From a bacterium (GTDB lineage: Bacteria > Margulisbacteria > Marinamargulisbacteria > SXXA01): a DNA stretch of 64,000 bases. The stretch spans positions 9,349-73,348 of the forward strand of contig CANIAP010000001.1 of assembly GCA_947465765.1 (NCBI GenBank). Direction: 5' to 3'. The position numbers were made by a program, and so were the translations under genes. The notes beneath the pieces were generated by a model. It had not been told where the DNA came from and ran no database searches. It was given only the letters and a program-made list of their open reading frames with translations. Shown one piece after another: positions 1-64,000 of the stretch; position 1 is the first letter of the stretch; every line of letters begins with the position of its first letter.

Positions 1-289
1 ATTTGCGATTGTTCGTCGATTACGGAAAGGACAGCCGATTTTTAGTCCAGATAAAGAACATTTTCATCATCAGTTATTAGCAGCAGGATTAAGCCCCAAG
101 CAAGCGGTGATACTGATTTATACCGCGACTTTTTTGTTGGGACTGATTGCGATTGGGCTCGGATTTTTTGAGGGGATCGCGGCCATTGTATTTTTAATGG
201 TCACCGCCGTCGTTATGATTGGCACGGTCCGCTATTTTCGATGTCGGGCCAATCGCATCCGCCCATTGGTAGATTTAATTTCGGAGTAG
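1..289 (+). CDS. 3' fragment of a WecA/MraY-family (GT4) polyprenyl-phosphate sugar-1-phosphate transferase; the gene continues upstream of the window
   Basis: Frame 2 is open from nt 2 to the stop at 287-289. The tail ...SPDKEHFHHQLLAAGLSPKQAVILIYTATFLLG... matches the conserved C-terminal D-x-x-H-[IF]-HH-R-L-L-x-x-G-x-S motif plus the last TM helix of the WecA/WbpL family. The 107..289 ORF in the supplied track is just the in-frame Met. Confidence 0.45.
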   Translation, partial: FAIVRRLRKGQPIFSPDKEHFHHQLLAAGLSPKQAVILIYTATFLLGLIAIGLGFFEGIAAIVFLMVTAVVMIGTVRYFRCRANRIRPLVDLISE

Positions 290-307
290 GGTACATTTGG
301 GGGACAT

Positions 308-2401
308 TTATACCGATCGTGCGGCAATAAACGTAATATCGTCGTGGAACGTATTATTAGTATACTGTTTTAACTGAGTGATTAATGCATCACTAAATTC
401 AGTAAGAGGTTGGGTTCTGTGAGAGATCAAACAGTCGGCCAGGCCCGCTTCACCAAATGTCCCATTGGAATATTTGCCATTTTTAGCCGCTTCAGTGATT
501 CCGTCGGTACCGATAAAGAGGATGTCTCCAGGGGCCAGAGATAAGGTTCCTTCTCCAAATTCGGCCAGGGACATCTCTTCGATCATTCCAATTCCAAACG
601 GAAATTGATCAATTTCGACCATTTCTACATTGGGCTGGTCATGCCTCAAAATCATGAGCGATTCGTGCGACCCGCAATAGGAAAACTGGTGTCCGTCGAC
701 GGTATATAACGCGACAATGGTCAGTGGCCGACCTTCATTCAAGCGTTGCATATTTTGGCAGAGGATCCGGTTGGCGTTGTATAACAATTCGGATGGTGTT
801 GATGCCGAGTTGCTCTTTACCAGAGTCGTAATAATGCTCTGAACCATAAACATGACCATAGCGGATCCCACCCCATGGCCAGTGACATCTCCGAGTAGTA
901 TCCAGGTCCCGGTTGGAGTATGGATAATATCGTAGTAATCGCCGCCCATTTCCGTGGCGGGAACCATGAGGCAGGCGAGCTCTAAATTGGGGATACTGGG
1001 GTTGCGGGGGAGTACTTCCGATTGAATGCGTTGGGCGATATTGATCTCCGCTTCGAACCGAGTTTTGCGGAGCCGATTGAGTACGATGCCGATTTGAGTT
1101 CCGAGTAAGGGGAGCAGGCTTTTGTCGTCCGGAGTGAACCGGTTGTGTACCATTTTTTCTCCAAGTAGCAAAATGGCCATCAATTGATCGTTATGCATGC
1201 AGGGGACTACTGCCGCGCACCCAATCGTTTCGAGTATTTTTGTAATTTCAGGTGAATGGGAGGCATAAATGATTTCCGATTTAGCCCCAATGATTTGGAT
1301 CAGTGCATCGGTTTCTGTGAGCCTAATGTCGGAGTGTGTATCCGCCGGAATATAGGGGCCACTGAGTTCTTTTTTTTCGTCAAACCCTTCGGGAATCAAG
1401 AAGGATGACCATCGGATTTCTATGTCTTGAGTCAGATGAATTTCCAGCGCGGTGACGACCTCGGAGATACTGGCGCATCTTGAAAATCGGTTCGTAAATT
1501 TAGTGAGAACCTCGCGATAGTCATAGGTGCCTTTAAGGAATTTTTTTTTGGCTTCGGTTTGTATCCAGAGTCTGATTTTCGGCAACAGCCAAGCGCTTAA
1601 AATTAAATAGCCCAGAGTGGGTGCGATTACCCGTGATGGAAAATCGGTTCCTGTTGCGAATGAATCCATTGCAATAAATAGTAGATACCCGCCTGAAATT
1701 GCGGCCGTACCGATAACCCACGCAACATTTCTGGTTATTATTAAAGATATATCTAATAGATTTAGTTTTGTAATTGCGACAGCGACTAATACTGCGTAGA
1801 TTCCGACTAGTATGTTTCCGGCGGGCGGAATTGGAATGTCCAGCCAGAGAAAATAGTTTGTGGAACCCCCAGTAAATGCAATTAATGTGGTAACAAACAT
1901 AAATAAGTACCGATTGCTTTTGGTCGCCCGATATTTTTTGTATAAGAGGTAATATCCAAGTAGAACATTAATAAAAAAATATAATAAAAAAAGGGGAAAC
2001 AGTTTGCCTGCGTTTGGCCAATATGGAAAATCCAGTTTTACGCTCACAGAATGGATCATCCATCGTGTAAACATGAGTGGGATAAAAATGAGAACGCAGA
2101 ATGTGTTGATCCGTTTGATCCATTTAAACTGGCTTGCGTCGGCATCGACTATTTCCGCTACCGATAAAAAATAAAATCGAGGAATTAACGTTGCCCCAAC
2201 CATCAAGAGCTCAATTAACCAAATTGCACTTTCACGTGACCCGGCGTACTGCCATCCGACGTAAAAACAACTCCAAAGCGCAATTGCTAAATTGTAGTAC
2301 GAAAATTGCCGGAATCGGGATTTTTTTGAAATGAACAAAATTCCCAACCCTAAGGAAGTGAATAGGTTGATGATTGCGGAAATGGGGTAATAACTACTCA
2401 T
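308..2401 (-). CDS. Membrane-bound PP2C-type Ser/Thr phosphatase (SpoIIE/RsbU family) with an N-terminal 7TM sensor region and a central GAF-like domain
   Basis: The N-terminal ~250 aa is hydrophobic with multiple TM segments. The C-terminal PP2C/SpoIIE signature (GGDYYDII...LLGDVTGHGVGSAMVMFMVQS...FIGTDGITEA) is present. I chose the start at the Met (ATG 2399-2401) that overlaps the stop of the upstream methyltransferase as TAATG. Confidence 0.75.
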   Translation of the reverse strand: MSSYYPISAIINLFTSLGLGILFISKKSRFRQFSYYNLAIALWSCFYVGWQYAGSRESAIWLIELLMVGATLIPRFYFLSVAEIVDADASQFKWIKRINTFCVLIFIPLMFTRWMIHSVSVKLDFPYWPNAGKLFPLFLLYFFINVLLGYYLLYKKYRATKSNRYLFMFVTTLIAFTGGSTNYFLWLDIPIPPAGNILVGIYAVLVAVAITKLNLLDISLIITRNVAWVIGTAAISGGYLLFIAMDSFATGTDFPSRVIAPTLGYLILSAWLLPKIRLWIQTEAKKKFLKGTYDYREVLTKFTNRFSRCASISEVVTALEIHLTQDIEIRWSSFLIPEGFDEKKELSGPYIPADTHSDIRLTETDALIQIIGAKSEIIYASHSPEITKILETIGCAAVVPCMHNDQLMAILLLGEKMVHNRFTPDDKSLLPLLGTQIGIVLNRLRKTRFEAEINIAQRIQSEVLPRNPSIPNLELACLMVPATEMGGDYYDIIHTPTGTWILLGDVTGHGVGSAMVMFMVQSIITTLVKSNSASTPSELLYNANRILCQNMQRLNEGRPLTIVALYTVDGHQFSYCGSHESLMILRHDQPNVEMVEIDQFPFGIGMIEEMSLAEFGEGTLSLAPGDILFIGTDGITEAAKNGKYSNGTFGEAGLADCLISHRTQPLTEFSDALITQLKQYTNNTFHDDITFIAARSV

Positions 2402-3615
2402 TAAGTGTTGTTTTTTGTGACCTCCAAATACCAAATGCATTCATTACAGCCTCGGTATAGTCGGATTTCACCGACCTGATTTTCAGGAAGTAATTTACAA
2501 AGGGAATACATGTCGGGGCTGTCTCTTACGATTAATTCCCAGTCCATGACGGTTTCCATATATCCGATATCAGGGTTACGAGAAGTAAAGTTGGTGACGA
2601 GTAATTTGCCGCCATGATTGAGACGGCTAAACATCAATTGGAGGGTTGTTTGCGCAAGATTTTCTGACAGGTAGTCAAATAATCCAAGCGCGTAAAAGAA
2701 ATCAGCGTTGGCGGTTTCTGCGTAATGTTTCCCCTTGAGTAAAGCGGCGACATTGCTATTAATACAAGTAACGTTTAGCTCGGGGTAATTAATTTGAAGA
2801 AAATTTAAACTTAATGGATCTTGGTCAATCGCAATGATGCGGGCAGTTTGGTTTGCCGTAAACTTTGTAATATGTTGGATTTCTCTCAGGTGGCCACAGG
2901 CGAGGGCTACAATTTTGGCCTCTGGTTTTTGGGCTATAATCTCGGAAATTTTTGTAGCTGCAAGTCGCAACCGTTCTCTGACAGCGACAGCTGAGGGCCG
3001 TGAGGTAATTATGTCTAACACAGTTCGCTGCATTCTTGTGAATGAGCCGTAGTTTTCGTTTAGCCGATATAAGAAATCGATAAGCTCTGCGTCCCCAGGA
3101 TAGCCTCTCGGTTTTGAAAAGCTATGTAGTGTACAGGGATCTTCATGAAGAATACGACAAATCGGGTGCTGTAAAATGAGTCCTTTGATGGTGTTTTTCC
3201 AGACTTCTTTTGGAAATTGTCGCCGGGCGTCGTCTAATGTTCCGAATACCTCTGAGATGTTTTCTGTAGATATCGAAGACGCTTTGGAGCTGAACCTATT
3301 CTGTAGCGTATTCAGTGCCGTTATGAACCTGTCCAAATCGGGTTCGTCTGGTATAAATCGATCGGTACCCTCAATTAAAATATCGGCGATAGTGGATAGG
3401 GGTTCAATCCGGGATACGGAGGTTACCGTTTGAACCACTAACGATTCTCTCATGTTTTGAAGCTTGGAAAATTTTAAAAACGGATCTGTTTTGGGTTCGT
3501 TTGTTTTCAGAGCAGGTAACGAAATCCCTTGATTTATCAATGAATTTCTGGGCTCGACGGCACGTTCAACAAGTACGGGAGCCTTTTTTACAAGGCGAAC
3601 GTCAACTTTAGGCAT
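2401..3615 (-). CDS. Putative class I SAM-dependent methyltransferase
   Basis: 404 aa. The central stretch KIVALACGHLREI resembles a Rossmann motif I, with acidic motif II/III candidates downstream. It is translationally coupled to the PP2C gene. Only a weak family-level call. Confidence 0.35.
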   Translation of the reverse strand: MPKVDVRLVKKAPVLVERAVEPRNSLINQGISLPALKTNEPKTDPFLKFSKLQNMRESLVVQTVTSVSRIEPLSTIADILIEGTDRFIPDEPDLDRFITALNTLQNRFSSKASSISTENISEVFGTLDDARRQFPKEVWKNTIKGLILQHPICRILHEDPCTLHSFSKPRGYPGDAELIDFLYRLNENYGSFTRMQRTVLDIITSRPSAVAVRERLRLAATKISEIIAQKPEAKIVALACGHLREIQHITKFTANQTARIIAIDQDPLSLNFLQINYPELNVTCINSNVAALLKGKHYAETANADFFYALGLFDYLSENLAQTTLQLMFSRLNHGGKLLVTNFTSRNPDIGYMETVMDWELIVRDSPDMYSLCKLLPENQVGEIRLYRGCNECIWYLEVTKNNT

Positions 3616-3695
3616 GCGACACCATCCTTTGAGTATTCGGGTTGGTTAAGGGGGTTTAGTGATTATAGCGAGCTCGACGCCGAAAGGAAATCTCC

Positions 3696-4778
3696 CTACT
3701 TCACCATCCGCCGAGCCTGAGACGCCAATCGCTGATTAATGATCGGAACGCAGTAGGGATTTTTGACCAAGGCGGTCGCCATTCCCACTATCGTTGCGCC
3801 ATGATCCATAATCGCTTCCACCTGGCTGGCGGTTGAAATTCCACCCGTCGCGATCAGTGGAACCCCACTATTCGATAGTAACTTAACCATTTCAAGCGTC
3901 CGTGGAAACAATCCGGTCCCACTATATCCACCGCCGCCTATTGATATCGCATTTGTGGCCAGTCCCACTTGTTCGCAAGTGCGGTATCTCGTATTTCCTA
4001 CGTTGATAAACGTGCGGTCGTGGGATCGGATTAGCTCTGCAAATAATAGAAGTTGGGCGTTGTCCTGATCTGGAGATAGTTTTACCCCGACCACAGCATG
4101 GGTTTCTGCCCGAATTGTTTTAAGTAAACCGTCTAATAGTTGCGGATTTTTCAGCATATCTTGGCCTTCATGGGTGTTGGGGCAAGAGATATTGATTTCG
4201 TAATAATGAGGAGTCTCCCGGGCGTTGAAAAAATCTCGGAAACTTCTAAATGTATCGATATACTCTTCGACCGAATTGCCGCCTAAACTAATTCCTGTAG
4301 GGCGTCTGAACTTGAGTACGGACGATTTGGGGAGTTGCGCAATTATTTTTTCTGCGCCTTTTCCGGGGAGCCCCATGGCGTTTAAAAGGCCCTCCATTCC
4401 CGGTAATGTGACTTCTTGGAGTCGCGGTCGAGGGTTTCCTTCGCGTTCGTAAGGCATTAACGTTTTGAGGGTGCATCCGCCCATTCCGAAGTTCATCCAA
4501 AAGGACAATATATGAAGATCATCTTTAAAAGCGGCGATCGTTAAGGGTGACGGGAAATAAAGGTCATGAAGCTGAACGCCAATGCTTTCAGGAACTCGGA
4601 ATGAAAAAAGAATCGGGGACAAGAATAGCTGCACCGACTTGATGAGCCGATCGCCCTTTTCGACCACTTCTTCTAAGTCGATAGGGTTCCGATGTCGGGC
4701 CTGATTTTTATATGTTCGTTGAATTATCCAATTGCGAAAGGTCGTGTATCCAACGGAACAGAGCTGTGCGCGAAACAT
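3696..4778 (-). CDS. pyrD: Dihydroorotate dehydrogenase, class 2 (quinone-dependent)
   Basis: N-terminal membrane-association region, then GMGGCTLKTLMPYEREGNPRPRLQEV...NAMGLPGKGAEKI and NISCPNTHEG (compare NISSPNTPGLR), and the FMN-binding C-terminus GVPLIATGGISTASQVEAIMDHGATIVGMATAL. Confidence 0.75.
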   Translation of the reverse strand: MFRAQLCSVGYTTFRNWIIQRTYKNQARHRNPIDLEEVVEKGDRLIKSVQLFLSPILFSFRVPESIGVQLHDLYFPSPLTIAAFKDDLHILSFWMNFGMGGCTLKTLMPYEREGNPRPRLQEVTLPGMEGLLNAMGLPGKGAEKIIAQLPKSSVLKFRRPTGISLGGNSVEEYIDTFRSFRDFFNARETPHYYEINISCPNTHEGQDMLKNPQLLDGLLKTIRAETHAVVGVKLSPDQDNAQLLLFAELIRSHDRTFINVGNTRYRTCEQVGLATNAISIGGGGYSGTGLFPRTLEMVKLLSNSGVPLIATGGISTASQVEAIMDHGATIVGMATALVKNPYCVPIINQRLASQARRMVK

Positions 4779-4826
4779 AGCGGTAGCTTATCACAGAACG
4801 ACGGTGATTTGGAGTTGCGGCTTGGG

Positions 4827-5918
4827 CTATTGGCCGGACAGCCGATTTAATAAATAAATTCCAAAACCACCCACGACGATATTGGGAGTCCATGCCGCTA
4901 AAACGGGGGGTAGGGTATGTGATAAACCAAGGCCCATTCCAAAGCTTAAAAGAATGTAATACACCAAAATTACGACAATACTGATGCCTAATCCAATCGT
5001 TGACGTGCTTCGGTGTGGGCGAAGCCCCACGGATGCGCCCAAAACCGAAAAAATGAGGCAGGCAAATGGAACTGCAAATTTGAGGTGAAAGTTCATTTGG
5101 TCGATAATGGGGTCTTGACCTAATTTTTTTTGGAGTTCGATGGCCTTCTTGAGTTCTAAACTATTCATTTCTTCAATTTTTTTCTTCCGGCTACTGAGGT
5201 CGATGGGATTAAGTGCGATGTCGATGGTTTCTTCTTCAAATTGGACGACGGTTAATCTGCGGATTTCGTCTTTAGGGAAGCTGTGCATAATGCCATCTTT
5301 GAATTTCCATCCGCCATCTCGTAACCAAGTTCCCGATTGCGCACGAATAATTCGACTGAGGTGGCCACTATCAAATTCGGCAACGGTAACATTTTTCAGC
5401 GTCCCTTTATCGAGGGATTGGACATTGATAATTCGGCTGGGGACGCCGTCGGAATATTCTGTGAAGTTGATGTTTTCTTTGATCGTGGGCTGGTTCCGCT
5501 CGGAGAAACTGCGGAGAAGCATTTCTCCTGAGGCGGTGGCTCTGGGAACGATCAGTTCATTAAATGCGATAGTGACGAGGCTAATCACGAGCCCTGCGGC
5601 AAGTATGGGTATCACTAGTCGTTGGAATCCGACACCGCTCGCCCGAAAAGCTAAGAGCTCGCCGTCCGAGCTGAGTCGTCCAAAGGTTAAAATAGTGGCG
5701 AGCAACGTGGACATCGGAAAGGACAGCACTACGACATAGGGTAACTTGTAGAAAAATAATTGGATAAATTCCAGAATGGGGATCTGGTATCGAATGACAT
5801 CGCCGATCAGTGCAAAGAGTACGGTGCTTCCCGCCAAGATCGATGTGAACGCCGCAATTCCGAAAAAAAACGGGCCGATGAGTTCTTTGATCAGATAGCG
5901 GTCAACCAGCTTAATCAC
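4827..5918 (-). CDS. LptF/LptG-family LPS export permease (YjgP/YjgQ)
   Basis: N-terminus MIKLVDRYLIKELIGPFFFGIAAFTSIL is typical of LptF/G. It has 6 TM segments with a large periplasmic loop, and overlaps lptB by 4 bp. Confidence 0.8.
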   Translation of the reverse strand: MIKLVDRYLIKELIGPFFFGIAAFTSILAGSTVLFALIGDVIRYQIPILEFIQLFFYKLPYVVVLSFPMSTLLATILTFGRLSSDGELLAFRASGVGFQRLVIPILAAGLVISLVTIAFNELIVPRATASGEMLLRSFSERNQPTIKENINFTEYSDGVPSRIINVQSLDKGTLKNVTVAEFDSGHLSRIIRAQSGTWLRDGGWKFKDGIMHSFPKDEIRRLTVVQFEEETIDIALNPIDLSSRKKKIEEMNSLELKKAIELQKKLGQDPIIDQMNFHLKFAVPFACLIFSVLGASVGLRPHRSTSTIGLGISIVVILVYYILLSFGMGLGLSHTLPPVLAAWTPNIVVGGFGIYLLNRLSGQ

Positions 5919-6634
5919 AGGCTAAAATTTTCTCCAAGGTACATTTTTTTTGCCAGAGGATTATGAGCGACTTCGGCAGACGTTCCTGATAGCAGAAGTT
6001 CCCCTTGATGGATAATATACGCCCGATCCGTGATGGTCAGCGTTTCTCTCACGTTATGATCCGTAATAATGATCCCAAGGTTTTTGGCCTTTAGTTTTTG
6101 GATAATTCCTTGAATTTCATGGACTGCGATTGGATCAATCCCAGCGAAGGGTTCATCCAGAAGAATAAAGGATGGATTTGTGGCCAATGCTCTCATGATT
6201 TCAACCCGGCGTCGTTCGCCACCGGACAGCTCTATGCCTCGTGACTTTCGAATATGCTGGAGTCCCATTTCGTCGAGCAATTCATCAAGGCGGCTGGCAT
6301 ACTGAGATTTAGGGATTGTTTCCACCAATTCCCATAACATAATGATATTTTCTTCGACCGTTAATTTTTTGAAGATGGATGATTCTTGGGGAAGATACCC
6401 GAGTCCCCGTCGCGCACGCTGGTACATTGGCATTTTAGTAATGTCCTCGTCCCCTAAAAAGACCTTGCCCTGGTCAGGTTTTACGAGACCGATAATCATA
6501 TAAAATGTGGTGGTTTTTCCTGCGCCGTTGGGCCCAAGTAGACCCACAATCTCTCCCTTTTTCATTTCGATGGAGATTTGATTGACGACTTTTCGGTTAT
6601 GGTAACTTTTAACGAGGGCTTCTGTGCGAATCAT
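5915..6634 (-). CDS. lptB: LPS export ABC transporter ATP-binding protein LptB
   Basis: Walker A GPNGAGKTTTFYMI, signature LSGGERRRVEIMRAL, Walker B ILLDEPFAGIDP, and the LptB-like C-terminal tail. Confidence 0.85.
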   Translation of the reverse strand: MIRTEALVKSYHNRKVVNQISIEMKKGEIVGLLGPNGAGKTTTFYMIIGLVKPDQGKVFLGDEDITKMPMYQRARRGLGYLPQESSIFKKLTVEENIIMLWELVETIPKSQYASRLDELLDEMGLQHIRKSRGIELSGGERRRVEIMRALATNPSFILLDEPFAGIDPIAVHEIQGIIQKLKAKNLGIIITDHNVRETLTITDRAYIIHQGELLLSGTSAEVAHNPLAKKMYLGENFSL

Positions 6635-7689
6635 ATCCAGTGAAAGGAGGGGGTTTCCGGGGTTTCAAATTTCGCCATTTGAGTTCCATTGACGTATTCT
6701 TCAGACCGAATCGAATTGGATACGGACAGGGTGTCGAGGGTGTCCCTAATACGTTTTGCTGATTCGATAATTTCGCTTACGACTGGACGTTCCTCGTGGG
6801 TGACCCGTTTGGATAATGCCTGGGCACCAATCAATATTCCGGTTAGGGGGCTTCTCATCTCATGATGGAGGGTGACATAGATCTTGCTTAAAAGGGATTT
6901 TTCATTCCGTGAATCGGGCGCCTCAGCGGGGGCATTTTGGGAGGGTGACGTTAGGCCAAGGGGCTGTGGGGGTCGCGTTATAGGCTTCGTTGGCATCAGT
7001 CGTTGAATTCTAAATCGAAGTTCTGGAGCGCTTAAAGGGTGGGTTATGAAATCCGTACATTGTCGTATATAGGGTCCAATGGCGAGGGGGCTTAATCGTG
7101 AATCAACGATAGCTAATGTTTTGAGGCCCTTATTTCGTTCCAACGCGTCCATGACAGTTTCACGGTTTAGCGGGGGTAACGAGGTGTCAATAATAGCGAG
7201 ATCTGGTTTTAATTCAGAGACGATTGCGTCTAATTGCTTGTCAGTGTCTAGTAGCGTCAATGAATACCCCATTGATTCGATCATCTGTTGGATCGGTGGG
7301 GTAATGGCATTGGACGTATCGAGTATTAGTATTTTCCCGATTATGGGTTTTCGATATTTTTCAAGGCGAAATAACAACGCGGTTTCATCGAAGGGCTTGA
7401 ATAAATAGTCGACCAACGCGTCATGGGACGGGCTGAGGGCCGGAATCGGCTGGTCATGTTCCAACATAATCGTTATCGGTAGGGGGCGTGGTACGGATTG
7501 GATTTGGAGTAAAAAATCTTGGGCCAGGAGTCCGTCGATCATCACAACGTCGTAGGGCTGGGTGGTGAGATATAATAGGGCTTCTTTGATTGTCGTCGTG
7601 TCGGTGACGGTGTAGCCCGCCTGAGTGCCCGTCCATTTGACGAGGCCCCGTGCACTTTCTGATGGGTCAATAATAAGTATGGATTTCAT
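6631..7689 (-). CDS. Tandem-receiver (REC-REC) protein with a C-terminal HisKA (DHp) domain and no HATPase_c catalytic domain
   Basis: Two CheY-like modules (ILIIDPSE...VVMIDGL...LFKPF and ILILDTS...DLAIIDTSLP...), then an H-box LHHEMRSPLTGI. The protein ends about 60 aa later with no N/G1/G2 boxes. The start overlaps the lptB stop (ATGA). Confidence 0.6.
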   Translation of the reverse strand: MKSILIIDPSESARGLVKWTGTQAGYTVTDTTTIKEALLYLTTQPYDVVMIDGLLAQDFLLQIQSVPRPLPITIMLEHDQPIPALSPSHDALVDYLFKPFDETALLFRLEKYRKPIIGKILILDTSNAITPPIQQMIESMGYSLTLLDTDKQLDAIVSELKPDLAIIDTSLPPLNRETVMDALERNKGLKTLAIVDSRLSPLAIGPYIRQCTDFITHPLSAPELRFRIQRLMPTKPITRPPQPLGLTSPSQNAPAEAPDSRNEKSLLSKIYVTLHHEMRSPLTGILIGAQALSKRVTHEERPVVSEIIESAKRIRDTLDTLSVSNSIRSEEYVNGTQMAKFETPETPSFHWI

Positions 7690-7692
7690 GGG

Positions 7693-8487
7693 TTATGGGG
7701 TGGTTAGGTCAACGCGGACGATATCAATAGCGGTTCCGGTTTCACGATCAATCCTTATTTTAACGGCATTTAGCATTTTTTCAACACTTTTTGACGGGGT
7801 GAATTGACCCGGGAGTTGGGTTCTCAACTTCTTGATACTCATTTCAATTTCCATTCCTAAAATACTCCGTTTTGCGCCAGTCATCCCCAAGTCGCTGACG
7901 TAGGCCGTCGCACCTTCTAGAATAGTGGCATCCGCGGTGGCGACATGGGTGTGGGTTCCGACGACCGCGCTCACTTGTCCCGCAAAATTCCAGCCAATGG
8001 CTTGTTTCTCTGAGGTGGCTTCGGCATGAAAATCGATGATGATGACGGGCGTCTTTTTTCGGACTTCCGCGATTGTGGCTTCTAATACCTGGAATGGGCA
8101 ATCGGCGAGGCCCATGAATACGCGACCAATGGCATTAATAACCGCCACTAACGTTGGGCCGACTTGGAAGTAGATTACGCCGCGGCCGGGGTGATTTCCA
8201 GGGAAATTAATAGGACGTAGTAGTCGGGGCATGCGATCAAACTGTTCGAGAATATCGCGTTTACTATAGATGTGATTTCCAGAGGTGCAGATATCCACGC
8301 CAGCGCGCATGAGTTCATCGTAAATGGTTGGGGTGACGCCGAAGCCCCCCGCCGCATTTTCGGAGTTGGCAATGGTGAGGTCAATCGAGTGGAGGGCCTT
8401 TAAATGGGCGACATGGTCCCGGATCATATGACGTCCGGGACTTCCGACGATATCGCCGATGCATAATACGTTGAGTATTGGGCTCAT
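7693..8487 (-). CDS. ymdB: YmdB-family metallophosphoesterase (2',3'-cyclic-nucleotide 2'-phosphodiesterase-like, TIGR00282)
   Basis: N-terminus MSPILNVLCIGDIVGSPGR plus the GNHxxD/GNHE metallophosphoesterase motifs. It sits immediately downstream of rny as in Bacillus subtilis. Confidence 0.75.
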   Translation of the reverse strand: MSPILNVLCIGDIVGSPGRHMIRDHVAHLKALHSIDLTIANSENAAGGFGVTPTIYDELMRAGVDICTSGNHIYSKRDILEQFDRMPRLLRPINFPGNHPGRGVIYFQVGPTLVAVINAIGRVFMGLADCPFQVLEATIAEVRKKTPVIIIDFHAEATSEKQAIGWNFAGQVSAVVGTHTHVATADATILEGATAYVSDLGMTGAKRSILGMEIEMSIKKLRTQLPGQFTPSKSVEKMLNAVKIRIDRETGTAIDIVRVDLTTP

Positions 8488-10025
8488 TACCGAGCGACGC
8501 TAGATGCCCGTGTTTCGCGAATAATGGACACCCGTACTTCGCCCGGATAATCGAGGTCCGCTTCGATTTTTTTGGCCATGTCGAATGCGAGTTTTTGAAT
8601 TGCGGGGTCATCCACTTCGTCGGGTTTTACGACGACGCGGATCTCTCTTCCTGCCTGAATTGCGTAGGCTTTGTCGACGCCCTCAAAGGTATAAGCGATG
8701 CTTTCCAGTTTCTCAAGTCGCTTGACATAGGTTTCCATGGACTCTCTCCGGGCACCGGGTCGAACGGCAGAGATGGCATCTGCCATTTTGACTAGAATGG
8801 CTTCAATGGTGTCCGGATCTTCGTCTTCATGGTGGGCCATAATACAATTGATAACTTCTTCTGATTCGCCATATTTTTCGCAAATTTCTTTTCCAAGGTC
8901 ATCATGAGATCCGCCCGTTTCAAAGTCGATGGCTTTTCCGATGTCATGGAGCATCGCACCCCGTTTTGCAAGGGAGACATTTACTTTTAATTCTTCCGCC
9001 ATGATTCCCGCGATATGGGCGGCTTCGAGCGTATGTGCCAAGATGTTTTGACCATAGGAAGTGCGGTAGTGCAACTTTCCTAATAATTCAATGATTTTAG
9101 GATGGAATTGGAGTCCGATTTCGTCGGCGGCACGTTCCCCTTTTTCCCGGATAATTTCCTGAATTTCTTTTTTTGATTTTTCAACGGCTTCTTCAATTTT
9201 TGCCGGCTGAATTCTTCCGTCGGACGTGAGCTTTTGAAGGGCAAGGCGGGCGATTTCCCGGCGTATTGGGTCAAAAGAGGACAAGATAACGGCACCTGGA
9301 GTGTCGTCGATAATCACATCGACACCGGTCATGGCTTCGAATGCACGTATATTACGTCCTTCACGGCCGATAATCCGACCCTTGAGTTCGTCGTCGGGGA
9401 GTTGGACTACGGAAGTGGTTGCCGAAGTGACGTGATCAATTGCGGTGCGCTGAATGGCATCCGTCACGATTTCTTTGGCTCTCCGATTGGCTATTTTTCG
9501 GGCTTGATCCTCAATGTCCTTAATCATTCGGCCGGCCCGTTGACGGACTTCTCGTTCTACGTTGGATAACAGGATTTGCTTGGCTTCTTCAGATGAAAAT
9601 CCGGCGGCTTGTTCAAGTTTTTCTGAGAGGCTTTGAATCAAGGTCTCATGTTTTTTTTTGAGTTGCTTGGCTTTTTCGATTTCAGAGTTGAGTTGGTCTT
9701 CTTTCTCCGTAATCCGTTGGTCGCGCTGATCGAGATGTTTCTCTTTTTGCATGACCCGATTTTCAATTTGGGAAACGGCTTGGCGTCGGGTTTTGACCTC
9801 TTCGTCAAGACTGCCTCGAGATTTGGCTACTATTTCTTGAGCATCTGAATTGGCTCTGGATAAGATTCGTTGAGTGTCTTTGGCTGCTTGGTCGATGCTT
9901 TGTTTGGCCTTTGCTTCAGCGGTCTGAACGATCTGATCCGCAGATGCCTTTCGTGTTTTGTATAGAACAGCAAGTCCGCTGCCGCCCAATAGTAGGATGA
10001 CGGCAATCAAGATGAATTGGGGCAT
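8487..10025 (-). CDS. rny: Ribonuclease Y
   Basis: N-terminal TM helix, coiled-coil, a KH domain (GRIIGREGRNIRAFE) and an HD domain (HTLEAAHIAGIMAEE...LHDIGKA). 512 aa. Confidence 0.9.
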   Translation of the reverse strand: MPQFILIAVILLLGGSGLAVLYKTRKASADQIVQTAEAKAKQSIDQAAKDTQRILSRANSDAQEIVAKSRGSLDEEVKTRRQAVSQIENRVMQKEKHLDQRDQRITEKEDQLNSEIEKAKQLKKKHETLIQSLSEKLEQAAGFSSEEAKQILLSNVEREVRQRAGRMIKDIEDQARKIANRRAKEIVTDAIQRTAIDHVTSATTSVVQLPDDELKGRIIGREGRNIRAFEAMTGVDVIIDDTPGAVILSSFDPIRREIARLALQKLTSDGRIQPAKIEEAVEKSKKEIQEIIREKGERAADEIGLQFHPKIIELLGKLHYRTSYGQNILAHTLEAAHIAGIMAEELKVNVSLAKRGAMLHDIGKAIDFETGGSHDDLGKEICEKYGESEEVINCIMAHHEDEDPDTIEAILVKMADAISAVRPGARRESMETYVKRLEKLESIAYTFEGVDKAYAIQAGREIRVVVKPDEVDDPAIQKLAFDMAKKIEADLDYPGEVRVSIIRETRASSVAR

Positions 10026-10031
10026 TTTGGT

Positions 10032-11063
10032 TTACTCCTCTCGGTCGGCGTTAGGCAGCGGTGCTACCGCAACCTGAGCACGAATTTGTTCGTCTAATTT
10101 TTTGACAGTTTCGGGGTGTTGTTTTAAGAATTGTTTAGCGGATTCACGACCTTGCCCCATACGTTCGCCGTTGACGGAGAACCATGTACCACTTTTTTCG
10201 ATAAAGTTCATATTGACTGCAAGGTCCAATAGGTCGGCTTCCCGTGAGAAGCCTTTGCCAAATTCAATTTCCAACTCAGTATATTTAAAGGGTGGAGCCA
10301 CTTTGTTTTTAACAATTTTGACTTTGACCTTATTCCCTGTGATATCGACTCCTGATTTGATGGAATCCACTTTCCGGATATCAATTCGAACACTTGCGTA
10401 AAATTTGAGGGCGCGGCCACCGGGAGTAACTTCAGGATTTCCAAACATTACGCCTATTTTGTCGCGAATTTGGTTGACGAATATAACAATCGTATTTGAT
10501 TTGCTAACGATCCCAGTGAGCTTTCGAAGCGCTTGGGACATCAGTCGGGCTTGCATTCCCATCTGTGGGTCGCCCATATCCCCTTCGATTTCTGATTTCG
10601 GTACAAGTGCTGCGACAGAGTCAATAACGATAAGGTCAATAGCCCCCGAGCGGACTAATGTTTCTGCAATTTCTAAGGCTTGTTCACCGTAATCTGGTTG
10701 AGAGATGAATAGGCTGTCTAAATTGACGCCCAGTTGTTCCGCGTATGTTGGATTTAGTGCGTGCTCTGTATCAATAAATGCGCAGACTCCCCCTAGTTTT
10801 TGGGCTTCGGCTACGGCATGAAGGGTGAGCGTGGTTTTTCCGGCGGACTCGGGGCCAAATACCTCGATAATCCGACCGCGTGGGTAGCCGCCGCATCCCA
10901 GGGCTAAGTCCAGCGACAATGCGCCGGATGAAATGGTGGACAGGGCCAATTTAGGGGAGTCCCCTAATTTCATAATGGCACCTTTGCCGTGTGCTTTTTC
11001 AATTTGAGCAATGGCAAAACTAAGGGCTTTTGTTTTATTTTCGTCCATATTAATAACCTCCAA
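10032..11063 (-). CDS. recA: Recombinase RecA
   Basis: [20 protein letters not shown] (Walker A) and the L1/L2 loops are fully conserved across 343 aa. Confidence 0.95.
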
Positions 11064-11114
11064 GAACAGAAGATGGTCCAGTCGTAGTGCGGGGGATAGT
11101 GTTTAATTCTCTAT

Positions 11115-11669
11115 CTACGACGGGAGTAGGGCTGCAGCGGGTTGTTGCGTTAACCAATTTCTGAGGTAACCTAGTGCTGCATACACAGTTTGGGTTCGGA
11201 TTTGGGTTCGATTTCCAGAAAATTGAAATCGTTTAACCTTTATATCTCCACAGAATAGAAAACCAATAAATACGGTACCGACATCCACCTTCGAAATATC
11301 GTCTCCATTGGGACCGGCGATACCTGTGGTAGATAGAGCAATACGACTTCCGGTGAGCTGAGAGACGCCCTCTGCCATCTCTCTTGCGACGGCTTCGCTA
11401 ACGATGCCGTGTTCCCGAATTGTCGCAGGTTTTACAGAACATAACTTAACTTTCAACAGTGGGGAATAACAGATTACTCCCCCAATAAAATAGCTTGAAC
11501 TTCCAGGTAATTGGCTCAATCGGGAACCAATTAATCCCCCCGTTAACGATTCCGCAACGGATACCGTCAATTGGGTTTGGCGAAGGAGACGGGCCACGTC
11601 CGAAATTACTCGCCGGTCCAGGTCAAGACTTGCGTCGTCTAGCGCCTGTTGGAATTGTAAAGCGGACAC
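11115..11669 (-). CDS. CinA C-terminal-domain protein (PncC-like NMN deamidase domain only)
   Basis: LTVSVAESLTGGLIGSRLSQLPGSSSYFIGGVICYS is the CinA C-terminal domain signature. Only 184 aa, with no MocF-like N-terminal domain. Confidence 0.75.
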   Translation of the reverse strand: MSALQFQQALDDASLDLDRRVISDVARLLRQTQLTVSVAESLTGGLIGSRLSQLPGSSSYFIGGVICYSPLLKVKLCSVKPATIREHGIVSEAVAREMAEGVSQLTGSRIALSTTGIAGPNGDDISKVDVGTVFIGFLFCGDIKVKRFQFSGNRTQIRTQTVYAALGYLRNWLTQQPAAALLPS

Positions 11670-11683
11670 AGCCCTAATCTACA

Positions 11684-12868
11684 CTATTTTGCTGATGCTG
11701 TACCAGTGATTTCTTTGCTCGCTCTCGCTAAGGTTTCTGCCATGTTGATTTTTTCCCATGGTAAATCCAAGTCATTTCGTCCGAAGTGGCCGTATGCTGC
11801 GGTATTTTTGTAAATCGGACGTTGGAGGTCCAGTTTTTTGACGATACCAGAAGGGGTAAGATCAAAGTGATCGCGGATCAGCCTAACAATTTGTTCTTCG
11901 GGGATCTGAGATGTCCCTCGGGTTTTTGCCAATACCGAAATGGGAGTGGCGACTCCGATTGCATATGCTAACTGAATTTCGACATCCTCGGCGATTCCTG
12001 ACGCGACGATATTTTTTGCGATATATCTGGCCATATACGCGCCGGATCGGTCTACCTTGGTATAGTCTTTTCCGGAGAATGCGCCGCCGCCATGTGAGGC
12101 CCAGCCGCCGTAGGTATCCACGATAATTTTGCGTCCTGTGAGCCCGGTATCACCGTGGGGACCTCCGATTACAAATCGGCCAGTGGGGTTAATGAAGTAT
12201 CGGGTATTGCTGTCCAATAGATGGCTTGGAATCTCAGCACGAATGACATGTTCATGAACATCTCGTGTGATTTGCTCTAGGGAAACATCGGGGTCATGTT
12301 GAGTAGAAATAACCACTGCATCCACCCGTTTTGGGACGCGCCCTTCGAATTCCACGGTGACCTGGGCTTTCGCGTCGGGTCGAAGGTAGGTGAGTCCAGA
12401 GGTTTTTCTGAGGATTGCCAACCGGTGAACTAATTTGTGTGACAGATAAATCGGCAGGGGCATGTAGTCGGTTGTTTGTTTACACGCGTATCCAAACATC
12501 ATCCCTTGGTCTCCCGCGCCGAGTTCTTTGTGAAGGCCTTCACCTTCGTTGACGCCTTGTGCAATGTCGGGGGATTGACCATGGACGGTGGTGAGGACTG
12601 CGCAGCTATCGGCGTCGAGTCCATATTCTGGATGGGTGTAACCGATGTCTCTTGCGGTGTCTCGGGCGATTTTTTGAAAATCAAGAGTCGCTTTGCTCGT
12701 AATTTCTCCGCCGATTAAGATAAGTCCGGTCGTTGTAAAAACCTCTGCGGCCACTCGGCTGTTGGGGTCAATCGTTAATGCGGCATCGAGAATCGCGTCA
12801 GAAATTTGGTCACAGATTTTGTCTGGATGTCCTTCGGATACGGATTCGGAACTAAAAAAATAGGTCAT
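11684..12868 (-). CDS. metK: S-adenosylmethionine synthetase
   Basis: [38 protein letters not shown] and the remaining MetK signatures. AAGGAG RBS 8 nt upstream. Confidence 0.95.
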
Positions 12869-12883
12869 CAGGATCTCCTTGAT

Positions 12884-12973
12884 TGAATGGGTTTAGTGAT
12901 ATTAATGGGTCGAACGACTATAGCGTACTAATTGACTTCATTACGTGCAAATGCTCAATCCTGAATGGGTTTA
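12884..12973. promoter_or_regulatory. Two copies of a 12-bp direct repeat TGAATGGGTTTA (12884-12895 and 12962-12973) plus a partial third (TAATGGGT, 12903-12910), bracketing the probable metK promoter
   Basis: Read directly. A TATAGT -10-like hexamer lies between them on the minus strand. Confidence 0.35.
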
Positions 12974-13903
12974 CCCTGATCCTTTGGCTTGAAGGGTCAG
13001 CTTTAACGCGAGTACGCCGTCTGATCCAGATACTGCGATAGGTGATCCGAACTGAATTGCGGATACAAATGAGGCGAGTTCTAACGTCAACGGCAGTATT
13101 GGCGTGATGGGTTGGCTATGTAGCTCGGGTTGAGATGGGTCAGTTGGAAAAAAATCGGCGGATTGTTTGATGAAATCGAGTTCTACAAGGCCGTTGTAAA
13201 AATAGGCGGTAAGACGTCGACGTTTGATTGGGGAATTCCATCCCACCGAAACTGCTGCAATGGCATTCTCATATTGCAATGCCAGAATGGCGGAATCTGC
13301 CCGATCTAAAAGGCGGGCGGATGTAAATGTCCCCGTTATTTTTTGGGGTGGAGTTCCAATAATTCCCGTCAAAATATCAAGGTCATGAACCGCTAAGTCG
13401 ATCATGACGTCAGCGTCCAGAATTTGGGTCGGCATGGGGCTTACTCGTTCAGTCGAAAGTGAAATGGGGGCCCCTAAAAGCCCGTCATTTTTCCATTGCA
13501 TCACTGTCGTGACGGCAGGGTTGAATCGTTCAATATGACCCACTTGTAGTATGCAGTTATTGCGGACAGCGATGTCGATTAACTGATTCCCTTCCTCGAT
13601 CGATGTCGCGATTGGTTTTTCGATGAGTACGTGAAGACCTCGATTTAGGCAGTGTTTTGCGTGATCAAAATGAAGGTGGGTCGGTGATGTAATAGAGACA
13701 GCGTCAACGATATCGGCATCGAGCATGGCTGCAATAGTTTCAAATCCCCGTAGGGTCGATGAGGTATATTGGGCAAGGCGATCGGCATGAATGTCAACGA
13801 CCGCCGTCAATTGCGCCCCATCAATTTCCTGCCAGTGTTTGACATGGTATTTTCCCATGTTTCCAAGTCCGATTACGCCGACTCGTAGTGGTGATATTGT
13901 CAT
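12971..13903 (-). CDS. Gfo/Idh/MocA-family NAD(P)-dependent oxidoreductase
   Basis: N-terminal Rossmann VGVIGLGNMGKYH and the EKP motif (VLIEKPIA). Confidence 0.7.
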   Translation of the reverse strand: MTISPLRVGVIGLGNMGKYHVKHWQEIDGAQLTAVVDIHADRLAQYTSSTLRGFETIAAMLDADIVDAVSITSPTHLHFDHAKHCLNRGLHVLIEKPIATSIEEGNQLIDIAVRNNCILQVGHIERFNPAVTTVMQWKNDGLLGAPISLSTERVSPMPTQILDADVMIDLAVHDLDILTGIIGTPPQKITGTFTSARLLDRADSAILALQYENAIAAVSVGWNSPIKRRRLTAYFYNGLVELDFIKQSADFFPTDPSQPELHSQPITPILPLTLELASFVSAIQFGSPIAVSGSDGVLALKLTLQAKGSG

Positions 13904-13924
13904 TGTTAATTGATTGTACCGAAG

Positions 13925-14437
13925 CTAATTAATAGAGAATAGCTTGGAAAATCGGCCTTTCTCTTGTGGGTCAGCTAGAAATTCAGATAAAAATTGCCCT
14001 TCGATATTATTGGGGTCCATTTCAAGGAGCGAGGTGTATTCCTCCATTGCCTCGTCGTCTCGGCCTAACTTGAGGTAAACCCGTGCGAGGTTGAGATATG
14101 GGAAATGGCGCACGTCGTAATTTTTCGCCTCTTTGGCTTTGATTAGCCAGGGAATGGCGTCTTCTAATCGGCCCAATTCGATGAGATATGACCCGATATC
14201 GTTGTAGGCGTTTCCAAATTCACTATCTAATTCAACGGCACGCTTACAAAGAGAGATGCATTCTTCTAATTCATTTTTGTAGCTGAGCATCCATGCCCAG
14301 TAGGTATATCCTTCAGGGGTAGGAAATAGGTCGACCGATGCTTTGAACTTGTCGAGGGCTTCGGATGTTTTTCCGTCTACAACTAATGCCTGGCCCTCAT
14401 GAATGAGCTCGATGGCGCGTTGCTTGTCATCGCTCAT
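13925..14437 (-). CDS. TPR-repeat protein
   Basis: Repeated W-LG-Y...A...F...A..P spacing over 170 aa. Function unknown. Confidence 0.55.
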   Translation of the reverse strand: MSDDKQRAIELIHEGQALVVDGKTSEALDKFKASVDLFPTPEGYTYWAWMLSYKNELEECISLCKRAVELDSEFGNAYNDIGSYLIELGRLEDAIPWLIKAKEAKNYDVRHFPYLNLARVYLKLGRDDEAMEEYTSLLEMDPNNIEGQFLSEFLADPQEKGRFSKLFSIN

Positions 14438-15519
14438 TATCCATTTTCCATTGGTTTGAATGTCAGTCTTTCGGACAGATAATCTTGATAGATGCGATTC
14501 ACTATTCCGGCAACTGGAACCGCTATGAGTAGTCCAACGAGGCCTAGCATATTACCCCCAATGATCAATGCAATCAGTGTGAGGAGTGGGTCAAGGCCCA
14601 CGGTGTGTCCTACGATCTTGGGGGTCAAAATAAGGCTTTCGATCATTTGCGCCACGACAAATACGGCGATGACGCTTAAGATGTTGACGGCAGTTCCACC
14701 TGAGGTAATGACCGTAAATACGCCCATGGTCACCCCTGCCGCAAATCCCAAATAGGGGACCAGATTAAAAAATCCTGCGGCATATCCGATGAGTATCGGA
14801 TAGGGAATTCCTACTGACCATAGGCCTGCGGAATACAGTGTTCCCAGAGAAACACAAACCATAAGCTGGCCACGGATATAGCCGCCCATGACTCGGTCCG
14901 ATACGGATAGAAAATATGCGAACGAATTTTGGTATTGCGGCGGAATAATCCGACTGAGTTTCTTGGGGAGTAAGTGGATTTTTGCTAACCCGTAGTAGAA
15001 AAAGATAGGGAAAAGTGAAATGTTCGCCAGAGACAGTACGGTGGATGTGATTCGGCTTGCAAATACCCCGACGGACGAAGTGAGTGATCCAACCAATCCG
15101 TCCATGTAGTCTTTCCCCATATGTTGAAGGACCGGTAATAGATTGTACTTCCATACAATGCTACCCATCCCGTTTTTGGTGAGGAAGTTCATGAGTTGAT
15201 AATAAAATCGAATGAGATATCGAGGGCCATGTTCAGCGAAGTGGAATAGTTCCATTGCAATGTTGGGAAGTAGCGATACTGAGACGAGGATCAGAATCGA
15301 AATTGTACTGACGTAAACGATCCACACGGCCAGCCATCTCGGTAGTTTGCAACGGAGTAAGAGGCGGGTTATCGGGCTCAGGAGGTAGGCCAATCCAAAC
15401 CCAGTGAGGAGGGGGTAGAGCGCGTTGTCGATGGCGACCATGGACCCGATGATAATTCCCCACATAACAATGGGGACGGAGTATCGTGCAATAAACGGAA
15501 TGGTCCGGCTATTGGGCAT
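14437..15519 (-). CDS. AI-2E family transporter (UPF0118/PerM-like)
   Basis: 8 TM segments with AI-2E-type topology and conserved loops. The start is uncertain (Met at 15555, 15519 or 15465). Confidence 0.65.
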   Translation of the reverse strand: MPNSRTIPFIARYSVPIVMWGIIIGSMVAIDNALYPLLTGFGLAYLLSPITRLLLRCKLPRWLAVWIVYVSTISILILVSVSLLPNIAMELFHFAEHGPRYLIRFYYQLMNFLTKNGMGSIVWKYNLLPVLQHMGKDYMDGLVGSLTSSVGVFASRITSTVLSLANISLFPIFFYYGLAKIHLLPKKLSRIIPPQYQNSFAYFLSVSDRVMGGYIRGQLMVCVSLGTLYSAGLWSVGIPYPILIGYAAGFFNLVPYLGFAAGVTMGVFTVITSGGTAVNILSVIAVFVVAQMIESLILTPKIVGHTVGLDPLLTLIALIIGGNMLGLVGLLIAVPVAGIVNRIYQDYLSERLTFKPMENG

Positions 15520-16813
15520 TGGCGGTTCCCGTGGCATTAGTCGATGGTGGGTCACTCAAATAAGCGGCACGAGTATATTGATTTCGTGGGTCCCAGATTT
15601 GCCAACCGACCAATTTCGAATCGTAAGTGGCTTTGATCTGAGCGCGAACTTTTGCGGCATCGTAGGGTGCGCCGAGGTTGAAATCTTGAAGCCAAGGTCT
15701 TAATTTTTTTGGGTCCTGGCCCATTGCCGTGAGTCTTGCTGCTCCGTGTGTCATCGCGTAATGAACGATTTCATACGGATGCAACGCTGGGTTGGCGTAG
15801 CCATTAAACTGAGGGGGGTAATGAGACGGGTATACCATCGGGCAGATGTAATCAAAATAGGGGGCCGCGCTTTCGAGGTATTGTCCAATATTGAGGTCAT
15901 CCTGCGCGGTCATGGTCATGCCAAATAGATCCGCTGACAGGGGGATTCCCAGTGGTTTGAGGTGGCTATGTAAATAGGCAAAAAACTCGGTGATTATCGC
16001 TTCTTTGGCCGTTTTTATATGGACGAGAGTTCGGGATGAGGTTGGAATGGCTGAATTTGCAGATGGGGTGATTGAGGTGGCCAGTGTTCCTTGGGCCAGT
16101 CGGGGACCCGAGATAGGGAATACGGTGTCTTTCATGTTTCCGTCGGTGGGAAACCGAATGTAATCAAAGTTGAGTTCGTCAAATCCTGCGTAAGCCGCTG
16201 CGGTGCCCACTCTAACAATATAATCCCAGAACGCATGGGATCCAGGATCTACATAGCTCAATCCATTGCGGTCCTTCCATGTTAAACCGGCCCGTGTTTG
16301 AACGGCTTGGGCGGGGAACAGTTTGGCATAAACGGGATCCTGAAATACGGTAATTCTGGCGATAACGTAAATACCCTTTTGGTGGGCCACTTGGATGAAT
16401 TCTCTAAGGTCTTTGTTTCGAACTTCTTCGACGCCCATTTCGCGTAATTTGGGGTCGCCCGTCTCAAATGAAATCGAGCCCGAGTAGTCTTTGATATCAA
16501 TGACGAGTGCGTTGACCTCGGATTGATCGATAAACTCAAGTAGCCGTTGACGCCACGGTTTAACCGATGCGACCCAGCTGGTCATATAAATCGCCTTCAC
16601 CGCAGCAGGGGGCGTGATGTGGAGCGGTTGTTGAGGCTCGGTGACCGATGTGGCATTGGCGGTCACATTTTGTGCCGGTGTTTTCTGGTGACGGAGTGCG
16701 AGGGATACGGGTGAATGGATCACGAGAAACGAAATTCCGAGGACCCCTAAAAATAAAATTGGAGCGGTCACAATAATTAATCGGTAACGTTGGATAATGG
16801 TTTGCTTGGTCAT
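15509..16813 (-). CDS. Membrane-anchored putative glycoside hydrolase-like TIM-barrel protein (DUF4015/GHL-type)
   Basis: N-terminal TM anchor, then a domain with the YVIARITVFQD...YVDPG...FDELNFDYIRFP pattern seen in GH-like (GHL) families. Family-level call only. Confidence 0.45.
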   Translation of the reverse strand: MTKQTIIQRYRLIIVTAPILFLGVLGISFLVIHSPVSLALRHQKTPAQNVTANATSVTEPQQPLHITPPAAVKAIYMTSWVASVKPWRQRLLEFIDQSEVNALVIDIKDYSGSISFETGDPKLREMGVEEVRNKDLREFIQVAHQKGIYVIARITVFQDPVYAKLFPAQAVQTRAGLTWKDRNGLSYVDPGSHAFWDYIVRVGTAAAYAGFDELNFDYIRFPTDGNMKDTVFPISGPRLAQGTLATSITPSANSAIPTSSRTLVHIKTAKEAIITEFFAYLHSHLKPLGIPLSADLFGMTMTAQDDLNIGQYLESAAPYFDYICPMVYPSHYPPQFNGYANPALHPYEIVHYAMTHGAARLTAMGQDPKKLRPWLQDFNLGAPYDAAKVRAQIKATYDSKLVGWQIWDPRNQYTRAAYLSDPPSTNATGTANAQ

Positions 16814-17121
16814 AACTGCCCTTTTCTACAATAAAGTGGGGCAATAATATAATATTTTGGCTTACTTTGCATTGGGCGGGGACAGATAGGTTTTAAATGG
16901 GGATCATCGGGGAAATCTATCACTTTATGATAGTGGCGTTTTAATCGGTGAAGAGGTGTAGGCATGGGACAAGAATTGCAAAAGTTTGATGGGGTCATTG
17001 TATTAGATGGAAAATTTTTTCTGCGTCCTTATTTAATTAAATCCAAAACAGAATTTGTTAACCAGACGCTACAAGGACTCTTTGAGTTCGTCAGTTTTAA
17101 TTAGGATCAGACAGATTTCCC

Positions 17122-17151
17122 CCGATCCCCATTTTTGAAAGTGGGGATCGG
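17122..17151 (-). terminator. GC-rich hairpin (10-bp perfect stem CCGATCCCCA/TGGGGATCGG, 10-nt loop) 17 nt 3' of the GDH stop codon; no U-tract
   Basis: Read directly from the sequence. It is flanked by C5 and a GCGAGGGGG x2 direct repeat that could extend the stem. Confidence 0.3.
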
Positions 17152-17167
17152 CGAGGGGGCGAGGGGG

Positions 17168-20100
17168 TTACCCGTTCAAAAAGTTGAGCCGATTTACAGC
17201 GACGGTGAGCGTGGTTAGGTTGGTATTTCGTGAGCCTTTGAGTTCCGATAGGGTTTCGAAATATATCTTGAAGTCCAATTGATGAAGCTGTTGGAGTGCG
17301 TTGATGGCGTCATCAATTTGTGGTTTTTTCGTAGTATCTTTCCCTGTCACCTGGCGAATGATGGTAAATTTTTGCATTTTCACGGTTTGGAGCAAAATGC
17401 CCTTATGCGACAATTCCCACTGGGTTCGTGGGTCGAGATTTTGGATGGCATTTTCGACCCATTTTAATTCAAATTTGGATTCGATGGTGTCGATGAGGTC
17501 CACGATTTGGGCGATTCCCTTGATTCCGAATTTTAGCTGAAGAAATAATATGTCAGTAATACAATTTAACCCATCGAGGCTCACCAATTGTTTGGCCGCT
17601 GTTTCGGGGAGTCCCCGGTGTTTCCATCGGGCCACTGCGGCTTTATTGCTTGTGATTTTGGGGAGGATTTCGGCGACTAACTGACCAATTAATGGTGCCC
17701 ACTCGAATGAGGTGTCAAAATTGGGGAGCAATAGAAGAGACTGTGTCCATTCCGTAAGGTAATGCTCGATCTCGATGAGTGCCGTGTATTTATCCTGTTC
17801 CGGAATGGGTTCCTGGATTATCAACTGGCGGAGTTCGTGTGTTCCGAATGATGAGTCCAAAAGGTAATAGGCTTTGGCAATTTGGTCCACTGGTTTTCCG
17901 GTCATTTGCTCCATCTGGAAGAAAAATAGAATTCCGGCTTGATTGATAATTTTGTTGGTGAGAATCGTTCCCAATATGTTTCGTTGAAGACGATGCTTGG
18001 GTATTTTTTTGCCAATTTTGTTTCGAATAGTGACCGGAAAATAATGCTCATAAAATTCGATAAAATAGGGGTCGTCGAGGATGTTAGAATTCATCAGACG
18101 ATCGTAAATGTTCATTTTTGTGTAGGCTTGAATAACCGCTAAAACGGGACGAGGCAACGATGTTCCTGATGCCGCCATTTGTTCAAGATCCGATATCTCA
18201 GGAATTTGCTCAGTTTTGGCATCCAAAAAGCCGTTCGCAACGTAGTTCTGAATCAATTTGATAAAGATCCCCAATTGTTTCTTTGACCGGATACTGTCCA
18301 TGGACAATAGTCGATGTTGGCCTTGGTTGTTGGCAAGTACCAACTCTGACACCTCATTTGTGGCGGCCTCGAGTAGCTCGTTGCGGTCGTCCATTGAATT
18401 AAGTAAGTTTTCCTCGAGCATTTGTTTGAGAAGAATTTTGATGTTGACCTCGTAGTCAGACATGTTGACGCCGGCGGAGTTGTCGATTGCGTCCGTGTTG
18501 ATTCGTCCACCTGCCAATGCAAATTCAATTCGGGCGGGTTGTGTGACGCCGAGATTGGCCCCTTCGCCAATGACCGCTGCCCGGCAGTCGGTGATATCAA
18601 TCCGTACCGAATCATTGGTGGGATCGCCCACGGAAGATTGGGCTTGAGCACTGCCTTTAAAATAGGTTCCGATTCCGCCGAGCCACATCAAATCAACTTT
18701 GGCTTTAAGAATAAATCGGATCAATTCTTCGCCATTGATGACCGCTTCTTTAATGCCAAGTAATTCACGGATTTCGGGTGTGACAATGATTTCTTTGGCT
18801 TTCCGTTCAAAGACGCCGCCCCCTTGACTGATCGCGGAGGGGGAATAATCAGTCCATGCACTTCGGGGGAGATCAAATAGACGCTTGCGCTCGTCCCAAC
18901 TAATGAGGGCATTGGGGGAGGGATCAACGAAAATGTGAGCATGATTAAATGCGGCATGAAGTTTGATGGTTTTACTCAATAATAGGCCGTTTCCAAATAC
19001 ATCTCCGGACATATCTCCAATTCCAACTGCAGAAAAGGATTCTTTGTCGATATTTTTGCCCATTTCCATAAAATGAAGTTTGACGCATTCCCAACCCCCC
19101 CGAGCGGTGATGGCTTCTTTTTTGTGGTTGTATCCAATGCTTCCGCCGGAAGCGAACGCATCGCCCAGCCAAAATTCATATTTTTCCGATATTTCGTTGG
19201 CGATATCTGAAAATGACGCTGTGCCTTTGTCTGCGGCGACGACCAGATAGGGGTCGGTTTGATCGTACGCGATCACGTGATGCGGATGTTTGATGGACCC
19301 GTTCGTGTCGATATTGTCGGTGATATCCAATAATGCCGAAATGAATTTCCGATATTGAACGATAGACTCATTGGCGGCGTCTTCTTTTGACGCTAATGGA
19401 CGCTTGAGAACAAATCCGCCTTTTGAACCGACTGGGACGATCACCACGTTTTTAGTCTGTTGAGTTTTGACGAGGCCCAATACTTCTTTTCTAAAGTCAT
19501 CATGGCGGTCTGACCATCGTATTCCGCCCCGAGCGATGGGTCCAAATCGGAGGTGGGTCCCTTCCATGCCGACGTCGTGAACGTAGATTTCGCGATACGG
19601 TGTCGGGGCAGGCATGAATTTAACCTTTTTCGATTCAACTTTGATTGAGATAAACGTGTCTCGATTGTGCTTGGGGATATAAAAATTGGTTCGGATAGTC
19701 GCCTCAACAAGGTTAAATAAGTGGCGCAAAATAGTGTCGTCGGAGACTTCTTGTACTTGGGTCAACGTGTCATGAAATTCGTGGCTGGCCCGGGGGAGTA
19801 ATACTTCGATTCGATATTCTTGTTTGCCAAATTGGGGATCGACCGAAAATTTGGTCTCAAAGTAGCGAAATAGCGCCTTTGTGCTGGGTTTGTGGGCCAG
19901 TAAGACCGTATTTACTTTGTCTTTGCTATAGGAAGTTCCCAGCTGGAGGTAAAGGTTGCGATAGGTTTGGAGGATGTTAATGGCCCGCCATTCCAGTTCT
20001 GCACCTAAGGCAAGCGCATTGAGGCGGTCGTTTTCAGTTCGGCCTTCGAAAATTTCAGTAAGTAGACTGTTTAAAATCGATTTGAGGCGTTTCTCGTCAA

Positions 20101-21940
20101 TTTTGCTGCGGTCAGAGTTTCCCAAACGGAATGAATGGATATACCCGTACAATGTCTCTGGGGTGCCCACTCGGGTGGTGAGTTCGTCGAACACATACAC
20201 CCCGAGATTTTGAAGAATGGGCATGATATTGATAAGGTCGATTTTGTTGCGGTTATAGATGCTTAGCATCGAGGCCTTGCCTTTAAGTGATGAGTTCTCC
20301 GTATTCACCGGGCCGAGGTCAAATTGGATCGTATTTTCGTGGACCACTTTTTCGAGAAACAGAATGTCTCTGACGGTTTCGACGGGGTTTCGACGCACGC
20401 GGTGATGACTGGGAAATGCATTAATATAGTGAGCGTATAGGCGTTGTGCCGATTGCCCTGGGAACTGGGTTTGAATGGCGTCTTTAAGGCGTTCTTCCCA
20501 TGGCTTAATAAGCTCGCGAAGGTCGATTTGCAGATGGGTTTCACTGGGTTTCCAATGGGTATCGTCGGTTTGCTCAAAATAAAAATGGAGTCGGGTATGA
20601 TCTGGGCCGTCGACCTCGACCACTTCAAATTGTGAATGAGGGACGTGTTGGATGAGATAGTCTCGAATGAGTTCGATATTGGTGCGTGTAAATAAATGCT
20701 CTGGGACCGTTACCATGAGTAAGGTTCTGCCGATGCCGGTGGCTTCACGGTGGAAGCAATAGACGTCGCTAGGATTCGTGATCGATAGCACTGATTCAAC
20801 GATAAAAAGCAGATCGTCAGTGGCGCTTCGAAACAGTTCGAACTTCGGAATCGACGTAAAGATACGAATGACTTCGTTGTAGTCGTAGCTGCCAGGAAGC
20901 ATTCGTTTTGCGTCGAAGATGTGTTTCATCTTCAAATGAATAATTGGGGTTTCAAGGTTTTTAGCGAGTAACGAGCTGCGTTTTAGGACCCCAATAAAAT
21001 TATGTTCTATGGTTTGTTTGTCGATGGTCATTCGAAAGCTGAGCCGCATAAGGTGCTCAAATCTCTGAATAGGAGAATTGATCGGAATCGTGTCAAAAAC
21101 AAAGGGTGATTGATTGGTCCTCATTCTCCAGCTATGAGCGGACAATACGCTGCCGATTTGAGGGTGATCAGTCTGGTAGAGTGGGCTCAAAATGCCCACT
21201 CCATCGAAAATAGGCGCATTTGAGTTTGCAAAGTTTAATGCCGCGTACCCAAAAAACGAAAAATTGTCTTGTTGAAGCCAATCAATCAGATTGATCCACT
21301 CGTCTTTGGTTTCCGCCAGAATCACTTTGCTGAGGCTGACTTCAGCTTTAAGTTGGTCTAACTTTTGTCGGAGGGGGGTCTGGCTGAGTTGGGCATTTTG
21401 GAGTGCATTCATGTGCCGTTGAATTTGAGATAAAAAGACATCGACATGGGAGTCGTCTTCGATACCCTCGAACTCGATATAGGTAACGGAGAAGAGTCGC
21501 GTATTTGCTGTGGGTGTGGAGATCTGTTGAACTTGATTCGATGGGTTTATCGAAACAGTCATAATCGGGTGCAGCAATTTTGTGATTTTGCAGCCAAATT
21601 CTTTAAATACTTCTGAAAATGTCATGACCATAAACATCGCATCGGGGACGACATATTCGAGTACTCGGCGAATGCCTACCAATTCTGAATTTTGGTCGAG
21701 AGTAAAAATTCTGATATCACCGCCAGAAGCCAACGCATTCGTGAAAAACTGGTAGCGCTCTCCTATAAATATTTCGAAGTCATCGGGCGAGTAATTTTTA
21801 AGCGTTCGTGTGGAATTGGCCTGGAGATAACAGGTTGCAAATTGCCTGAGAATGGGGTCTTTGGGAAGCGCATTAATAAGTGGTTCAATCGCAGAGTTAT
21901 CGTCGGATTGGGAGACAGGGGTCGATTGTGGTTTCGGCAT
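17168..21940 (-). CDS. Large NAD-specific glutamate dehydrogenase (Bac_GDH family, ~180 kDa)
   Basis: 1590 aa. The catalytic core GGIRWSDRHDDFRKEVLGLVKTQQTKNVVIVPVGSKGGFVL...AADKGTASFSDIANE is typical of the ~1600-aa NAD-GDH of Streptomyces, Pseudomonas and Mycobacterium. Confidence 0.9.
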   Translation of the reverse strand: MPKPQSTPVSQSDDNSAIEPLINALPKDPILRQFATCYLQANSTRTLKNYSPDDFEIFIGERYQFFTNALASGGDIRIFTLDQNSELVGIRRVLEYVVPDAMFMVMTFSEVFKEFGCKITKLLHPIMTVSINPSNQVQQISTPTANTRLFSVTYIEFEGIEDDSHVDVFLSQIQRHMNALQNAQLSQTPLRQKLDQLKAEVSLSKVILAETKDEWINLIDWLQQDNFSFFGYAALNFANSNAPIFDGVGILSPLYQTDHPQIGSVLSAHSWRMRTNQSPFVFDTIPINSPIQRFEHLMRLSFRMTIDKQTIEHNFIGVLKRSSLLAKNLETPIIHLKMKHIFDAKRMLPGSYDYNEVIRIFTSIPKFELFRSATDDLLFIVESVLSITNPSDVYCFHREATGIGRTLLMVTVPEHLFTRTNIELIRDYLIQHVPHSQFEVVEVDGPDHTRLHFYFEQTDDTHWKPSETHLQIDLRELIKPWEERLKDAIQTQFPGQSAQRLYAHYINAFPSHHRVRRNPVETVRDILFLEKVVHENTIQFDLGPVNTENSSLKGKASMLSIYNRNKIDLINIMPILQNLGVYVFDELTTRVGTPETLYGYIHSFRLGNSDRSKIDEKRLKSILNSLLTEIFEGRTENDRLNALALGAELEWRAINILQTYRNLYLQLGTSYSKDKVNTVLLAHKPSTKALFRYFETKFSVDPQFGKQEYRIEVLLPRASHEFHDTLTQVQEVSDDTILRHLFNLVEATIRTNFYIPKHNRDTFISIKVESKKVKFMPAPTPYREIYVHDVGMEGTHLRFGPIARGGIRWSDRHDDFRKEVLGLVKTQQTKNVVIVPVGSKGGFVLKRPLASKEDAANESIVQYRKFISALLDITDNIDTNGSIKHPHHVIAYDQTDPYLVVAADKGTASFSDIANEISEKYEFWLGDAFASGGSIGYNHKKEAITARGGWECVKLHFMEMGKNIDKESFSAVGIGDMSGDVFGNGLLLSKTIKLHAAFNHAHIFVDPSPNALISWDERKRLFDLPRSAWTDYSPSAISQGGGVFERKAKEIIVTPEIRELLGIKEAVINGEELIRFILKAKVDLMWLGGIGTYFKGSAQAQSSVGDPTNDSVRIDITDCRAAVIGEGANLGVTQPARIEFALAGGRINTDAIDNSAGVNMSDYEVNIKILLKQMLEENLLNSMDDRNELLEAATNEVSELVLANNQGQHRLLSMDSIRSKKQLGIFIKLIQNYVANGFLDAKTEQIPEISDLEQMAASGTSLPRPVLAVIQAYTKMNIYDRLMNSNILDDPYFIEFYEHYFPVTIRNKIGKKIPKHRLQRNILGTILTNKIINQAGILFFFQMEQMTGKPVDQIAKAYYLLDSSFGTHELRQLIIQEPIPEQDKYTALIEIEHYLTEWTQSLLLLPNFDTSFEWAPLIGQLVAEILPKITSNKAAVARWKHRGLPETAAKQLVSLDGLNCITDILFLQLKFGIKGIAQIVDLIDTIESKFELKWVENAIQNLDPRTQWELSHKGILLQTVKMQKFTIIRQVTGKDTTKKPQIDDAINALQQLHQLDFKIYFETLSELKGSRNTNLTTLTVAVNRLNFLNG

Positions 21941-22082
21941 GGGTGATTGTCCTTACGCTGAAAAATTGGAGTGATTAAAGTTGATTTCGGGGGAAGTTCC
22001 ATAGTAACGGAGACCCGTCATGGGGGCAAACGGACAGCCATCGTTTTTTTTGCGACCGCTCTTTATGGTACACTTCGTTTTA

Positions 22083-24107
22083 ATGACTTCTATCGTCAAA
22101 AAAGCGATAAATGCCCCAATAGGGCATGACGACCGAGATCCGATTGTTTGGAATCCTCCTGGGATTTTTGAAACACGGGTGGGCGATTTTATTCATGGGG
22201 TCAATCGCCAGTTTGACCTAACGATTGATAGCTACGCGTCACTTCATCGGTGGTCTGTCACCGAAATAGGACCGTTTTGGCAGACTTTATTTGATACGGC
22301 GGGTTTAATCTATGACGGAGATTCGGCTTCGGCGGTTGAACGTGCGTGTCTTTGGCCCCGGCCCCAGTGGTTTCCCAATGTTCGAATTAACTACGCCGAA
22401 AACATGCTTAAGAATAAGTCCGACCACCCGGCACTTATTTATTATTCGGAGCATCAGCCGGTTCAAACGATCACGTTTTCGGCCCTTTCGGAACAGGTGG
22501 CACAGCTGTCGGATTGGATGCGCCAGCGAGGAATTGGGGTAGGAGATGTAGTTGCAGGATTAGTTTCCAATTGCCCGGAGGCGGTGGTGGTGCTCTTGGC
22601 AGCGGCGGCGGTCGGAGCGATTTGGACGTCCTGCTCACCCGATTCCGGGACACAGTTCGCTATTGATCGATTCAGCCAGACACTGCCTAAGTTATTGGTC
22701 GCTGTCGATGGCTACGTATATGACGACACGATTTTTACCGTTGGAGATAAGATCCAAGAATTACGGGATGGGTTGCCGACGCTTCAGTCGATGTTGATTA
22801 TTTCTCGAATTCCTGGAGCTGTTTCTGACGACGACCTGGTATTTTATGAATCGATTGTAACGTCGGTCAATCCGGTCCCTGAACTGCGATTTGAGCGGCT
22901 TAGTTTTTCTCACCCCCTCTACATTTTGTATTCATCAGGAACGACGGGTAAGCCAAAATGTTTGGTGCATAGTGCGGGAGGCAGCCTTCTTCAACATATC
23001 AAAGAACATCGACTTCAATGTGATCTTCGACCCCTGGATCGGTTGATGTATTACACGACAACATCGTGGATGATGTGGAATTGGTTGGTGTCGGGGTTGG
23101 CCAGCGATGTCACGGTTGTCTTATTCGAAGGGAAGCCAGATCCTGCGGTGGTTTGGGAGTTTATTCGGACTGCTGAAGTCAATGCGTTTGGCACCAGTGC
23201 CTCTTGGATTTCGTTATGCCAAAAAACGAAGGTGGGGCCGACGGCTGCTCAGGTGGCCTCGATTTCCCTATTGATGTCGACGGGCTCCGCGCTGTTGCGT
23301 GACCATTTTGATTATATTTACTCAGAGATTAAGTCCGATATTCAAGTCGCGTCGATTTCGGGTGGAACCGATATTGTATCTTGTTTTGCACTGGGAGGGC
23401 CTGTTCCTGTGCGTCGAGGACGCCTTCAGTGCGCCGGTTTGGGCATGGCGGTGGAGGTGTGGGATGACGATGCCCAGCGGGTGTTTGGGGTCCAAGGCGA
23501 ACTGGTATGTACCCAGCCGTTTCCGTGTATGCCCGTTTATTTCTTGAACGATTCGACCGGTGAAAAATATCATTCGGCGTATTTTGAGCGGTTTGACGGA
23601 ATTTGGACCCATGGTGATAGTGCGATTCAATATGAGGATGGAAGCCTTGAAATTGTGGGCCGATCCGACAGCACGATTAAGCATCACGGAGTTAGAGTGG
23701 GGACGGGTGATCTCTACAATGTGTTAGAAGGTATCCCGGCGATTCATGATTCGTTAGTAGTTGGCCGACGGGTGGGGGATGACGAAGACATTATCGTGTT
23801 TCTGGTACTGAACTCAGGGGAACTTCTTGATGCGACTTTGAGGCGAGATATTCGATTGGCGTTAACGGCCCAATCTCCGTGGTTTAAACCAGATGCCCTT
23901 TTTAAAGTGTCTGATATCCCCGTTACCGCCAACGGAAAAAAGAGCGAAATTCTGGTTAAAAATCTACTCAACGGGACTCCCATAAGCAATTTGTCGGTGA
24001 TTAAAAATCCGAGATGTTTAGTGGAATATCAGGAAATTGCAAAACAAATATCCGATGCGGAGGCACTCAAACGGAGTCGATCGGGGCGTACAGAGTCTAG
24101 ATCTTAG
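22083..24107 (+). CDS. Acetoacetyl-CoA synthetase (acetoacetate-CoA ligase, AMP-forming)
   Basis: WPRPQWFPNVRINYAENML N-terminal region, the AMP-binding motif YSSGTTGKPK, and a C-terminus like AACS. I trimmed the N-terminus to the Met at 22083; the first 21 codons of the supplied ORF look non-coding. Confidence 0.8.
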   Translation: MTSIVKKAINAPIGHDDRDPIVWNPPGIFETRVGDFIHGVNRQFDLTIDSYASLHRWSVTEIGPFWQTLFDTAGLIYDGDSASAVERACLWPRPQWFPNVRINYAENMLKNKSDHPALIYYSEHQPVQTITFSALSEQVAQLSDWMRQRGIGVGDVVAGLVSNCPEAVVVLLAAAAVGAIWTSCSPDSGTQFAIDRFSQTLPKLLVAVDGYVYDDTIFTVGDKIQELRDGLPTLQSMLIISRIPGAVSDDDLVFYESIVTSVNPVPELRFERLSFSHPLYILYSSGTTGKPKCLVHSAGGSLLQHIKEHRLQCDLRPLDRLMYYTTTSWMMWNWLVSGLASDVTVVLFEGKPDPAVVWEFIRTAEVNAFGTSASWISLCQKTKVGPTAAQVASISLLMSTGSALLRDHFDYIYSEIKSDIQVASISGGTDIVSCFALGGPVPVRRGRLQCAGLGMAVEVWDDDAQRVFGVQGELVCTQPFPCMPVYFLNDSTGEKYHSAYFERFDGIWTHGDSAIQYEDGSLEIVGRSDSTIKHHGVRVGTGDLYNVLEGIPAIHDSLVVGRRVGDDEDIIVFLVLNSGELLDATLRRDIRLALTAQSPWFKPDALFKVSDIPVTANGKKSEILVKNLLNGTPISNLSVIKNPRCLVEYQEIAKQISDAEALKRSRSGRTESRS

Positions 24108-24933
24108 ATTTCCTAAGAAATTCAGGCGAGCCAATCGGACGAAGGATATCGGGTGCGTTATGAATTGCGTCTACGAATTGATCAATTAGGGCGGCATTGT
24201 TTTCGGCAATTTCGCCAGACGATAGTAGATGATTATTCTCGAATCCAATCCGAACATGACCGCCGTTGCGTACGGATTCTAACATGCACTCCAATTCGTC
24301 TTCGCCAAATGCACATACTGTCCAGTGGAGGGACACGTCGCTTAATGTTGCGTTGTGGGCTTCAATAAACGGAGCCAATTCGGATGGGTGGCCTTTTTGC
24401 CCGGTTTTTTTTCCCAATACGTACAGCAAAAAATACTGAGGTTCGTTGGGGACAATTCCACGTGTCCGTAACTCTGCAAAATATCGGACGTCATCATCTG
24501 AATAACAAATGTATTGAACCAAAATATCTTGGGCATGAGCCCAGTTTAAAAACGATTGGGCGGCAGGTTCAAACGAGGGGTCTGGAACCAATTCCCGAAT
24601 CCCAATGGATGCCGACTCAGGGACCAATGCCTGAATCGTTGAGATCATGTCGGGGGCTGAATATATCCCTACGGTTTCGGTCGTCACTTGAAGCACCATT
24701 CGGTCACCGACGGCCTTTCGAATTGCGGTCAATGCCGTCCGATACCGATCGGGGTCTAATGAATGGCGTTGGGCGTCGTCGCGGACATGAAGGTGAAATA
24801 ATGAGACGCCGGCATCGGCACATCGAACGGCTTCTGCTGCAAGTTCATCCGGTGAGATGGGAATCGTAGGGAGGTCCATCTTGGTTTTTCGTGCCCCGTT
24901 TGGGGCCACGCAGATTGTAATCGCGCGGGTCAT
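24097..24933 (-). CDS. BKACE-family beta-keto acid cleavage enzyme (3-keto-5-aminohexanoate cleavage enzyme-like, DUF849)
   Basis: ICVAPNGARKTK...SLFHLHVRD is the N-terminal BKACE signature, in a 278-aa TIM-barrel-sized protein. Confidence 0.8.
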   Translation of the reverse strand: MTRAITICVAPNGARKTKMDLPTIPISPDELAAEAVRCADAGVSLFHLHVRDDAQRHSLDPDRYRTALTAIRKAVGDRMVLQVTTETVGIYSAPDMISTIQALVPESASIGIRELVPDPSFEPAAQSFLNWAHAQDILVQYICYSDDDVRYFAELRTRGIVPNEPQYFLLYVLGKKTGQKGHPSELAPFIEAHNATLSDVSLHWTVCAFGEDELECMLESVRNGGHVRIGFENNHLLSSGEIAENNAALIDQFVDAIHNAPDILRPIGSPEFLRKSKI

Positions 24934-26270
24934 TGAATCACAGAGTGGATCGCTTGGGCTAGTTTACTGACCAGTTCATCAATCTGAGTTTCAGTGATGA
25001 TGAAGGGGGGGGAAATCATAATGTGGTCGCCATGTTTTCCATCTAAAGTTCCGCCCATCGGGTAGCACATTAGACCGGCGTCCATTGCCGCTTTTTTTAT
25101 TTTTACATTGATTTTGAGAGTGGGGTCGAATGGCGTTTTGGTGGCGCGATCCTGGACCAACTCTAATCCCCGGAATAGCCCTCGGCCTCGAATATCCCCC
25201 ACATTCGAGTGATTTCCAAACTCCGCGTGGAGTCGTTTCGAGAGAATGTCGCCCATCGTTCGCACTTGGCTGATCAATTGATCACGTTCAATAATTTCTT
25301 GAACTTTAAGTGCTGTAGCACAGGCCAATGCGTGCCCCATGTAAGTATGGCCATGTTGAAAAAATCCGGTACCCGTCTGAATTGCACTAAATATCGAGTC
25401 GGAGACCAGTAATGCGCCGATGGGTTGGTATCCTGCACCCAAGCCCTTGGCTATGGTGATCATGTCGGGAATAATGCCTTCTTGTTCACAGGCGAAGAGA
25501 CTTCCCACACGGCCCATTCCGCACATCACTTCGTCGAGAATCAGTAGAACATCATACTGATCGCAGATCTCACGGATCCGCTTAAAATATCCAGGCGCTG
25601 CAGTGACACAGCCCATGGTTGCGCCGACCACTGGTTCTGCAATGAACGCGGCTACCGTTTCGGGCCCAACATGCAAAATTTCGGTTTCTAGTTCATTCGC
25701 GACACGTAATCCATATGCCTCAGGTGTTTCATCCGATTTCTGTCCACGGTATTCATAACATGCAGAGATGTGTGATGTGGGTACCAGTATCGGGTCAAAC
25801 ATTGCGCGACGCCACAGATTGCCGCCGGCTGATAATGCGCCGATTGTGTTGCCGTGATAGCTTTGCAACCGGGCAATAACTCGGTGTTTTTGATTGCGGC
25901 CTGTTTCGACAAAATATTGCCGTGCCAATTTAAGTGCGGCTTCTACGGCCTCTGATCCGCCAGACAAAAAATAAACGGCATCGATTCCTGGCGGGGCATT
26001 TAGAGTTAAAAACTCAGCCAACTGTTCCATGGGCTCGTTTGTGAAAAAACTGGTATGCGCAAATGCCATTTGGCGTGCCTGGTGAGCAATTGTATCAATG
26101 ATTTCGAGGTTGGAATGCCCAAGACAGGAGACGGCGGCTCCGGACGACCCGTCTAAATAGCGTTTTCCATTTTGGTCGATGAGGTAACATCCATCGCCTG
26201 CAACGGCGATGGGCATCGACCCTAGCGTGTGGCGATGAAAAACCTTGGTTGAGGCGAGTGGCGGTGTCAT
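24930..26270 (-). CDS. Class-III (aspartate aminotransferase family) PLP-dependent aminotransferase, omega/beta-amino acid type
   Basis: LSGGSEAVEAALKLARQY..., DEVMCGMGRVG, and the lysine-bearing region ITIAKGLGAGYQPIGA. 446 aa. Overlaps the BKACE gene by 4 bp. Confidence 0.8.
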   Translation of the reverse strand: MTPPLASTKVFHRHTLGSMPIAVAGDGCYLIDQNGKRYLDGSSGAAVSCLGHSNLEIIDTIAHQARQMAFAHTSFFTNEPMEQLAEFLTLNAPPGIDAVYFLSGGSEAVEAALKLARQYFVETGRNQKHRVIARLQSYHGNTIGALSAGGNLWRRAMFDPILVPTSHISACYEYRGQKSDETPEAYGLRVANELETEILHVGPETVAAFIAEPVVGATMGCVTAAPGYFKRIREICDQYDVLLILDEVMCGMGRVGSLFACEQEGIIPDMITIAKGLGAGYQPIGALLVSDSIFSAIQTGTGFFQHGHTYMGHALACATALKVQEIIERDQLISQVRTMGDILSKRLHAEFGNHSNVGDIRGRGLFRGLELVQDRATKTPFDPTLKINVKIKKAAMDAGLMCYPMGGTLDGKHGDHIMISPPFIITETQIDELVSKLAQAIHSVIQ

Positions 26271-26272
26271 GG

Positions 26273-27790
26273 TTATTTCGTCAATAAGAAACCGGTATCG
26301 TCGCTAATAATGCGATCCATATATCCTGATATCCATAGAGCGTCAGGGTTGCTTCTGGCGACAATAATATTGCCGAGAATGTCCCCGCCGGATGGGGCGC
26401 GTAAAACCTTCAAAATAATGGTGCCGTTGGTGACACCGATGACTTCCATTTTTCCGTATTCAGTTGACATGGTGTATCGGGCTTGTTTCTCTACACCGGA
26501 TAACCCGCGTTGGGATTCGGTATAAATTCGCCATGCGGTTTCTACGGGCACGGCGAAGAGCCGGTGGCCTTCGATTTCTCGACATTGAAACAAATAATGA
26601 TTCCCGATCCCTTTAGAGTAAAGCTCTCGTTGCAAAATGTGGAGGGCTTTGGCATCGTCGTTCACATCGGCAATGATCGGCGTCTGATTCTCGAGAGAAA
26701 TAAAATTACCTCGGGAGGTCAATCCTTCAACGGCGTTTCGGACGGTTTCCATCCATACATATCGGCTATTTACCTTGACGTAGTGCCCGTCATCAGATTT
26801 TTCAAGAAATTCATCGGGATGGGTGAAGTGGACGGCGAATACGACGCGAACCCGAGGGAATAGTTTATGGAATCCATCGAGCATTGCAAAGAAATCTGCG
26901 TCGACGCGCTCGGGGAAAAAGGCCAATTCTTTGGTGCCGATCCGTACTTGTTCGACCCCAGCCTGGGCGAGGCCTACCATAAACGTGGCAATTCGTTTGT
27001 CCATAAGGGCGAGAGGATCTCCGCCGGAAAGAAGTGCTTCTCGAATCGGATAAATTCGCTTCCCTGTTTCGGGGTCAAAGCCACGATTGGATTCTACCCA
27101 GTGATTATGTTTTCGGATGTAGTCGAGGTGGGCGTGGAACTCATCGGGGTTGATCGCTGTTTTGCCGGTTTTTTGAGTAAATAAATCGAGTCGATAACAA
27201 TACCGACAATGAGACGAGCAGGTGCTTGATACCATGAAAAGCATCATTTCATATTTGTGAAGTGCGCCAGGTACAGGAGAAAATTTATTCTGATTGGAAG
27301 GGTCTGCTTCCCCACTTAAATCTTCGGTTTCTTCGGCACGTGCTTTGACTAAGTTGCGGATGGGTTGACTCTTCATCGCTAACCGCATGTAGTAGTCGGT
27401 GATTTTGACTTTCATACGGTCTTCGATATCTCGCTCAGTCCCTCGAAGTTTATCAAATTCAGCTAACTCTTCAGGTGTATAAAATTCTTTAAATTCATCT
27501 GAAACCGCCCCTTGTGAAAAGGGACGAAATGACGCGGTTCCGGCGCCATGTTTGCCGCCACGATCATGTCTTTTTGCGGGGATCAAACTTAAAAATAAGG
27601 CTTGTTTGACTTCGTCTGCCATTGTTCTCAAATCGGTGGTGTTAAATGTAGTGAGATCGTGAATTCCGAATGTGCCTGCAAGATCGGCTTGGAGTGTTGA
27701 CGGGTGAGGTGCCGCATTTTTAGGTTCCTCGATCGTCGATTCAATGGTTTGGGTAGCGGTTATTTCTTTTTGTGTATTCTGGGTAGTCAT
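26273..27790 (-). CDS. KamA-family radical SAM aminomutase (lysine 2,3-aminomutase-like) with an N-terminal extension
   Basis: CSSHCRYCYR is the CxxxCxxC cluster of the KamA family. The C-terminal PLP-binding region is KamA-like. 505 aa versus ~416 for canonical KamA. Confidence 0.85.
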   Translation of the reverse strand: MTTQNTQKEITATQTIESTIEEPKNAAPHPSTLQADLAGTFGIHDLTTFNTTDLRTMADEVKQALFLSLIPAKRHDRGGKHGAGTASFRPFSQGAVSDEFKEFYTPEELAEFDKLRGTERDIEDRMKVKITDYYMRLAMKSQPIRNLVKARAEETEDLSGEADPSNQNKFSPVPGALHKYEMMLFMVSSTCSSHCRYCYRLDLFTQKTGKTAINPDEFHAHLDYIRKHNHWVESNRGFDPETGKRIYPIREALLSGGDPLALMDKRIATFMVGLAQAGVEQVRIGTKELAFFPERVDADFFAMLDGFHKLFPRVRVVFAVHFTHPDEFLEKSDDGHYVKVNSRYVWMETVRNAVEGLTSRGNFISLENQTPIIADVNDDAKALHILQRELYSKGIGNHYLFQCREIEGHRLFAVPVETAWRIYTESQRGLSGVEKQARYTMSTEYGKMEVIGVTNGTIILKVLRAPSGGDILGNIIVARSNPDALWISGYMDRIISDDTGFLLTK

Positions 27791-27992
27791 ATGCCCTATT
27801 CTCCTCTTTTTTTTACGAAGTAACAGTCTTAAAAGTACCGGCCCCCCCCTATGGGGTACCCGGGCTAAACGTGTGCACTTTATACGGGGGAGGGTGTAAA
27901 TGCTAGGAAAAAATTCTAATCGGATGTTTTGGCGGTGGGATCTTCGGGTATAATTGAACTATTCCAAAAATAGAAAACTATGGAGGTCTTTC

Positions 27993-28916
27993 GTGGCCGT
28001 TAGCTATGTTGTTTTATTAGAATCTCAATCGATGCTCCCTCTTTTTTTTGAGAAATTTCGCGAGATTTCGGTATCGAGAGGGGGCGAATCCGATGCGTTC
28101 GATGTGGTCGCTGACTCAAAAACGAAGTTGATTTTGTCGGGGGATATCGTTGGGTTTGTCATGTGGGATGGGCTGGATCCAGTGGGATTGGCGTGGGTAG
28201 AGCGGATGACGCCGACCTATGGGAGTATTCTGGTCTATACGGCTGGGCGAGAGTATCAGGCGGATCTGGTGAATTGGTTGGTGGATTCCAAGCTGGCGGT
28301 GGGTGTGATGGCCGAGTTACTTCATTTTGAAGTCGATGAGTCTATTTGTGACCTATTTCGCGCCCGAGGGTTGATGGAGATTCCGCGTCAGCGGATGGTG
28401 TGCCATTTGCCTGAAACTCTCGACTATCCTCAGATTCCGGATGGGTACACCTTGTTGCCCTTGAGTAATAAAACGGCGTTACAAGTTGCCAATCTCAGTG
28501 TTTCCGCCCATAAGGTCAGCGGTGACTATCGAGGATATCCTGACATGGAGACGGTAGAGGGGCGATTGCGTATGGAGCATTTGGTGCACTCTCAATTTTA
28601 TGGACCGCTCTGTCACCCTGCATCGGTGGGGCTCATGGTAGGTGATGAAATGCATAGTGTGATTCTCAATCTTTTAATTCCCTGCTGGGGTCAGGCAAAA
28701 ATGCCGTGGATCTATGATGTTGCAACCGCGACTGAGGCAATGGGGCGTGGTCTTGGCGAATGGATGCTTACCTATACCAAAGCCATCTTTGTGGATTTTA
28801 ATTTCACAATGTGGGGATTGGCGGTGTCTCAATGCAATGTGGGGGCGATTCGTGTGTATGAGCGGAATGGGTTCGTGGTGGTCGATACGTTTTCGGAGTT
28901 TTTGCAACACGCTTAG
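27993..28916 (+). CDS. GNAT-family N-acetyltransferase
   Basis: The C-terminal motif A region is RGLGEWMLTYTKAIF...VYERNGFVV. I placed the start at GTG 27993, which has GGAGG 6 nt upstream. The TTG at 27954 in the supplied ORF lies inside a TATAAT box. Confidence 0.6.
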   Translation: MAVSYVVLLESQSMLPLFFEKFREISVSRGGESDAFDVVADSKTKLILSGDIVGFVMWDGLDPVGLAWVERMTPTYGSILVYTAGREYQADLVNWLVDSKLAVGVMAELLHFEVDESICDLFRARGLMEIPRQRMVCHLPETLDYPQIPDGYTLLPLSNKTALQVANLSVSAHKVSGDYRGYPDMETVEGRLRMEHLVHSQFYGPLCHPASVGLMVGDEMHSVILNLLIPCWGQAKMPWIYDVATATEAMGRGLGEWMLTYTKAIFVDFNFTMWGLAVSQCNVGAIRVYERNGFVVVDTFSEFLQHA

Positions 28917-28954
28917 TCCCCCTTTAATGGGAGCTGTGGTACGATGCCGCGACC

Positions 28955-30364
28955 ATGGAATTGCGGGGAAAAGCATTTCGAAAAATACTAATCCAACGGG
29001 CGGATCGTTTGGGCGATGTGATCTTTACGTTGCCTGTCCTCAAATGGATCCGGATCCAATACCCTGGTGCTGAAATTCATTATTTGGCTTCCCCAAATCC
29101 GGCGGAATTTTTAGCGACACAGTCGCTAGTCGATCAGGTTCATAGTGTGAATTCTGATATGGGGTGGATGGATGTTTTAACGCTTGCACGGTCGTTGCGA
29201 CGGCAGTCATTCGACTTATATATATCATTATGGAACGACCCGAAGATGGCTTCGTTGGGGTGGTTGGCAAATATTCCGGTTCGAATCGGTGATTCAACCA
29301 ATCAAAGCATCGGATGGGTGTATACCCATACCGTTCGGCAACGGTGGGAATGCGTAGCGACCCATCAAATTGAATTTAATATGCAATTACTGATGCCGTT
29401 GGGGTGGCGCGCTAAGGCGGGATGGTCCTGGCATATGGACGTGGATTCGACAGCGTTGCGTATTGTTGAGGAATTGGTGACCGATGCGAATGAATCAGCG
29501 ATGTCGGTGGTCACTTTCTTTTGTGGGACGGGGGGCTCGAATGTACCCATTCCGGATTCGGTGATTATTGCGGCAGTGGAACAATTGTCGGAGGATGCGT
29601 GCGTGGTTCTTTTGGGACAGGTGGAGGCGGGTTCTCCCCTGCGGTCGTTGACGATTACCGGGGGGATTAATCGGCTGAATCAAACGACAGTTTCTGAACT
29701 AGTGGCGTGGATTTCAGTGTCTGATGTGGTGATTGGCGCAGATACCGGGCCCATCCATATTGCGGCGGCGTTAGGACGATCGATTGTCTTTTGTCCGGTT
29801 CGAAAATCTAACTTGCCGACTCGATTTGGTCCGTGGACTCCCCATGTCGAGATCCTTCGTCGGGACTATTTGTGCCGGACGGTGCCGCCGCATGTCTGTT
29901 TGGACCCAGACTGCGAAGCACTCCCTCGGGCGAGCGATATTGTTGGGGCGGTCGAACGGTTATTGGATGGGCATGATCCCATGGGGTATCGCATGTTAAA
30001 GACGTTGTTTTTAAAGGAATCGATTCGTATTTTGGTGATTGTAAAATCGCCAGTCCATCGTCATGCCATGATGCGTTTGGCTAAGCGGTGGCGATCCACT
30101 GGCCTTGTCATTATCCCTGTCCTTCAGCCGCATGTGTCCGTGTTCGACACGGTTCAACTCTGTTTGCGATATAACACATTAGTGGTCGTGTGTGCCGATA
30201 TGCCGAGGTGGAAGATAGGGGCCGTCCGCCTTGTCATTGGGATCGGATATCAATATCTGCCTCCTGTTGTAGCGCGCATTGCATTATCGGTGAATGAAGA
30301 CGAAACGGTGTTTTTGGGGTGGGTTGAAGACTGGCTAATGGCCGGTAGCGGAGTAGCGGTATGA
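28955..30364 (+). CDS. GT9 glycosyltransferase (ADP-heptose:LPS heptosyltransferase family) with a ~120-aa C-terminal extension
   Basis: N-terminus RILIQRADRLGDVIFTLPVLKWIR, and GADTGPIHIAAALGRSIV near the C-terminus of the GT9 fold. Another ~120 aa follow with no GT9 similarity. Confidence 0.7.
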   Translation: MELRGKAFRKILIQRADRLGDVIFTLPVLKWIRIQYPGAEIHYLASPNPAEFLATQSLVDQVHSVNSDMGWMDVLTLARSLRRQSFDLYISLWNDPKMASLGWLANIPVRIGDSTNQSIGWVYTHTVRQRWECVATHQIEFNMQLLMPLGWRAKAGWSWHMDVDSTALRIVEELVTDANESAMSVVTFFCGTGGSNVPIPDSVIIAAVEQLSEDACVVLLGQVEAGSPLRSLTITGGINRLNQTTVSELVAWISVSDVVIGADTGPIHIAAALGRSIVFCPVRKSNLPTRFGPWTPHVEILRRDYLCRTVPPHVCLDPDCEALPRASDIVGAVERLLDGHDPMGYRMLKTLFLKESIRILVIVKSPVHRHAMMRLAKRWRSTGLVIIPVLQPHVSVFDTVQLCLRYNTLVVVCADMPRWKIGAVRLVIGIGYQYLPPVVARIALSVNEDETVFLGWVEDWLMAGSGVAV

Positions 30365-31833
30365 GAATATTATTAGTTCGGCCGGATGCAATAGGGGACG
30401 TCGTATTAATGGTTCCCCTTCTCAATACCATTCGACAGGCGTATCCAGATGCCGAGATTTATACACTCCAGCAACCGTATACGATCCCGTTACTTCAAGA
30501 TCATCCGTCGGTAACGGCTATTATTCCGGATTGGAGAAAAATTCGACGGTCGCGGGGTATCAAGGGGTTTTTGGCCTATTCTCGGTATTTACGATCGTTT
30601 GGATTTGATATGGCGTTTTTTCCGTACCTGGAGCCGTACTATGTGTTTTTGGCGATTGCCGCAGGGATCTCGACGAGAGTCGGGGATCGAAATAAGATTT
30701 TTCTAAGACCCTTTCTGACCCATTCGGTTCCTTTGAATTTTCGGAATTTGGTTTTGCATGAATCTCAACAGTCGGCCCATTTGGTTTGGGGAGTTAAGCC
30801 GGAGGCGATGTTGGATTTGACGATGAATTTGAGTGTGTCGGATACGGACCGGGAATTGGCCATGGTCGCGTTGACGGAGGCTGGCGGAGACCCTGCATTG
30901 CCGTATATCGTCATTCATCCGCGATCGGGGGGGGGGAACCGTCCGTGGCTTCCGGCTAAATACGCGGCACTGATTGATCATTTAATGGACCGGTCGGAGT
31001 ATCAGATTGTATTGACGGGATCGGGGCCAAAAGAAATTCAAGTGATTTCGGATATTCGGAATTTTACACGTCATTCTTTTGTCGATATTTCAGGAAAAAC
31101 GCCGCTAAGGGTGTTGATGGGATTAATTTCTCAGGCGACGGTTGTCATTGGGACAGATACCGGTCCGACTCACATTGCGGCTGCGTTGGGGGTTCCGGTT
31201 GTCAGCGTGTCGCCCACAAAATTTGTGAAGGCGTTGCGGTGGGGTCCATGGCGAACGCCCAACCGAGTGGTGAGCGAGTCTCAAGCCTGCGCATTAGTGT
31301 GTCGTCCGTATAAGTGTAAGAAAAATATTTGTTTAGATGCCATTGATAGCTATCGGGTGAGTGACGCGGTCCTCAGTGTTGCCCTTGAAGCGCCGGGGGG
31401 CGTTAATTCAATTCCGACCAAGCATCGGTGGATACAGACCGGTATGCATACCATGGTGTATTGGGCGGGACGAGAGTCCCAACTCCAAGTCGTGGTGGAT
31501 CAATATAATGCGCTTAAGCGCAACGGGTTTGTGGTGCACCTAGGGACAAGATCTTGGCGCTTTAGGCGATCGTTAGCGGCGGCATTAGGAATCGAATCCG
31601 ATGGGATTGCCGTTATGCCTCCGTTTGATTGGGTGGGGATGGTGTGGGCGTTGATGACCCACGATATTACGGTGGTTTTTGTGGTGGGGCCGGTGGTCGG
31701 ATGGTACTGGTTTTGGGTCCGTCAAATTTGCGCCTTGCGACAATACTGTCCGCCGGTAGCATTGGGAATTTCAACCCCGTCGGGGTCGATGGACGAGATC
31801 GTTTTGCAGATTACCGCAGGGGTATATCCTTAG
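30361..31833 (+). CDS. GT9 glycosyltransferase paralogue with a ~150-aa hydrophobic C-terminal extension; contains an in-frame G10 tract
   Basis: MRILLVRPDAIGDVVLMVPLLNTI ... GTDTGPTHIAAALGVPVV. The start overlaps the previous stop (ATGA). The G10 at 30937-30946 encodes S-G-G-G. Confidence 0.7.
   Translation: MRILLVRPDAIGDVVLMVPLLNTIRQAYPDAEIYTLQQPYTIPLLQDHPSVTAIIPDWRKIRRSRGIKGFLAYSRYLRSFGFDMAFFPYLEPYYVFLAIAAGISTRVGDRNKIFLRPFLTHSVPLNFRNLVLHESQQSAHLVWGVKPEAMLDLTMNLSVSDTDRELAMVALTEAGGDPALPYIVIHPRSGGGNRPWLPAKYAALIDHLMDRSEYQIVLTGSGPKEIQVISDIRNFTRHSFVDISGKTPLRVLMGLISQATVVIGTDTGPTHIAAALGVPVVSVSPTKFVKALRWGPWRTPNRVVSESQACALVCRPYKCKKNICLDAIDSYRVSDAVLSVALEAPGGVNSIPTKHRWIQTGMHTMVYWAGRESQLQVVVDQYNALKRNGFVVHLGTRSWRFRRSLAAALGIESDGIAVMPPFDWVGMVWALMTHDITVVFVVGPVVGWYWFWVRQICALRQYCPPVALGISTPSGSMDEIVLQITAGVYP
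30937..30946. repeat. G10 homopolymeric tract inside the GT9 #2 coding sequence
   Basis: Counted directly: tcGGGGGGGGGGaac. Confidence 0.9.
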
Positions 31834-32726
31834 GCGCCTAAAAGTCCTGACAGGTAATAATATTCTTTCAGAAACCAGGTCCCAAACCGACGCGTCCATC
31901 CGGGGGTGCCTTCGTGCCATCGTGTCATTGCTCGAATAATCCAACCGGTTGGCGATGTGGTCCGATAGACCCAGACTGACAGGGGATTTAATCCTAAAAA
32001 CCATTTCAGTTCAGGGTGTTTTCGAAGCATTATTTGAGCCGATTCTCCCTTTTTGATATTTCGTTTGATCTCATCGTTTTCGGAGACAACGTGATAATGG
32101 TAATTGATAGCGGATTTAAGGTATCGGAGAGGAACCTTTTTTTGTTGGAGTCGATACCCTAATTCAAGGTCTTCCCACCCATATCCCAAAAATTCTATGT
32201 CAAACCCGTTTTCCTCGGTAAACAGTGATTTAGGAAACGAGAGATTGCCGGTGAGAAAATAATACCAACCGAGTGAAGCGCCATCGGCCAATGACCGGGT
32301 GATGTAGGGGAATACCTTGGCGGGCTGGGGGGGCCAATGTAATTCGGTCATATTTAAGGTCGCCCCTTCAAAACAGGTGGGGGTGGACGCCGATTGATGT
32401 GCCTTAATATGGGTCGCGATGAAGTCGGGCCCTGGGATCATGTCGGCGTCGGTGATAATGATGATGTCGGAATTTGATTCGGCGACGCCACGGTTTCTTG
32501 CCCCTGATTTCCCTTGGTTTTCCTGAATAATTCCATGGAATTGGAATAGAGCGTCGAATTGAGAAAAGAGTGTTGCGGTTCCATCGGTGGACCCCGAATC
32601 AACGACAATGACTTCGAATAGTTCAAGTGGGCAGGTTTGTTGGTTGTACCCGTCAAGGACTCGTTCTAAAACGGGGGCTTGGTTAAACGTGCCGATTACA
32701 ACACTGATTTGAATTGGCGGTGTCAT
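31830..32726 (-). CDS. GT2-family glycosyltransferase
   Basis: ISVVIGTFNQ...DADM with DxD-type motifs. I placed the start at the Met giving MTPPIQISVVIGTFNQ (32726), which leaves a 60-bp divergent spacer to purL. Confidence 0.7.
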   Translation of the reverse strand: MTPPIQISVVIGTFNQAPVLERVLDGYNQQTCPLELFEVIVVDSGSTDGTATLFSQFDALFQFHGIIQENQGKSGARNRGVAESNSDIIIITDADMIPGPDFIATHIKAHQSASTPTCFEGATLNMTELHWPPQPAKVFPYITRSLADGASLGWYYFLTGNLSFPKSLFTEENGFDIEFLGYGWEDLELGYRLQQKKVPLRYLKSAINYHYHVVSENDEIKRNIKKGESAQIMLRKHPELKWFLGLNPLSVWVYRTTSPTGWIIRAMTRWHEGTPGWTRRFGTWFLKEYYYLSGLLGA

Positions 32727-32786
32727 AGGGGGCGCACTATAACATTGTTGTTGCGACGGGGTCACACCCTTCGGTATCATGGGGAA

Positions 32787-35033
32787 ATGACATTATCTCA
32801 AGCTGATTTTTCTTCTATTTTTACGCTCCTAAATCGCGAACCTACACCCGTAGAGACCCATATTTTTGATGCCATGTGGTCAGAACATTGTTCTTATAAA
32901 AGTAGTAAATCTGTCCTTAAGGCGCATCTTCCTATTCAGGGATCAGAAGTGGCCTTGGGCATTGGAGAGGATTCTGGAATTATTCGGTTTGTTGTTCATG
33001 ACGGACGCCAATATTGTTTGGCGGTGTCCCATGAATCTCATAATCATCCGTCCCAAATTCTGCCGATTGAAGGCGCGGCGACAGGCGTCGGCGGGGTGGT
33101 ACGGGATGTGTATTGTATGGGGGCGGATGTCATTGGCGTCCTGAACTCATTGCATTTTGGATTGAGTGACGATCCTCAATCGGTGGTGCACACCATCGCT
33201 AAAAACGTCATCATCGGGGTGTCCGACTATGCGAATCCGTTAGGGGTCCCGGTGCTGGGTGGAGAGACGGTGTATCACCCATCGTATAACGATAATTGTT
33301 TAGTGAACGTTGCGGCGATTGGCCTGATTGATGAGGCCGATATTATTCACAGCTATGTTCCAGTTGAAGCCAAAACGGAGCCCTACGATGTCATTCTGTT
33401 TGGTAAAAGTACGGATGCGACAGGGTTTGGCGGTGCCAGTTTTTCGTCATCGACTCTTGATAAAGAAAATGACATTAAAAACGTTGGAGCGGTTCAGGTT
33501 CATGATCCGTTTTTAAAACGGGTACTTGTTGAGGCAATTAAACAGTTGTTGCAGGTGGTAAAGGCTAAAAAAATTCCGATTGGCTTTAAAGACTTAGGGG
33601 CGGGCGGTATCTGTTGTGCGACCTCAGAAATTGCCGTGGCTGGGGGAATGGGGGTTGAAATTGACCTGGATCTCGTGAATGTTGCGATTCCAGATCTTAA
33701 ACCGGAAGTGATTGCCTGTTCAGAGACGCAGGAACGCTTTTGCCTGGTGGTCCCACGAACTTTTTCCCAAGAAGTGCTCGATATATTTAATAAACAGTTT
33801 GCTTTGCCTGAGATTTATCCTGCGTCAGGCGCCGTGGTTATTGGACATGTCATCCCGGAAGGGCGATTTATTGTTCGACATAAAGGCCAGCTCGTTGCAG
33901 ATTTGCCGGTGGCGGCGATAACGACCGAAGTGAAAGCTGAACGTCACGCTCAATCAAGGCCGATTGCACGGAACGCCCAGCACTCTGTAACGTTGAGCTC
34001 GGATGGCCATCGGGCGATTGCGCTTAAGTTAATGGGGCTGCCGAATATGCGATCAAAGCGGTATGTCTATCGGTTTTTTGATAATGCGGTTCGGGGGGAT
34101 ACGATCGTTTATCCTGGTGAGGCGGATTCCGTCCTTGTGACTCCGATTGAAGGCTGCGATGCGGCAGTCGCAGTCAGTATGGATTCTAATCTGTATGGGA
34201 AGTGTGACCCGTATGTGAGCGGCGCCTATGCCGTGGCAGAGGCGGTCCGCAATGTGATCGCGGTGGGGGCAAGGCCATTATGTGTGACCGATTGCTTGAA
34301 CTATGGAAATCCCGAAAATCCCAGTGCGTTTTTTGACTTTGTTGAAGGCGTGAAAGGGATTGGGGATGCCTCCCGTGCCTTTGGGTTTATTGATGGCGAA
34401 GCGTTACCTGTGATTTCGGGTAACGTGAGTTTATATAACGAATCTAAAACGGGCAGTGCGGTGATTTCGTCTCCAGTCATTGTGGTGATCGGCCGAGTGG
34501 ATAATTATCACCGCGCAGTCACCTTGCAATTGTCCGAACCCGGATTGCGATTGATTCGGGTAGGCTCTGCCTATTCCGAATTTGGAGGGACTCAAGTTCA
34601 AGAGATGGTGTCTGATCTTAATGCAGTTGCTCCTCAGGTGCGATTTGAGGATGAATCACGAGCCAATCGTGCGGTGTTGGCAGCGATCAATGACGGGCTT
34701 GTGTCTGCGGCTCATGACATTTCGGGCGGCGGCGCGCTCGGGGCGGTTCTTGAAATGTGCTTGGGGCAATTGGGCGACTCGCGGGTCGGTATCGAATTGA
34801 CGATTTCAGGGGATCCTCTGACGGCGTTATATTCGGAAAATGGGGGCTATGTCATCGCGGTTCGTCCCGACAATCTACTGGCGTTTGAGTCACTCATGGC
34901 GGCTCAAGGGCAATTAATAGAAGACATCGGACAGACAGTTGCGGCATTGTCGGCGACGGTAGGCTGTGGGCCCGTTCGGTTTTCAATACCGTTAACGGAT
35001 GTTAAATCCCAGTGGAGGCCAGAGATTCAATGA
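32787..35033 (+). CDS. purL: Phosphoribosylformylglycinamidine synthase subunit PurL (FGAM synthase II)
   Basis: FDAMWSEHCSYKSSK, ESHNHPS and GAATGVGG are conserved. Start at MTLSQADF. Confidence 0.9.
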   Translation: MTLSQADFSSIFTLLNREPTPVETHIFDAMWSEHCSYKSSKSVLKAHLPIQGSEVALGIGEDSGIIRFVVHDGRQYCLAVSHESHNHPSQILPIEGAATGVGGVVRDVYCMGADVIGVLNSLHFGLSDDPQSVVHTIAKNVIIGVSDYANPLGVPVLGGETVYHPSYNDNCLVNVAAIGLIDEADIIHSYVPVEAKTEPYDVILFGKSTDATGFGGASFSSSTLDKENDIKNVGAVQVHDPFLKRVLVEAIKQLLQVVKAKKIPIGFKDLGAGGICCATSEIAVAGGMGVEIDLDLVNVAIPDLKPEVIACSETQERFCLVVPRTFSQEVLDIFNKQFALPEIYPASGAVVIGHVIPEGRFIVRHKGQLVADLPVAAITTEVKAERHAQSRPIARNAQHSVTLSSDGHRAIALKLMGLPNMRSKRYVYRFFDNAVRGDTIVYPGEADSVLVTPIEGCDAAVAVSMDSNLYGKCDPYVSGAYAVAEAVRNVIAVGARPLCVTDCLNYGNPENPSAFFDFVEGVKGIGDASRAFGFIDGEALPVISGNVSLYNESKTGSAVISSPVIVVIGRVDNYHRAVTLQLSEPGLRLIRVGSAYSEFGGTQVQEMVSDLNAVAPQVRFEDESRANRAVLAAINDGLVSAAHDISGGGALGAVLEMCLGQLGDSRVGIELTISGDPLTALYSENGGYVIAVRPDNLLAFESLMAAQGQLIEDIGQTVAALSATVGCGPVRFSIPLTDVKSQWRPEIQ

Positions 35034-35977
35034 AGCGTGCACTTATTATAGGGGTGATTCTTGGCGTTTTAGGGTTCGGGACGGGCCGTATATGGTGTGA
35101 GACAGTGGATTCTTCACATCGGACGGTGGCTCGTGAGGATTTTGAATCTAAATATAGAGATGGCATGCAGATGGAACAGTTGCGGCTCTTCCCTCAGGCA
35201 AAAGGAATCTATGTCGATATCGGTCGCCAATTTATTCGGATGTCGGAGACGGGTCGTTCAAAAGAGGCGCTACTGACTCAATTGCCGGTGGTATTGAGTG
35301 CCGTGTATCGGATGGGAATCGTGACGGCCCGCGATAACTACTACAACGTACATCCATTGGTTTACCAATTGGATTCCTTTCAGGATACCCAAACCGTGAT
35401 TGATCAGGTTCTCACTATTATGGGCGATCTTCGGCGGCAGGGGTTGGTCGGGAGATCGCTTTATGAAAGTTTGTATTTTTCAAGGGCGTTTAATCGGGTT
35501 GCATGGGCGAATAAATTGTTAATTGGGACGGCTTGGAAAAATTATGTTATTTGTCCGCCGACGGATGTGATCGGAATGATGTCGATGGCCATGTTGGATT
35601 TGGACCAATTGCTAGTACTTCAGGATCTCCCCCCGAGTTTGAAAGCAATGGCGATTCCTACCAAGGATAAAGATCCTGCTCAAATGATCAACGATAGGTA
35701 CGCGGATAAGTTTAAACAGCTGCCGAAGGATTCTCTAGAAATGAAAATGTATCGATTTATGAATTTTGAGGAGGATCCAGCTAATTTAGCTCGATTAACC
35801 TCAAAGAGGACGCTCAATCAGGTCTATGGAGTACTTGAGTATTACAATATGCCCGAAACACAGCAAATGATTGCATTGGGCAAAACAAATTACACTTTAG
35901 AACGGATCTTATCCAAGGATAATCAGCCGTTTTTTAAGGTATATGAACAATTAGTCACAATGATCGGGATTTATTAG
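35030..35977 (+). CDS. Hypothetical secreted/lipoprotein-like protein
   Basis: Signal-peptide-like MKRALIIGVILGVLGFG; the start overlaps the purL stop. No recognisable domain. Confidence 0.4.
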   Translation: MKRALIIGVILGVLGFGTGRIWCETVDSSHRTVAREDFESKYRDGMQMEQLRLFPQAKGIYVDIGRQFIRMSETGRSKEALLTQLPVVLSAVYRMGIVTARDNYYNVHPLVYQLDSFQDTQTVIDQVLTIMGDLRRQGLVGRSLYESLYFSRAFNRVAWANKLLIGTAWKNYVICPPTDVIGMMSMAMLDLDQLLVLQDLPPSLKAMAIPTKDKDPAQMINDRYADKFKQLPKDSLEMKMYRFMNFEEDPANLARLTSKRTLNQVYGVLEYYNMPETQQMIALGKTNYTLERILSKDNQPFFKVYEQLVTMIGIY

Positions 35978-35996
35978 GTCGGCAGAGCTGGTTTGG

Positions 35997-36644
35997 CTAT
36001 GCCGATGTGGCGTTGACGCTACACAGACACTGATTAACAAATAGCTGTAGTTTTTCTGACGAATTAATGAGCGACGACGGAATGGCCGTTTCAGACGGAA
36101 TTTGAAGGGTTTTAATTTGCGGGAAGTGCCGATAGATATCTTTCATAAATACCGAGTACCCATTGCTTATGGCGGTAAGGGCTGAGTCGCGTAGGTCAGC
36201 GTGGGCCACTTCTTGAACAACGGGGACGAGATGGCCCGTTTCCAATGGGTGGATCAGTAGATGCTCCATTTTTTTCCTGAAGCGAGAGAGTGCAAGCGAC
36301 TGCTCAATAATGGCGTCGAGTGTGGTGATGTCCTGTACATATTCGCTGGCACCAGCGTCAATACATAATTGTCTCTCGTTCGGGGTATTTTGCTCAGACA
36401 CTACAATGAAATCGGGCAATGTGCTGATCTCAATAAATGAATGGAGCTGTTCATGTGTGTATTTTGCTTTTTGATTTAGACAATAAATAACCACTCGGAT
36501 GCGATAGCTTAATGATCGAAATTCGGGCATCAAGTCCGACGGGCTCTCAAACTCGATGATGTCATAAGTCGTTCCCAAAATACCGGCGATAATCGCACGT
36601 TCCTTAGGGTCTGTATTCAATAATGCAATCAATGGTCGGCCCAT
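35997..36644 (-). CDS. Hypothetical protein with a receiver-like (pseudo-REC) fold lacking the phospho-acceptor Asp
   Basis: Alternating beta-alpha pattern LIALLNTD...IRVVIYCLNQ...FIVVSEQ, reminiscent of CheY, but the DD/D/T/K positions are substituted. Confidence 0.3.
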   Translation of the reverse strand: MGRPLIALLNTDPKERAIIAGILGTTYDIIEFESPSDLMPEFRSLSYRIRVVIYCLNQKAKYTHEQLHSFIEISTLPDFIVVSEQNTPNERQLCIDAGASEYVQDITTLDAIIEQSLALSRFRKKMEHLLIHPLETGHLVPVVQEVAHADLRDSALTAISNGYSVFMKDIYRHFPQIKTLQIPSETAIPSSLINSSEKLQLFVNQCLCSVNATSA

Positions 36645-36879
36645 GATGCCCCACCTTTTCCCTTTTTTAAAACCTTAAAGACCAGTTTCAAGGATTAAGT
36701 GTAACAGCATAGGCCTCAGTGGGCGATAAAAAGTTAAGATATTTTTCTTGGACGATGATTGAAGGTGGGTATATTAGACTATGCTCCCGCCGCGATTTGA
36801 AATCCGGGTTTAATTTTGGAACGGGTATACATTTTAAAACTTGGTCTAAACCTTAAAAGGCCGATATACTGATCCGGTT

Positions 36880-37755
36880 ATGGACAAAAAACTTGTACGA
36901 TTCGATTGGGCCATCAAGTATCTCTTACGCAACAAGGCCAACTTTGGCATCCTCGAAGGATTTCTCAGCGAGCTCCTCAAAACAGACGTCACCATCACAG
37001 CTCTCCTCGAAAGTGAATCCAACAAAGACGATCTCGACGACAAAACCAACCGTATCGATGTCTTCGCCGAACTCTCTGGCGGCGAAAAAGTCATCATCGA
37101 AGTTCAGTGTATCCGCCAGTGGGACTTCCTTAGCCGTATCCTGTACGGCGTCTCCAAGGTTGTCGTAGAGCATCTCAATCAAGGCGCTCCTTACGGAAAA
37201 ATACCCCGTATTATCAGCATTAGCGTCATCTATTTTGATCTCGGAAAAGGCGACGATTATATCTACCGTGGACGCACCGAGTTCAAAGGGATTCACCGCA
37301 AAGATCTGCTGCTTCTAGGAGAAAAAGAAAAACAAATGTATCCAGAGAGCATCCAAAGTGTTGCAGATATTTACCCTGATTATTATTTGCTCAAAGTCAA
37401 TCAATTCAAAGATCGGGTCAAAGACAAATTGGATGAATGGATGTACCTCTTCCAACATTCTGCGATTCAACACGATTTCAAAGCGAAAGGAATCTCAGAA
37501 GCCGGAAAAGTTCTCGATATTTTACGTCTCAATGAAGCGGAACGTCGCCGCTACGAACGCTATATTGACAACCTCCGTGACGAAAGAAGCCTCATCGAAA
37601 CACACTATGAATCGGGACATAAAAAAGGCATTGAAAAAGGCATTGAAAAAGGCATTGAAGAAGGCAAGCAGCTTATCGCTGCAGCCATGAAAGCCAAAGG
37701 GTTCCCACTTCGTGATATTGCTGACATTACGGGTCTGTCGATTACGGACATTTAA
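36880..37755 (+). CDS. Rpn/YhgA-family PD-(D/E)XK recombination-promoting nuclease / putative transposase (TIGR01784-like)
   Basis: N-terminus MDKKLVRFDWAIKYLLRNKANFGILEGFLSELL... with the D...E-V-Q core, and a C-terminal tail of KGIEKGIEKGIEEGK repeats as in the YhgA family. Isolated gene with its own flanking spacers. Confidence 0.75.
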   Translation: MDKKLVRFDWAIKYLLRNKANFGILEGFLSELLKTDVTITALLESESNKDDLDDKTNRIDVFAELSGGEKVIIEVQCIRQWDFLSRILYGVSKVVVEHLNQGAPYGKIPRIISISVIYFDLGKGDDYIYRGRTEFKGIHRKDLLLLGEKEKQMYPESIQSVADIYPDYYLLKVNQFKDRVKDKLDEWMYLFQHSAIQHDFKAKGISEAGKVLDILRLNEAERRRYERYIDNLRDERSLIETHYESGHKKGIEKGIEKGIEEGKQLIAAAMKAKGFPLRDIADITGLSITDI

Positions 37756-37916
37756 GGTGGGGCTCTCATTTGTCGGTGTCTAGTTTAGCTTAGGGTCTAA
37801 AAATCACTGTTTTTTGACGAAGTTGGGCTAACTTTTTGACCCTTTCGAAACACTTTTACAGACTATTGTTGTGTAACCTCCTTGGCGACCTGGGGCGCCA
37901 GAGATACTATGAAAAA

Positions 37917-39983
37917 ATGTTGGATTTTTCTATTGGATTGGGTTCGGTATTGAACGACTATTCGCTGCGTCAATTGGGTCGGTTGGGTATTCAGACGGTG
38001 GGGGATGTCTTGGGGTACTTTCCTCGGGGGTACCAAGATCGTCGCAATATCCCCCGTATTTCCCAGGTCGTAGCTGGCGGACTGCAGCTTGCGACAGGGA
38101 TTGTGGCGTCGGTGACTGAAGAAATCGCCAAAAACCGGGTGTCAGTTTTGAAGTGCCGGATCGGGGATGTGAGCGGCTCGATCGAATTGGTTTTTTTTAA
38201 TCAATCATTTCTAAAGCCGGTGTTGAAAGAAGGCCTTCAATTGGTGGTGGCTGGGAAGGTAGAGATCAATTCATACACGGGGAGTCGCCAGTTGATGGTC
38301 TCTGTATTAGATATTATTCGCACCGAAGTGGATCGGCGGATGGCATTGGGTGTGATTGTCCCGATTTATCCGTTGTCTCAAGGGTTATATCAGTCTCGGA
38401 TTCGCGCCATTATTTTGGCGGTTATTGAAAAGTATGTGGGGCAAGTGGATGACCACCTGCCGCTTTGGATTCGAGATAAGTTGAACTTGATGCCCCTTAA
38501 CGCAGCGCTCAAAGAGCTCCACTTGCCCACTTCTCCGGCTCTTTGTACGGCGGCGCGGCAACGGATCATATTTGACGAATTTTTGAGATTTCAGATGACA
38601 TTAGTTGAAAAACGACAGGTTCGGCACCGAGAAACTACTGATATTCGGTTTGTGGCGATGCATCCTTTGGTTGACCGGTATTTGGGGTTACTGACGTATC
38701 GGTTAACCAGAGATCAGTCGTCTGCAATTTCGGATGTTGCCGGTGATGTGACATCTGGGCGGGCAATGAATCGATTGATTCAAGGCGATGTCGGGAGTGG
38801 TAAAACCGATGTGATTGCAGCCGGAATATTGCTCGCCATTGGATCGGGATTCCAAGCCGCGTTGATGGTTCCGACCGAGGTGTTGGCGGACCAGCATTTT
38901 CGCCGATTTTCTGAACAGTTTTCACAGTTGGGGATTGAGGTCATTTTGGTCAAAGGGGGCCAGCGAAGTCGTGAACGAAAAGCGGCAATGGCCCGGATGG
39001 CATCGGGTGATGCACTTGTGGCTATTGGGACCCACGCGTTGATCGAAGATCCGGTGTCGTTACCTCGGCTTGGGTTAGTCGTTGTGGATGAGCAGCATCG
39101 GTTTGGCGTGATGCAACGAATGAAATTGAATCAAAAATCGATGACACCGCATTGTCTTTTTACGACAGCCACTCCGATTCCTCGGTCATTTATGTTGACG
39201 GTATTTGGCGATTTGGACAAAACAATTATCCGAGAACTTCCCCCAGGACGGCGTCCGCCACAAACCGTATTTTTTCCGTTGGGTGCCATCGGAAAAGTCT
39301 GGGAATTGTGCCGTAACCAGCTTGCGGCGGGTCATCAGGCGTATATTGTCTATCCATTGGTGGAGGAGTCCGAAAAGGTTGATTTGGCGTCGGCCATCGA
39401 GGGGCATGTGATGGTATGTCAGGAATTTCCTGGAATCTCAGTTGGTTTGGTCCATGGGCGGCTTGCAAGTGCAGAAAAGACCGACATAATGTCCCGGTTT
39501 AAGGCCGGGGAAATTCAGATGTTAGTGGCAACAACCGTCATTGAGGTGGGGATCGATGTGCCCAATGCCACGGTCATGGTGATCGTCAATGCCGAGCGAT
39601 TTGGCCTATCTCAGTTGCATCAGCTGCGAGGGCGGGTTGGACGCGGGGCGGACCGGAGTTATTGTGTCTTGCTGGGAAAAGCTAAAACGGAAGTCGCGCA
39701 ACGGAGGATGGATGCAATGGTCCAAATATCAGATGGGTTTCAATTGGCGGAGTTGGATTTGAAGTTAAGAGGGCCTGGTGAGCTGTTGGGTACCCGTCAA
39801 TCGGGTTTGCCTCATTTTAAAATGGCTGATTTGGTCCAAGATCAATCCTTGTTGAATTTGGCGCATCGAACAGCGCTGACCCTATTTGAACGTGATTCAG
39901 AACTGACCCGGGTAGAAAATGCCAGTTTGGCCCGATGGTACCGGTCCGCAACCCCGTTTACCGTAGAAACCCGGTTGAACTAA
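37917..39983 (+). CDS. recG: ATP-dependent DNA helicase RecG
   Basis: Wedge domain, Walker A GDVGSGKT, DEQHRFGV, and motif VI QLRGRVGRG. Start at the Met giving MLDFSIG. Confidence 0.9.
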   Translation: MLDFSIGLGSVLNDYSLRQLGRLGIQTVGDVLGYFPRGYQDRRNIPRISQVVAGGLQLATGIVASVTEEIAKNRVSVLKCRIGDVSGSIELVFFNQSFLKPVLKEGLQLVVAGKVEINSYTGSRQLMVSVLDIIRTEVDRRMALGVIVPIYPLSQGLYQSRIRAIILAVIEKYVGQVDDHLPLWIRDKLNLMPLNAALKELHLPTSPALCTAARQRIIFDEFLRFQMTLVEKRQVRHRETTDIRFVAMHPLVDRYLGLLTYRLTRDQSSAISDVAGDVTSGRAMNRLIQGDVGSGKTDVIAAGILLAIGSGFQAALMVPTEVLADQHFRRFSEQFSQLGIEVILVKGGQRSRERKAAMARMASGDALVAIGTHALIEDPVSLPRLGLVVVDEQHRFGVMQRMKLNQKSMTPHCLFTTATPIPRSFMLTVFGDLDKTIIRELPPGRRPPQTVFFPLGAIGKVWELCRNQLAAGHQAYIVYPLVEESEKVDLASAIEGHVMVCQEFPGISVGLVHGRLASAEKTDIMSRFKAGEIQMLVATTVIEVGIDVPNATVMVIVNAERFGLSQLHQLRGRVGRGADRSYCVLLGKAKTEVAQRRMDAMVQISDGFQLAELDLKLRGPGELLGTRQSGLPHFKMADLVQDQSLLNLAHRTALTLFERDSELTRVENASLARWYRSATPFTVETRLN

Positions 39984-40579
39984 TGCGGGTCACCTCGGGA
40001 GAGTGGAAAGGGTTTCCCCTCGATTTCCCTAAAGATAGAACCTTTCGGCCCACCCAAGAAAAAGTGAGGGCGGCGGTATTTAACATTCTTCAATCCCAAA
40101 TCAGGGGAGCTGATTTTTTGGATTTGTATTGTGGGACGGGGGCGATGGGTTTTGAGGCCATTTCTCGGGGGGCATCGACGGTGACACTGGTGGATACAAA
40201 TAGTCGATTTGCAGAGAAAAATCGGGACGCGTCGGTGGCGAGACTATTGCCAGAGACTCAAGACGAAACACGACGCCGGATAACGGTGGTCAGCGCAACC
40301 GTTCCGGATTATTTGCGGCAAGTAAAACAGTCGTTTGATGTGATATTTATGGATCCACCCTGGGATCAGGAGGGCCTTTATAAGGATACATTCCGGCTTA
40401 TCGCGGGCTCTGATATACTTCGATTGGATGGTGTGCTGTGTTGTGAGTACCCCAAGCGCCTAGAATTTGCGCTTCCTTCTGGCTTGGCCATTGGGCATCA
40501 GTACGCCTACAGCGACACGATGGTTTCTATGATTTTTCGACGAGAGGTGACTCATGCAAGCGGCGATTTACCCGGGTAG
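39983..40579 (+). CDS. rsmD: 16S rRNA (guanine966-N2)-methyltransferase RsmD
   Basis: LDLYCGTGAMGFEAISRGA and IFMDPPW. The start overlaps the recG stop (TAATG). Confidence 0.8.
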   Translation: MRVTSGEWKGFPLDFPKDRTFRPTQEKVRAAVFNILQSQIRGADFLDLYCGTGAMGFEAISRGASTVTLVDTNSRFAEKNRDASVARLLPETQDETRRRITVVSATVPDYLRQVKQSFDVIFMDPPWDQEGLYKDTFRLIAGSDILRLDGVLCCEYPKRLEFALPSGLAIGHQYAYSDTMVSMIFRREVTHASGDLPG

Positions 40580-41033
40580 TTTTGATCCGATTACCAATGG
40601 TCATTTGGATGTGGTTCGGCGCGCCTTGTCATTGGTGGACCATGTGGTTGTGGGCGTCATTTACAACCCGGCAAAAGCCCCGTTATTTTCGTTAGAAGAA
40701 CGGATGGATTTGATCCGTACCTTATTTCGAGACGAACCGAGGGTTGAGGTTGCCGCATTTAGTGGGTTGTTGATTGATTTTGCAAGACTCAAGGATGTTT
40801 ATACCATTATTCGCGGATTGCGAGCGGTATCGGATTATGACTACGAATTTCAGATGGCAATTACCAATCGCCATCTCTGTCCTAAGTTGGATACGGTATT
40901 TTTGATGACGGATGTAGCTTATTCGTATCTGAGCTCGAGTTTGGTGAAGCAGGTGGCACGATTTGGGGGCGATGTGTCGTCTTTTGTCCCGATGGAAATT
41001 GAACTTAAATTAAAGGAAAAGCTGGGATTATGA
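40554..41033 (+). CDS. coaD: Phosphopantetheine adenylyltransferase
   Basis: AIYPGSFDPITNGHLD in a 159-aa protein. Confidence 0.9.
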   Translation: MQAAIYPGSFDPITNGHLDVVRRALSLVDHVVVGVIYNPAKAPLFSLEERMDLIRTLFRDEPRVEVAAFSGLLIDFARLKDVYTIIRGLRAVSDYDYEFQMAITNRHLCPKLDTVFLMTDVAYSYLSSSLVKQVARFGGDVSSFVPMEIELKLKEKLGL

Positions 41034-41461
41034 ACGAAGTATTGGGACTAATAGATTCGATTGAAGCGACGATTTTAGAAGGAAAAAAAGTGCCCTTTTC
41101 AGAGAAGGTGGTATTGGATGAACGTCGCCTTTTGGGGCTACTCGATAAATTACGGTTGGTGGTTAAAAATGATTCGACACTCATTCGGCGTTCAATCGAA
41201 ATGTCGTCGTCTGATGATGATCGGTCATCGCGGGCCACGGTGGTGATTGAAACCCCAACCGGAATTCATCCAGACGTGTTGCGTCAGGCCGAAGATGAAA
41301 GCCTTCGGGTTCGTCGAAATGCAGACGAGTATGCGGATAATGTTTTGGCTCACCTCCAAATGGTAGTGACCCGCGCCCAAAAAAATATGATTAAGTTAGA
41401 ACAAAGTATTGAATCCGGTCGGGACCATTTGGAAACCCGTCGGAATGAATCGAAAGGATAA
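41030..41461 (+). CDS. Hypothetical protein (conserved position between coaD and rph)
   Basis: 143 aa, charged and helical, no recognisable motif. Translationally coupled to coaD. Confidence 0.35.
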   Translation: MNEVLGLIDSIEATILEGKKVPFSEKVVLDERRLLGLLDKLRLVVKNDSTLIRRSIEMSSSDDDRSSRATVVIETPTGIHPDVLRQAEDESLRVRRNADEYADNVLAHLQMVVTRAQKNMIKLEQSIESGRDHLETRRNESKG

Positions 41462-41465
41462 CCCC

Positions 41466-42191
41466 ATGGCACGCTTGGATGGCCGTGACGCAAATGTGTC
41501 TCGGGAATTGACGATTGTTCGGAATTTTACAAAATATTCCTTGGGATCTGTATTGATTGCGACCGGTGATACGAAAGTATTGTGTACAGCATCGGTCGAA
41601 GACCGGGTTCCTCATTTTTTGAAAGACTCGGGCCAAGGATGGTTGACCGCTGAGTATTCGTTGCTTCCGTCATCTACATCGACGCGTGTTCAGCGTGAAT
41701 TGAATAAAGGACGTCCCTCGGGGCGAACGAACGAGATTCAGCGGCTAATCGGTCGGTCTTTGCGCGCAGCGATTGATTTGAAACGTCTTGGAGAACGGAC
41801 CATCCATATCGATTGCGATGTGCTTCAGGCGGACGGGGGGACCCGGACAGCGTCAGTGACGGGTGCCATGATTGCATTGGCGGATGCCTGCGCCGTTTTG
41901 GTCGCGCGTCGGTCATTAGTGGTGAGTCCGATTATTGCACTGGTTACTGCCGTTAGTGTGGGAATTGTCGATGGTGTTCCCGTAAGCGATTTAACCTATG
42001 AAGAAGATTCCCGAGCCGATGTGGATATGAATATTGTCATGGCCAACGCAGAGACGTTTGTGGAGGTCCAAGGGACGGCGGAAAAGTCGTCGTATAGTCG
42101 GTCCGAGCTTGATGCCATGTTGGGGATTGCTCAAGAATCGTTAAAGAACATGAATGTAAAAATTCGAGCACAGGTGCCTTTGCCGTTTTAA
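41466..42191 (+). CDS. rph: Ribonuclease PH
   Basis: MARLDGRDANVSRELTIVRNFTKYSLGSVLIATGDTKVLCTA and GGTRTASVTGA. Confidence 0.9.
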   Translation: MARLDGRDANVSRELTIVRNFTKYSLGSVLIATGDTKVLCTASVEDRVPHFLKDSGQGWLTAEYSLLPSSTSTRVQRELNKGRPSGRTNEIQRLIGRSLRAAIDLKRLGERTIHIDCDVLQADGGTRTASVTGAMIALADACAVLVARRSLVVSPIIALVTAVSVGIVDGVPVSDLTYEEDSRADVDMNIVMANAETFVEVQGTAEKSSYSRSELDAMLGIAQESLKNMNVKIRAQVPLPF

Positions 42192-43081
42192 TGACGCCAT
42201 TTCGTAGTGGTCTTCTCGGCTTTGTGTTCGGAGTGGGGGCGTGTGTTTTCGTAGGGTTTTCTCGCGTGACACCGTTGCCGATGTTGTCACGGGTCAGCGC
42301 GACAATTCAGTCAGCCTATATTGAGCCGGATCTGGATATGAGGGCCTTAGAGATTGGTGCAATTCGTGGCTATTTGGGGTGTTTGAATGACCCCCATACC
42401 CGGTGGATAGATCCAGAAACCTTGCAGAAAATGAGGCATCATCTCAAAGGAGAATCCGAGGTTTCCACAAAGTTCGATACAGTGGATCATGTGACCATTA
42501 TCGGTCGGGTGGGGTATCTCCGAATTACGAGTTTTGAGAGTTTGACTTTGGCCACTGAAGTTCGAACGGTCGTTCGGTCGTTAATTCAACAGGGGGTCAC
42601 GGGGTTGATTATTGATCTAAGAGGGAACGGGGGCGGGCTTTATTCGAGCGGCGTCAAAGTGGCTACTCTTTTTTTGTCCAATGTGCCCGTGGTTCACACG
42701 GTGGATCGAATGGGTCAGTCGCGTACCGAGCGTGCGCCAGGAAATCCGGAATTTGGGGCGATTCCATTGGTTGTTTTGGTTAATGAGAGGTCTGCGTCGT
42801 CATCCGAGATTTTTGCGGGGGCGATTCAAGATAATCGTCGTGGAAAAATAATTGGGCATTCGACCTACGGAAAAGCGACGATGCAAAAAGTACTGCCACT
42901 TCAGGACGGTTCGGCGGTGTTGTACACGACGGGGAGGTATCTCACCCCGTTGGGTCACGATATTTCAAAAAAAGGGATTGCAGTGGATGTGGCGTTGCCC
43001 AAGTCGGAAGAACCCACCGGGAATGTCGCGATGGACCCCCAGGTGCGGGCGGCCCAACGCCTTCTTGAAACCGGGACCTAG
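42191..43081 (+). CDS. S41-family (C-terminal processing) peptidase-like protein without a PDZ domain
   Basis: LVVLVNERSASSSEIFAGAIQDNRRGKIIGHSTYGKATMQ is the S41 catalytic Ser/Lys region. Only 296 aa, with an N-terminal TM anchor. Confidence 0.6.
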   Translation: MTPFRSGLLGFVFGVGACVFVGFSRVTPLPMLSRVSATIQSAYIEPDLDMRALEIGAIRGYLGCLNDPHTRWIDPETLQKMRHHLKGESEVSTKFDTVDHVTIIGRVGYLRITSFESLTLATEVRTVVRSLIQQGVTGLIIDLRGNGGGLYSSGVKVATLFLSNVPVVHTVDRMGQSRTERAPGNPEFGAIPLVVLVNERSASSSEIFAGAIQDNRRGKIIGHSTYGKATMQKVLPLQDGSAVLYTTGRYLTPLGHDISKKGIAVDVALPKSEEPTGNVAMDPQVRAAQRLLETGT

Positions 43082-43082
43082 G

Positions 43083-43436
43083 TTAGGGTTTCTTTGTCTT
43101 CTTCATTTTGTCTAACTGATAGACAAACGCAAGGACTTCGGCGACCAATGTATATAACTCGCCAGGAATTTCAGTATTTAAATCCAATTTGCTGAGCAAT
43201 TCGGTTAGCGTTTCATCCTCATAGAACGGGATTCGATTTTCTTCGGCTAACTCTAATATTTTCTCAGCAACTGAGGCCCTTCCTGTTGCCACAATTTTAG
43301 GGGCTTTGTCTTTCCCTACCTGATATTTAACGGCGATTGCCCGGAGGTCTTTTCGCTCTGGCAACTGGAGCTCATCAAGATGACGCTTGAGCTTTCTGGC
43401 TTTTTTATTAAGTAAGGCCTGAGGTATTTTTTTCAT
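43083..43436 (-). CDS. Stand-alone FlhB C-terminal-domain protein (EscU/YscU/FlhB-CTD homologue, YlqH-like)
   Basis: 117 aa. IAVKYQVGKDKAPKIVATGRASVAEKILELAEENRIPFYEDETLTELL matches the FlhB_C fold downstream of the NPTH cleavage region. Confidence 0.65.
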   Translation of the reverse strand: MKKIPQALLNKKARKLKRHLDELQLPERKDLRAIAVKYQVGKDKAPKIVATGRASVAEKILELAEENRIPFYEDETLTELLSKLDLNTEIPGELYTLVAEVLAFVYQLDKMKKTKKP

Positions 43437-44722
43437 ACTTCGGTGTTGATTCTAGATAATGTATCAAGGTTAAGTTTGGGTAAAAGTAACTGCTTAATAT
43501 CGATTTTGTTTTCAGTGGTTTTGAGGCCAACTAATTCGTAACCGTGGGTACTGATCTGGTCTTTAAACTCACCAATCCATTGGGTTACTAGCTGACGACT
43601 GTCGGATCGATCGCTGCTGACAGTCATCCAAAGTTTTTTGTCGAGCACATCAAGAATCACGGCCATCTCGCCCAAATCCTTTGTCTCAAATTTGACGATG
43701 ATGCGGGTTTTTTGGGTATTGTATTCAGTTTTCTTTTTCAGAGGGTCTTTTCTTACGAGAAGTTCCATCACGGCCTGACCTTGCATCCATGGATTGGGAA
43801 ACTGCCAGTATCCAAATCGATCGTTCCCCACCTGTTGGGCCACTTGTTCTGACATAATGGCTTGGCTGGTTAGAGATTCCAAGAAGCCGGAGATGCCACC
43901 CTGGAGGGCGGTGGAGGACTTTAGGAATCGCTCCAATGCGGAGGTCATCCCTTCTTGGGACATTTTTTGACGGAGTCCTCCAATAAATTCATACAAGGCT
44001 TTAAAGTCCTTGATGAGACCCCCGCGACTCAGTTCTGACCAATCCATTCGTTCGTTAGGATCTTTGGAGAGTTTTTTTAATGCGTCATCCAGTTCGGAGA
44101 CTGCGGCACCTAGGCCCGCTAAAAGGCCCGAATCTAGGAACGTGCTGGCAAAGTTCATACTGAGCTGAAACTGGGACATCGCTGATTGGAGTTGCTGCAA
44201 TTGCTGGTTGATTTGGAGTTGATTGTTGAGGAAATGGCCGATGATATCGACACTTCGGGGTGTTTCAGCTAACCCTTTTGACAGGCTGGCTACGGAGGAT
44301 TCGAGTGAATTGGTTGATTTTCTCCCCTTGACCAAGGTTTGAACTGTTTCAAAGTTTGAGGCAGATGCCTCCAAGCCAAATTGAAGAATGGTCGACATAA
44401 TTTGAATATTGTCTGTTGTGGGCGCTTTTTGAATGTGGACGAGTTCATCGACGATGTCCGCTCTAGAAATCGGTCGGGCAATGTTTTCTCTGGGGGAGGG
44501 TGAGGGTGTCCCGTCGGCCTTAGTTACTGGTTTCAGCGCGGATACTTTTCCGGCGCTATCGACGGCAGGCGGGGCATTTACGTTTTTGTTGACGCTTTGA
44601 CTTTCTTCGATCGCGAACGCTTTTTTAATGTTGCCGGATTCATCAACCTTTGGGGATGATTTGACTGAAGGATCGAAAATGCCAGAATGGCGTGGTCCGC
44701 TTGCGTTAATTCCGAAACCCAT
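43433..44722 (-). CDS. Putative flagellar hook-length control protein (FliK-like, Flg_hook C-terminal domain)
   Basis: Low-complexity Gln/Ser-rich middle region. The C-terminal RIIVKFETKDLGEMAVILDVLDKKLWMTVSSDRSDSRQLV...YELVGL block resembles the FliK C-terminal domain. Coupled to the FlhB-CTD gene. Confidence 0.45.
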   Translation of the reverse strand: MGFGINASGPRHSGIFDPSVKSSPKVDESGNIKKAFAIEESQSVNKNVNAPPAVDSAGKVSALKPVTKADGTPSPSPRENIARPISRADIVDELVHIQKAPTTDNIQIMSTILQFGLEASASNFETVQTLVKGRKSTNSLESSVASLSKGLAETPRSVDIIGHFLNNQLQINQQLQQLQSAMSQFQLSMNFASTFLDSGLLAGLGAAVSELDDALKKLSKDPNERMDWSELSRGGLIKDFKALYEFIGGLRQKMSQEGMTSALERFLKSSTALQGGISGFLESLTSQAIMSEQVAQQVGNDRFGYWQFPNPWMQGQAVMELLVRKDPLKKKTEYNTQKTRIIVKFETKDLGEMAVILDVLDKKLWMTVSSDRSDSRQLVTQWIGEFKDQISTHGYELVGLKTTENKIDIKQLLLPKLNLDTLSRINTEV

Positions 44723-44809
44723 ATACTCAATTCACCTCGGTGCTTTAATTCCCTTAAGTGGGTCTACCTAACCACAATCGAAGAAACTTAGAAAATACTT
44801 GTATCCAAA

Positions 44810-45676
44810 TTACACCGTTTTTTTCGTCTCAGGGAGAGTGGGGAGCCCTAAGCTACTGTTGTAGGCTTGTTGTAGGGCACGCGTCAACTCTCTTGACTTG
44901 ATGTGGGGATATTTTTCAAGTGTATCAACAAGGACAATTCCTTTGAGTGAGCTGGTTAAAAACACTTCCTGAAATTCATCTAAATCGCTCAGTAAAATCT
45001 CTTGTTCACAGATGTCGACGTCAAATTCTTCTGCCTTTTCGAGAAGGTAGCGACGGGTTACGCCCGGTAAAATGTATTGGGATTTGGGCGTGAAGAGTAC
45101 GTTTCCTCGTGCAAAGAAAACATTGGCGGTCGGGGTTTCTAATATCGCTTTTTTGTCGGAATATAAAATGACATCGTCGTAGGGGTCGCACAGGGCTTTT
45201 TCAAGGATGTTTTTGACGTATGACAGCATTTTGAACTGGTCAATTTGAATTCTCTGAAATGATTCTTGGCGAATTCCCAAGTGAATGCCGATATTGGCCC
45301 GGGTTTGGGTCATGGGTCGAAGGATAATGAGTACCATGGGGCGTCCCATGACAACTCGATGAGTGCCCACTGGACGATCACCTGGGCTGACGTAGATATT
45401 TAATGTGGCACCGTCGTCGATCTTGTTTTGCTCAACAAGGTCCGCGACGATTTCTTTGACGCGGTCTTGGGTTACGGCCAATTCAATGCCCAAGATAATG
45501 GCTGACGATTCCAATCGTTCCCAATGTTTTTCAAATAGAATGGGTTTTTTATGGAAAATACGCACGGTTTCGAACAATCCATAGCCGTACAAAAACCCGT
45601 AATCGTCATACGGAAACGGTACCGACTGTGCGGGTCTTATTTTCTCTTGGTAGTATACAAGTGGGTAGAGATTCAT
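44810..45676 (-). CDS. Class-IV aminotransferase-fold protein (aminodeoxychorismate lyase / BCAT-like)
   Basis: YGYGLFETVRIF...E.HW.RL and the later EAFLTSS-like LTSSLKGIV region of the class IV PLP fold. Start trimmed to MNLYPLVYYQ. Confidence 0.65.
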   Translation of the reverse strand: MNLYPLVYYQEKIRPAQSVPFPYDDYGFLYGYGLFETVRIFHKKPILFEKHWERLESSAIILGIELAVTQDRVKEIVADLVEQNKIDDGATLNIYVSPGDRPVGTHRVVMGRPMVLIILRPMTQTRANIGIHLGIRQESFQRIQIDQFKMLSYVKNILEKALCDPYDDVILYSDKKAILETPTANVFFARGNVLFTPKSQYILPGVTRRYLLEKAEEFDVDICEQEILLSDLDEFQEVFLTSSLKGIVLVDTLEKYPHIKSRELTRALQQAYNSSLGLPTLPETKKTV

Positions 45677-45753
45677 CAATGTAACCTTTGAAATAGGATA
45701 CACAGGTTTAAATTTACACGGTAGTGGGGGGATTTTGATGAGGAGAAAATCTA

Positions 45754-47031
45754 ATGATGGAAAAATCACGTCGATTATTTGAAGATGCCCAGACCATTTT
45801 AGTCGGAGGGGTTAATAGCCCGGTTCGGGCATTTAAAAGTGTTGGAGGAACACCCCTTTTTTTTAGTCACGGTTCTGGTGCGTATTTGAGTTCAGCAGAT
45901 GGGGAGTCCTATTTGGACTATGTCTTATCTTGGGGGCCAATGATCTTGGGTCACGCGGATCCTGATGTACTTGATTCTGTAATCACAACCTTTCGTCGTG
46001 GCGTATCATTTGGCGCACCCACCGAATTGGAGACGGTATTAGCCCGGTTGGTTCACTCTTATTTCCCTTCGATGGAGCGAGTTCGGTTTGTCAATTCGGG
46101 TACTGAGGCGTGTATGAGTGCGATTCGTTTGGCACGCGGATTTACTGGACGGAAGCGAATCGTTAAATTTGATGGGTGTTATCACGGACACGCCGATTCC
46201 CTTTTGGTTGCGGCCGGATCGGGAGGGTTGACATTGGGGATACCGGATAGTGCGGGCGTTCTCCCTGAGTTGGCCCACTATACTACCGTGCTTCCGTATA
46301 ACGATAGTGTGGCACTGAGGCAGTGTTTTTCGGAGATTGGATCTGAAATTGCGGCAGTTATTGTCGAGCCAGTGGCCGGAAATATGGGGGTGATTGTTCC
46401 AGATAGCACTTTCCTGGTGACCCTGAGAGAGGTGTGCACCGAATTCGGAGCTTTACTTATTTTTGATGAGGTGATGACCGGATTTCGAGTGAGTCTCGGC
46501 GGTGCTCAGGGTATTTTTGGAATCACGCCTGATTTGACCTGTCTGGGGAAGGTGGTGGGTGGGGGGATGCCCTGCGCTGCTTATGGCGGCCGGGCGGATG
46601 TCATGATGCAATTATCGCCGTGTGGACCGGTATATCAGGCCGGAACGTTGTCGGGAAATCCTGTGGCGATGGCGTCCGGGATCGCGACGTTGTCAAAGCT
46701 AAAAGATGCTACGCTATTTAATGCAGCGGTTTCCCATACAGATGCGTTGGTATCGGGGCTCCGAGAGCGGATCCAACGGAAGGGCATTCCCGCGACGGTG
46801 GCCCAATGTGGGACGATGTGGACTCTGTTTTTTAATCCGGACCCTGTACATAATCTGAGTAATGCGATGGCCTGCGACCGGGAGCGATTTGCCCGGTATT
46901 ACCATGGGATGTTGGACCAATATATCTATTTGGCGCCGTCTCAGTTTGAGTCAAATTTTGTTTCCTCGTGCCACGGGGACCGTGAACTTGAGCTCATATT
47001 AAATGCATTTGATAAAGGTTTAGAGTTGTAA
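45754..47031 (+). CDS. hemL: Glutamate-1-semialdehyde 2,1-aminomutase
   Basis: GGVNSPVRAF, YLDYVLSWGPMILGHA, and DEVMTGFR are fully HemL-like. Confidence 0.9.
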   Translation: MMEKSRRLFEDAQTILVGGVNSPVRAFKSVGGTPLFFSHGSGAYLSSADGESYLDYVLSWGPMILGHADPDVLDSVITTFRRGVSFGAPTELETVLARLVHSYFPSMERVRFVNSGTEACMSAIRLARGFTGRKRIVKFDGCYHGHADSLLVAAGSGGLTLGIPDSAGVLPELAHYTTVLPYNDSVALRQCFSEIGSEIAAVIVEPVAGNMGVIVPDSTFLVTLREVCTEFGALLIFDEVMTGFRVSLGGAQGIFGITPDLTCLGKVVGGGMPCAAYGGRADVMMQLSPCGPVYQAGTLSGNPVAMASGIATLSKLKDATLFNAAVSHTDALVSGLRERIQRKGIPATVAQCGTMWTLFFNPDPVHNLSNAMACDRERFARYYHGMLDQYIYLAPSQFESNFVSSCHGDRELELILNAFDKGLEL

Positions 47032-47156
47032 AAAGTTGGGAAGTTCTGTTTTGTATTTCCAAACTATAATTTTGTAAATCAACCAGCCGTTGAGGACTGG
47101 TTTTAAATTGGCCCAAGCTCATTTATAATGCATCGATCCTGAAGGGAGTTTTAAGT

Positions 47157-48194
47157 ATGTCTGATTGTCGCTACCGACGTGCGGTATCTACTGTTTTTTT
47201 TATGTTGGGGGCAATGACTTCTGTAGCGATGGCCGCGCCAGCCGCTCCGGTCGTACCGTCTAAGGTAGCTGTGCCATCACCGCTTCGACAACAAGGTACT
47301 CAGGCGACAATTAATGTGGCAGCGCCCCTTACTGATGACGAAATTTTCCAGGTAGAACAGAAGTATAAAGATGCGATGGCCGCAAAAAAGTTTGACGATG
47401 CGCTTCAGTTGTTGAGGAAGCTACCTGAATCATCAATGTCTCGTCCGCGTCGTGCAGAGCGCCAAATGCTAACAACCTTTGAGATCGTTGAGCAGCGGAT
47501 CGCGAGTTCCTCATCGATGTTCGCAAAGGATGATGAATTGGATGATGCGACTCGAAAGACCGTTCAAAAGTTATATAAAGAGGGCCAAAATGCCCTAATA
47601 TCTAATCAAAATGAACTTGGTCGAGATATTCTGATTCATATTCTGTTTTTGCATCGGCAGAATCTGAGGGCAAAAATTCTATTGGAAGAAGCGCTGGATT
47701 TAAAGTCGGGGTCTTATAAGATTGAAAATATGGAAGCGAAATATTGGAATAAATCCTCCATTAATTTCTATGGTGGAAATTACCAAGCCGCAGTGGATGT
47801 TCTTCAGGCTTTGTCCTTTTTTGACAAAGATAATCCTACTGTTTATGAGCGCATGGGCTCTTCTTATTACATGATGGGAGAGAAAGAAAAAGCAATTAGT
47901 TCATGGAATACGGTGCTATTTTTGGATCCTACCGATAAAGATGTTGAAGAGGTTATTAAAAAGACCCAAGAATTGATCGCAGAAGATAAAGAAGACGCAA
48001 AAAAAGAAAAGGCCAAGCCTAAAAATGCTCAGAATGTTAACCTGGCGGAAACGCAGCTGATGGGTAAATTTCCAAAACAGGATCAGGCGTACGAATACGC
48101 GAATACGTTACGTAAGCAAGGCGTGGATGCGGTAGTTACCGAGGAAGATGATGGCAAGTGGGCGGTACGTGTTCCAAAAAAAGGGTCCAAATAG
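47157..48194 (+). CDS. Secreted TPR-repeat protein with a C-terminal SPOR (peptidoglycan-binding) domain
   Basis: Signal peptide MLGAMTSVAMAAPA, TPR-like repeats, and a C-terminal QLMGKFPKQDQAYEYANTLRKQGVDAVVTEEDDGKWAVRV matching the SPOR fold. Confidence 0.55.
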   Translation: MSDCRYRRAVSTVFFMLGAMTSVAMAAPAAPVVPSKVAVPSPLRQQGTQATINVAAPLTDDEIFQVEQKYKDAMAAKKFDDALQLLRKLPESSMSRPRRAERQMLTTFEIVEQRIASSSSMFAKDDELDDATRKTVQKLYKEGQNALISNQNELGRDILIHILFLHRQNLRAKILLEEALDLKSGSYKIENMEAKYWNKSSINFYGGNYQAAVDVLQALSFFDKDNPTVYERMGSSYYMMGEKEKAISSWNTVLFLDPTDKDVEEVIKKTQELIAEDKEDAKKEKAKPKNAQNVNLAETQLMGKFPKQDQAYEYANTLRKQGVDAVVTEEDDGKWAVRVPKKGSK

Positions 48195-48212
48195 GAAAGG
48201 GTTGAGTGGGTT

Positions 48213-49688
48213 ATGATGCGCAATTTAGCGGTTAAGCTTTGGGGGATTTTGTTGGTGGTTCTGATACTTGGAATGCCTGCGTTTGCAAGTCCAGATGAAG
48301 TTGCGATTGAAGAACAGATAGCAACGCGGCTGCAACGATCGTTGGATGCGATCTATGGCCCGAACAATTTTGTTGTTCGCGTGACTGTAGCGTTGTCGGC
48401 CCCGAGTTATCAGGTGAGGTATACCGCCCAGTCTAAAGCGGCGGTGGCATCCGATCCCAAAAATCAATCTAAAGTAAATATTATGCCTGGATATCCGGTG
48501 ATTCGGAATCTGGGGCCTGAAAATATGAAGCAGCTGCCGTTTGATTCTGTGACTGCGTATTCCCGTCCTGAAATTCAGTCGACGGTTATTCATTTGCTGG
48601 TCAACAAGTCCTTCCCGAAAGGGCAAGTTGGACGGGCCCAGTCGGTGATTAAAGAACTTTTGGATTTCAAGGATGGTCGGGACAAAATTGAAGTCGTATA
48701 TAAACCGTTTATCGAGCAAGTGGCTCCAATTCAAAAGATTGAAATTGAAAATCAATCCGAAAAAATGTTTTCCCTACAGAATATGTTTTATATGACATTT
48801 GCGGCGATTGCAGTGTTGTTTTTGTTAATTTATATGTTCTTCGCTAGTCGAACTGCCAAGAGCCTAAAAGGGTTGTCTGCGGTGGCGGCATCTGCAGCGG
48901 GGGGCTCGGGCGGTAGTGGGGGGGCCGGACCTTCGGTTAGTGTTAACCCTTCATTTGAATTGCCAAAAGGGGGTTCCGGTGGGGGCGATATCAAGATTTC
49001 AAATGCGCCTCCTGTAAAACGGTATTTCGATTTTGTCTCCGATGACACGGTTGAGAAATTGATCTATTTGTTGAAAAAAGAAAACGTAGGGCCAGATAAT
49101 CTGAGCTTGGTAGTTAGCTTTTTACGTCCTGATTTAGCAGCAAAACTCCTTGGTACTTTTGACGTCAAAACACAGGCTGCGGTCTCAATGGCTATTATTG
49201 ATCAGAAAATGGTGAATCGGGCGATGTTGGATAAGTTGGAGACCCAAATTAAAGGGGCCATCGAATGCCTAACCGGTGGAGAGACCGCCTTTAAGTCGAT
49301 TTTCTCTTTTGTTTCAGGGAGTAATAAACGACAACTTTTGGCCTTGCTTGAAAAGTCATCCCCCGAGGGATATCGTCGGGTTAGAAACAACCTTATACTG
49401 TTCGATGATCTTGCAGTATTGGAAGATGATGAAATTAAAAATCTTCTATCAGAAGTTCGTGCTGAATTGTTTGCGGTTGCGCTGGCCTCGGCAGATCCAA
49501 GCTTGTATGATCGATTTGATCACAATATGACTCGAAATTCTAGAGAGGTCATTTCTCAGTTTCTTGAAATTAAAGGGTCCACGATTGCAGCGGAAGAAGT
49601 GGAGCGAGCGCAACAGACGATATTGGAAGTTGCGATGCGGTTGGAGCGGGATGGACGAATTAATATTTCTGGGAAATTAAAGAAATAA
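48213..49688 (+). CDS. Fusion protein: signal peptide + YscJ/PrgK/FliF-N-like periplasmic ring-building domain + TM helix + Gly-rich linker + full-length FliG (N, middle and C domains)
   Basis: aa 1-25 signal peptide; aa ~30-185 contains NNFVVRVTVALSAPSYQVRY, resembling FliF/YscJ RBM strands; TM MFYMTFAAIAVLFLLIYMFF; linker AAGGSGGSGGAGPS; then FliG-like blocks LSLVVSFLRPDLAAKLLGTF..., GGETAF..., ILFDDLAVLEDDEIKNLLSEVRAELFAVALASADPSLYDRF...MTRNSREVISQFLE...AEEVERAQQTILEVAMRLERDGRI. Confidence 0.6.
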   Translation: MMRNLAVKLWGILLVVLILGMPAFASPDEVAIEEQIATRLQRSLDAIYGPNNFVVRVTVALSAPSYQVRYTAQSKAAVASDPKNQSKVNIMPGYPVIRNLGPENMKQLPFDSVTAYSRPEIQSTVIHLLVNKSFPKGQVGRAQSVIKELLDFKDGRDKIEVVYKPFIEQVAPIQKIEIENQSEKMFSLQNMFYMTFAAIAVLFLLIYMFFASRTAKSLKGLSAVAASAAGGSGGSGGAGPSVSVNPSFELPKGGSGGGDIKISNAPPVKRYFDFVSDDTVEKLIYLLKKENVGPDNLSLVVSFLRPDLAAKLLGTFDVKTQAAVSMAIIDQKMVNRAMLDKLETQIKGAIECLTGGETAFKSIFSFVSGSNKRQLLALLEKSSPEGYRRVRNNLILFDDLAVLEDDEIKNLLSEVRAELFAVALASADPSLYDRFDHNMTRNSREVISQFLEIKGSTIAAEEVERAQQTILEVAMRLERDGRINISGKLKK

Positions 49689-49712
49689 GCACCGTAATTT
49701 AGGAGATACCTT

Positions 49713-50489
49713 ATGGGAATTGGATTGTACATTGGGTTCGCGGTCGTGTTGGTTGTGCTGGTTGAGTTAATTGGTGCCGATGCGAATGCTAAGCTTTTTT
49801 TGAGTAAAGAAGCCTCGATAGCGGTTTTTGGTGGATTAATTAGTGCCGCACTAATTAATTTCCCAAAGAGCCAGATTGCTAAAATTGGGATGTGGACTAA
49901 GGTCATTTTTAGGTCCCCTAAAAAAGATCTTCTCGAAGAGATTGTGTTGCTTCTTCGGCTATCAAGAAAGTTGAGTCGGGAAGGTCGGCCAGCGCTTGAG
50001 CCAGAGATCGAACAAATACAAGATGGTTTTTTGAAAGCATCGATGACCTTGGTCATGAATCGGGTAGACCCACGTGAAATTAAGATGCTTTTAAAAGAAA
50101 TGATCGAACAAAGCCAAGGGCGACATGAACAGGGCATTCATTTTTTTGAACAGATGGCCAAATATGCACCGGGATTGGCGTTGATCGGGACGTTGTCGGG
50201 GTTGGTTAAATTGTTGGCCAACGTATCTGATCCGAAGAGCATCGGTCCGAACATGGCGTTGGCCTTGGTCTGTACTTTTTATGGGGTGGCAATGTCGAAT
50301 CTTGTTTTTTTGCCGATGTCGGGTCGATTAAAAGTATCCAGTCATGAAGAGTCCGTTCATAAAGAACAGTTGGTTGAAGCGGTGGTTGCGATGGCCTCTG
50401 ATGAATTGCCGATTGTTGTTCAAGAAAAGTTGTATATGTTGTTAACTTCGAAAGATCGGGCACTCGTGGCTAAGCGGCTTGAGGCGTAA
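49713..50489 (+). CDS. motA: MotA/TolQ/ExbB-family proton-channel stator protein (MotA-like)
   Basis: 4 TM segments; LALIGTLSGLVKLL...GPNMALALVCTFYGVAMSNLVFLPMSGRL is the MotA TM3-TM4 signature; cytoplasmic loop between TM2 and TM3. Confidence 0.75.
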   Translation: MGIGLYIGFAVVLVVLVELIGADANAKLFLSKEASIAVFGGLISAALINFPKSQIAKIGMWTKVIFRSPKKDLLEEIVLLLRLSRKLSREGRPALEPEIEQIQDGFLKASMTLVMNRVDPREIKMLLKEMIEQSQGRHEQGIHFFEQMAKYAPGLALIGTLSGLVKLLANVSDPKSIGPNMALALVCTFYGVAMSNLVFLPMSGRLKVSSHEESVHKEQLVEAVVAMASDELPIVVQEKLYMLLTSKDRALVAKRLEA

Positions 50490-50491
50490 TA

Positions 50492-51622
50492 ATGGGAAAA
50501 AAGTTCCAAAACGAAGTTGAAAACTTTTATGTTTCATTTTCGGATTTGCTGGCTCTCCTATTAATCTTTTTTGTATATCTTTTTTCAATGTCAACGATTG
50601 ATCCTGTTAAGTTTACAGAGTCATCAGAGTCGATTACAGAGGAATTTTCGGAAAAAAAACCAGCCACGTCTGCTGCATTTGGGAAGTCATCTCCTTATAC
50701 ATCGGATCCGTCTAAAGCGGAGCCTCTTCCTGAACAACCTACGCAAGCGGATGTTAAAAAGACAATTGGTCAGACGGTTGATGCGCTAGTTGCCAAGATT
50801 GCGCCCAAAGAAAATAAAGAAAAAGATGCCGCTGGTGCCCCTGTGCAGGCTGAAAAAAAACAGACAGCCGGCGATACCAGTGGAGAGCATAGTTCCAAAC
50901 TCATCGCCGAAAATAAGGAGAAGGATGGTGCTGGGGAGCCGGCCACTGCGGGTAAACCCCAGACGATTGGTCAGACAATAGATAAACTTATTGGCAAGGT
51001 ATTTTCTGAAGATAGTGCGCAAAAAGCCCCAGGCGGCGAGCCTGTAACTGGGAGGCAGCCGAAGGCCACGGACGTGTCCCAGACCCCCACTGCGCCTGAG
51101 GATCGTAGCGCACAGGGCATGTTGGCCGAGAAGCTGGCGTATTATATTAATAAAGAAAAACTGGAGGGGCAAGCGTCCGTTTACGTTGATCCCCGAGGCG
51201 TGAAGGTTGTGTTGGAATCACCGGTATTGTTTGAGTCCGGTAGTGCGGATTTGTCTCCTGAAGGGAGACGCATCCTGATGAAATTGGGGCCTGTGTTTAA
51301 GGAAGTTACAAATCCTGTGGTCATCGAGGGGCATACAGATAATGTTCCTATTCATAATTCGATTTACGGGACTAATTGGGAGTTGTCGTTTCAACGGACA
51401 TTGTCAGTAATGAAGTTTTTTGTGGGGCAGTTTAAATTTACACCCAATCAACTATCGGGAACTGGATATGGTGAATATCGTCCCTTAGTTCCCAATACAT
51501 CAGACGCGAATAAGGCCAAGAATCGGCGGATTGAAATTAATATTCTTCGTGATTATGAGACTGGTACGGCGTCCCCGAATCAAGTTGCGTTATCGGTGGC
51601 GGCGCCTCCACCATCTGAGTAA
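50492..51622 (+). CDS. motB: MotB-like stator protein with an OmpA-type peptidoglycan-binding domain and a long repetitive linker
   Basis: N-terminal TM with the conserved Asp (FSDLLALLLIFFVY); C-terminal VIEGHTDNVPI...ELSFQRTLSV...AKNRRIEINIL is the OmpA/MotB fold. Confidence 0.75.
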   Translation: MGKKFQNEVENFYVSFSDLLALLLIFFVYLFSMSTIDPVKFTESSESITEEFSEKKPATSAAFGKSSPYTSDPSKAEPLPEQPTQADVKKTIGQTVDALVAKIAPKENKEKDAAGAPVQAEKKQTAGDTSGEHSSKLIAENKEKDGAGEPATAGKPQTIGQTIDKLIGKVFSEDSAQKAPGGEPVTGRQPKATDVSQTPTAPEDRSAQGMLAEKLAYYINKEKLEGQASVYVDPRGVKVVLESPVLFESGSADLSPEGRRILMKLGPVFKEVTNPVVIEGHTDNVPIHNSIYGTNWELSFQRTLSVMKFFVGQFKFTPNQLSGTGYGEYRPLVPNTSDANKAKNRRIEINILRDYETGTASPNQVALSVAAPPPSE

Positions 51623-51640
51623 AAATAGACTTTTTCTAGC

Positions 51641-52939
51641 TTAAGAAAAGATACCTGAGTTTAAGAACTCTTCGTTTGATTTTGTTTGTCGTAGAATTTT
51701 AATGAGTTCTTCAGTCGCGCTGTCAGAGTCAATATTTTTTCTGAGAAGATAGGCTTTTTTAAGTATATTTTCAGGGAGTAATAATTCTTCTTTTCTTGTA
51801 CCTGAATTGACGATATCAATTGCAGGGAAAATTCTGCGATTGGCGAGTTTTCTGTCCAAATGCAATTCCATATTACCTGTTCCCTTAAATTCTTCGTAGA
51901 TGATGTCATCCATCCTGGATCCCGTATCGACCAAAGCGGTAGCAATAATGGTAAGACTACCTTCTTGCTCGATCTTGCGGGCCCCGCCAAAGAAACGCTT
52001 GGGTTTGTGCAATGAGCTGGGATCGAGTCCGCCAGACAATGTGCGTCCAGAGGGGGGGACTACTAAATTGTATGCGCGGGCAAGTCGGGTGATGCTGTCC
52101 AGGAGAATTACGACATCTTTTCCACATTCGACCAGACGTTTTGCGCTATCTAACACGAGTTCCGATATTCGGACGTGTTGGTCGGGCGGTTCATCGAATG
52201 TTGAATAGATGACCTCTCCCTTTACGGACCGCTCCATGTCGGTGACTTCTTCGGGCCGCTCATCAATAAGAAGTACTTTAATAATGATTTCTGGATGATT
52301 GATCGCAATGCTATTGGCAATTTCTTTTAAGATACTGGTTTTTCCCGCTTTGGGTGGAGATACGATCAGTCCCCGTTGGCCTTTTCCAATTGGGACCAGC
52401 ATGTCCATAATTCGACCGGATATGCCGGAAGCATCGGTTTCTAGTTTGAGTTGCTCATAGGGATAAACCGGTACTAAGTTTGAAAATAGTGTGCGTTCTT
52501 TTATTCGTTCAGGATCTTCCCAATTGATTGCTTCTACTCGTAATAGCGAAAAATATCGCTCACCTTCTTTTGGGGGTCGGACTTGGCCAGAAATGGTATC
52601 TCCAGACGTTAGGCTGAATCTGCGGATTTGTGTTTGGGAGACATAGATATCTTCAGAACTTGGGAGATAGTTGTTGGTTCTAAGAAACCCATAGCCATCG
52701 GGGAGAATTTCTAGTACTCCGCGTGCAAATATTAGTCCGTTGGACTCTGTTTTTGTTTGTAGAATTTTAAATATAAGATCGTTTTTTTTGAGTTGCTTGT
52801 ACTCGGGAATCTTTAATTGGGTTGCGAGATTATGAAGGTCCTTAAGGGTGCTTTTTTGTAGCTCAACGATGTCTAAATTGTCATCATTTTCAAAAATAGC
52901 ATGCTTTTCGACGTCAGTCTTTTTTTTTCGTTGATCCAT
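51641..52939 (-). CDS. rho: Transcription termination factor Rho
   Basis: N-terminal RNA-binding domain, Walker [10 protein letters not shown] and R loops. 432 aa. Confidence 0.9.
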
Positions 52940-53085
52940 GGGAATATAAGGCTCCTTTGAGGCGGAACCCTACATTCATTCTAGAATGGGTTGTTCCGAC
53001 AAATAATCAGGCTGAGGTATGGGGTTTATGGGATTATCTGGGTTTGTACAAAAATGTACGGTGTAGGAAATTTGAATATACAGGA

Positions 53086-54060
53086 TCAATTCAAGAAGCT
53101 CAACACTTCCTTAGCCGCATAGGTGATGATGATATCCGCACCGGCACGTTTCATGGCGATGAGTGATTCGAGCATCAAATCAGCGTCGTTTGCGATTCGT
53201 TTCTCTCCGGCCAATTTGATCATGCTGTATTCGCCGGATACTTGGTAGACGGCGATCGGTTGCTGAACGATGTCACGAAGGCGGGTGATGATATCAAGGT
53301 ACAACATACCGGGTTTTACCATGACAATATCTGCACCTTCGGCAATGTCTGTCAGTGTTTCGAGTATCGCTTCCCTTGATTGGGTAGGATTGAGTTGGTG
53401 CCCTTTTCGGTCTCCTTTGAATTGCTGAGATGATCCGGCTGCCTCTCGAAATGGTCCGTATAAAGCGGATGCATATTTGGCGGAGTATGCCATGATCCCA
53501 ACCCCGGGATGACGGGAGTCGTCGAGGCTGTTTCGAATTGCTTGGACCGCGCCATCCATCATTCCCGATGGCGCAATAAAATCAGCGCCGGCATTCGCGT
53601 AAGAAAACGCGATTTTTTTCAAACAATCGAGGGTTGCATCATTGTCGAGTCCCCGGGTTGTCATGATGCCACAATGGCCGTGAGTTGTGTATTCACACAG
53701 ACAACAGTCGGCGAATACTACCATTTCTGGGCGTTTTGACTTGATTGTTTTGATGACGGTCTGGACGCCCCCTTGGGGGTTCCAGGCAGCGGTGCCGTGA
53801 GGGTCTTTGTGTCGCGGAATTCCAAATAGAAGGATGGATCGAATTCCCAATGAATACGCGTCTTCGATTTCAGAGACTGCAGATTCGACGGAGTGTTGAA
53901 AGACGCCTGGCATCGACTTGATCGCGACAGGGGCCGTAATGTCTTCCCGGATAAAAATGGGCAGCATTAAATCTCGGGGAGAAAGTCGAGTTTCGGATAA
54001 CATTTCTCGAATTCCGGATGTGCGGCGTAACGAATGATATCGCTTGAATGGGGCGGTCAT
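53086..54060 (-). CDS. hemB: Porphobilinogen synthase (delta-aminolevulinate dehydratase)
   Basis: Active-site Lys regions MVKPG and ADIIM, and the cysteine-rich metal site DCCLCEYTTHGHCG. Confidence 0.9.
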   Translation of the reverse strand: MTAPFKRYHSLRRTSGIREMLSETRLSPRDLMLPIFIREDITAPVAIKSMPGVFQHSVESAVSEIEDAYSLGIRSILLFGIPRHKDPHGTAAWNPQGGVQTVIKTIKSKRPEMVVFADCCLCEYTTHGHCGIMTTRGLDNDATLDCLKKIAFSYANAGADFIAPSGMMDGAVQAIRNSLDDSRHPGVGIMAYSAKYASALYGPFREAAGSSQQFKGDRKGHQLNPTQSREAILETLTDIAEGADIVMVKPGMLYLDIITRLRDIVQQPIAVYQVSGEYSMIKLAGEKRIANDADLMLESLIAMKRAGADIIITYAAKEVLSFLN

Positions 54061-54803
54061 AATGGAGGCCTCTTTTGTGAATGGGTACTCAGTATTGACG
54101 AGACGACTCCGGCTTGTGTTGACGGTGAAGCTACAATGACTTGTGAAGAAAATTGCCGGACGGATTCGGCGGTTTGTTCCCCCATCGCAACGTAGATGGT
54201 GGCCTCTGTGTGGGTGGGGTACTGAGAGAAAAAGCTGGTGGAGATAGAGCTGCTCGTAATAACGACGTAATCATACTGAGTTCGTGACTCTATCGCAATT
54301 GGAATTGTATCCGGACGATAAATCGCTATTTCAATAAGAGAAAGTTCTTTTAACATCGAAGTTAGATAGGGACCCGCTGCTTCGGATTTAGGATATAGCA
54401 ATCTCTGTTTACTCAATTTAGGACGAAATTGTCGAATTAATCCTTCGGCGTTATATTCTGTCGGGACAAGAATACGTTCCTTTCGGATACCATTTTTAAT
54501 GAGGGTTTCGGCGGTGCTTGGGCCAACGGCAACGTGTGTTTTGTCGGAAAGGTATTTGAATAGATCCGGTTGGTCGAAAATCAGCTGGATTGAGTGCTTG
54601 CTCGTAAAAATAATAACGTCTATTCGATGAAGTAGATCAGGGGTGATTTGAGACAATCCGGTCGAAATGGGCGAGATTTTAATCGCCGGAACGCAATGGA
54701 CGATTGCGCCCAACTGGGTACAAGAATCGTAAATTATTGTGGATTCTGATGGGTGTCGTAATACCAATATTTTGGTATTAGCTAGAGCGGGGAATCTTTC
54801 CAT
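54057..54803 (-). CDS. hemD: Uroporphyrinogen-III synthase
   Basis: Two-lobed HemD-like pattern (ILVLRHP...IIFTSKHSI...). Position is between hemC and hemB. The start is ambiguous (54836 or 54803); both overlap the hemC 3' end. Confidence 0.6.
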   Translation of the reverse strand: MERFPALANTKILVLRHPSESTIIYDSCTQLGAIVHCVPAIKISPISTGLSQITPDLLHRIDVIIFTSKHSIQLIFDQPDLFKYLSDKTHVAVGPSTAETLIKNGIRKERILVPTEYNAEGLIRQFRPKLSKQRLLYPKSEAAGPYLTSMLKELSLIEIAIYRPDTIPIAIESRTQYDYVVITSSSISTSFFSQYPTHTEATIYVAMGEQTAESVRQFSSQVIVASPSTQAGVVSSILSTHSQKRPPL

Positions 54804-55678
54804 TCGTGGCCTTTTTTTGTGCATTCGGATAGGCATATACTAATATCACAAGAGAATGACTCGATTTCAGTTTTTGATAGGTCTCTGGAGGCTCTGAATA
54901 GGGTGCTTGAAAAAAGTCCATTGGAAATGTGACTATGCATTCCCAAAGGAGTTTGGCAATCAAATCCGACGGCTTTCAGAAATGCCAATTGGGCATTAGA
55001 TAAGACGAATTGAACCGGATGGCTGATTTGGCGGCATATTCGAATATGCGGGTGATCGCCATTGCGCGCTTCAAGTGTAATTACCCCTTGGCCGGGAGCC
55101 GGAATAAATTGATTGGCGGGTAGGACCTGATGGGGGTGGCGAGTTAATCCGAGTCGGATGAGGCTCACATCGGATAGTAGAATGGCGTCCAATCCGTCGT
55201 GGAGTTTAGCGACGCGGGTACCAATATTGCCGCGTATATCTTGGGTTCGAACGTCAGGTCTTAGATATTTAAGAATGGCTTTTCGTCGCATGCTTCCGGT
55301 TCCGATTATGGCATGTCGGGGTAGTGATTCAAGCGTGTGTCCCGCAAGGCTAACAAGGATATCATTCACCGATTCTGCCTTGAGAAATCCAAACAACGCA
55401 AGTCCTGGATAGGTGTTACTAGTGACATCCTTTAGCGAGTGGACAGCAATGTCGATTTCATTGCGGAGAAGTGCATCTTCAAGTTCTCGAATAAAGATGC
55501 CTTTTCCTCCGATAAGAGATAGCGGAGATACCTGATTTTGATCGCCCTGTGTTGATATTCCTATGATTTGAACCCGGAACCCTTGTTTGAGGTTCTCGAT
55601 TCTTCGAGCCACGATTGCGGCTTGGGCAAGCGCCAATGGTGATTTCCGGGTACCGATTCGAATAAGAGAGTCGGTCAT
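54782..55678 (-). CDS. hemC: Hydroxymethylbilane synthase (porphobilinogen deaminase)
   Basis: IRIGTRKSPLALAQA, the dipyrromethane cofactor Cys region. Start trimmed to MTDSL, which overlaps the hemA stop by 4 bp. Confidence 0.85.
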   Translation of the reverse strand: MTDSLIRIGTRKSPLALAQAAIVARRIENLKQGFRVQIIGISTQGDQNQVSPLSLIGGKGIFIRELEDALLRNEIDIAVHSLKDVTSNTYPGLALFGFLKAESVNDILVSLAGHTLESLPRHAIIGTGSMRRKAILKYLRPDVRTQDIRGNIGTRVAKLHDGLDAILLSDVSLIRLGLTRHPHQVLPANQFIPAPGQGVITLEARNGDHPHIRICRQISHPVQFVLSNAQLAFLKAVGFDCQTPLGMHSHISNGLFSSTLFRASRDLSKTEIESFSCDISICLSECTKKGHEWKDSPL

Positions 55679-56691
55679 GCCCGATGTAGAATTCTGCGTT
55701 GAAGCCATAGTTCATATTTGAGTTGCTCGTCGTCTAGTATAGCCTGAATTTTTACCCCCTCTTTTCGACGTTTCAACACGTTTTTGTCGGCGATTTTTTG
55801 GAGTCCGTCGACTGAAATGACTTGGCAGTTAGTGGTATCAATTTTTGGGTCAACGTTTCGGGGAACAGTAAGGTCAACGATGAGTGATGTTTCGGAAGCG
55901 TTTGGGAGATGGCTTGGGCGGATTATATAGTCTGACGCGGCGGTCGCCACTATCACAATATTAAATTGGCAAACGCACTCTGATAACGTTTCGAATTTGA
56001 GTATCGATACGCCGGATTCTTCCGCAATTTTTGAGGCTTTTTCAAAGGTTCTGTTACATATCGTGATGGAGGGGTGCCCAATGGATACCAATTTTTTGAT
56101 GGCGCGTTGTCCAATCGTTCCAGTCCCAACAATTAAGATGGACCGCTCAAAATAGTCTAGTTTTAATTCTCGGATGGCGTCGATTGCAATGGAACTAATC
56201 GAATAGGCTCCACGGGAAATTTCAGTCTCGTGCCTTACCCGTTTACCTACAGCAATCGCACTTTGAAAGAGTTTATTGGTCGTTGGGCCAGTGGTTTTAA
56301 GCGCCTGGAAATTGGAATAGGCTTTTTTAACTTGAGAAAGAATTTCATCTTCCCCAAAGACCATCGATTCGACACCGGCTGCAACATTAAATAGATGCTC
56401 AATTACAGCGCTGTCTGTTAGCGAATAAACGATGGTACTGATCGCATTTCTGGGTATATTTGCGGAATCTGCGATGAACGCCGTAAGCCAAAGCCCCGCT
56501 GCATCGACATCGTCCGCCGCAAAATACAGTTCGAAGCGGTTGCAAGTGGCGAGTACAACCAATTCGGTGATCGGGGACTCATTGAGCACCATTTGGCAAA
56601 ACGCTGGCCATGAATCCTGTTTAATATAAATCAGTTCGATATCTCTCAATGGAGATCGCTTATAGTCCGTTCCAAGAAAGCCTAGTTTCAT
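55675..56691 (-). CDS. hemA: Glutamyl-tRNA reductase (short form, ~338 aa)
   Basis: LATCNRFELYF (compare LSTCNRTEIY), NADPH-binding GTGTIGQ. Start at MKLGFLG. The C-terminal dimerisation domain is truncated relative to the 420-aa enzymes. Confidence 0.8.
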   Translation of the reverse strand: MKLGFLGTDYKRSPLRDIELIYIKQDSWPAFCQMVLNESPITELVVLATCNRFELYFAADDVDAAGLWLTAFIADSANIPRNAISTIVYSLTDSAVIEHLFNVAAGVESMVFGEDEILSQVKKAYSNFQALKTTGPTTNKLFQSAIAVGKRVRHETEISRGAYSISSIAIDAIRELKLDYFERSILIVGTGTIGQRAIKKLVSIGHPSITICNRTFEKASKIAEESGVSILKFETLSECVCQFNIVIVATAASDYIIRPSHLPNASETSLIVDLTVPRNVDPKIDTTNCQVISVDGLQKIADKNVLKRRKEGVKIQAILDDEQLKYELWLQRRILHRA

Positions 56692-56945
56692 AATGGTATC
56701 GCCTGAATTGTATCTTTTTTGAGCGTTTTTTTGCAACGAAGCTGGGCGCAGTGCCCCCGATGATACATGACAGCGATAGACGGGTGGGGCACTTTTAGAT
56801 TCGTTGATAAGACCCCCTTGCTAGATTGCAATTTGAGGCTCATTCTCATAGTATAGCGTCGGATTTACCAAACCAATGAGACTCAATCGTAGGCCTAATA
56901 TTTTTCTGACTCACGGGTTCTCCCTTTGTCTGGGCGTTTTGTCGA

Positions 56946-56962
56946 TTTTGTTTTGTTTTGTT
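56946..56962. repeat. (TTTTG)3 short tandem repeat just upstream of the probable flgF start
   Basis: gaTTTTGTTTTGTTTTGtt, read directly. Confidence 0.8.
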
Positions 56963-56983
56963 CGGACGATCGAGGCGAGATTT

Positions 56984-57703
56984 ATGCCTGAGATCCAGGA
57001 GATTGAAGATCCCTCCATTCGGATGGTGGTTCAGTCGATGCGAGCCCATCAAACCCAATGGTATGCCATTTTGGTGCAAACCACGAACGTGGACACCCCA
57101 GGGTATATTGAGCCCGGGGGATATAACTACAAGGATAAAGATGGAAATATTGAAATGATGCCATTTTATCGGTTTCGATCAGGTCCGGTTATAGAGACCA
57201 GCCAGCCGTTGGATTTTTATCTTGACGCAAGTAGTCGGGGATTTTTTCAGGTGTTGGTTCCCACGGGTTTGGGCTACACCCGAGATGGTCGATTTGCATT
57301 GACGTTAAATCGCAAGTTAGTCATGGTTGCTGGCGGATTTCCGGTATTGGGTGAGCGGGGAGAGATTTATCTACCCCCTGGAAACGAAATCGCAGTGTCT
57401 AAGACGGGCCAGATTTTTGTGGATGGATCGCCTGTCGACCGTATGAAAGTGATTCTCTTTAAAGATAAGGGCCTCAAGCAATTAGATTCGTTAAACGGCA
57501 GTATTTTTTATTGTTCAGGGGATCCCGACATTGAGCTTGAGGGTGAGTACGGGGTTAGGCAGGGGTTTTTGGAGCAAAATAACGTTTTGAAAGCGCTGGT
57601 GGGCGATGGGGCTATGGCGGCGCGTGCCTATGAAGCAACCTCCAAAGCAGGGAAGTCTATTACCAAGGAAATGAGCTCTGCAATTCAGTTGGGCAGTCCG
57701 TAA
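56984..57703 (+). CDS. flgF: Flagellar basal-body rod protein FlgF-like
   Basis: The C-terminus QGFLEQNNV...ARAYEA matches the FlgF/FlgG C-terminal helix; Flg_bb_rod-like N-terminal TNVDTPGY. Position is immediately before flgG. The start is uncertain (56876, 56984 or 57023). Confidence 0.6.
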   Translation: MPEIQEIEDPSIRMVVQSMRAHQTQWYAILVQTTNVDTPGYIEPGGYNYKDKDGNIEMMPFYRFRSGPVIETSQPLDFYLDASSRGFFQVLVPTGLGYTRDGRFALTLNRKLVMVAGGFPVLGERGEIYLPPGNEIAVSKTGQIFVDGSPVDRMKVILFKDKGLKQLDSLNGSIFYCSGDPDIELEGEYGVRQGFLEQNNVLKALVGDGAMAARAYEATSKAGKSITKEMSSAIQLGSP

Positions 57704-57793
57704 AAGAAACGCGTTGAGAGACTGGTGTCGGGGGCGGATGTTTGGATTTGGTTTTTTATGTCGATAGTTCGATAATCCTAGGAGGTAATAATC

Positions 57794-58597
57794 ATGATTT
57801 CACAGATGCATATGGCCAAATCTGCGTTGTTCGCGTTTCAGCGAAAATTGCAGGTTATCGTTAATAATATTTCAAACGCTCAGACCGTTGGTTACAAACG
57901 ACGCAGCGTTGAGATGGAAAGCTTGTTTCCATTGGTTTTGGAATCCGTAATCAATGAAGGCGATGATAGCGTTGCCGGCAATTCCACTAGCCGTAAACGG
58001 TATGTTGAATACGGACAAGGTGTCCGGATTGCAGATATTCGTAAAGATATGACTCCCGGAAGTATCGAGGTGACTAATCAACCCCTGGATATGGCCATTG
58101 ATGGGGCTGGTTTTTTTCAGTTTAGGATGAGTGACGGGCAGGTTGCTTTTGGCCGTGCCGGCAATTTGCACGTAGATGCTGAAGGTAACGTGGTGGATCC
58201 TAATGGACATCCACTTGAACCCGCGATTCGCCTTCCTCGTGAATTTTCTGAAGTCATCATTAACGATGAGGGCAAAGTGTTTATACAGACCAATGGAGAT
58301 CCTACTCCACGAGAAGTCGGGCAGATCCTATTGGCTGTTTTTCCAAACTCAGGGGGATTGAAGGACGTTGGGCAAAATTTATATTCCCAAACGGCAGCAT
58401 CCGGGGATCCGAGTTTCGAAGTGCCGGGGCGGGCGCTTGCGGGAGCGATTAAGCAGCGTGCCCTAGAGTTTTCCAACGTTAACGTTATTGAAGAAATGAT
58501 GTCCATGGTTTTGTGTCAGCGTGCCTTTGACGTTACGATTAAGGCCATTAACTCTGGTGACGCGATGTTGAAATCTGGAAGCGATCTCGGAAAATAA
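57794..58597 (+). CDS. flgG: Flagellar basal-body distal rod protein FlgG
   Basis: N-terminal ...AKSALFAFQRKLQVIVNNISNAQTVGYKRR and C-terminal LEFSNVNVIEEMMSMVLCQRAFDVTIKAI. Confidence 0.85.
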   Translation: MISQMHMAKSALFAFQRKLQVIVNNISNAQTVGYKRRSVEMESLFPLVLESVINEGDDSVAGNSTSRKRYVEYGQGVRIADIRKDMTPGSIEVTNQPLDMAIDGAGFFQFRMSDGQVAFGRAGNLHVDAEGNVVDPNGHPLEPAIRLPREFSEVIINDEGKVFIQTNGDPTPREVGQILLAVFPNSGGLKDVGQNLYSQTAASGDPSFEVPGRALAGAIKQRALEFSNVNVIEEMMSMVLCQRAFDVTIKAINSGDAMLKSGSDLGK

Positions 58598-58604
58598 ATT
58601 TAGT

Positions 58605-59327
58605 TTGGCTAAAATATTTCTTTTTGTATTTTTAAGTGTATTTATTTCAGCGAGGGCCAGCTTTGGGATGACGGTTGCCGAAGCGCAAAACCAAATGAAA
58701 ACCGCAATTTCTGAAAGAGTCAGTCGGCAGCTAAGTCGTTTTTCTGATTTAGAATTAAATGTCCAAGTGCACCTTCCCCATCAGTCGATGTCCCTCTTGG
58801 AAGGGGCGGCTAGTGTTGATTTTCAATTGTCTGACTATGGGAACTATGTGGGCAGATCGTCTATCCCTATTGGGCTTCTCGATTCCCGTCATCGTGTTTT
58901 TTCGACCGTGAAGGCGGTTGTGGATGTCTCCGTCATTGGCGGGTATGTGGTGGCGACCCATGTTCTTGCGAAGGGTCAGAGAATTGCCTCTGAAGATGTG
59001 ATGCTTCGGCGTGGCACAGTTAATGACTTGTCCCGACAGTCCTTTGGTTCGGTGGATATGGTTCTAGGTAAGGAATTGTTGGCTGCCGTTTCCGATGGCG
59101 TTCCGTTGACTCAAATAGTGGTTCGCGATATCCCCGATGTTAGGCGGGGCGATTCTGTTTTAGTGGATTACCGAAACGGTGGGGTCCAGCTGCGGGTACC
59201 CGGGGAGGCCATGGCAGATGGACGAATTGGTGATCGAATTCGTATTCGGTTGAAATTGGATTCCCATAAGATAATGGAGGGTAAAATTGTTGATTCAACG
59301 ACAGTTCGCGTTAGCTCTAGTTACTAG
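58605..59327 (+). CDS. flgA: Flagellar P-ring assembly chaperone FlgA
   Basis: Signal peptide, and a C-terminal SAF-like domain GRIGDRIRIRLKLDSHKIMEGKIVDSTTVRV. Confidence 0.7.
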   Translation: MAKIFLFVFLSVFISARASFGMTVAEAQNQMKTAISERVSRQLSRFSDLELNVQVHLPHQSMSLLEGAASVDFQLSDYGNYVGRSSIPIGLLDSRHRVFSTVKAVVDVSVIGGYVVATHVLAKGQRIASEDVMLRRGTVNDLSRQSFGSVDMVLGKELLAAVSDGVPLTQIVVRDIPDVRRGDSVLVDYRNGGVQLRVPGEAMADGRIGDRIRIRLKLDSHKIMEGKIVDSTTVRVSSSY

Positions 59328-59907
59328 TGTATTAGTTGTAATGGCTGTTCCGTTGTATGCCGATTCACTTTGGGATTCTGGTAAAGGGAATCTTTATAGT
59401 GTGGAACGTCGTCGCCCTAAGGTTGGGGACGTAGTCACTATTGTTGTTTCTGAGGCATCGAGTGCACAACAAGAGGCAACGACCCGGACATCTAAACAAT
59501 CGGGCATCGGTATTAACTTTGAATCAGGGTGGGATCAGGTTGCTAACTTATTGGGTAGCGAAACTATTCGAAAAACCTATTCAGGAAAAATAAAAGGTGG
59601 CGATGACTATCTCGGGAGCGGCCAGACTGCAAGAAAGAGTACGGTGCGGGCTATGGTTACGGCCGTAATTACTGAAATTTTGGAAAATGGCAATGTTTAC
59701 GTCGTTGGAGAACATAAGGTAAAAGTAAATCAAGAAATGGAGACCATTCGTGTTTCTGGAATTATTCGGCCTGGAGATATTAGTGCCACCAATACGATTG
59801 ATTCTTATAAAATAGCCAAGGCTGAAGTGTCGGTTAATGGGTCGGGTGTGGTTGGATCAAAACAGTCTCCTGGAGTGCTTACCAAAATGTTCAGCTGGTT
59901 TTTTTAA
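59287..59907 (+). CDS. flgH: Flagellar L-ring protein FlgH
   Basis: DSLWDSGKGNLYSVERRRPKVGDVVTIVVSE... matches the FlgH core. No lipobox Cys is evident. Confidence 0.8.
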   Translation: MLIQRQFALALVTSVLVVMAVPLYADSLWDSGKGNLYSVERRRPKVGDVVTIVVSEASSAQQEATTRTSKQSGIGINFESGWDQVANLLGSETIRKTYSGKIKGGDDYLGSGQTARKSTVRAMVTAVITEILENGNVYVVGEHKVKVNQEMETIRVSGIIRPGDISATNTIDSYKIAKAEVSVNGSGVVGSKQSPGVLTKMFSWFF

Positions 59908-59908
59908 T

Positions 59909-61021
59909 ATGAAAACGATCATGACGCATATTTGGATACTGCTCATTGTAATTCTAACCCCTATCATGGTGGTTGCAGACGCCCTGCCTGTACGCCTTAA
60001 GGATGTTGGAAAGATGTTTGAGGCCCGAGATAATCAGTTGATAGGGTATGGCTTGGTGGTAGGGCTGCGAGGAACGGGTGATACCCGTTTAAGTGGGTTT
60101 ACTGAAGCGTCGTTAAGCAATCTATTGAGGAAAATGGGAATTGCGTCGACCGGGCAGTCTTTTGGCTCACGGAATGTGGCGTCCGTTATGGTGACTGCGT
60201 CGTTGCCGCCGTTTGTTCGTAAAGGACAAAAGATTTCCGTCACCGTGTCCGCCCTTGGGGATTCGACCAATTTGTCTGGCGGGACATTGATCATTACGCC
60301 TCTTATGGGTGCAGATATGAATATTTATGCCGTTGCACAAGGGAATGTTCTTGTCGGGGGTATTAGCGAAACCTCGGCTCAGGGGAGATATTCAAGGAAC
60401 CAAACCAATTCTGGAACAATTCCGCAAGGAGCGATTGTTGAGGAAGAAGTGGCGGTGACGATGACTGATTTACATAATTTGACTTTCGTATTGAATGAAG
60501 CCAATTTTATTACTACTGCGCGTGCAGTGCAGGCGGTGCAAGCTGCGGGCTTCAAGGGAGCAAAGGCGATTGATGCAACCATGATAAAAATCCCATTGTC
60601 CGATCTTGATTCCACCGATTTGGTGTCGGCGATTGCGCAGATCGAGAATATCTCTTTTGTGCCTGATTCATCTGTAAAAGTAGTCATTGATTCACGATCC
60701 GGAACAATTGTTATCGGCGAAATGGTGCGCTTGGCGCCAGTTGCGTTGACTCACGGTAGTATTTCGATTCGGGTAACGGATGCTGCAGGTGGTGGGGCGG
60801 CTCCGGCATTGGGTGGCGGTGGTCAAGGGGCTGCCCCGGCGAATGAATCAATTCGTGTTGATGAGTCGGAAAATAAATTTATTTACATCAATCCAACGTC
60901 GACGTTGTCTAGTCTGGTCAATTCTTTAAACGAAATAGGTGCATCGCCACGAGATATGGCGTCGATCATTCAAGCGCTAAAAGAATCAGGCTCATTGGTT
61001 GCGGATGTTCAGATCCTATGA
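59909..61021 (+). CDS. flgI: Flagellar P-ring protein FlgI
   Basis: VRLKDVGKMFEARDNQLIGYGLVVGLRGTGD and the C-terminal SLSSLVNSLNEIGASPRDMASIIQALKESGSLVADVQIL. The ATG at 59909 overlaps the flgH stop. Confidence 0.9.
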   Translation: MKTIMTHIWILLIVILTPIMVVADALPVRLKDVGKMFEARDNQLIGYGLVVGLRGTGDTRLSGFTEASLSNLLRKMGIASTGQSFGSRNVASVMVTASLPPFVRKGQKISVTVSALGDSTNLSGGTLIITPLMGADMNIYAVAQGNVLVGGISETSAQGRYSRNQTNSGTIPQGAIVEEEVAVTMTDLHNLTFVLNEANFITTARAVQAVQAAGFKGAKAIDATMIKIPLSDLDSTDLVSAIAQIENISFVPDSSVKVVIDSRSGTIVIGEMVRLAPVALTHGSISIRVTDAAGGGAAPALGGGGQGAAPANESIRVDESENKFIYINPTSTLSSLVNSLNEIGASPRDMASIIQALKESGSLVADVQIL

Positions 61022-61449
61022 GAAATGGATTCTGGGCCTTTTTTCTTGGCGCTGTGGCACTATTTTCGGGGGTCATTATGGGATCTGAAATGGACGTGAT
61101 GCTGAGTGCTGATCGAATGTCCAGCGCCCGTGGTGCAGGTAAGGATCCGTCGAAGTCGATGGAGGAAATTCAATCGTACCTACTCGAAACTTTGTTTTTG
61201 CAACCTTTTTCGGATAGTAATCAGTCCGTTTTAACGGATGAAGAAGAGGGAGAAATGGGGTCCTTCGCCGATAAGTCGATGCAGCAATCGATGATGAATC
61301 GTGCCTTTGCGAAGCAATTAGCAAAACGGGATTTGTTGGGGCTCAAAAAACACTATATTCGGCCTGATGTCCCGTACACGGCTCCGAAGATTGATGTTCC
61401 TGAGTCGATTAGTGCTGCTCCGTATTTGGTAGGATCGTTGTCGGATTAG
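61018..61449 (+). CDS. FlgJ-like rod-binding protein (N-terminal rod-assembly domain only, no muramidase domain)
   Basis: 143 aa. EEIQSYLLETLFLQPFSDSN...MMNRAFAKQLAK resembles the Rod-binding (FlgJ N-terminal) family. Coupled to flgI. Confidence 0.5.
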   Translation: MRNGFWAFFLGAVALFSGVIMGSEMDVMLSADRMSSARGAGKDPSKSMEEIQSYLLETLFLQPFSDSNQSVLTDEEEGEMGSFADKSMQQSMMNRAFAKQLAKRDLLGLKKHYIRPDVPYTAPKIDVPESISAAPYLVGSLSD

Positions 61450-61465
61450 GTAGGGAGTTGAGTCG

Positions 61466-62209
61466 TTGGCGAAGGAAGTAAATAAGGTGGATGTAAATCG
61501 TTTGCAGCACCAATCGCTCATGCAAAATCGGCCGTTGCCACCTTTGGATGATAATTTTGTAAGAGAACATCAGTCGATGATTGAGGCGATAGCGTCTGGA
61601 ATTGTGGGTCGAGGATCGTTGCCGACCGGAGTCGATTTTGATGATTTAGTAAGTTGGGGTGGGGAAGGCCTTATTAAGGCGTATCGGAGCTATCGGCCTG
61701 ACAAGGGGACTGTATTTAAAACCTATGCGTACTATCGGATTCGTGGTGAAATGTACGATCGAATTCGGTCGGAATGGCAGTATCGAAATCCAGCTGATTA
61801 TGCAGAGCAACGGCGAAAGATTCAGGAACGTATCGCTGATGTTGTTGAGGAAGCATTAGCCAACAATAGTGATGTGTCTGGATCTGAGATCGAAGAACGA
61901 ATGACTCACTTGATATATGACTCAGCGGTGGTGTGTTTGGTCTCGTTAGAGGGGATTGAAGACGTAGAGGGGGTTTCCGATGAGCAGTTTGATGCCGCAG
62001 AAACCAATCATTCGGAGCTCTGGGATGAAATCGCCAAACTCGATACGGAAGAACGCCAAGTGATAGAAATGTTTTATGTGCATGGGCTTAAACAAAAAGA
62101 AATTTCAGAAAAGATGAATCAGTCCCGGAGTCGTGTGTGTCGAATTCATATGAAAGTTCTTGATAAATTGCGTCGTCGCCTGTCTCTGCAAAAATTGCAG
62201 AGTTCGTAA
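61466..62209 (+). CDS. fliA: Flagellar sigma factor FliA (sigma-28 / WhiG family)
   Basis: Region 2 LISWGGEGLIKAYRSYRPDKGTVFKTYAYYRIRGEMYD, and region 4 LKQKEISEKMNQSRSRVCRIHMKVLDKLRRRL. Confidence 0.85.
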   Translation: MAKEVNKVDVNRLQHQSLMQNRPLPPLDDNFVREHQSMIEAIASGIVGRGSLPTGVDFDDLVSWGGEGLIKAYRSYRPDKGTVFKTYAYYRIRGEMYDRIRSEWQYRNPADYAEQRRKIQERIADVVEEALANNSDVSGSEIEERMTHLIYDSAVVCLVSLEGIEDVEGVSDEQFDAAETNHSELWDEIAKLDTEERQVIEMFYVHGLKQKEISEKMNQSRSRVCRIHMKVLDKLRRRLSLQKLQSS

Positions 62210-62219
62210 GGAGTATCGT

Positions 62220-62615
62220 TTGAAACGGATTAGTGGTGGTCTGGTGCTAGTTGCCCTTATTCTTTTATCGAGCCAAGCGGTTGCCGATGTTCCTAAGTCC
62301 ATTGATCGGATGTTTTACAGTGAGCCTTACTATAGTGTCGAAGCGGCTATTTTTGAGCGATCTCAACGTCATGCTATTTATGCGTATATTATCTCGAACA
62401 TGACAACGCCAGGGTTTGACCCCATGAAATATCTACCGGCAGATGATCAAGCGGATCTAAACGCGATTGTTCCCGACAAAAAATTTATCCGTGAGGTCTT
62501 GGTCGAATTCTTGATGACTCGGATGTCTGATAATAATAGAAAAGATACGGCCCTAATGACGATTTGGAAAAATAAAAAGGATAGTCTTCAGCGTATCGTT
62601 ACGCTCGGGAAATAA
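62220..62615 (+). CDS. flgB: Flagellar proximal rod protein FlgB-like
   Basis: ERSQRHAIYAYIISNMTTPGFDP matches the Flg_bb_rod N-terminal signature (NIANANTPGYK). TTG start at 62220, with AGGAG 7 nt upstream. The N-terminal 25 aa are hydrophobic, which is unusual. Confidence 0.55.
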   Translation: MKRISGGLVLVALILLSSQAVADVPKSIDRMFYSEPYYSVEAAIFERSQRHAIYAYIISNMTTPGFDPMKYLPADDQADLNAIVPDKKFIREVLVEFLMTRMSDNNRKDTALMTIWKNKKDSLQRIVTLGK

Positions 62616-62617
62616 CG

Positions 62618-63067
62618 ATGAAATATTACGTGTCTTTTTTGATTGTGGTGGCGTCCGTATCGAGTGCGTTAATGGCGCAGGGGTTGGATTCAGCATTGCG
62701 GTATAGTGCGTCCGGGCTCATGGTTCAGAGAATGAGGTTGTCGATTACTGCTCAAAATATCGCGAATATTTCAACATTTAAAGACGAAGCCACGGGGTTG
62801 CCGTATCAGAAACAATTTGCGATAGTTGAAGCTACTGCGGATGGAGTTCGTATTAAATCGGTTAAAAAAAGTAATGAACCCTTTAATCGCTATTTTGATC
62901 CCGCGGTGCCTCAATCGGATGAAAACGGCTACTTTTATTATCCTAATGTTAATTTGCCAGACGAAATGACTAATTTGACATATACGGAGGCAATGTACGA
63001 AGCTAACGTTTCTGCATTTAAGACGGGTAAAGCGTTGTATCAAGCGGCAATAGACGCATTGAAGTGA
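62618..63067 (+). CDS. flgC: Flagellar proximal rod protein FlgC
   Basis: GLDSALRYSASGLMVQRMRLSITAQNIANIST and C-terminal YPNVNLPDEMTNLTYTEAMYEANVSAFKTGKALYQAAIDALK. A possible internal start at MAQGLD (62675). Confidence 0.8.
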   Translation: MKYYVSFLIVVASVSSALMAQGLDSALRYSASGLMVQRMRLSITAQNIANISTFKDEATGLPYQKQFAIVEATADGVRIKSVKKSNEPFNRYFDPAVPQSDENGYFYYPNVNLPDEMTNLTYTEAMYEANVSAFKTGKALYQAAIDALK

Positions 63068-63079
63068 AAAAGGAGTATC

Positions 63080-63769
63080 ATGATGATCGAATCCGTTAAA
63101 ACGTTGAGTGGGATTGCAAAGGCAGCAACTGCGTCGGTATCTGGTAGTGGGTCCGTATTGAGCGACCCGTCTCGGTTCAAACAAATGTTGGGTGACGCGC
63201 TACAAGAAAAAATGGCGATTGATAATTCGCGTGCCCAGGGCATTGTCGAAGAATTAACGCCCGAAATGGCGGGTCAGTTTTTCGCTCAAATTATTCCGGA
63301 AGATGAATTTAACCCTAAAATTGAACGCCTTGATAAACAGGGGGTGCCACTTGGCGGGACCCGTCCAGAATCGAATGGAAACGTTTCGGACTGGACGTTG
63401 GCCCAGTCTCCTGCGGGAGGCGCTACGAAGGCCGTTGGGCAAGATCCTAATCAGCAGGCGGTCATGGCCCCCCTTAACCGTCCATTAGGTGTGGGCACAT
63501 TAGACTCTGCTGTCCCAGGCGCGCGTCCGCCCCGGGTGGAGGTAACTCCGTTTCAGTTTTTCCTAGATAAAGCGGTTGATTTTTTCCTGAAGGTATCTGA
63601 TTTGGAGCGTAAGTCGGATATGATTATGGTGGATTACACCAATGGTAAGGCGTCATTAGAAGAAGTTATGGTTGAAAAGGCCAAGGTAAGTGTGGCACTA
63701 TCTTTTTCGGTGACATTGGTTAATCAAGTAACCCAGTCGTTTAAAGAAATTCAAGGCATGCAGGTTTAG
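63080..63769 (+). CDS. fliE: FliE-like hook-basal-body protein with a long N-terminal/central extension (229 aa vs ~100)
   Basis: The C-terminus VNQVTQSFKEIQGMQV matches the FliE C-terminal ...AYQEVMSMQV motif. Gene position is after flgB-flgC and before fliF. Confidence 0.55.
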   Translation: MMIESVKTLSGIAKAATASVSGSGSVLSDPSRFKQMLGDALQEKMAIDNSRAQGIVEELTPEMAGQFFAQIIPEDEFNPKIERLDKQGVPLGGTRPESNGNVSDWTLAQSPAGGATKAVGQDPNQQAVMAPLNRPLGVGTLDSAVPGARPPRVEVTPFQFFLDKAVDFFLKVSDLERKSDMIMVDYTNGKASLEEVMVEKAKVSVALSFSVTLVNQVTQSFKEIQGMQV

Positions 63770-63804
63770 TGACAGGATCATAATTCAATGATTAGGAAAG
63801 CCTC

Positions 63805-64000
63805 ATGGCGGAAGTAGAAGAATACGAAGACGGAGTAGACGGTGATTCAGTTCCGTCTCTTACCCGTCGGTCAGGCATTTTTTCCCGTAGCCGTTTAGTG
63901 GGGATTGCGGGTGCTACAGCGGTTGCATTGGGTTCAGGTGCGGTTTACATGATGTGGACGCCATCGAGTCCTAAAATTGTTGATCCCGCAGTGTTGGCGG
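63805..64000 (+). CDS. fliF: 5' end of the probable flagellar MS-ring protein FliF (continues beyond the window)
   Basis: Position after fliE. The charged N-terminus is followed by the first TM helix (LVGIAGATAVALGSGAVYMMW), as in FliF. Confidence 0.45.
   Translation, partial: MAEVEEYEDGVDGDSVPSLTRRSGIFSRSRLVGIAGATAVALGSGAVYMMWTPSSPKIVDPAVLA

Follow-up and report, generated by a model that had tools for sequence, protein, structure and literature searches.

A candidate route from L-glutamate to acetoacetyl-CoA via beta-glutamate, predicted from a margulisbacterial gene cluster

Which amino acid enters a pathway built from an aminomutase of the KamA family, an aminotransferase, a BKACE-family protein and an acetoacetate-CoA ligase? 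The initial annotation of the 64-kb window (the whole stretch of DNA analysed) proposed that lysine is converted to beta-lysine, transaminated to 3-keto-6-aminohexanoate and cleaved to acetoacetate and 4-aminobutyryl-CoA, with a neighboring GNAT-domain protein possibly making N-epsilon-acetyl-beta-lysine. The order of enzymes that it recognized (2,3-aminomutase, non-alpha transaminase, BKACE-family acetoacetate producer and ligase) is retained here, but neither lysine as the substrate nor the CoA-transferring cleavage is. Sequence, gene context and published family screens instead favor, by a modest degree, a catabolic route that starts at L-glutamate and passes via beta-glutamate, 3-oxoglutarate and acetoacetate to acetoacetyl-CoA.

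Gene organization and conservation

Every gene of the candidate cluster is present in the window at the position that the initial annotation gave it. Three genes on the minus strand, encoding a 505-aa KamA-family radical SAM protein (26273..27790), a class-III aminotransferase (24930..26270) and a BKACE-family protein (24097..24933; PF05853, 199 bits), are translationally coupled. The stop codon of the aminomutase gene is separated by a 2-bp gap from the start of the aminotransferase gene, which overlaps the BKACE-family gene by 4 bp (ATGA). An AMP-forming acetoacetate-CoA ligase is encoded on the plus strand (22020..24107, or from an internal start near 22083) and converges on the BKACE-family gene with an 11-bp overlap of 3′ ends; these junctions had all been described correctly. 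The gene for a 1590-aa NAD-specific glutamate dehydrogenase (17168..21940, minus strand; PF05088, 731 bits), not included in the initial annotation of the cluster, sits divergently beside the ligase gene. The GNAT-domain protein, with a weak C-terminal Acetyltransf_1 match (28 bits), lies in a divergently transcribed plus-strand ORF (27954..28916) whose true start is likely a GTG near 27993 with GGAGG ahead of it.

As first reported, the window lacks KamDE (lysine 5,6-aminomutase) and Kdd (3,5-diaminohexanoate dehydrogenase), as judged from a Pfam scan of its larger ORFs that took in about 50 of the 57 of at least 150 aa. No transporter, regulator or thiolase gene was found in the window cluster, nor were genes for PcaIJ, PcaF or 3-oxoadipate:acetyl-CoA acetyltransferase.

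The trio of aminomutase, aminotransferase and BKACE-family (group G6; see below) genes is shared by several lineages: it recurs in Margulisbacteria relatives (58–94% identity), whose loci retain the ligase, and in unrelated lineages (loci L116, L118, L162 and L174). The convergent position of the ligase is kept in L003, L007 and L089. Adjacency of the glutamate dehydrogenase and ligase genes is kept solely in the close relatives L007 and L089, while in L003, a more distant Margulisbacteria relative, a carnitine-acyltransferase-family gene replaces the dehydrogenase. Gene context links the dehydrogenase to the pathway, where its probable part is to replenish 2-oxoglutarate and set ammonia free. 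The GNAT homologue occurs in L007 and is kept only where the aminomutase is 87–94% identical; no homologue was found in L003 and L006 or at the remaining loci with the cluster. The role once suggested for it is thus not upheld, and it is probably not part of the pathway.

Predicted functions of the encoded enzymes

By its sequence, the aminomutase is a divergent radical-SAM/PLP 2,3-aminomutase of the KamA family. It belongs to a large clade of its own (here clade B), annotated mostly as ‘hypothetical protein’. Its CSSHCRYCYR motif holds the CxxxCxxC cysteines (C191, C195 and C198), and the invariant K447 of a GK motif is taken to be the PLP lysine. An AlphaFold2 model (pLDDT 88.6), for which 2A5H is the sole close solved fold, assigns it together with these motifs the fold and cofactor motifs of lysine 2,3-aminomutase. 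It falls below the cutoff of all NCBIfam KamA subfamily models, including those for lysine 2,3-aminomutase (TIGR03820; 100 bits, cutoff 525) and curated glutamate 2,3-aminomutase (TIGR04368; a poor 93 bits, cutoff 650). An EpmB orthologue, an identity that the initial annotation had flagged, is ruled out by TIGR03821 (111 bits, cutoff 369).

Two arginines bear on the substrate. The invariant Arg200 aligns with Arg134 of lysine 2,3-aminomutase, which binds the alpha-carboxylate. Arg404, also invariant, takes the place of Asp293, the residue that binds the epsilon-amine (ammonium group) of lysine, and this substitution argues against lysine. The glutamate 2,3-aminomutase of Clostridioides difficile, which Ruzicka and Frey reportedly described in 2007, is said to have Lys at this position. 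The equivalent of Asp330 may be S442, T443 or E444, its placement being uncertain; E444 lies in the loop that precedes the PLP lysine and does not vary within clade B. The protein is predicted to be an L-glutamate 2,3-aminomutase that makes beta-glutamate.

The aminotransferase matches PF00202 (325 bits) and the equivalog model NF005685 (PRK07483; 741 bits, cutoff 485), and its nearest solved structures are uncharacterized class-III and omega-transaminases. Among aminotransferases adjoining G6 proteins or clade-B aminomutases, those of Sinorhizobium meliloti, Thalassospira marina, Cupriavidus pauculus, L008, L106 and L174 pass the same model at 720–805 bits. Because the enzyme is encoded beside a putative 3-oxoglutarate decarboxylase, its amine substrate would be beta-glutamate, and it is predicted to be a beta-glutamate:2-oxo-acid aminotransferase yielding 3-oxoglutarate.

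The BKACE-family protein retains the Zn ligands H47, H49 and E232 plus R228. Relative to Kce, Glu143 is replaced by Ile, Asp231 by Asn and Glu14 by Arg. Its residues R15, E86, I142, K175, F209 and N233 match, in the same order, the six that set group G6 apart according to PMC4922564 (R2, E6, I14, R17, F18 and N21), and are common to its approximately 45–60% identical relatives (with K or R at 175). A tblastn search with the protein gave a single match per replicon (42–48% identity) in S. meliloti, S. medicae and Cupriavidus, all of them taxa on the G6 species list, which also includes Vibrio (PMC4922564). We infer from these residues and matches that the protein belongs to G6. This group is described as ‘not BKACE’ and as having decarboxylation activity (Bastard et al. 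2014, as relayed in PMC4922564). The screen results given there, from 20 substrates, record activity on beta-ketoglutarate in 16 cases and on 4-hydroxybenzoylacetate in one, and zero activity on beta-ketoadipate, KAH, dehydrocarnitine or cationic substrates (PMC4922564). The accessible literature on G6 assigns it no physiological role or pathway. With the Kce Glu143 and Asp231 equivalents missing and a G6 signature instead, the CoA-transferring cleavage to 4-aminobutyryl-CoA first envisaged does not stand: the signature points to a subfamily reported as a decarboxylase rather than a CoA-transferring enzyme. The protein is predicted to decarboxylate 3-oxoglutarate (beta-ketoglutarate) to acetoacetate and CO2.

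The ligase passes both TIGR01217 (680 bits, cutoff 521) and NF002937 (743 bits, cutoff 639), an equivalog-level assignment that identifies it from sequence as a bona fide acetoacetate-CoA ligase and bears out the acetoacetate activation originally proposed. Such an enzyme fits a pathway with acetoacetate as its sole organic product.

The transporters encoded near related genes belong to glutamate or dicarboxylate types and point to glutamate-like C5 amino-dicarboxylates. The aminotransferase/G6 pair occurs with an RpiR regulator on S. meliloti pSymB and in T. marina and C. pauculus, and is followed by a TAXI-TRAP system in T. marina and L170. The T. marina binding protein closely resembles the glutamate-specific VC0430/VcGluP (PDB 8S4J; 473 bits); VcGluP binds L-glutamate and not adipate, 2-oxoglutarate, aspartate or lysine, in a panel that did not extend to beta-glutamate. 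No aminomutase was found on the same replicon in organisms with these TAXI-linked modules. In L096, genes for a clade-B aminomutase and a G6 protein adjoin a GltP/DctA-type symporter, and in L087 DctQM lies beside a G6 gene.

The proposed route and its alternatives

In the proposed route, the aminomutase, although from a separate unnamed clade, would act as a glutamate 2,3-aminomutase and shift the amino group from C2 of L-glutamate to its C3. A 2-oxo acid, probably 2-oxoglutarate, would then accept this beta-amino group in the reaction of the NF005685-type aminotransferase, leaving 3-oxoglutarate. The putative G6 protein would decarboxylate this to acetoacetate with no CoA transfer, a step based on family-level in vitro evidence in the accessible literature, and the ligase would form acetoacetyl-CoA. 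A thiolase encoded elsewhere would split the latter into two acetyl-CoA, while NAD-glutamate dehydrogenase would return the glutamate formed by transamination to 2-oxoglutarate and ammonia. The net reaction would be glutamate + NAD+ + ATP + 2 CoA → 2 acetyl-CoA + CO2 + NH3 + NADH, bypassing 2-oxoglutarate dehydrogenase. In Proteobacteria with only the aminotransferase and G6 genes beside a transporter, the two steps would consume imported beta-glutamate. No published description of this route, or of the 2-aminoadipate route discussed below, was found in the literature.

The substrate might instead be another amino acid, neutral or with a zwitterionic distal group, and the G6 substrate a beta-keto acid outside the screen. 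The specificity residues are partly mapped, the invariance of E444 is unexplained, and the screen covered just 20 compounds. This reading is nevertheless unlikely, as the product must still supply the acetoacetate-CoA ligase and the transporter contexts indicate glutamate-like C5 compounds.

Another candidate is L-2-aminoadipate, converted via 3-aminoadipate to 3-oxoadipate, which would be cleaved with acetyl-CoA to acetoacetate and succinyl-CoA; the latter would require no extra dedicated enzyme. Relevant here is a sister clade (clade A; 43–49% identical), in which the position of Asp293 is likewise occupied by Arg. Its gene neighborhoods contain PcaIJ, PcaF, a 3-oxoadipate:acetyl-CoA acetyltransferase equivalog (NF053568) and the 2-aminoadipate-forming L-piperideine-6-carboxylate dehydrogenase, and these neighbors suggest that it serves a parallel 2-aminoadipate 2,3-aminomutase route. 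The two clades differ near the active site (QCREIEGH and MSTExGK in clade B versus CGRDIVAH and SITHYxGK in clade A) and in partner families (NF005685 aminotransferase and G6 versus HemL-like aminotransferase and canonical BKACE). Since clade A is tied to 3-oxoadipate enzymes and clade B is not, partner enzymes appear to track chain length. Given also that G6 showed no beta-ketoadipate activity in the published screen, that VcGluP does not bind adipate and that no 2-aminoadipate-forming gene was found in the window, this substrate is quite unlikely for clade B.

Beta-glutamate is also a known osmolyte (PMC1224877), and the aminomutase could make it under osmotic stress, with the aminotransferase, G6 protein and ligase removing it on down-shock. 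The chemistry would be identical to that of the catabolic route and the physiological purpose different. Many clade-B aminomutase genes, among them many from Maricaulaceae and Verrucomicrobia of marine origin, stand as orphans or adjoin a class-I/II aminotransferase gene, so the clade may also serve beta-glutamate synthesis. At this locus such a purpose seems rather improbable: translational coupling of the aminomutase to two genes of breakdown would have beta-glutamate made and degraded at the same time, the catabolic NAD-glutamate dehydrogenase and ligase are adjacent, and close relatives are freshwater-type MAGs.

The original beta-lysine route, for all that it accommodates the KamA and BKACE families, the absence of KamDE and Kdd and the presence of the ligase, is highly improbable in view of Arg404, the TIGR03820 score, the lost Kce residues, the inactivity of G6 on cationic substrates in the published screen, the lack in the cluster of a gene to handle 4-aminobutyryl-CoA, the unconserved GNAT and the glutamate- or dicarboxylate-type transporters.

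Relation to known systems

Known glutamate 2,3-aminomutases comprise Eam of C. difficile (TIGR04368), a methanogen enzyme (Tunckanat et al. 2022) and IdnL4, which acts in the biosynthesis of incednine. Like these enzymes, the window enzyme belongs to the KamA superfamily and is proposed to convert L-glutamate to beta-glutamate by radical-SAM/PLP amino migration. It lies outside the Eam family because of its low TIGR04368 score, is approximately 90–100 residues longer and differs in its N- and C-terminal parts. Both have a basic residue at the Asp293 position, Arg in the window enzyme and, reportedly, Lys in Eam. The known enzymes serve osmolyte or antibiotic synthesis, whereas the gene of the window enzyme is coupled to genes for degradation.

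Lysine fermentation in Clostridia and Fusobacteria proceeds through KamA, KamDE, Kdd and Kce, with Kal or Kat. The proposed glutamate route resembles it in starting with a KamA-family enzyme, releasing acetoacetate through a PF05853-family enzyme and then activating it. It differs in lacking KamDE and Kdd in the window, in its predicted substrate, in forming the keto group by transamination rather than dehydrogenation, and in having a PF05853 protein of the G6 decarboxylase type rather than the CoA-transferring Kce. The window protein carries the six-residue signature reported for G6 (Bastard et al. 2014, as relayed in PMC4922564), and compared with that literature the proposed pathway places a G6 protein between an aminomutase and transaminase upstream and a ligase downstream. 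The lower branch of the beta-ketoadipate pathway (PcaIJ and PcaF) and the NF053568 enzyme are operonic with clade-A aminomutases, which would follow the same aminomutase, transaminase and beta-keto acid logic with one carbon more, the window enzyme itself belonging to clade B.

Gene arrangement and conservation of the cluster

The cluster (22020-27790) comprises a KamA-family radical-SAM protein of 505 aa with the motif CSSHCRYCYR (26273-27790, minus strand), a class-III aminotransferase (24930-26270, minus strand; NF005685, 741 bits against a cutoff of 485), a PF05853 (BKACE) protein (24097-24933, minus strand; 199 bits) and an acetoacetate-CoA ligase (22020-24107, plus strand). The ligase scores above the cutoffs of both curated NCBIfam models (TIGR01217, 680 bits against 521; NF002937, 743 against 639). 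These genes and their arrangement are as described in the initial annotation. The junctions are tight: 2 bp separate the aminomutase and aminotransferase genes, the aminotransferase and BKACE genes share 4 bp (ATGA), and the convergent 3' ends overlap by 11 bp. An NAD-glutamate dehydrogenase gene (1590 aa; 17168-21940, minus strand) is the divergent neighbour of the ligase, and a GNAT-domain gene that of the aminomutase. The trio of aminomutase, aminotransferase and G6 protein (G6 being the BKACE group to which the third enzyme is assigned below) is kept in loci of Margulis relatives (L003, L006, L007 and L089) and of unrelated lineages (L116, L118, L162 and L174); in L096, L099, L114 and L143, some of them short contigs, the aminomutase occurs with G6 only. 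In the Margulis loci, the ligase gene runs convergently towards the operon; adjacency of the glutamate dehydrogenase is confined to close relatives. The GNAT gene is not conserved with the cluster, and its suggested role as an AblB-like acetyltransferase has been dropped for that reason.

By Pfam, the window's larger ORFs encode housekeeping, LPS/glycosyltransferase, haem and flagellar functions. Two tandem GT9 (heptosyltransferase-like) genes (469 and 490 aa; 28955-31833) flank the GNAT gene; the second also matches polysaccharide pyruvyl-transferase, and a convergent GT2 gene follows the pair, forming an LPS/exopolysaccharide block directly beside the GNAT gene. Apart from a PD-(D/E)XK nuclease-family transposase-like gene (36880-37755), nothing resembling a mobile element was seen near the cluster. 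A second class-III aminotransferase, probably HemL, and a hemA/hemC/hemD/hemB block occupy 45754-47031 and 53086-56736, and flagellar genes lie at 48213-61021. No tRNA or Rfam families were detected in the whole 64 kb, leaving regulatory RNA without support.

Scanned with Pfam, the window's larger ORFs indeed include neither lysine 5,6-aminomutase (KamDE) nor 3,5-diaminohexanoate dehydrogenase (Kdd), both noted as missing at the outset, nor kal/kat, and no kamD, kamE, kdd or kal/kat was found in the related loci either; a classical lysine fermentation operon is rejected on the lack of KamDE and Kdd in both settings.

A divergent KamA-like aminomutase and its two clades

The Fe-S/SAM motif of the aminomutase, C191-SSH-C195-RY-C198-Y-R200, is invariant in 61 homologues. 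R200, which follows the third cysteine, is the counterpart of the alpha-carboxylate-binding Arg134 of lysine 2,3-aminomutase, and the KamA-family motif (CxxxCxxC with the alpha-carboxylate arginine) is complete. The AlphaFold2 model (pLDDT 88.6, pTM 0.88) adopts the lysine 2,3-aminomutase fold, with structure 2A5H as its sole close solved match (E 7e-20; TM-score 0.55-0.67). G446 and K447 are invariant and start the strand after residues 438-443; that K447 is the putative PLP lysine follows from this position and not from residue-level superposition. The window protein and its nearest relatives also carry an extra ~50-60 N-terminal residues missing in most homologues, and residues 1-29 are modelled as disordered (pLDDT < 50).

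The score with the curated TIGR00238 model of the generic KamA family is 119 bits, below the cutoff of 199, and the protein is taken as a divergent branch that this model does not cover. The protein scores 102 bits against a cutoff of 600 with the arginine 2,3-aminomutase model and, at 93 bits against 650, is not by sequence a member of the glutamate 2,3-aminomutase family Eam (TIGR04368). EpmB-type protein modification, an identity that the initial annotation had named as one that would refute it, is rejected by score (TIGR03821, 111 bits against 369) and by context, the gene being operonic with metabolic genes and Pfam scans of the window revealing no EF-P/EpmA domain.

Lysine had been proposed as the substrate of the aminomutase. 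In lysine 2,3-aminomutase, Asp293 is one of two carboxylates gripping the lysine epsilon-ammonium. In a profile alignment to 2A5H, this position holds Arg404, invariant in all members, and the counterpart of Asp330 is S442, T443 or E444, its placement being uncertain; the Asp293/Asp330 pair of KamA/AblA is thus not reproduced. Throughout clade B, the clade that includes the window protein, the loop preceding the putative PLP lysine carries an invariant Glu444. An invariant arginine at the Asp293 position makes a lysine substrate unlikely and an anionic side chain likely, and the score against the AblA model (TIGR03820) is 100 bits with a cutoff of 525; the lysine assignment is not supported. 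In the glutamate 2,3-aminomutase of Clostridioides difficile, Asp293 and Asp330 are reportedly replaced by Lys and Asn.

A homologue search returned 3289 protein clusters, and an aminomutase-family homologue is present in no fewer than 583 GTDB species representatives; most homologues are annotated 'hypothetical protein'. The nearest relatives of the window protein are found in Margulisbacteria-type MAGs (94% identical in L007), with aminomutases in Marinamargulisbacteria and Margulisiibacteriota MAGs at 58-61% identity. Motifs divide the family into clade A (CRFCYRE, FCGRDI(V/I)xH and SITHYxGKTE) and clade B (CRYCYR(L/S), FQCREIEGH and MSTExGKME). Clade-B genes are in many cases orphans (Maricaulaceae, Verrucomicrobia) or adjoin a class-I/II aminotransferase, contexts that fit synthesis of beta-glutamate as an osmolyte as well as its catabolism.

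Clade A, the sister clade, has a distinct set of partners and occurs widely among marine Planctomycetota, Kordiimonadaceae and Gammaproteobacteria (loci L010-L085). Of 70 species loci of clade A, 33 have a regulator (RpiR or LysR) divergent from the aminomutase, and the genes after the aminomutase encode, in this order, CoA-transferases A and B, a HemL-like class-III aminotransferase and, frequently, a thiolase. In L018 (654-7044), the CoA-transferases are PcaI/ScoA and PcaJ/ScoB family proteins and the thiolase is a 3-oxoadipyl-CoA thiolase equivalog (666 bits against 597). In L062 (9932-14030), a ferredoxin follows the aminomutase and the CoA-transferase/thiolase pair is replaced by a BKACE of the '3-oxoadipate:acetyl-CoA acetyltransferase' equivalog (466 bits against 350). 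The nearest solved relatives of the clade-A operon aminotransferase include beta-transaminases. L-piperideine-6-carboxylate dehydrogenase, which forms L-2-aminoadipate, was seen beside clade A once, in the L067 neighbourhood (6048-12710; 793 bits against 730). The sole plasmid-borne family member found, on Mesorhizobium sp. 113-3-3 plasmid NZ_AP023244 (L175, 8896-13747), has the order aminomutase, ferredoxin FdxA, aminotransferase, CoA-transferase beta subunit and adjoins a BREX defence system; its context, judged by the neighbouring genes, is clade-A-like.

The simplest reading of the clade-A gene sets is that 2-aminoadipate would be converted through 3-aminoadipate and 3-oxoadipate to succinyl-CoA plus acetyl-CoA or acetoacetate, making a 2-aminoadipate 2,3-aminomutase route a candidate entry to the beta-ketoadipate pathway; the literature searched contains no description of such a route. 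This partner set implies that the partner enzymes of the family track its substrate. 2-Aminoadipate was weighed as the substrate of the window enzyme too, and is downgraded on the grounds that the two clades have different partner enzymes and that the window BKACE matches G6.

The third enzyme and the aminotransferase-G6 module

The window BKACE-family protein conserves the zinc ligands of the family (H47, H49 and E232, equivalent to His46, His48 and Glu230 of Kce, the enzyme that cleaves 3-keto-5-aminohexanoate) and, in an alignment with Kce (2Y7D) and 3-oxoadipate-type BKACEs, keeps Arg228. The full catalytic set is not retained. The PEVE motif of Kce is VQYI in the window protein, placing Ile142 opposite Glu143, a residue with a reported catalytic role; Asp231 of Kce is replaced by Asn233, and Glu14 by Arg. 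The changes at Glu143 and Asp231 are conserved across the subfamily, and window-type changes define a large subfamily spanning Alpha-, Beta- and Gammaproteobacteria and the Margulis group.

In a re-analysis of the Bastard et al. 2014 data, the BKACE family is divided into seven groups, and the 70 proteins of G6 are called 'not BKACE, presenting decarboxylation activity' (PMC4922564). Sixteen of the activity cases recorded there are on beta-ketoglutarate (3-oxoglutarate) and one is on 4-hydroxybenzoylacetate; beta-ketoadipate, KAH, dehydrocarnitine and the remaining substrates of that account have no recorded activity (PMC4922564). The residues given as distinguishing G6 are N21, F18, I14, E6, R2 and R17, and its species list names S. 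meliloti, S. medicae, several Cupriavidus and Ralstonia species and Vibrio (PMC4922564). When these pseudo-positions are mapped onto the window protein, a mapping made in this analysis, the G6 residues correspond in sequence order to R15, E86, I142, K175, F209 and N233, with K175 being Arg in most homologues. The listed taxa also account for most plasmid and chromid records with a single 42-48% homologue of the window BKACE, and the S. meliloti pSymB copy carries the full G6 signature. On the basis of this signature and the matching taxa, the window protein is assigned to G6 and, judged by sequence, would be a 3-oxoglutarate decarboxylase yielding acetoacetate. The CoA-transferring cleavage originally envisaged for the third enzyme is not borne out, given the loss of the Kce Glu143 and Asp231 counterparts and the match to the G6 signature. 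A carnitine-type BKACE, considered on account of a carnitine-acyltransferase-family neighbour in L003, is rejected, as the window lacks that gene and G6 and the cationic group G5 have different signatures. The L003 gene (choline/carnitine O-acyltransferase family, PF00755, 230 bits; 15688-17406, in a Margulisiibacteriota MAG) adjoins the cluster in the place occupied in the window by glutamate dehydrogenase.

The aminotransferase and G6 genes also form a module in other bacteria. In S. meliloti pSymB, aminotransferase and RpiR genes are divergent from the G6 gene; in Thalassospira marina, the order is RpiR, aminotransferase, G6, TAXI binding protein, TRAP permease and Usp, an arrangement shared by L170; and in Cupriavidus pauculus, a SBP_bac_3 binding protein, RpiR, aminotransferase (59% identical to that of the window) and G6 (48%) occur without an aminomutase. 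No clade-B aminomutase was found on plasmids or chromids carrying the pair. All aminotransferases of these pairs, and those beside clade-B aminomutases (L008, L106 and L174), pass NF005685 with 720-805 bits against the cutoff of 485. A transaminase that feeds a 3-oxoglutarate decarboxylase implies that the amine is 3-aminoglutarate, i.e. beta-glutamate.

Transporters adjoin several of these genes. Against PDB 8S4J (VC0430/VcGluP), the TAXI protein of T. marina reaches 473 bits. Of the ligands tested with VcGluP, L-glutamate was bound, L-glutamine was bound more weakly, and adipate, 2-oxoglutarate, aspartate and lysine were not bound. In L173 (10036-13790; 473 bits against 8S4J) and in L170, such a TAXI-TRAP binding protein, very similar to VcGluP, is part of the RpiR/aminotransferase/G6 operon together with a permease and Usp. 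In L096, a clade-B aminomutase and G6 adjoin a GltP/DctA-type symporter, and in L087, G6 adjoins DctQM. No aminomutase was found on the same replicon in organisms with the TAXI-linked module, which may use imported beta-glutamate or have a binding protein unlike VcGluP in specificity. In L169 (7323-8846; Rhodospirillaceae), the gene directly next to a G6 BKACE-like gene encodes a DMSP-lyase-type cupin; a TAXI-TRAP transporter comes after them, with no aminotransferase in between.

A candidate beta-glutamate route and known systems

A scheme in which an aminomutase, a beta-transaminase, conversion of a beta-keto acid to acetoacetate and a ligase act together is highly probable for the window cluster; its specific form as a beta-glutamate pathway is modestly favoured. 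In this pathway, the aminomutase would convert L-glutamate to beta-glutamate, and the aminotransferase would convert beta-glutamate and 2-oxoglutarate to 3-oxoglutarate and glutamate. The G6 protein would then release CO2 from 3-oxoglutarate to give acetoacetate, a step drawn from published family-level assays and the membership assigned here, and the ligase, assigned at equivalog level, would form acetoacetyl-CoA from acetoacetate, ATP and CoA. The 2-oxoglutarate would come from the NAD-glutamate dehydrogenase, which would also set ammonia free. The initial annotation had led from lysine through beta-lysine and 3-keto-6-aminohexanoate to acetoacetate and 4-aminobutyryl-CoA; its overall logic stands, whereas its substrate, the nature of its third enzyme and the role given to the GNAT protein do not. 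The beta-glutamate route accounts for the ligase, agrees with the arginine at the Asp293 position and, unlike the earlier scheme, yields no exotic CoA ester demanding further genes.

Taken jointly, the clades can be read, tentatively and at somewhat less than even odds, as two undescribed amino-acid catabolic routes built on one widespread KamA-like clade pair in at least 583 GTDB species. If so, clade B would be a third lineage of glutamate 2,3-aminomutase, opening a 'beta-glutamate pathway' that takes glutamate or 2-oxoglutarate to acetyl-CoA units without 2-oxoglutarate dehydrogenase, gives a physiological role to orphan G6 'BKACE' decarboxylases and NF005685 aminotransferases, and covers the use of beta-glutamate by rhizobia, by Cupriavidus and by marine Proteobacteria. 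On the same reading, clade A would be a 2-aminoadipate 2,3-aminomutase, leading lysine-derived 2-aminoadipate through 3-aminoadipate to the beta-ketoadipate pathway; this would constitute a new branch of lysine catabolism and a natural conversion of 2-aminoadipate to 3-oxoadipate, of interest for engineered adipate production. Further glutamate catabolism avoiding 2-oxoglutarate dehydrogenase would be relevant to anaerobes and reduced genomes such as those of Margulisbacteria. Functions would also follow for three large mis- or unannotated families, namely 'hypothetical' KamA-like proteins, the '3-keto-5-aminohexanoate cleavage protein' of G6 and the 'aspartate aminotransferase family protein' of NF005685.

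Full-text literature searches returned no description of a clade-B or clade-A pathway, and no beta-glutamate degradation route is described in the literature searched. For beta-glutamate, which is abundant as an osmolyte and also a metabolite of marine and gut settings, KEGG has one reaction only according to a 2025 paper, a gap that a defined degradation route would fill. Parts of the proposed route are already known: the decarboxylase activity of G6 has been recorded in vitro, and acetoacetate-CoA ligase is ordinary. Other KamA subfamilies likewise have known glutamate 2,3-aminomutase activity, used there to make osmolytes or antibiotic precursors. The window protein has a basic residue, Arg404, at the Asp293 position, as Eam (TIGR04368) of Clostridioides difficile reportedly does with Lys. 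As in lysine fermentation, amino-acid catabolism by the window cluster would be opened by a KamA-type aminomutase.
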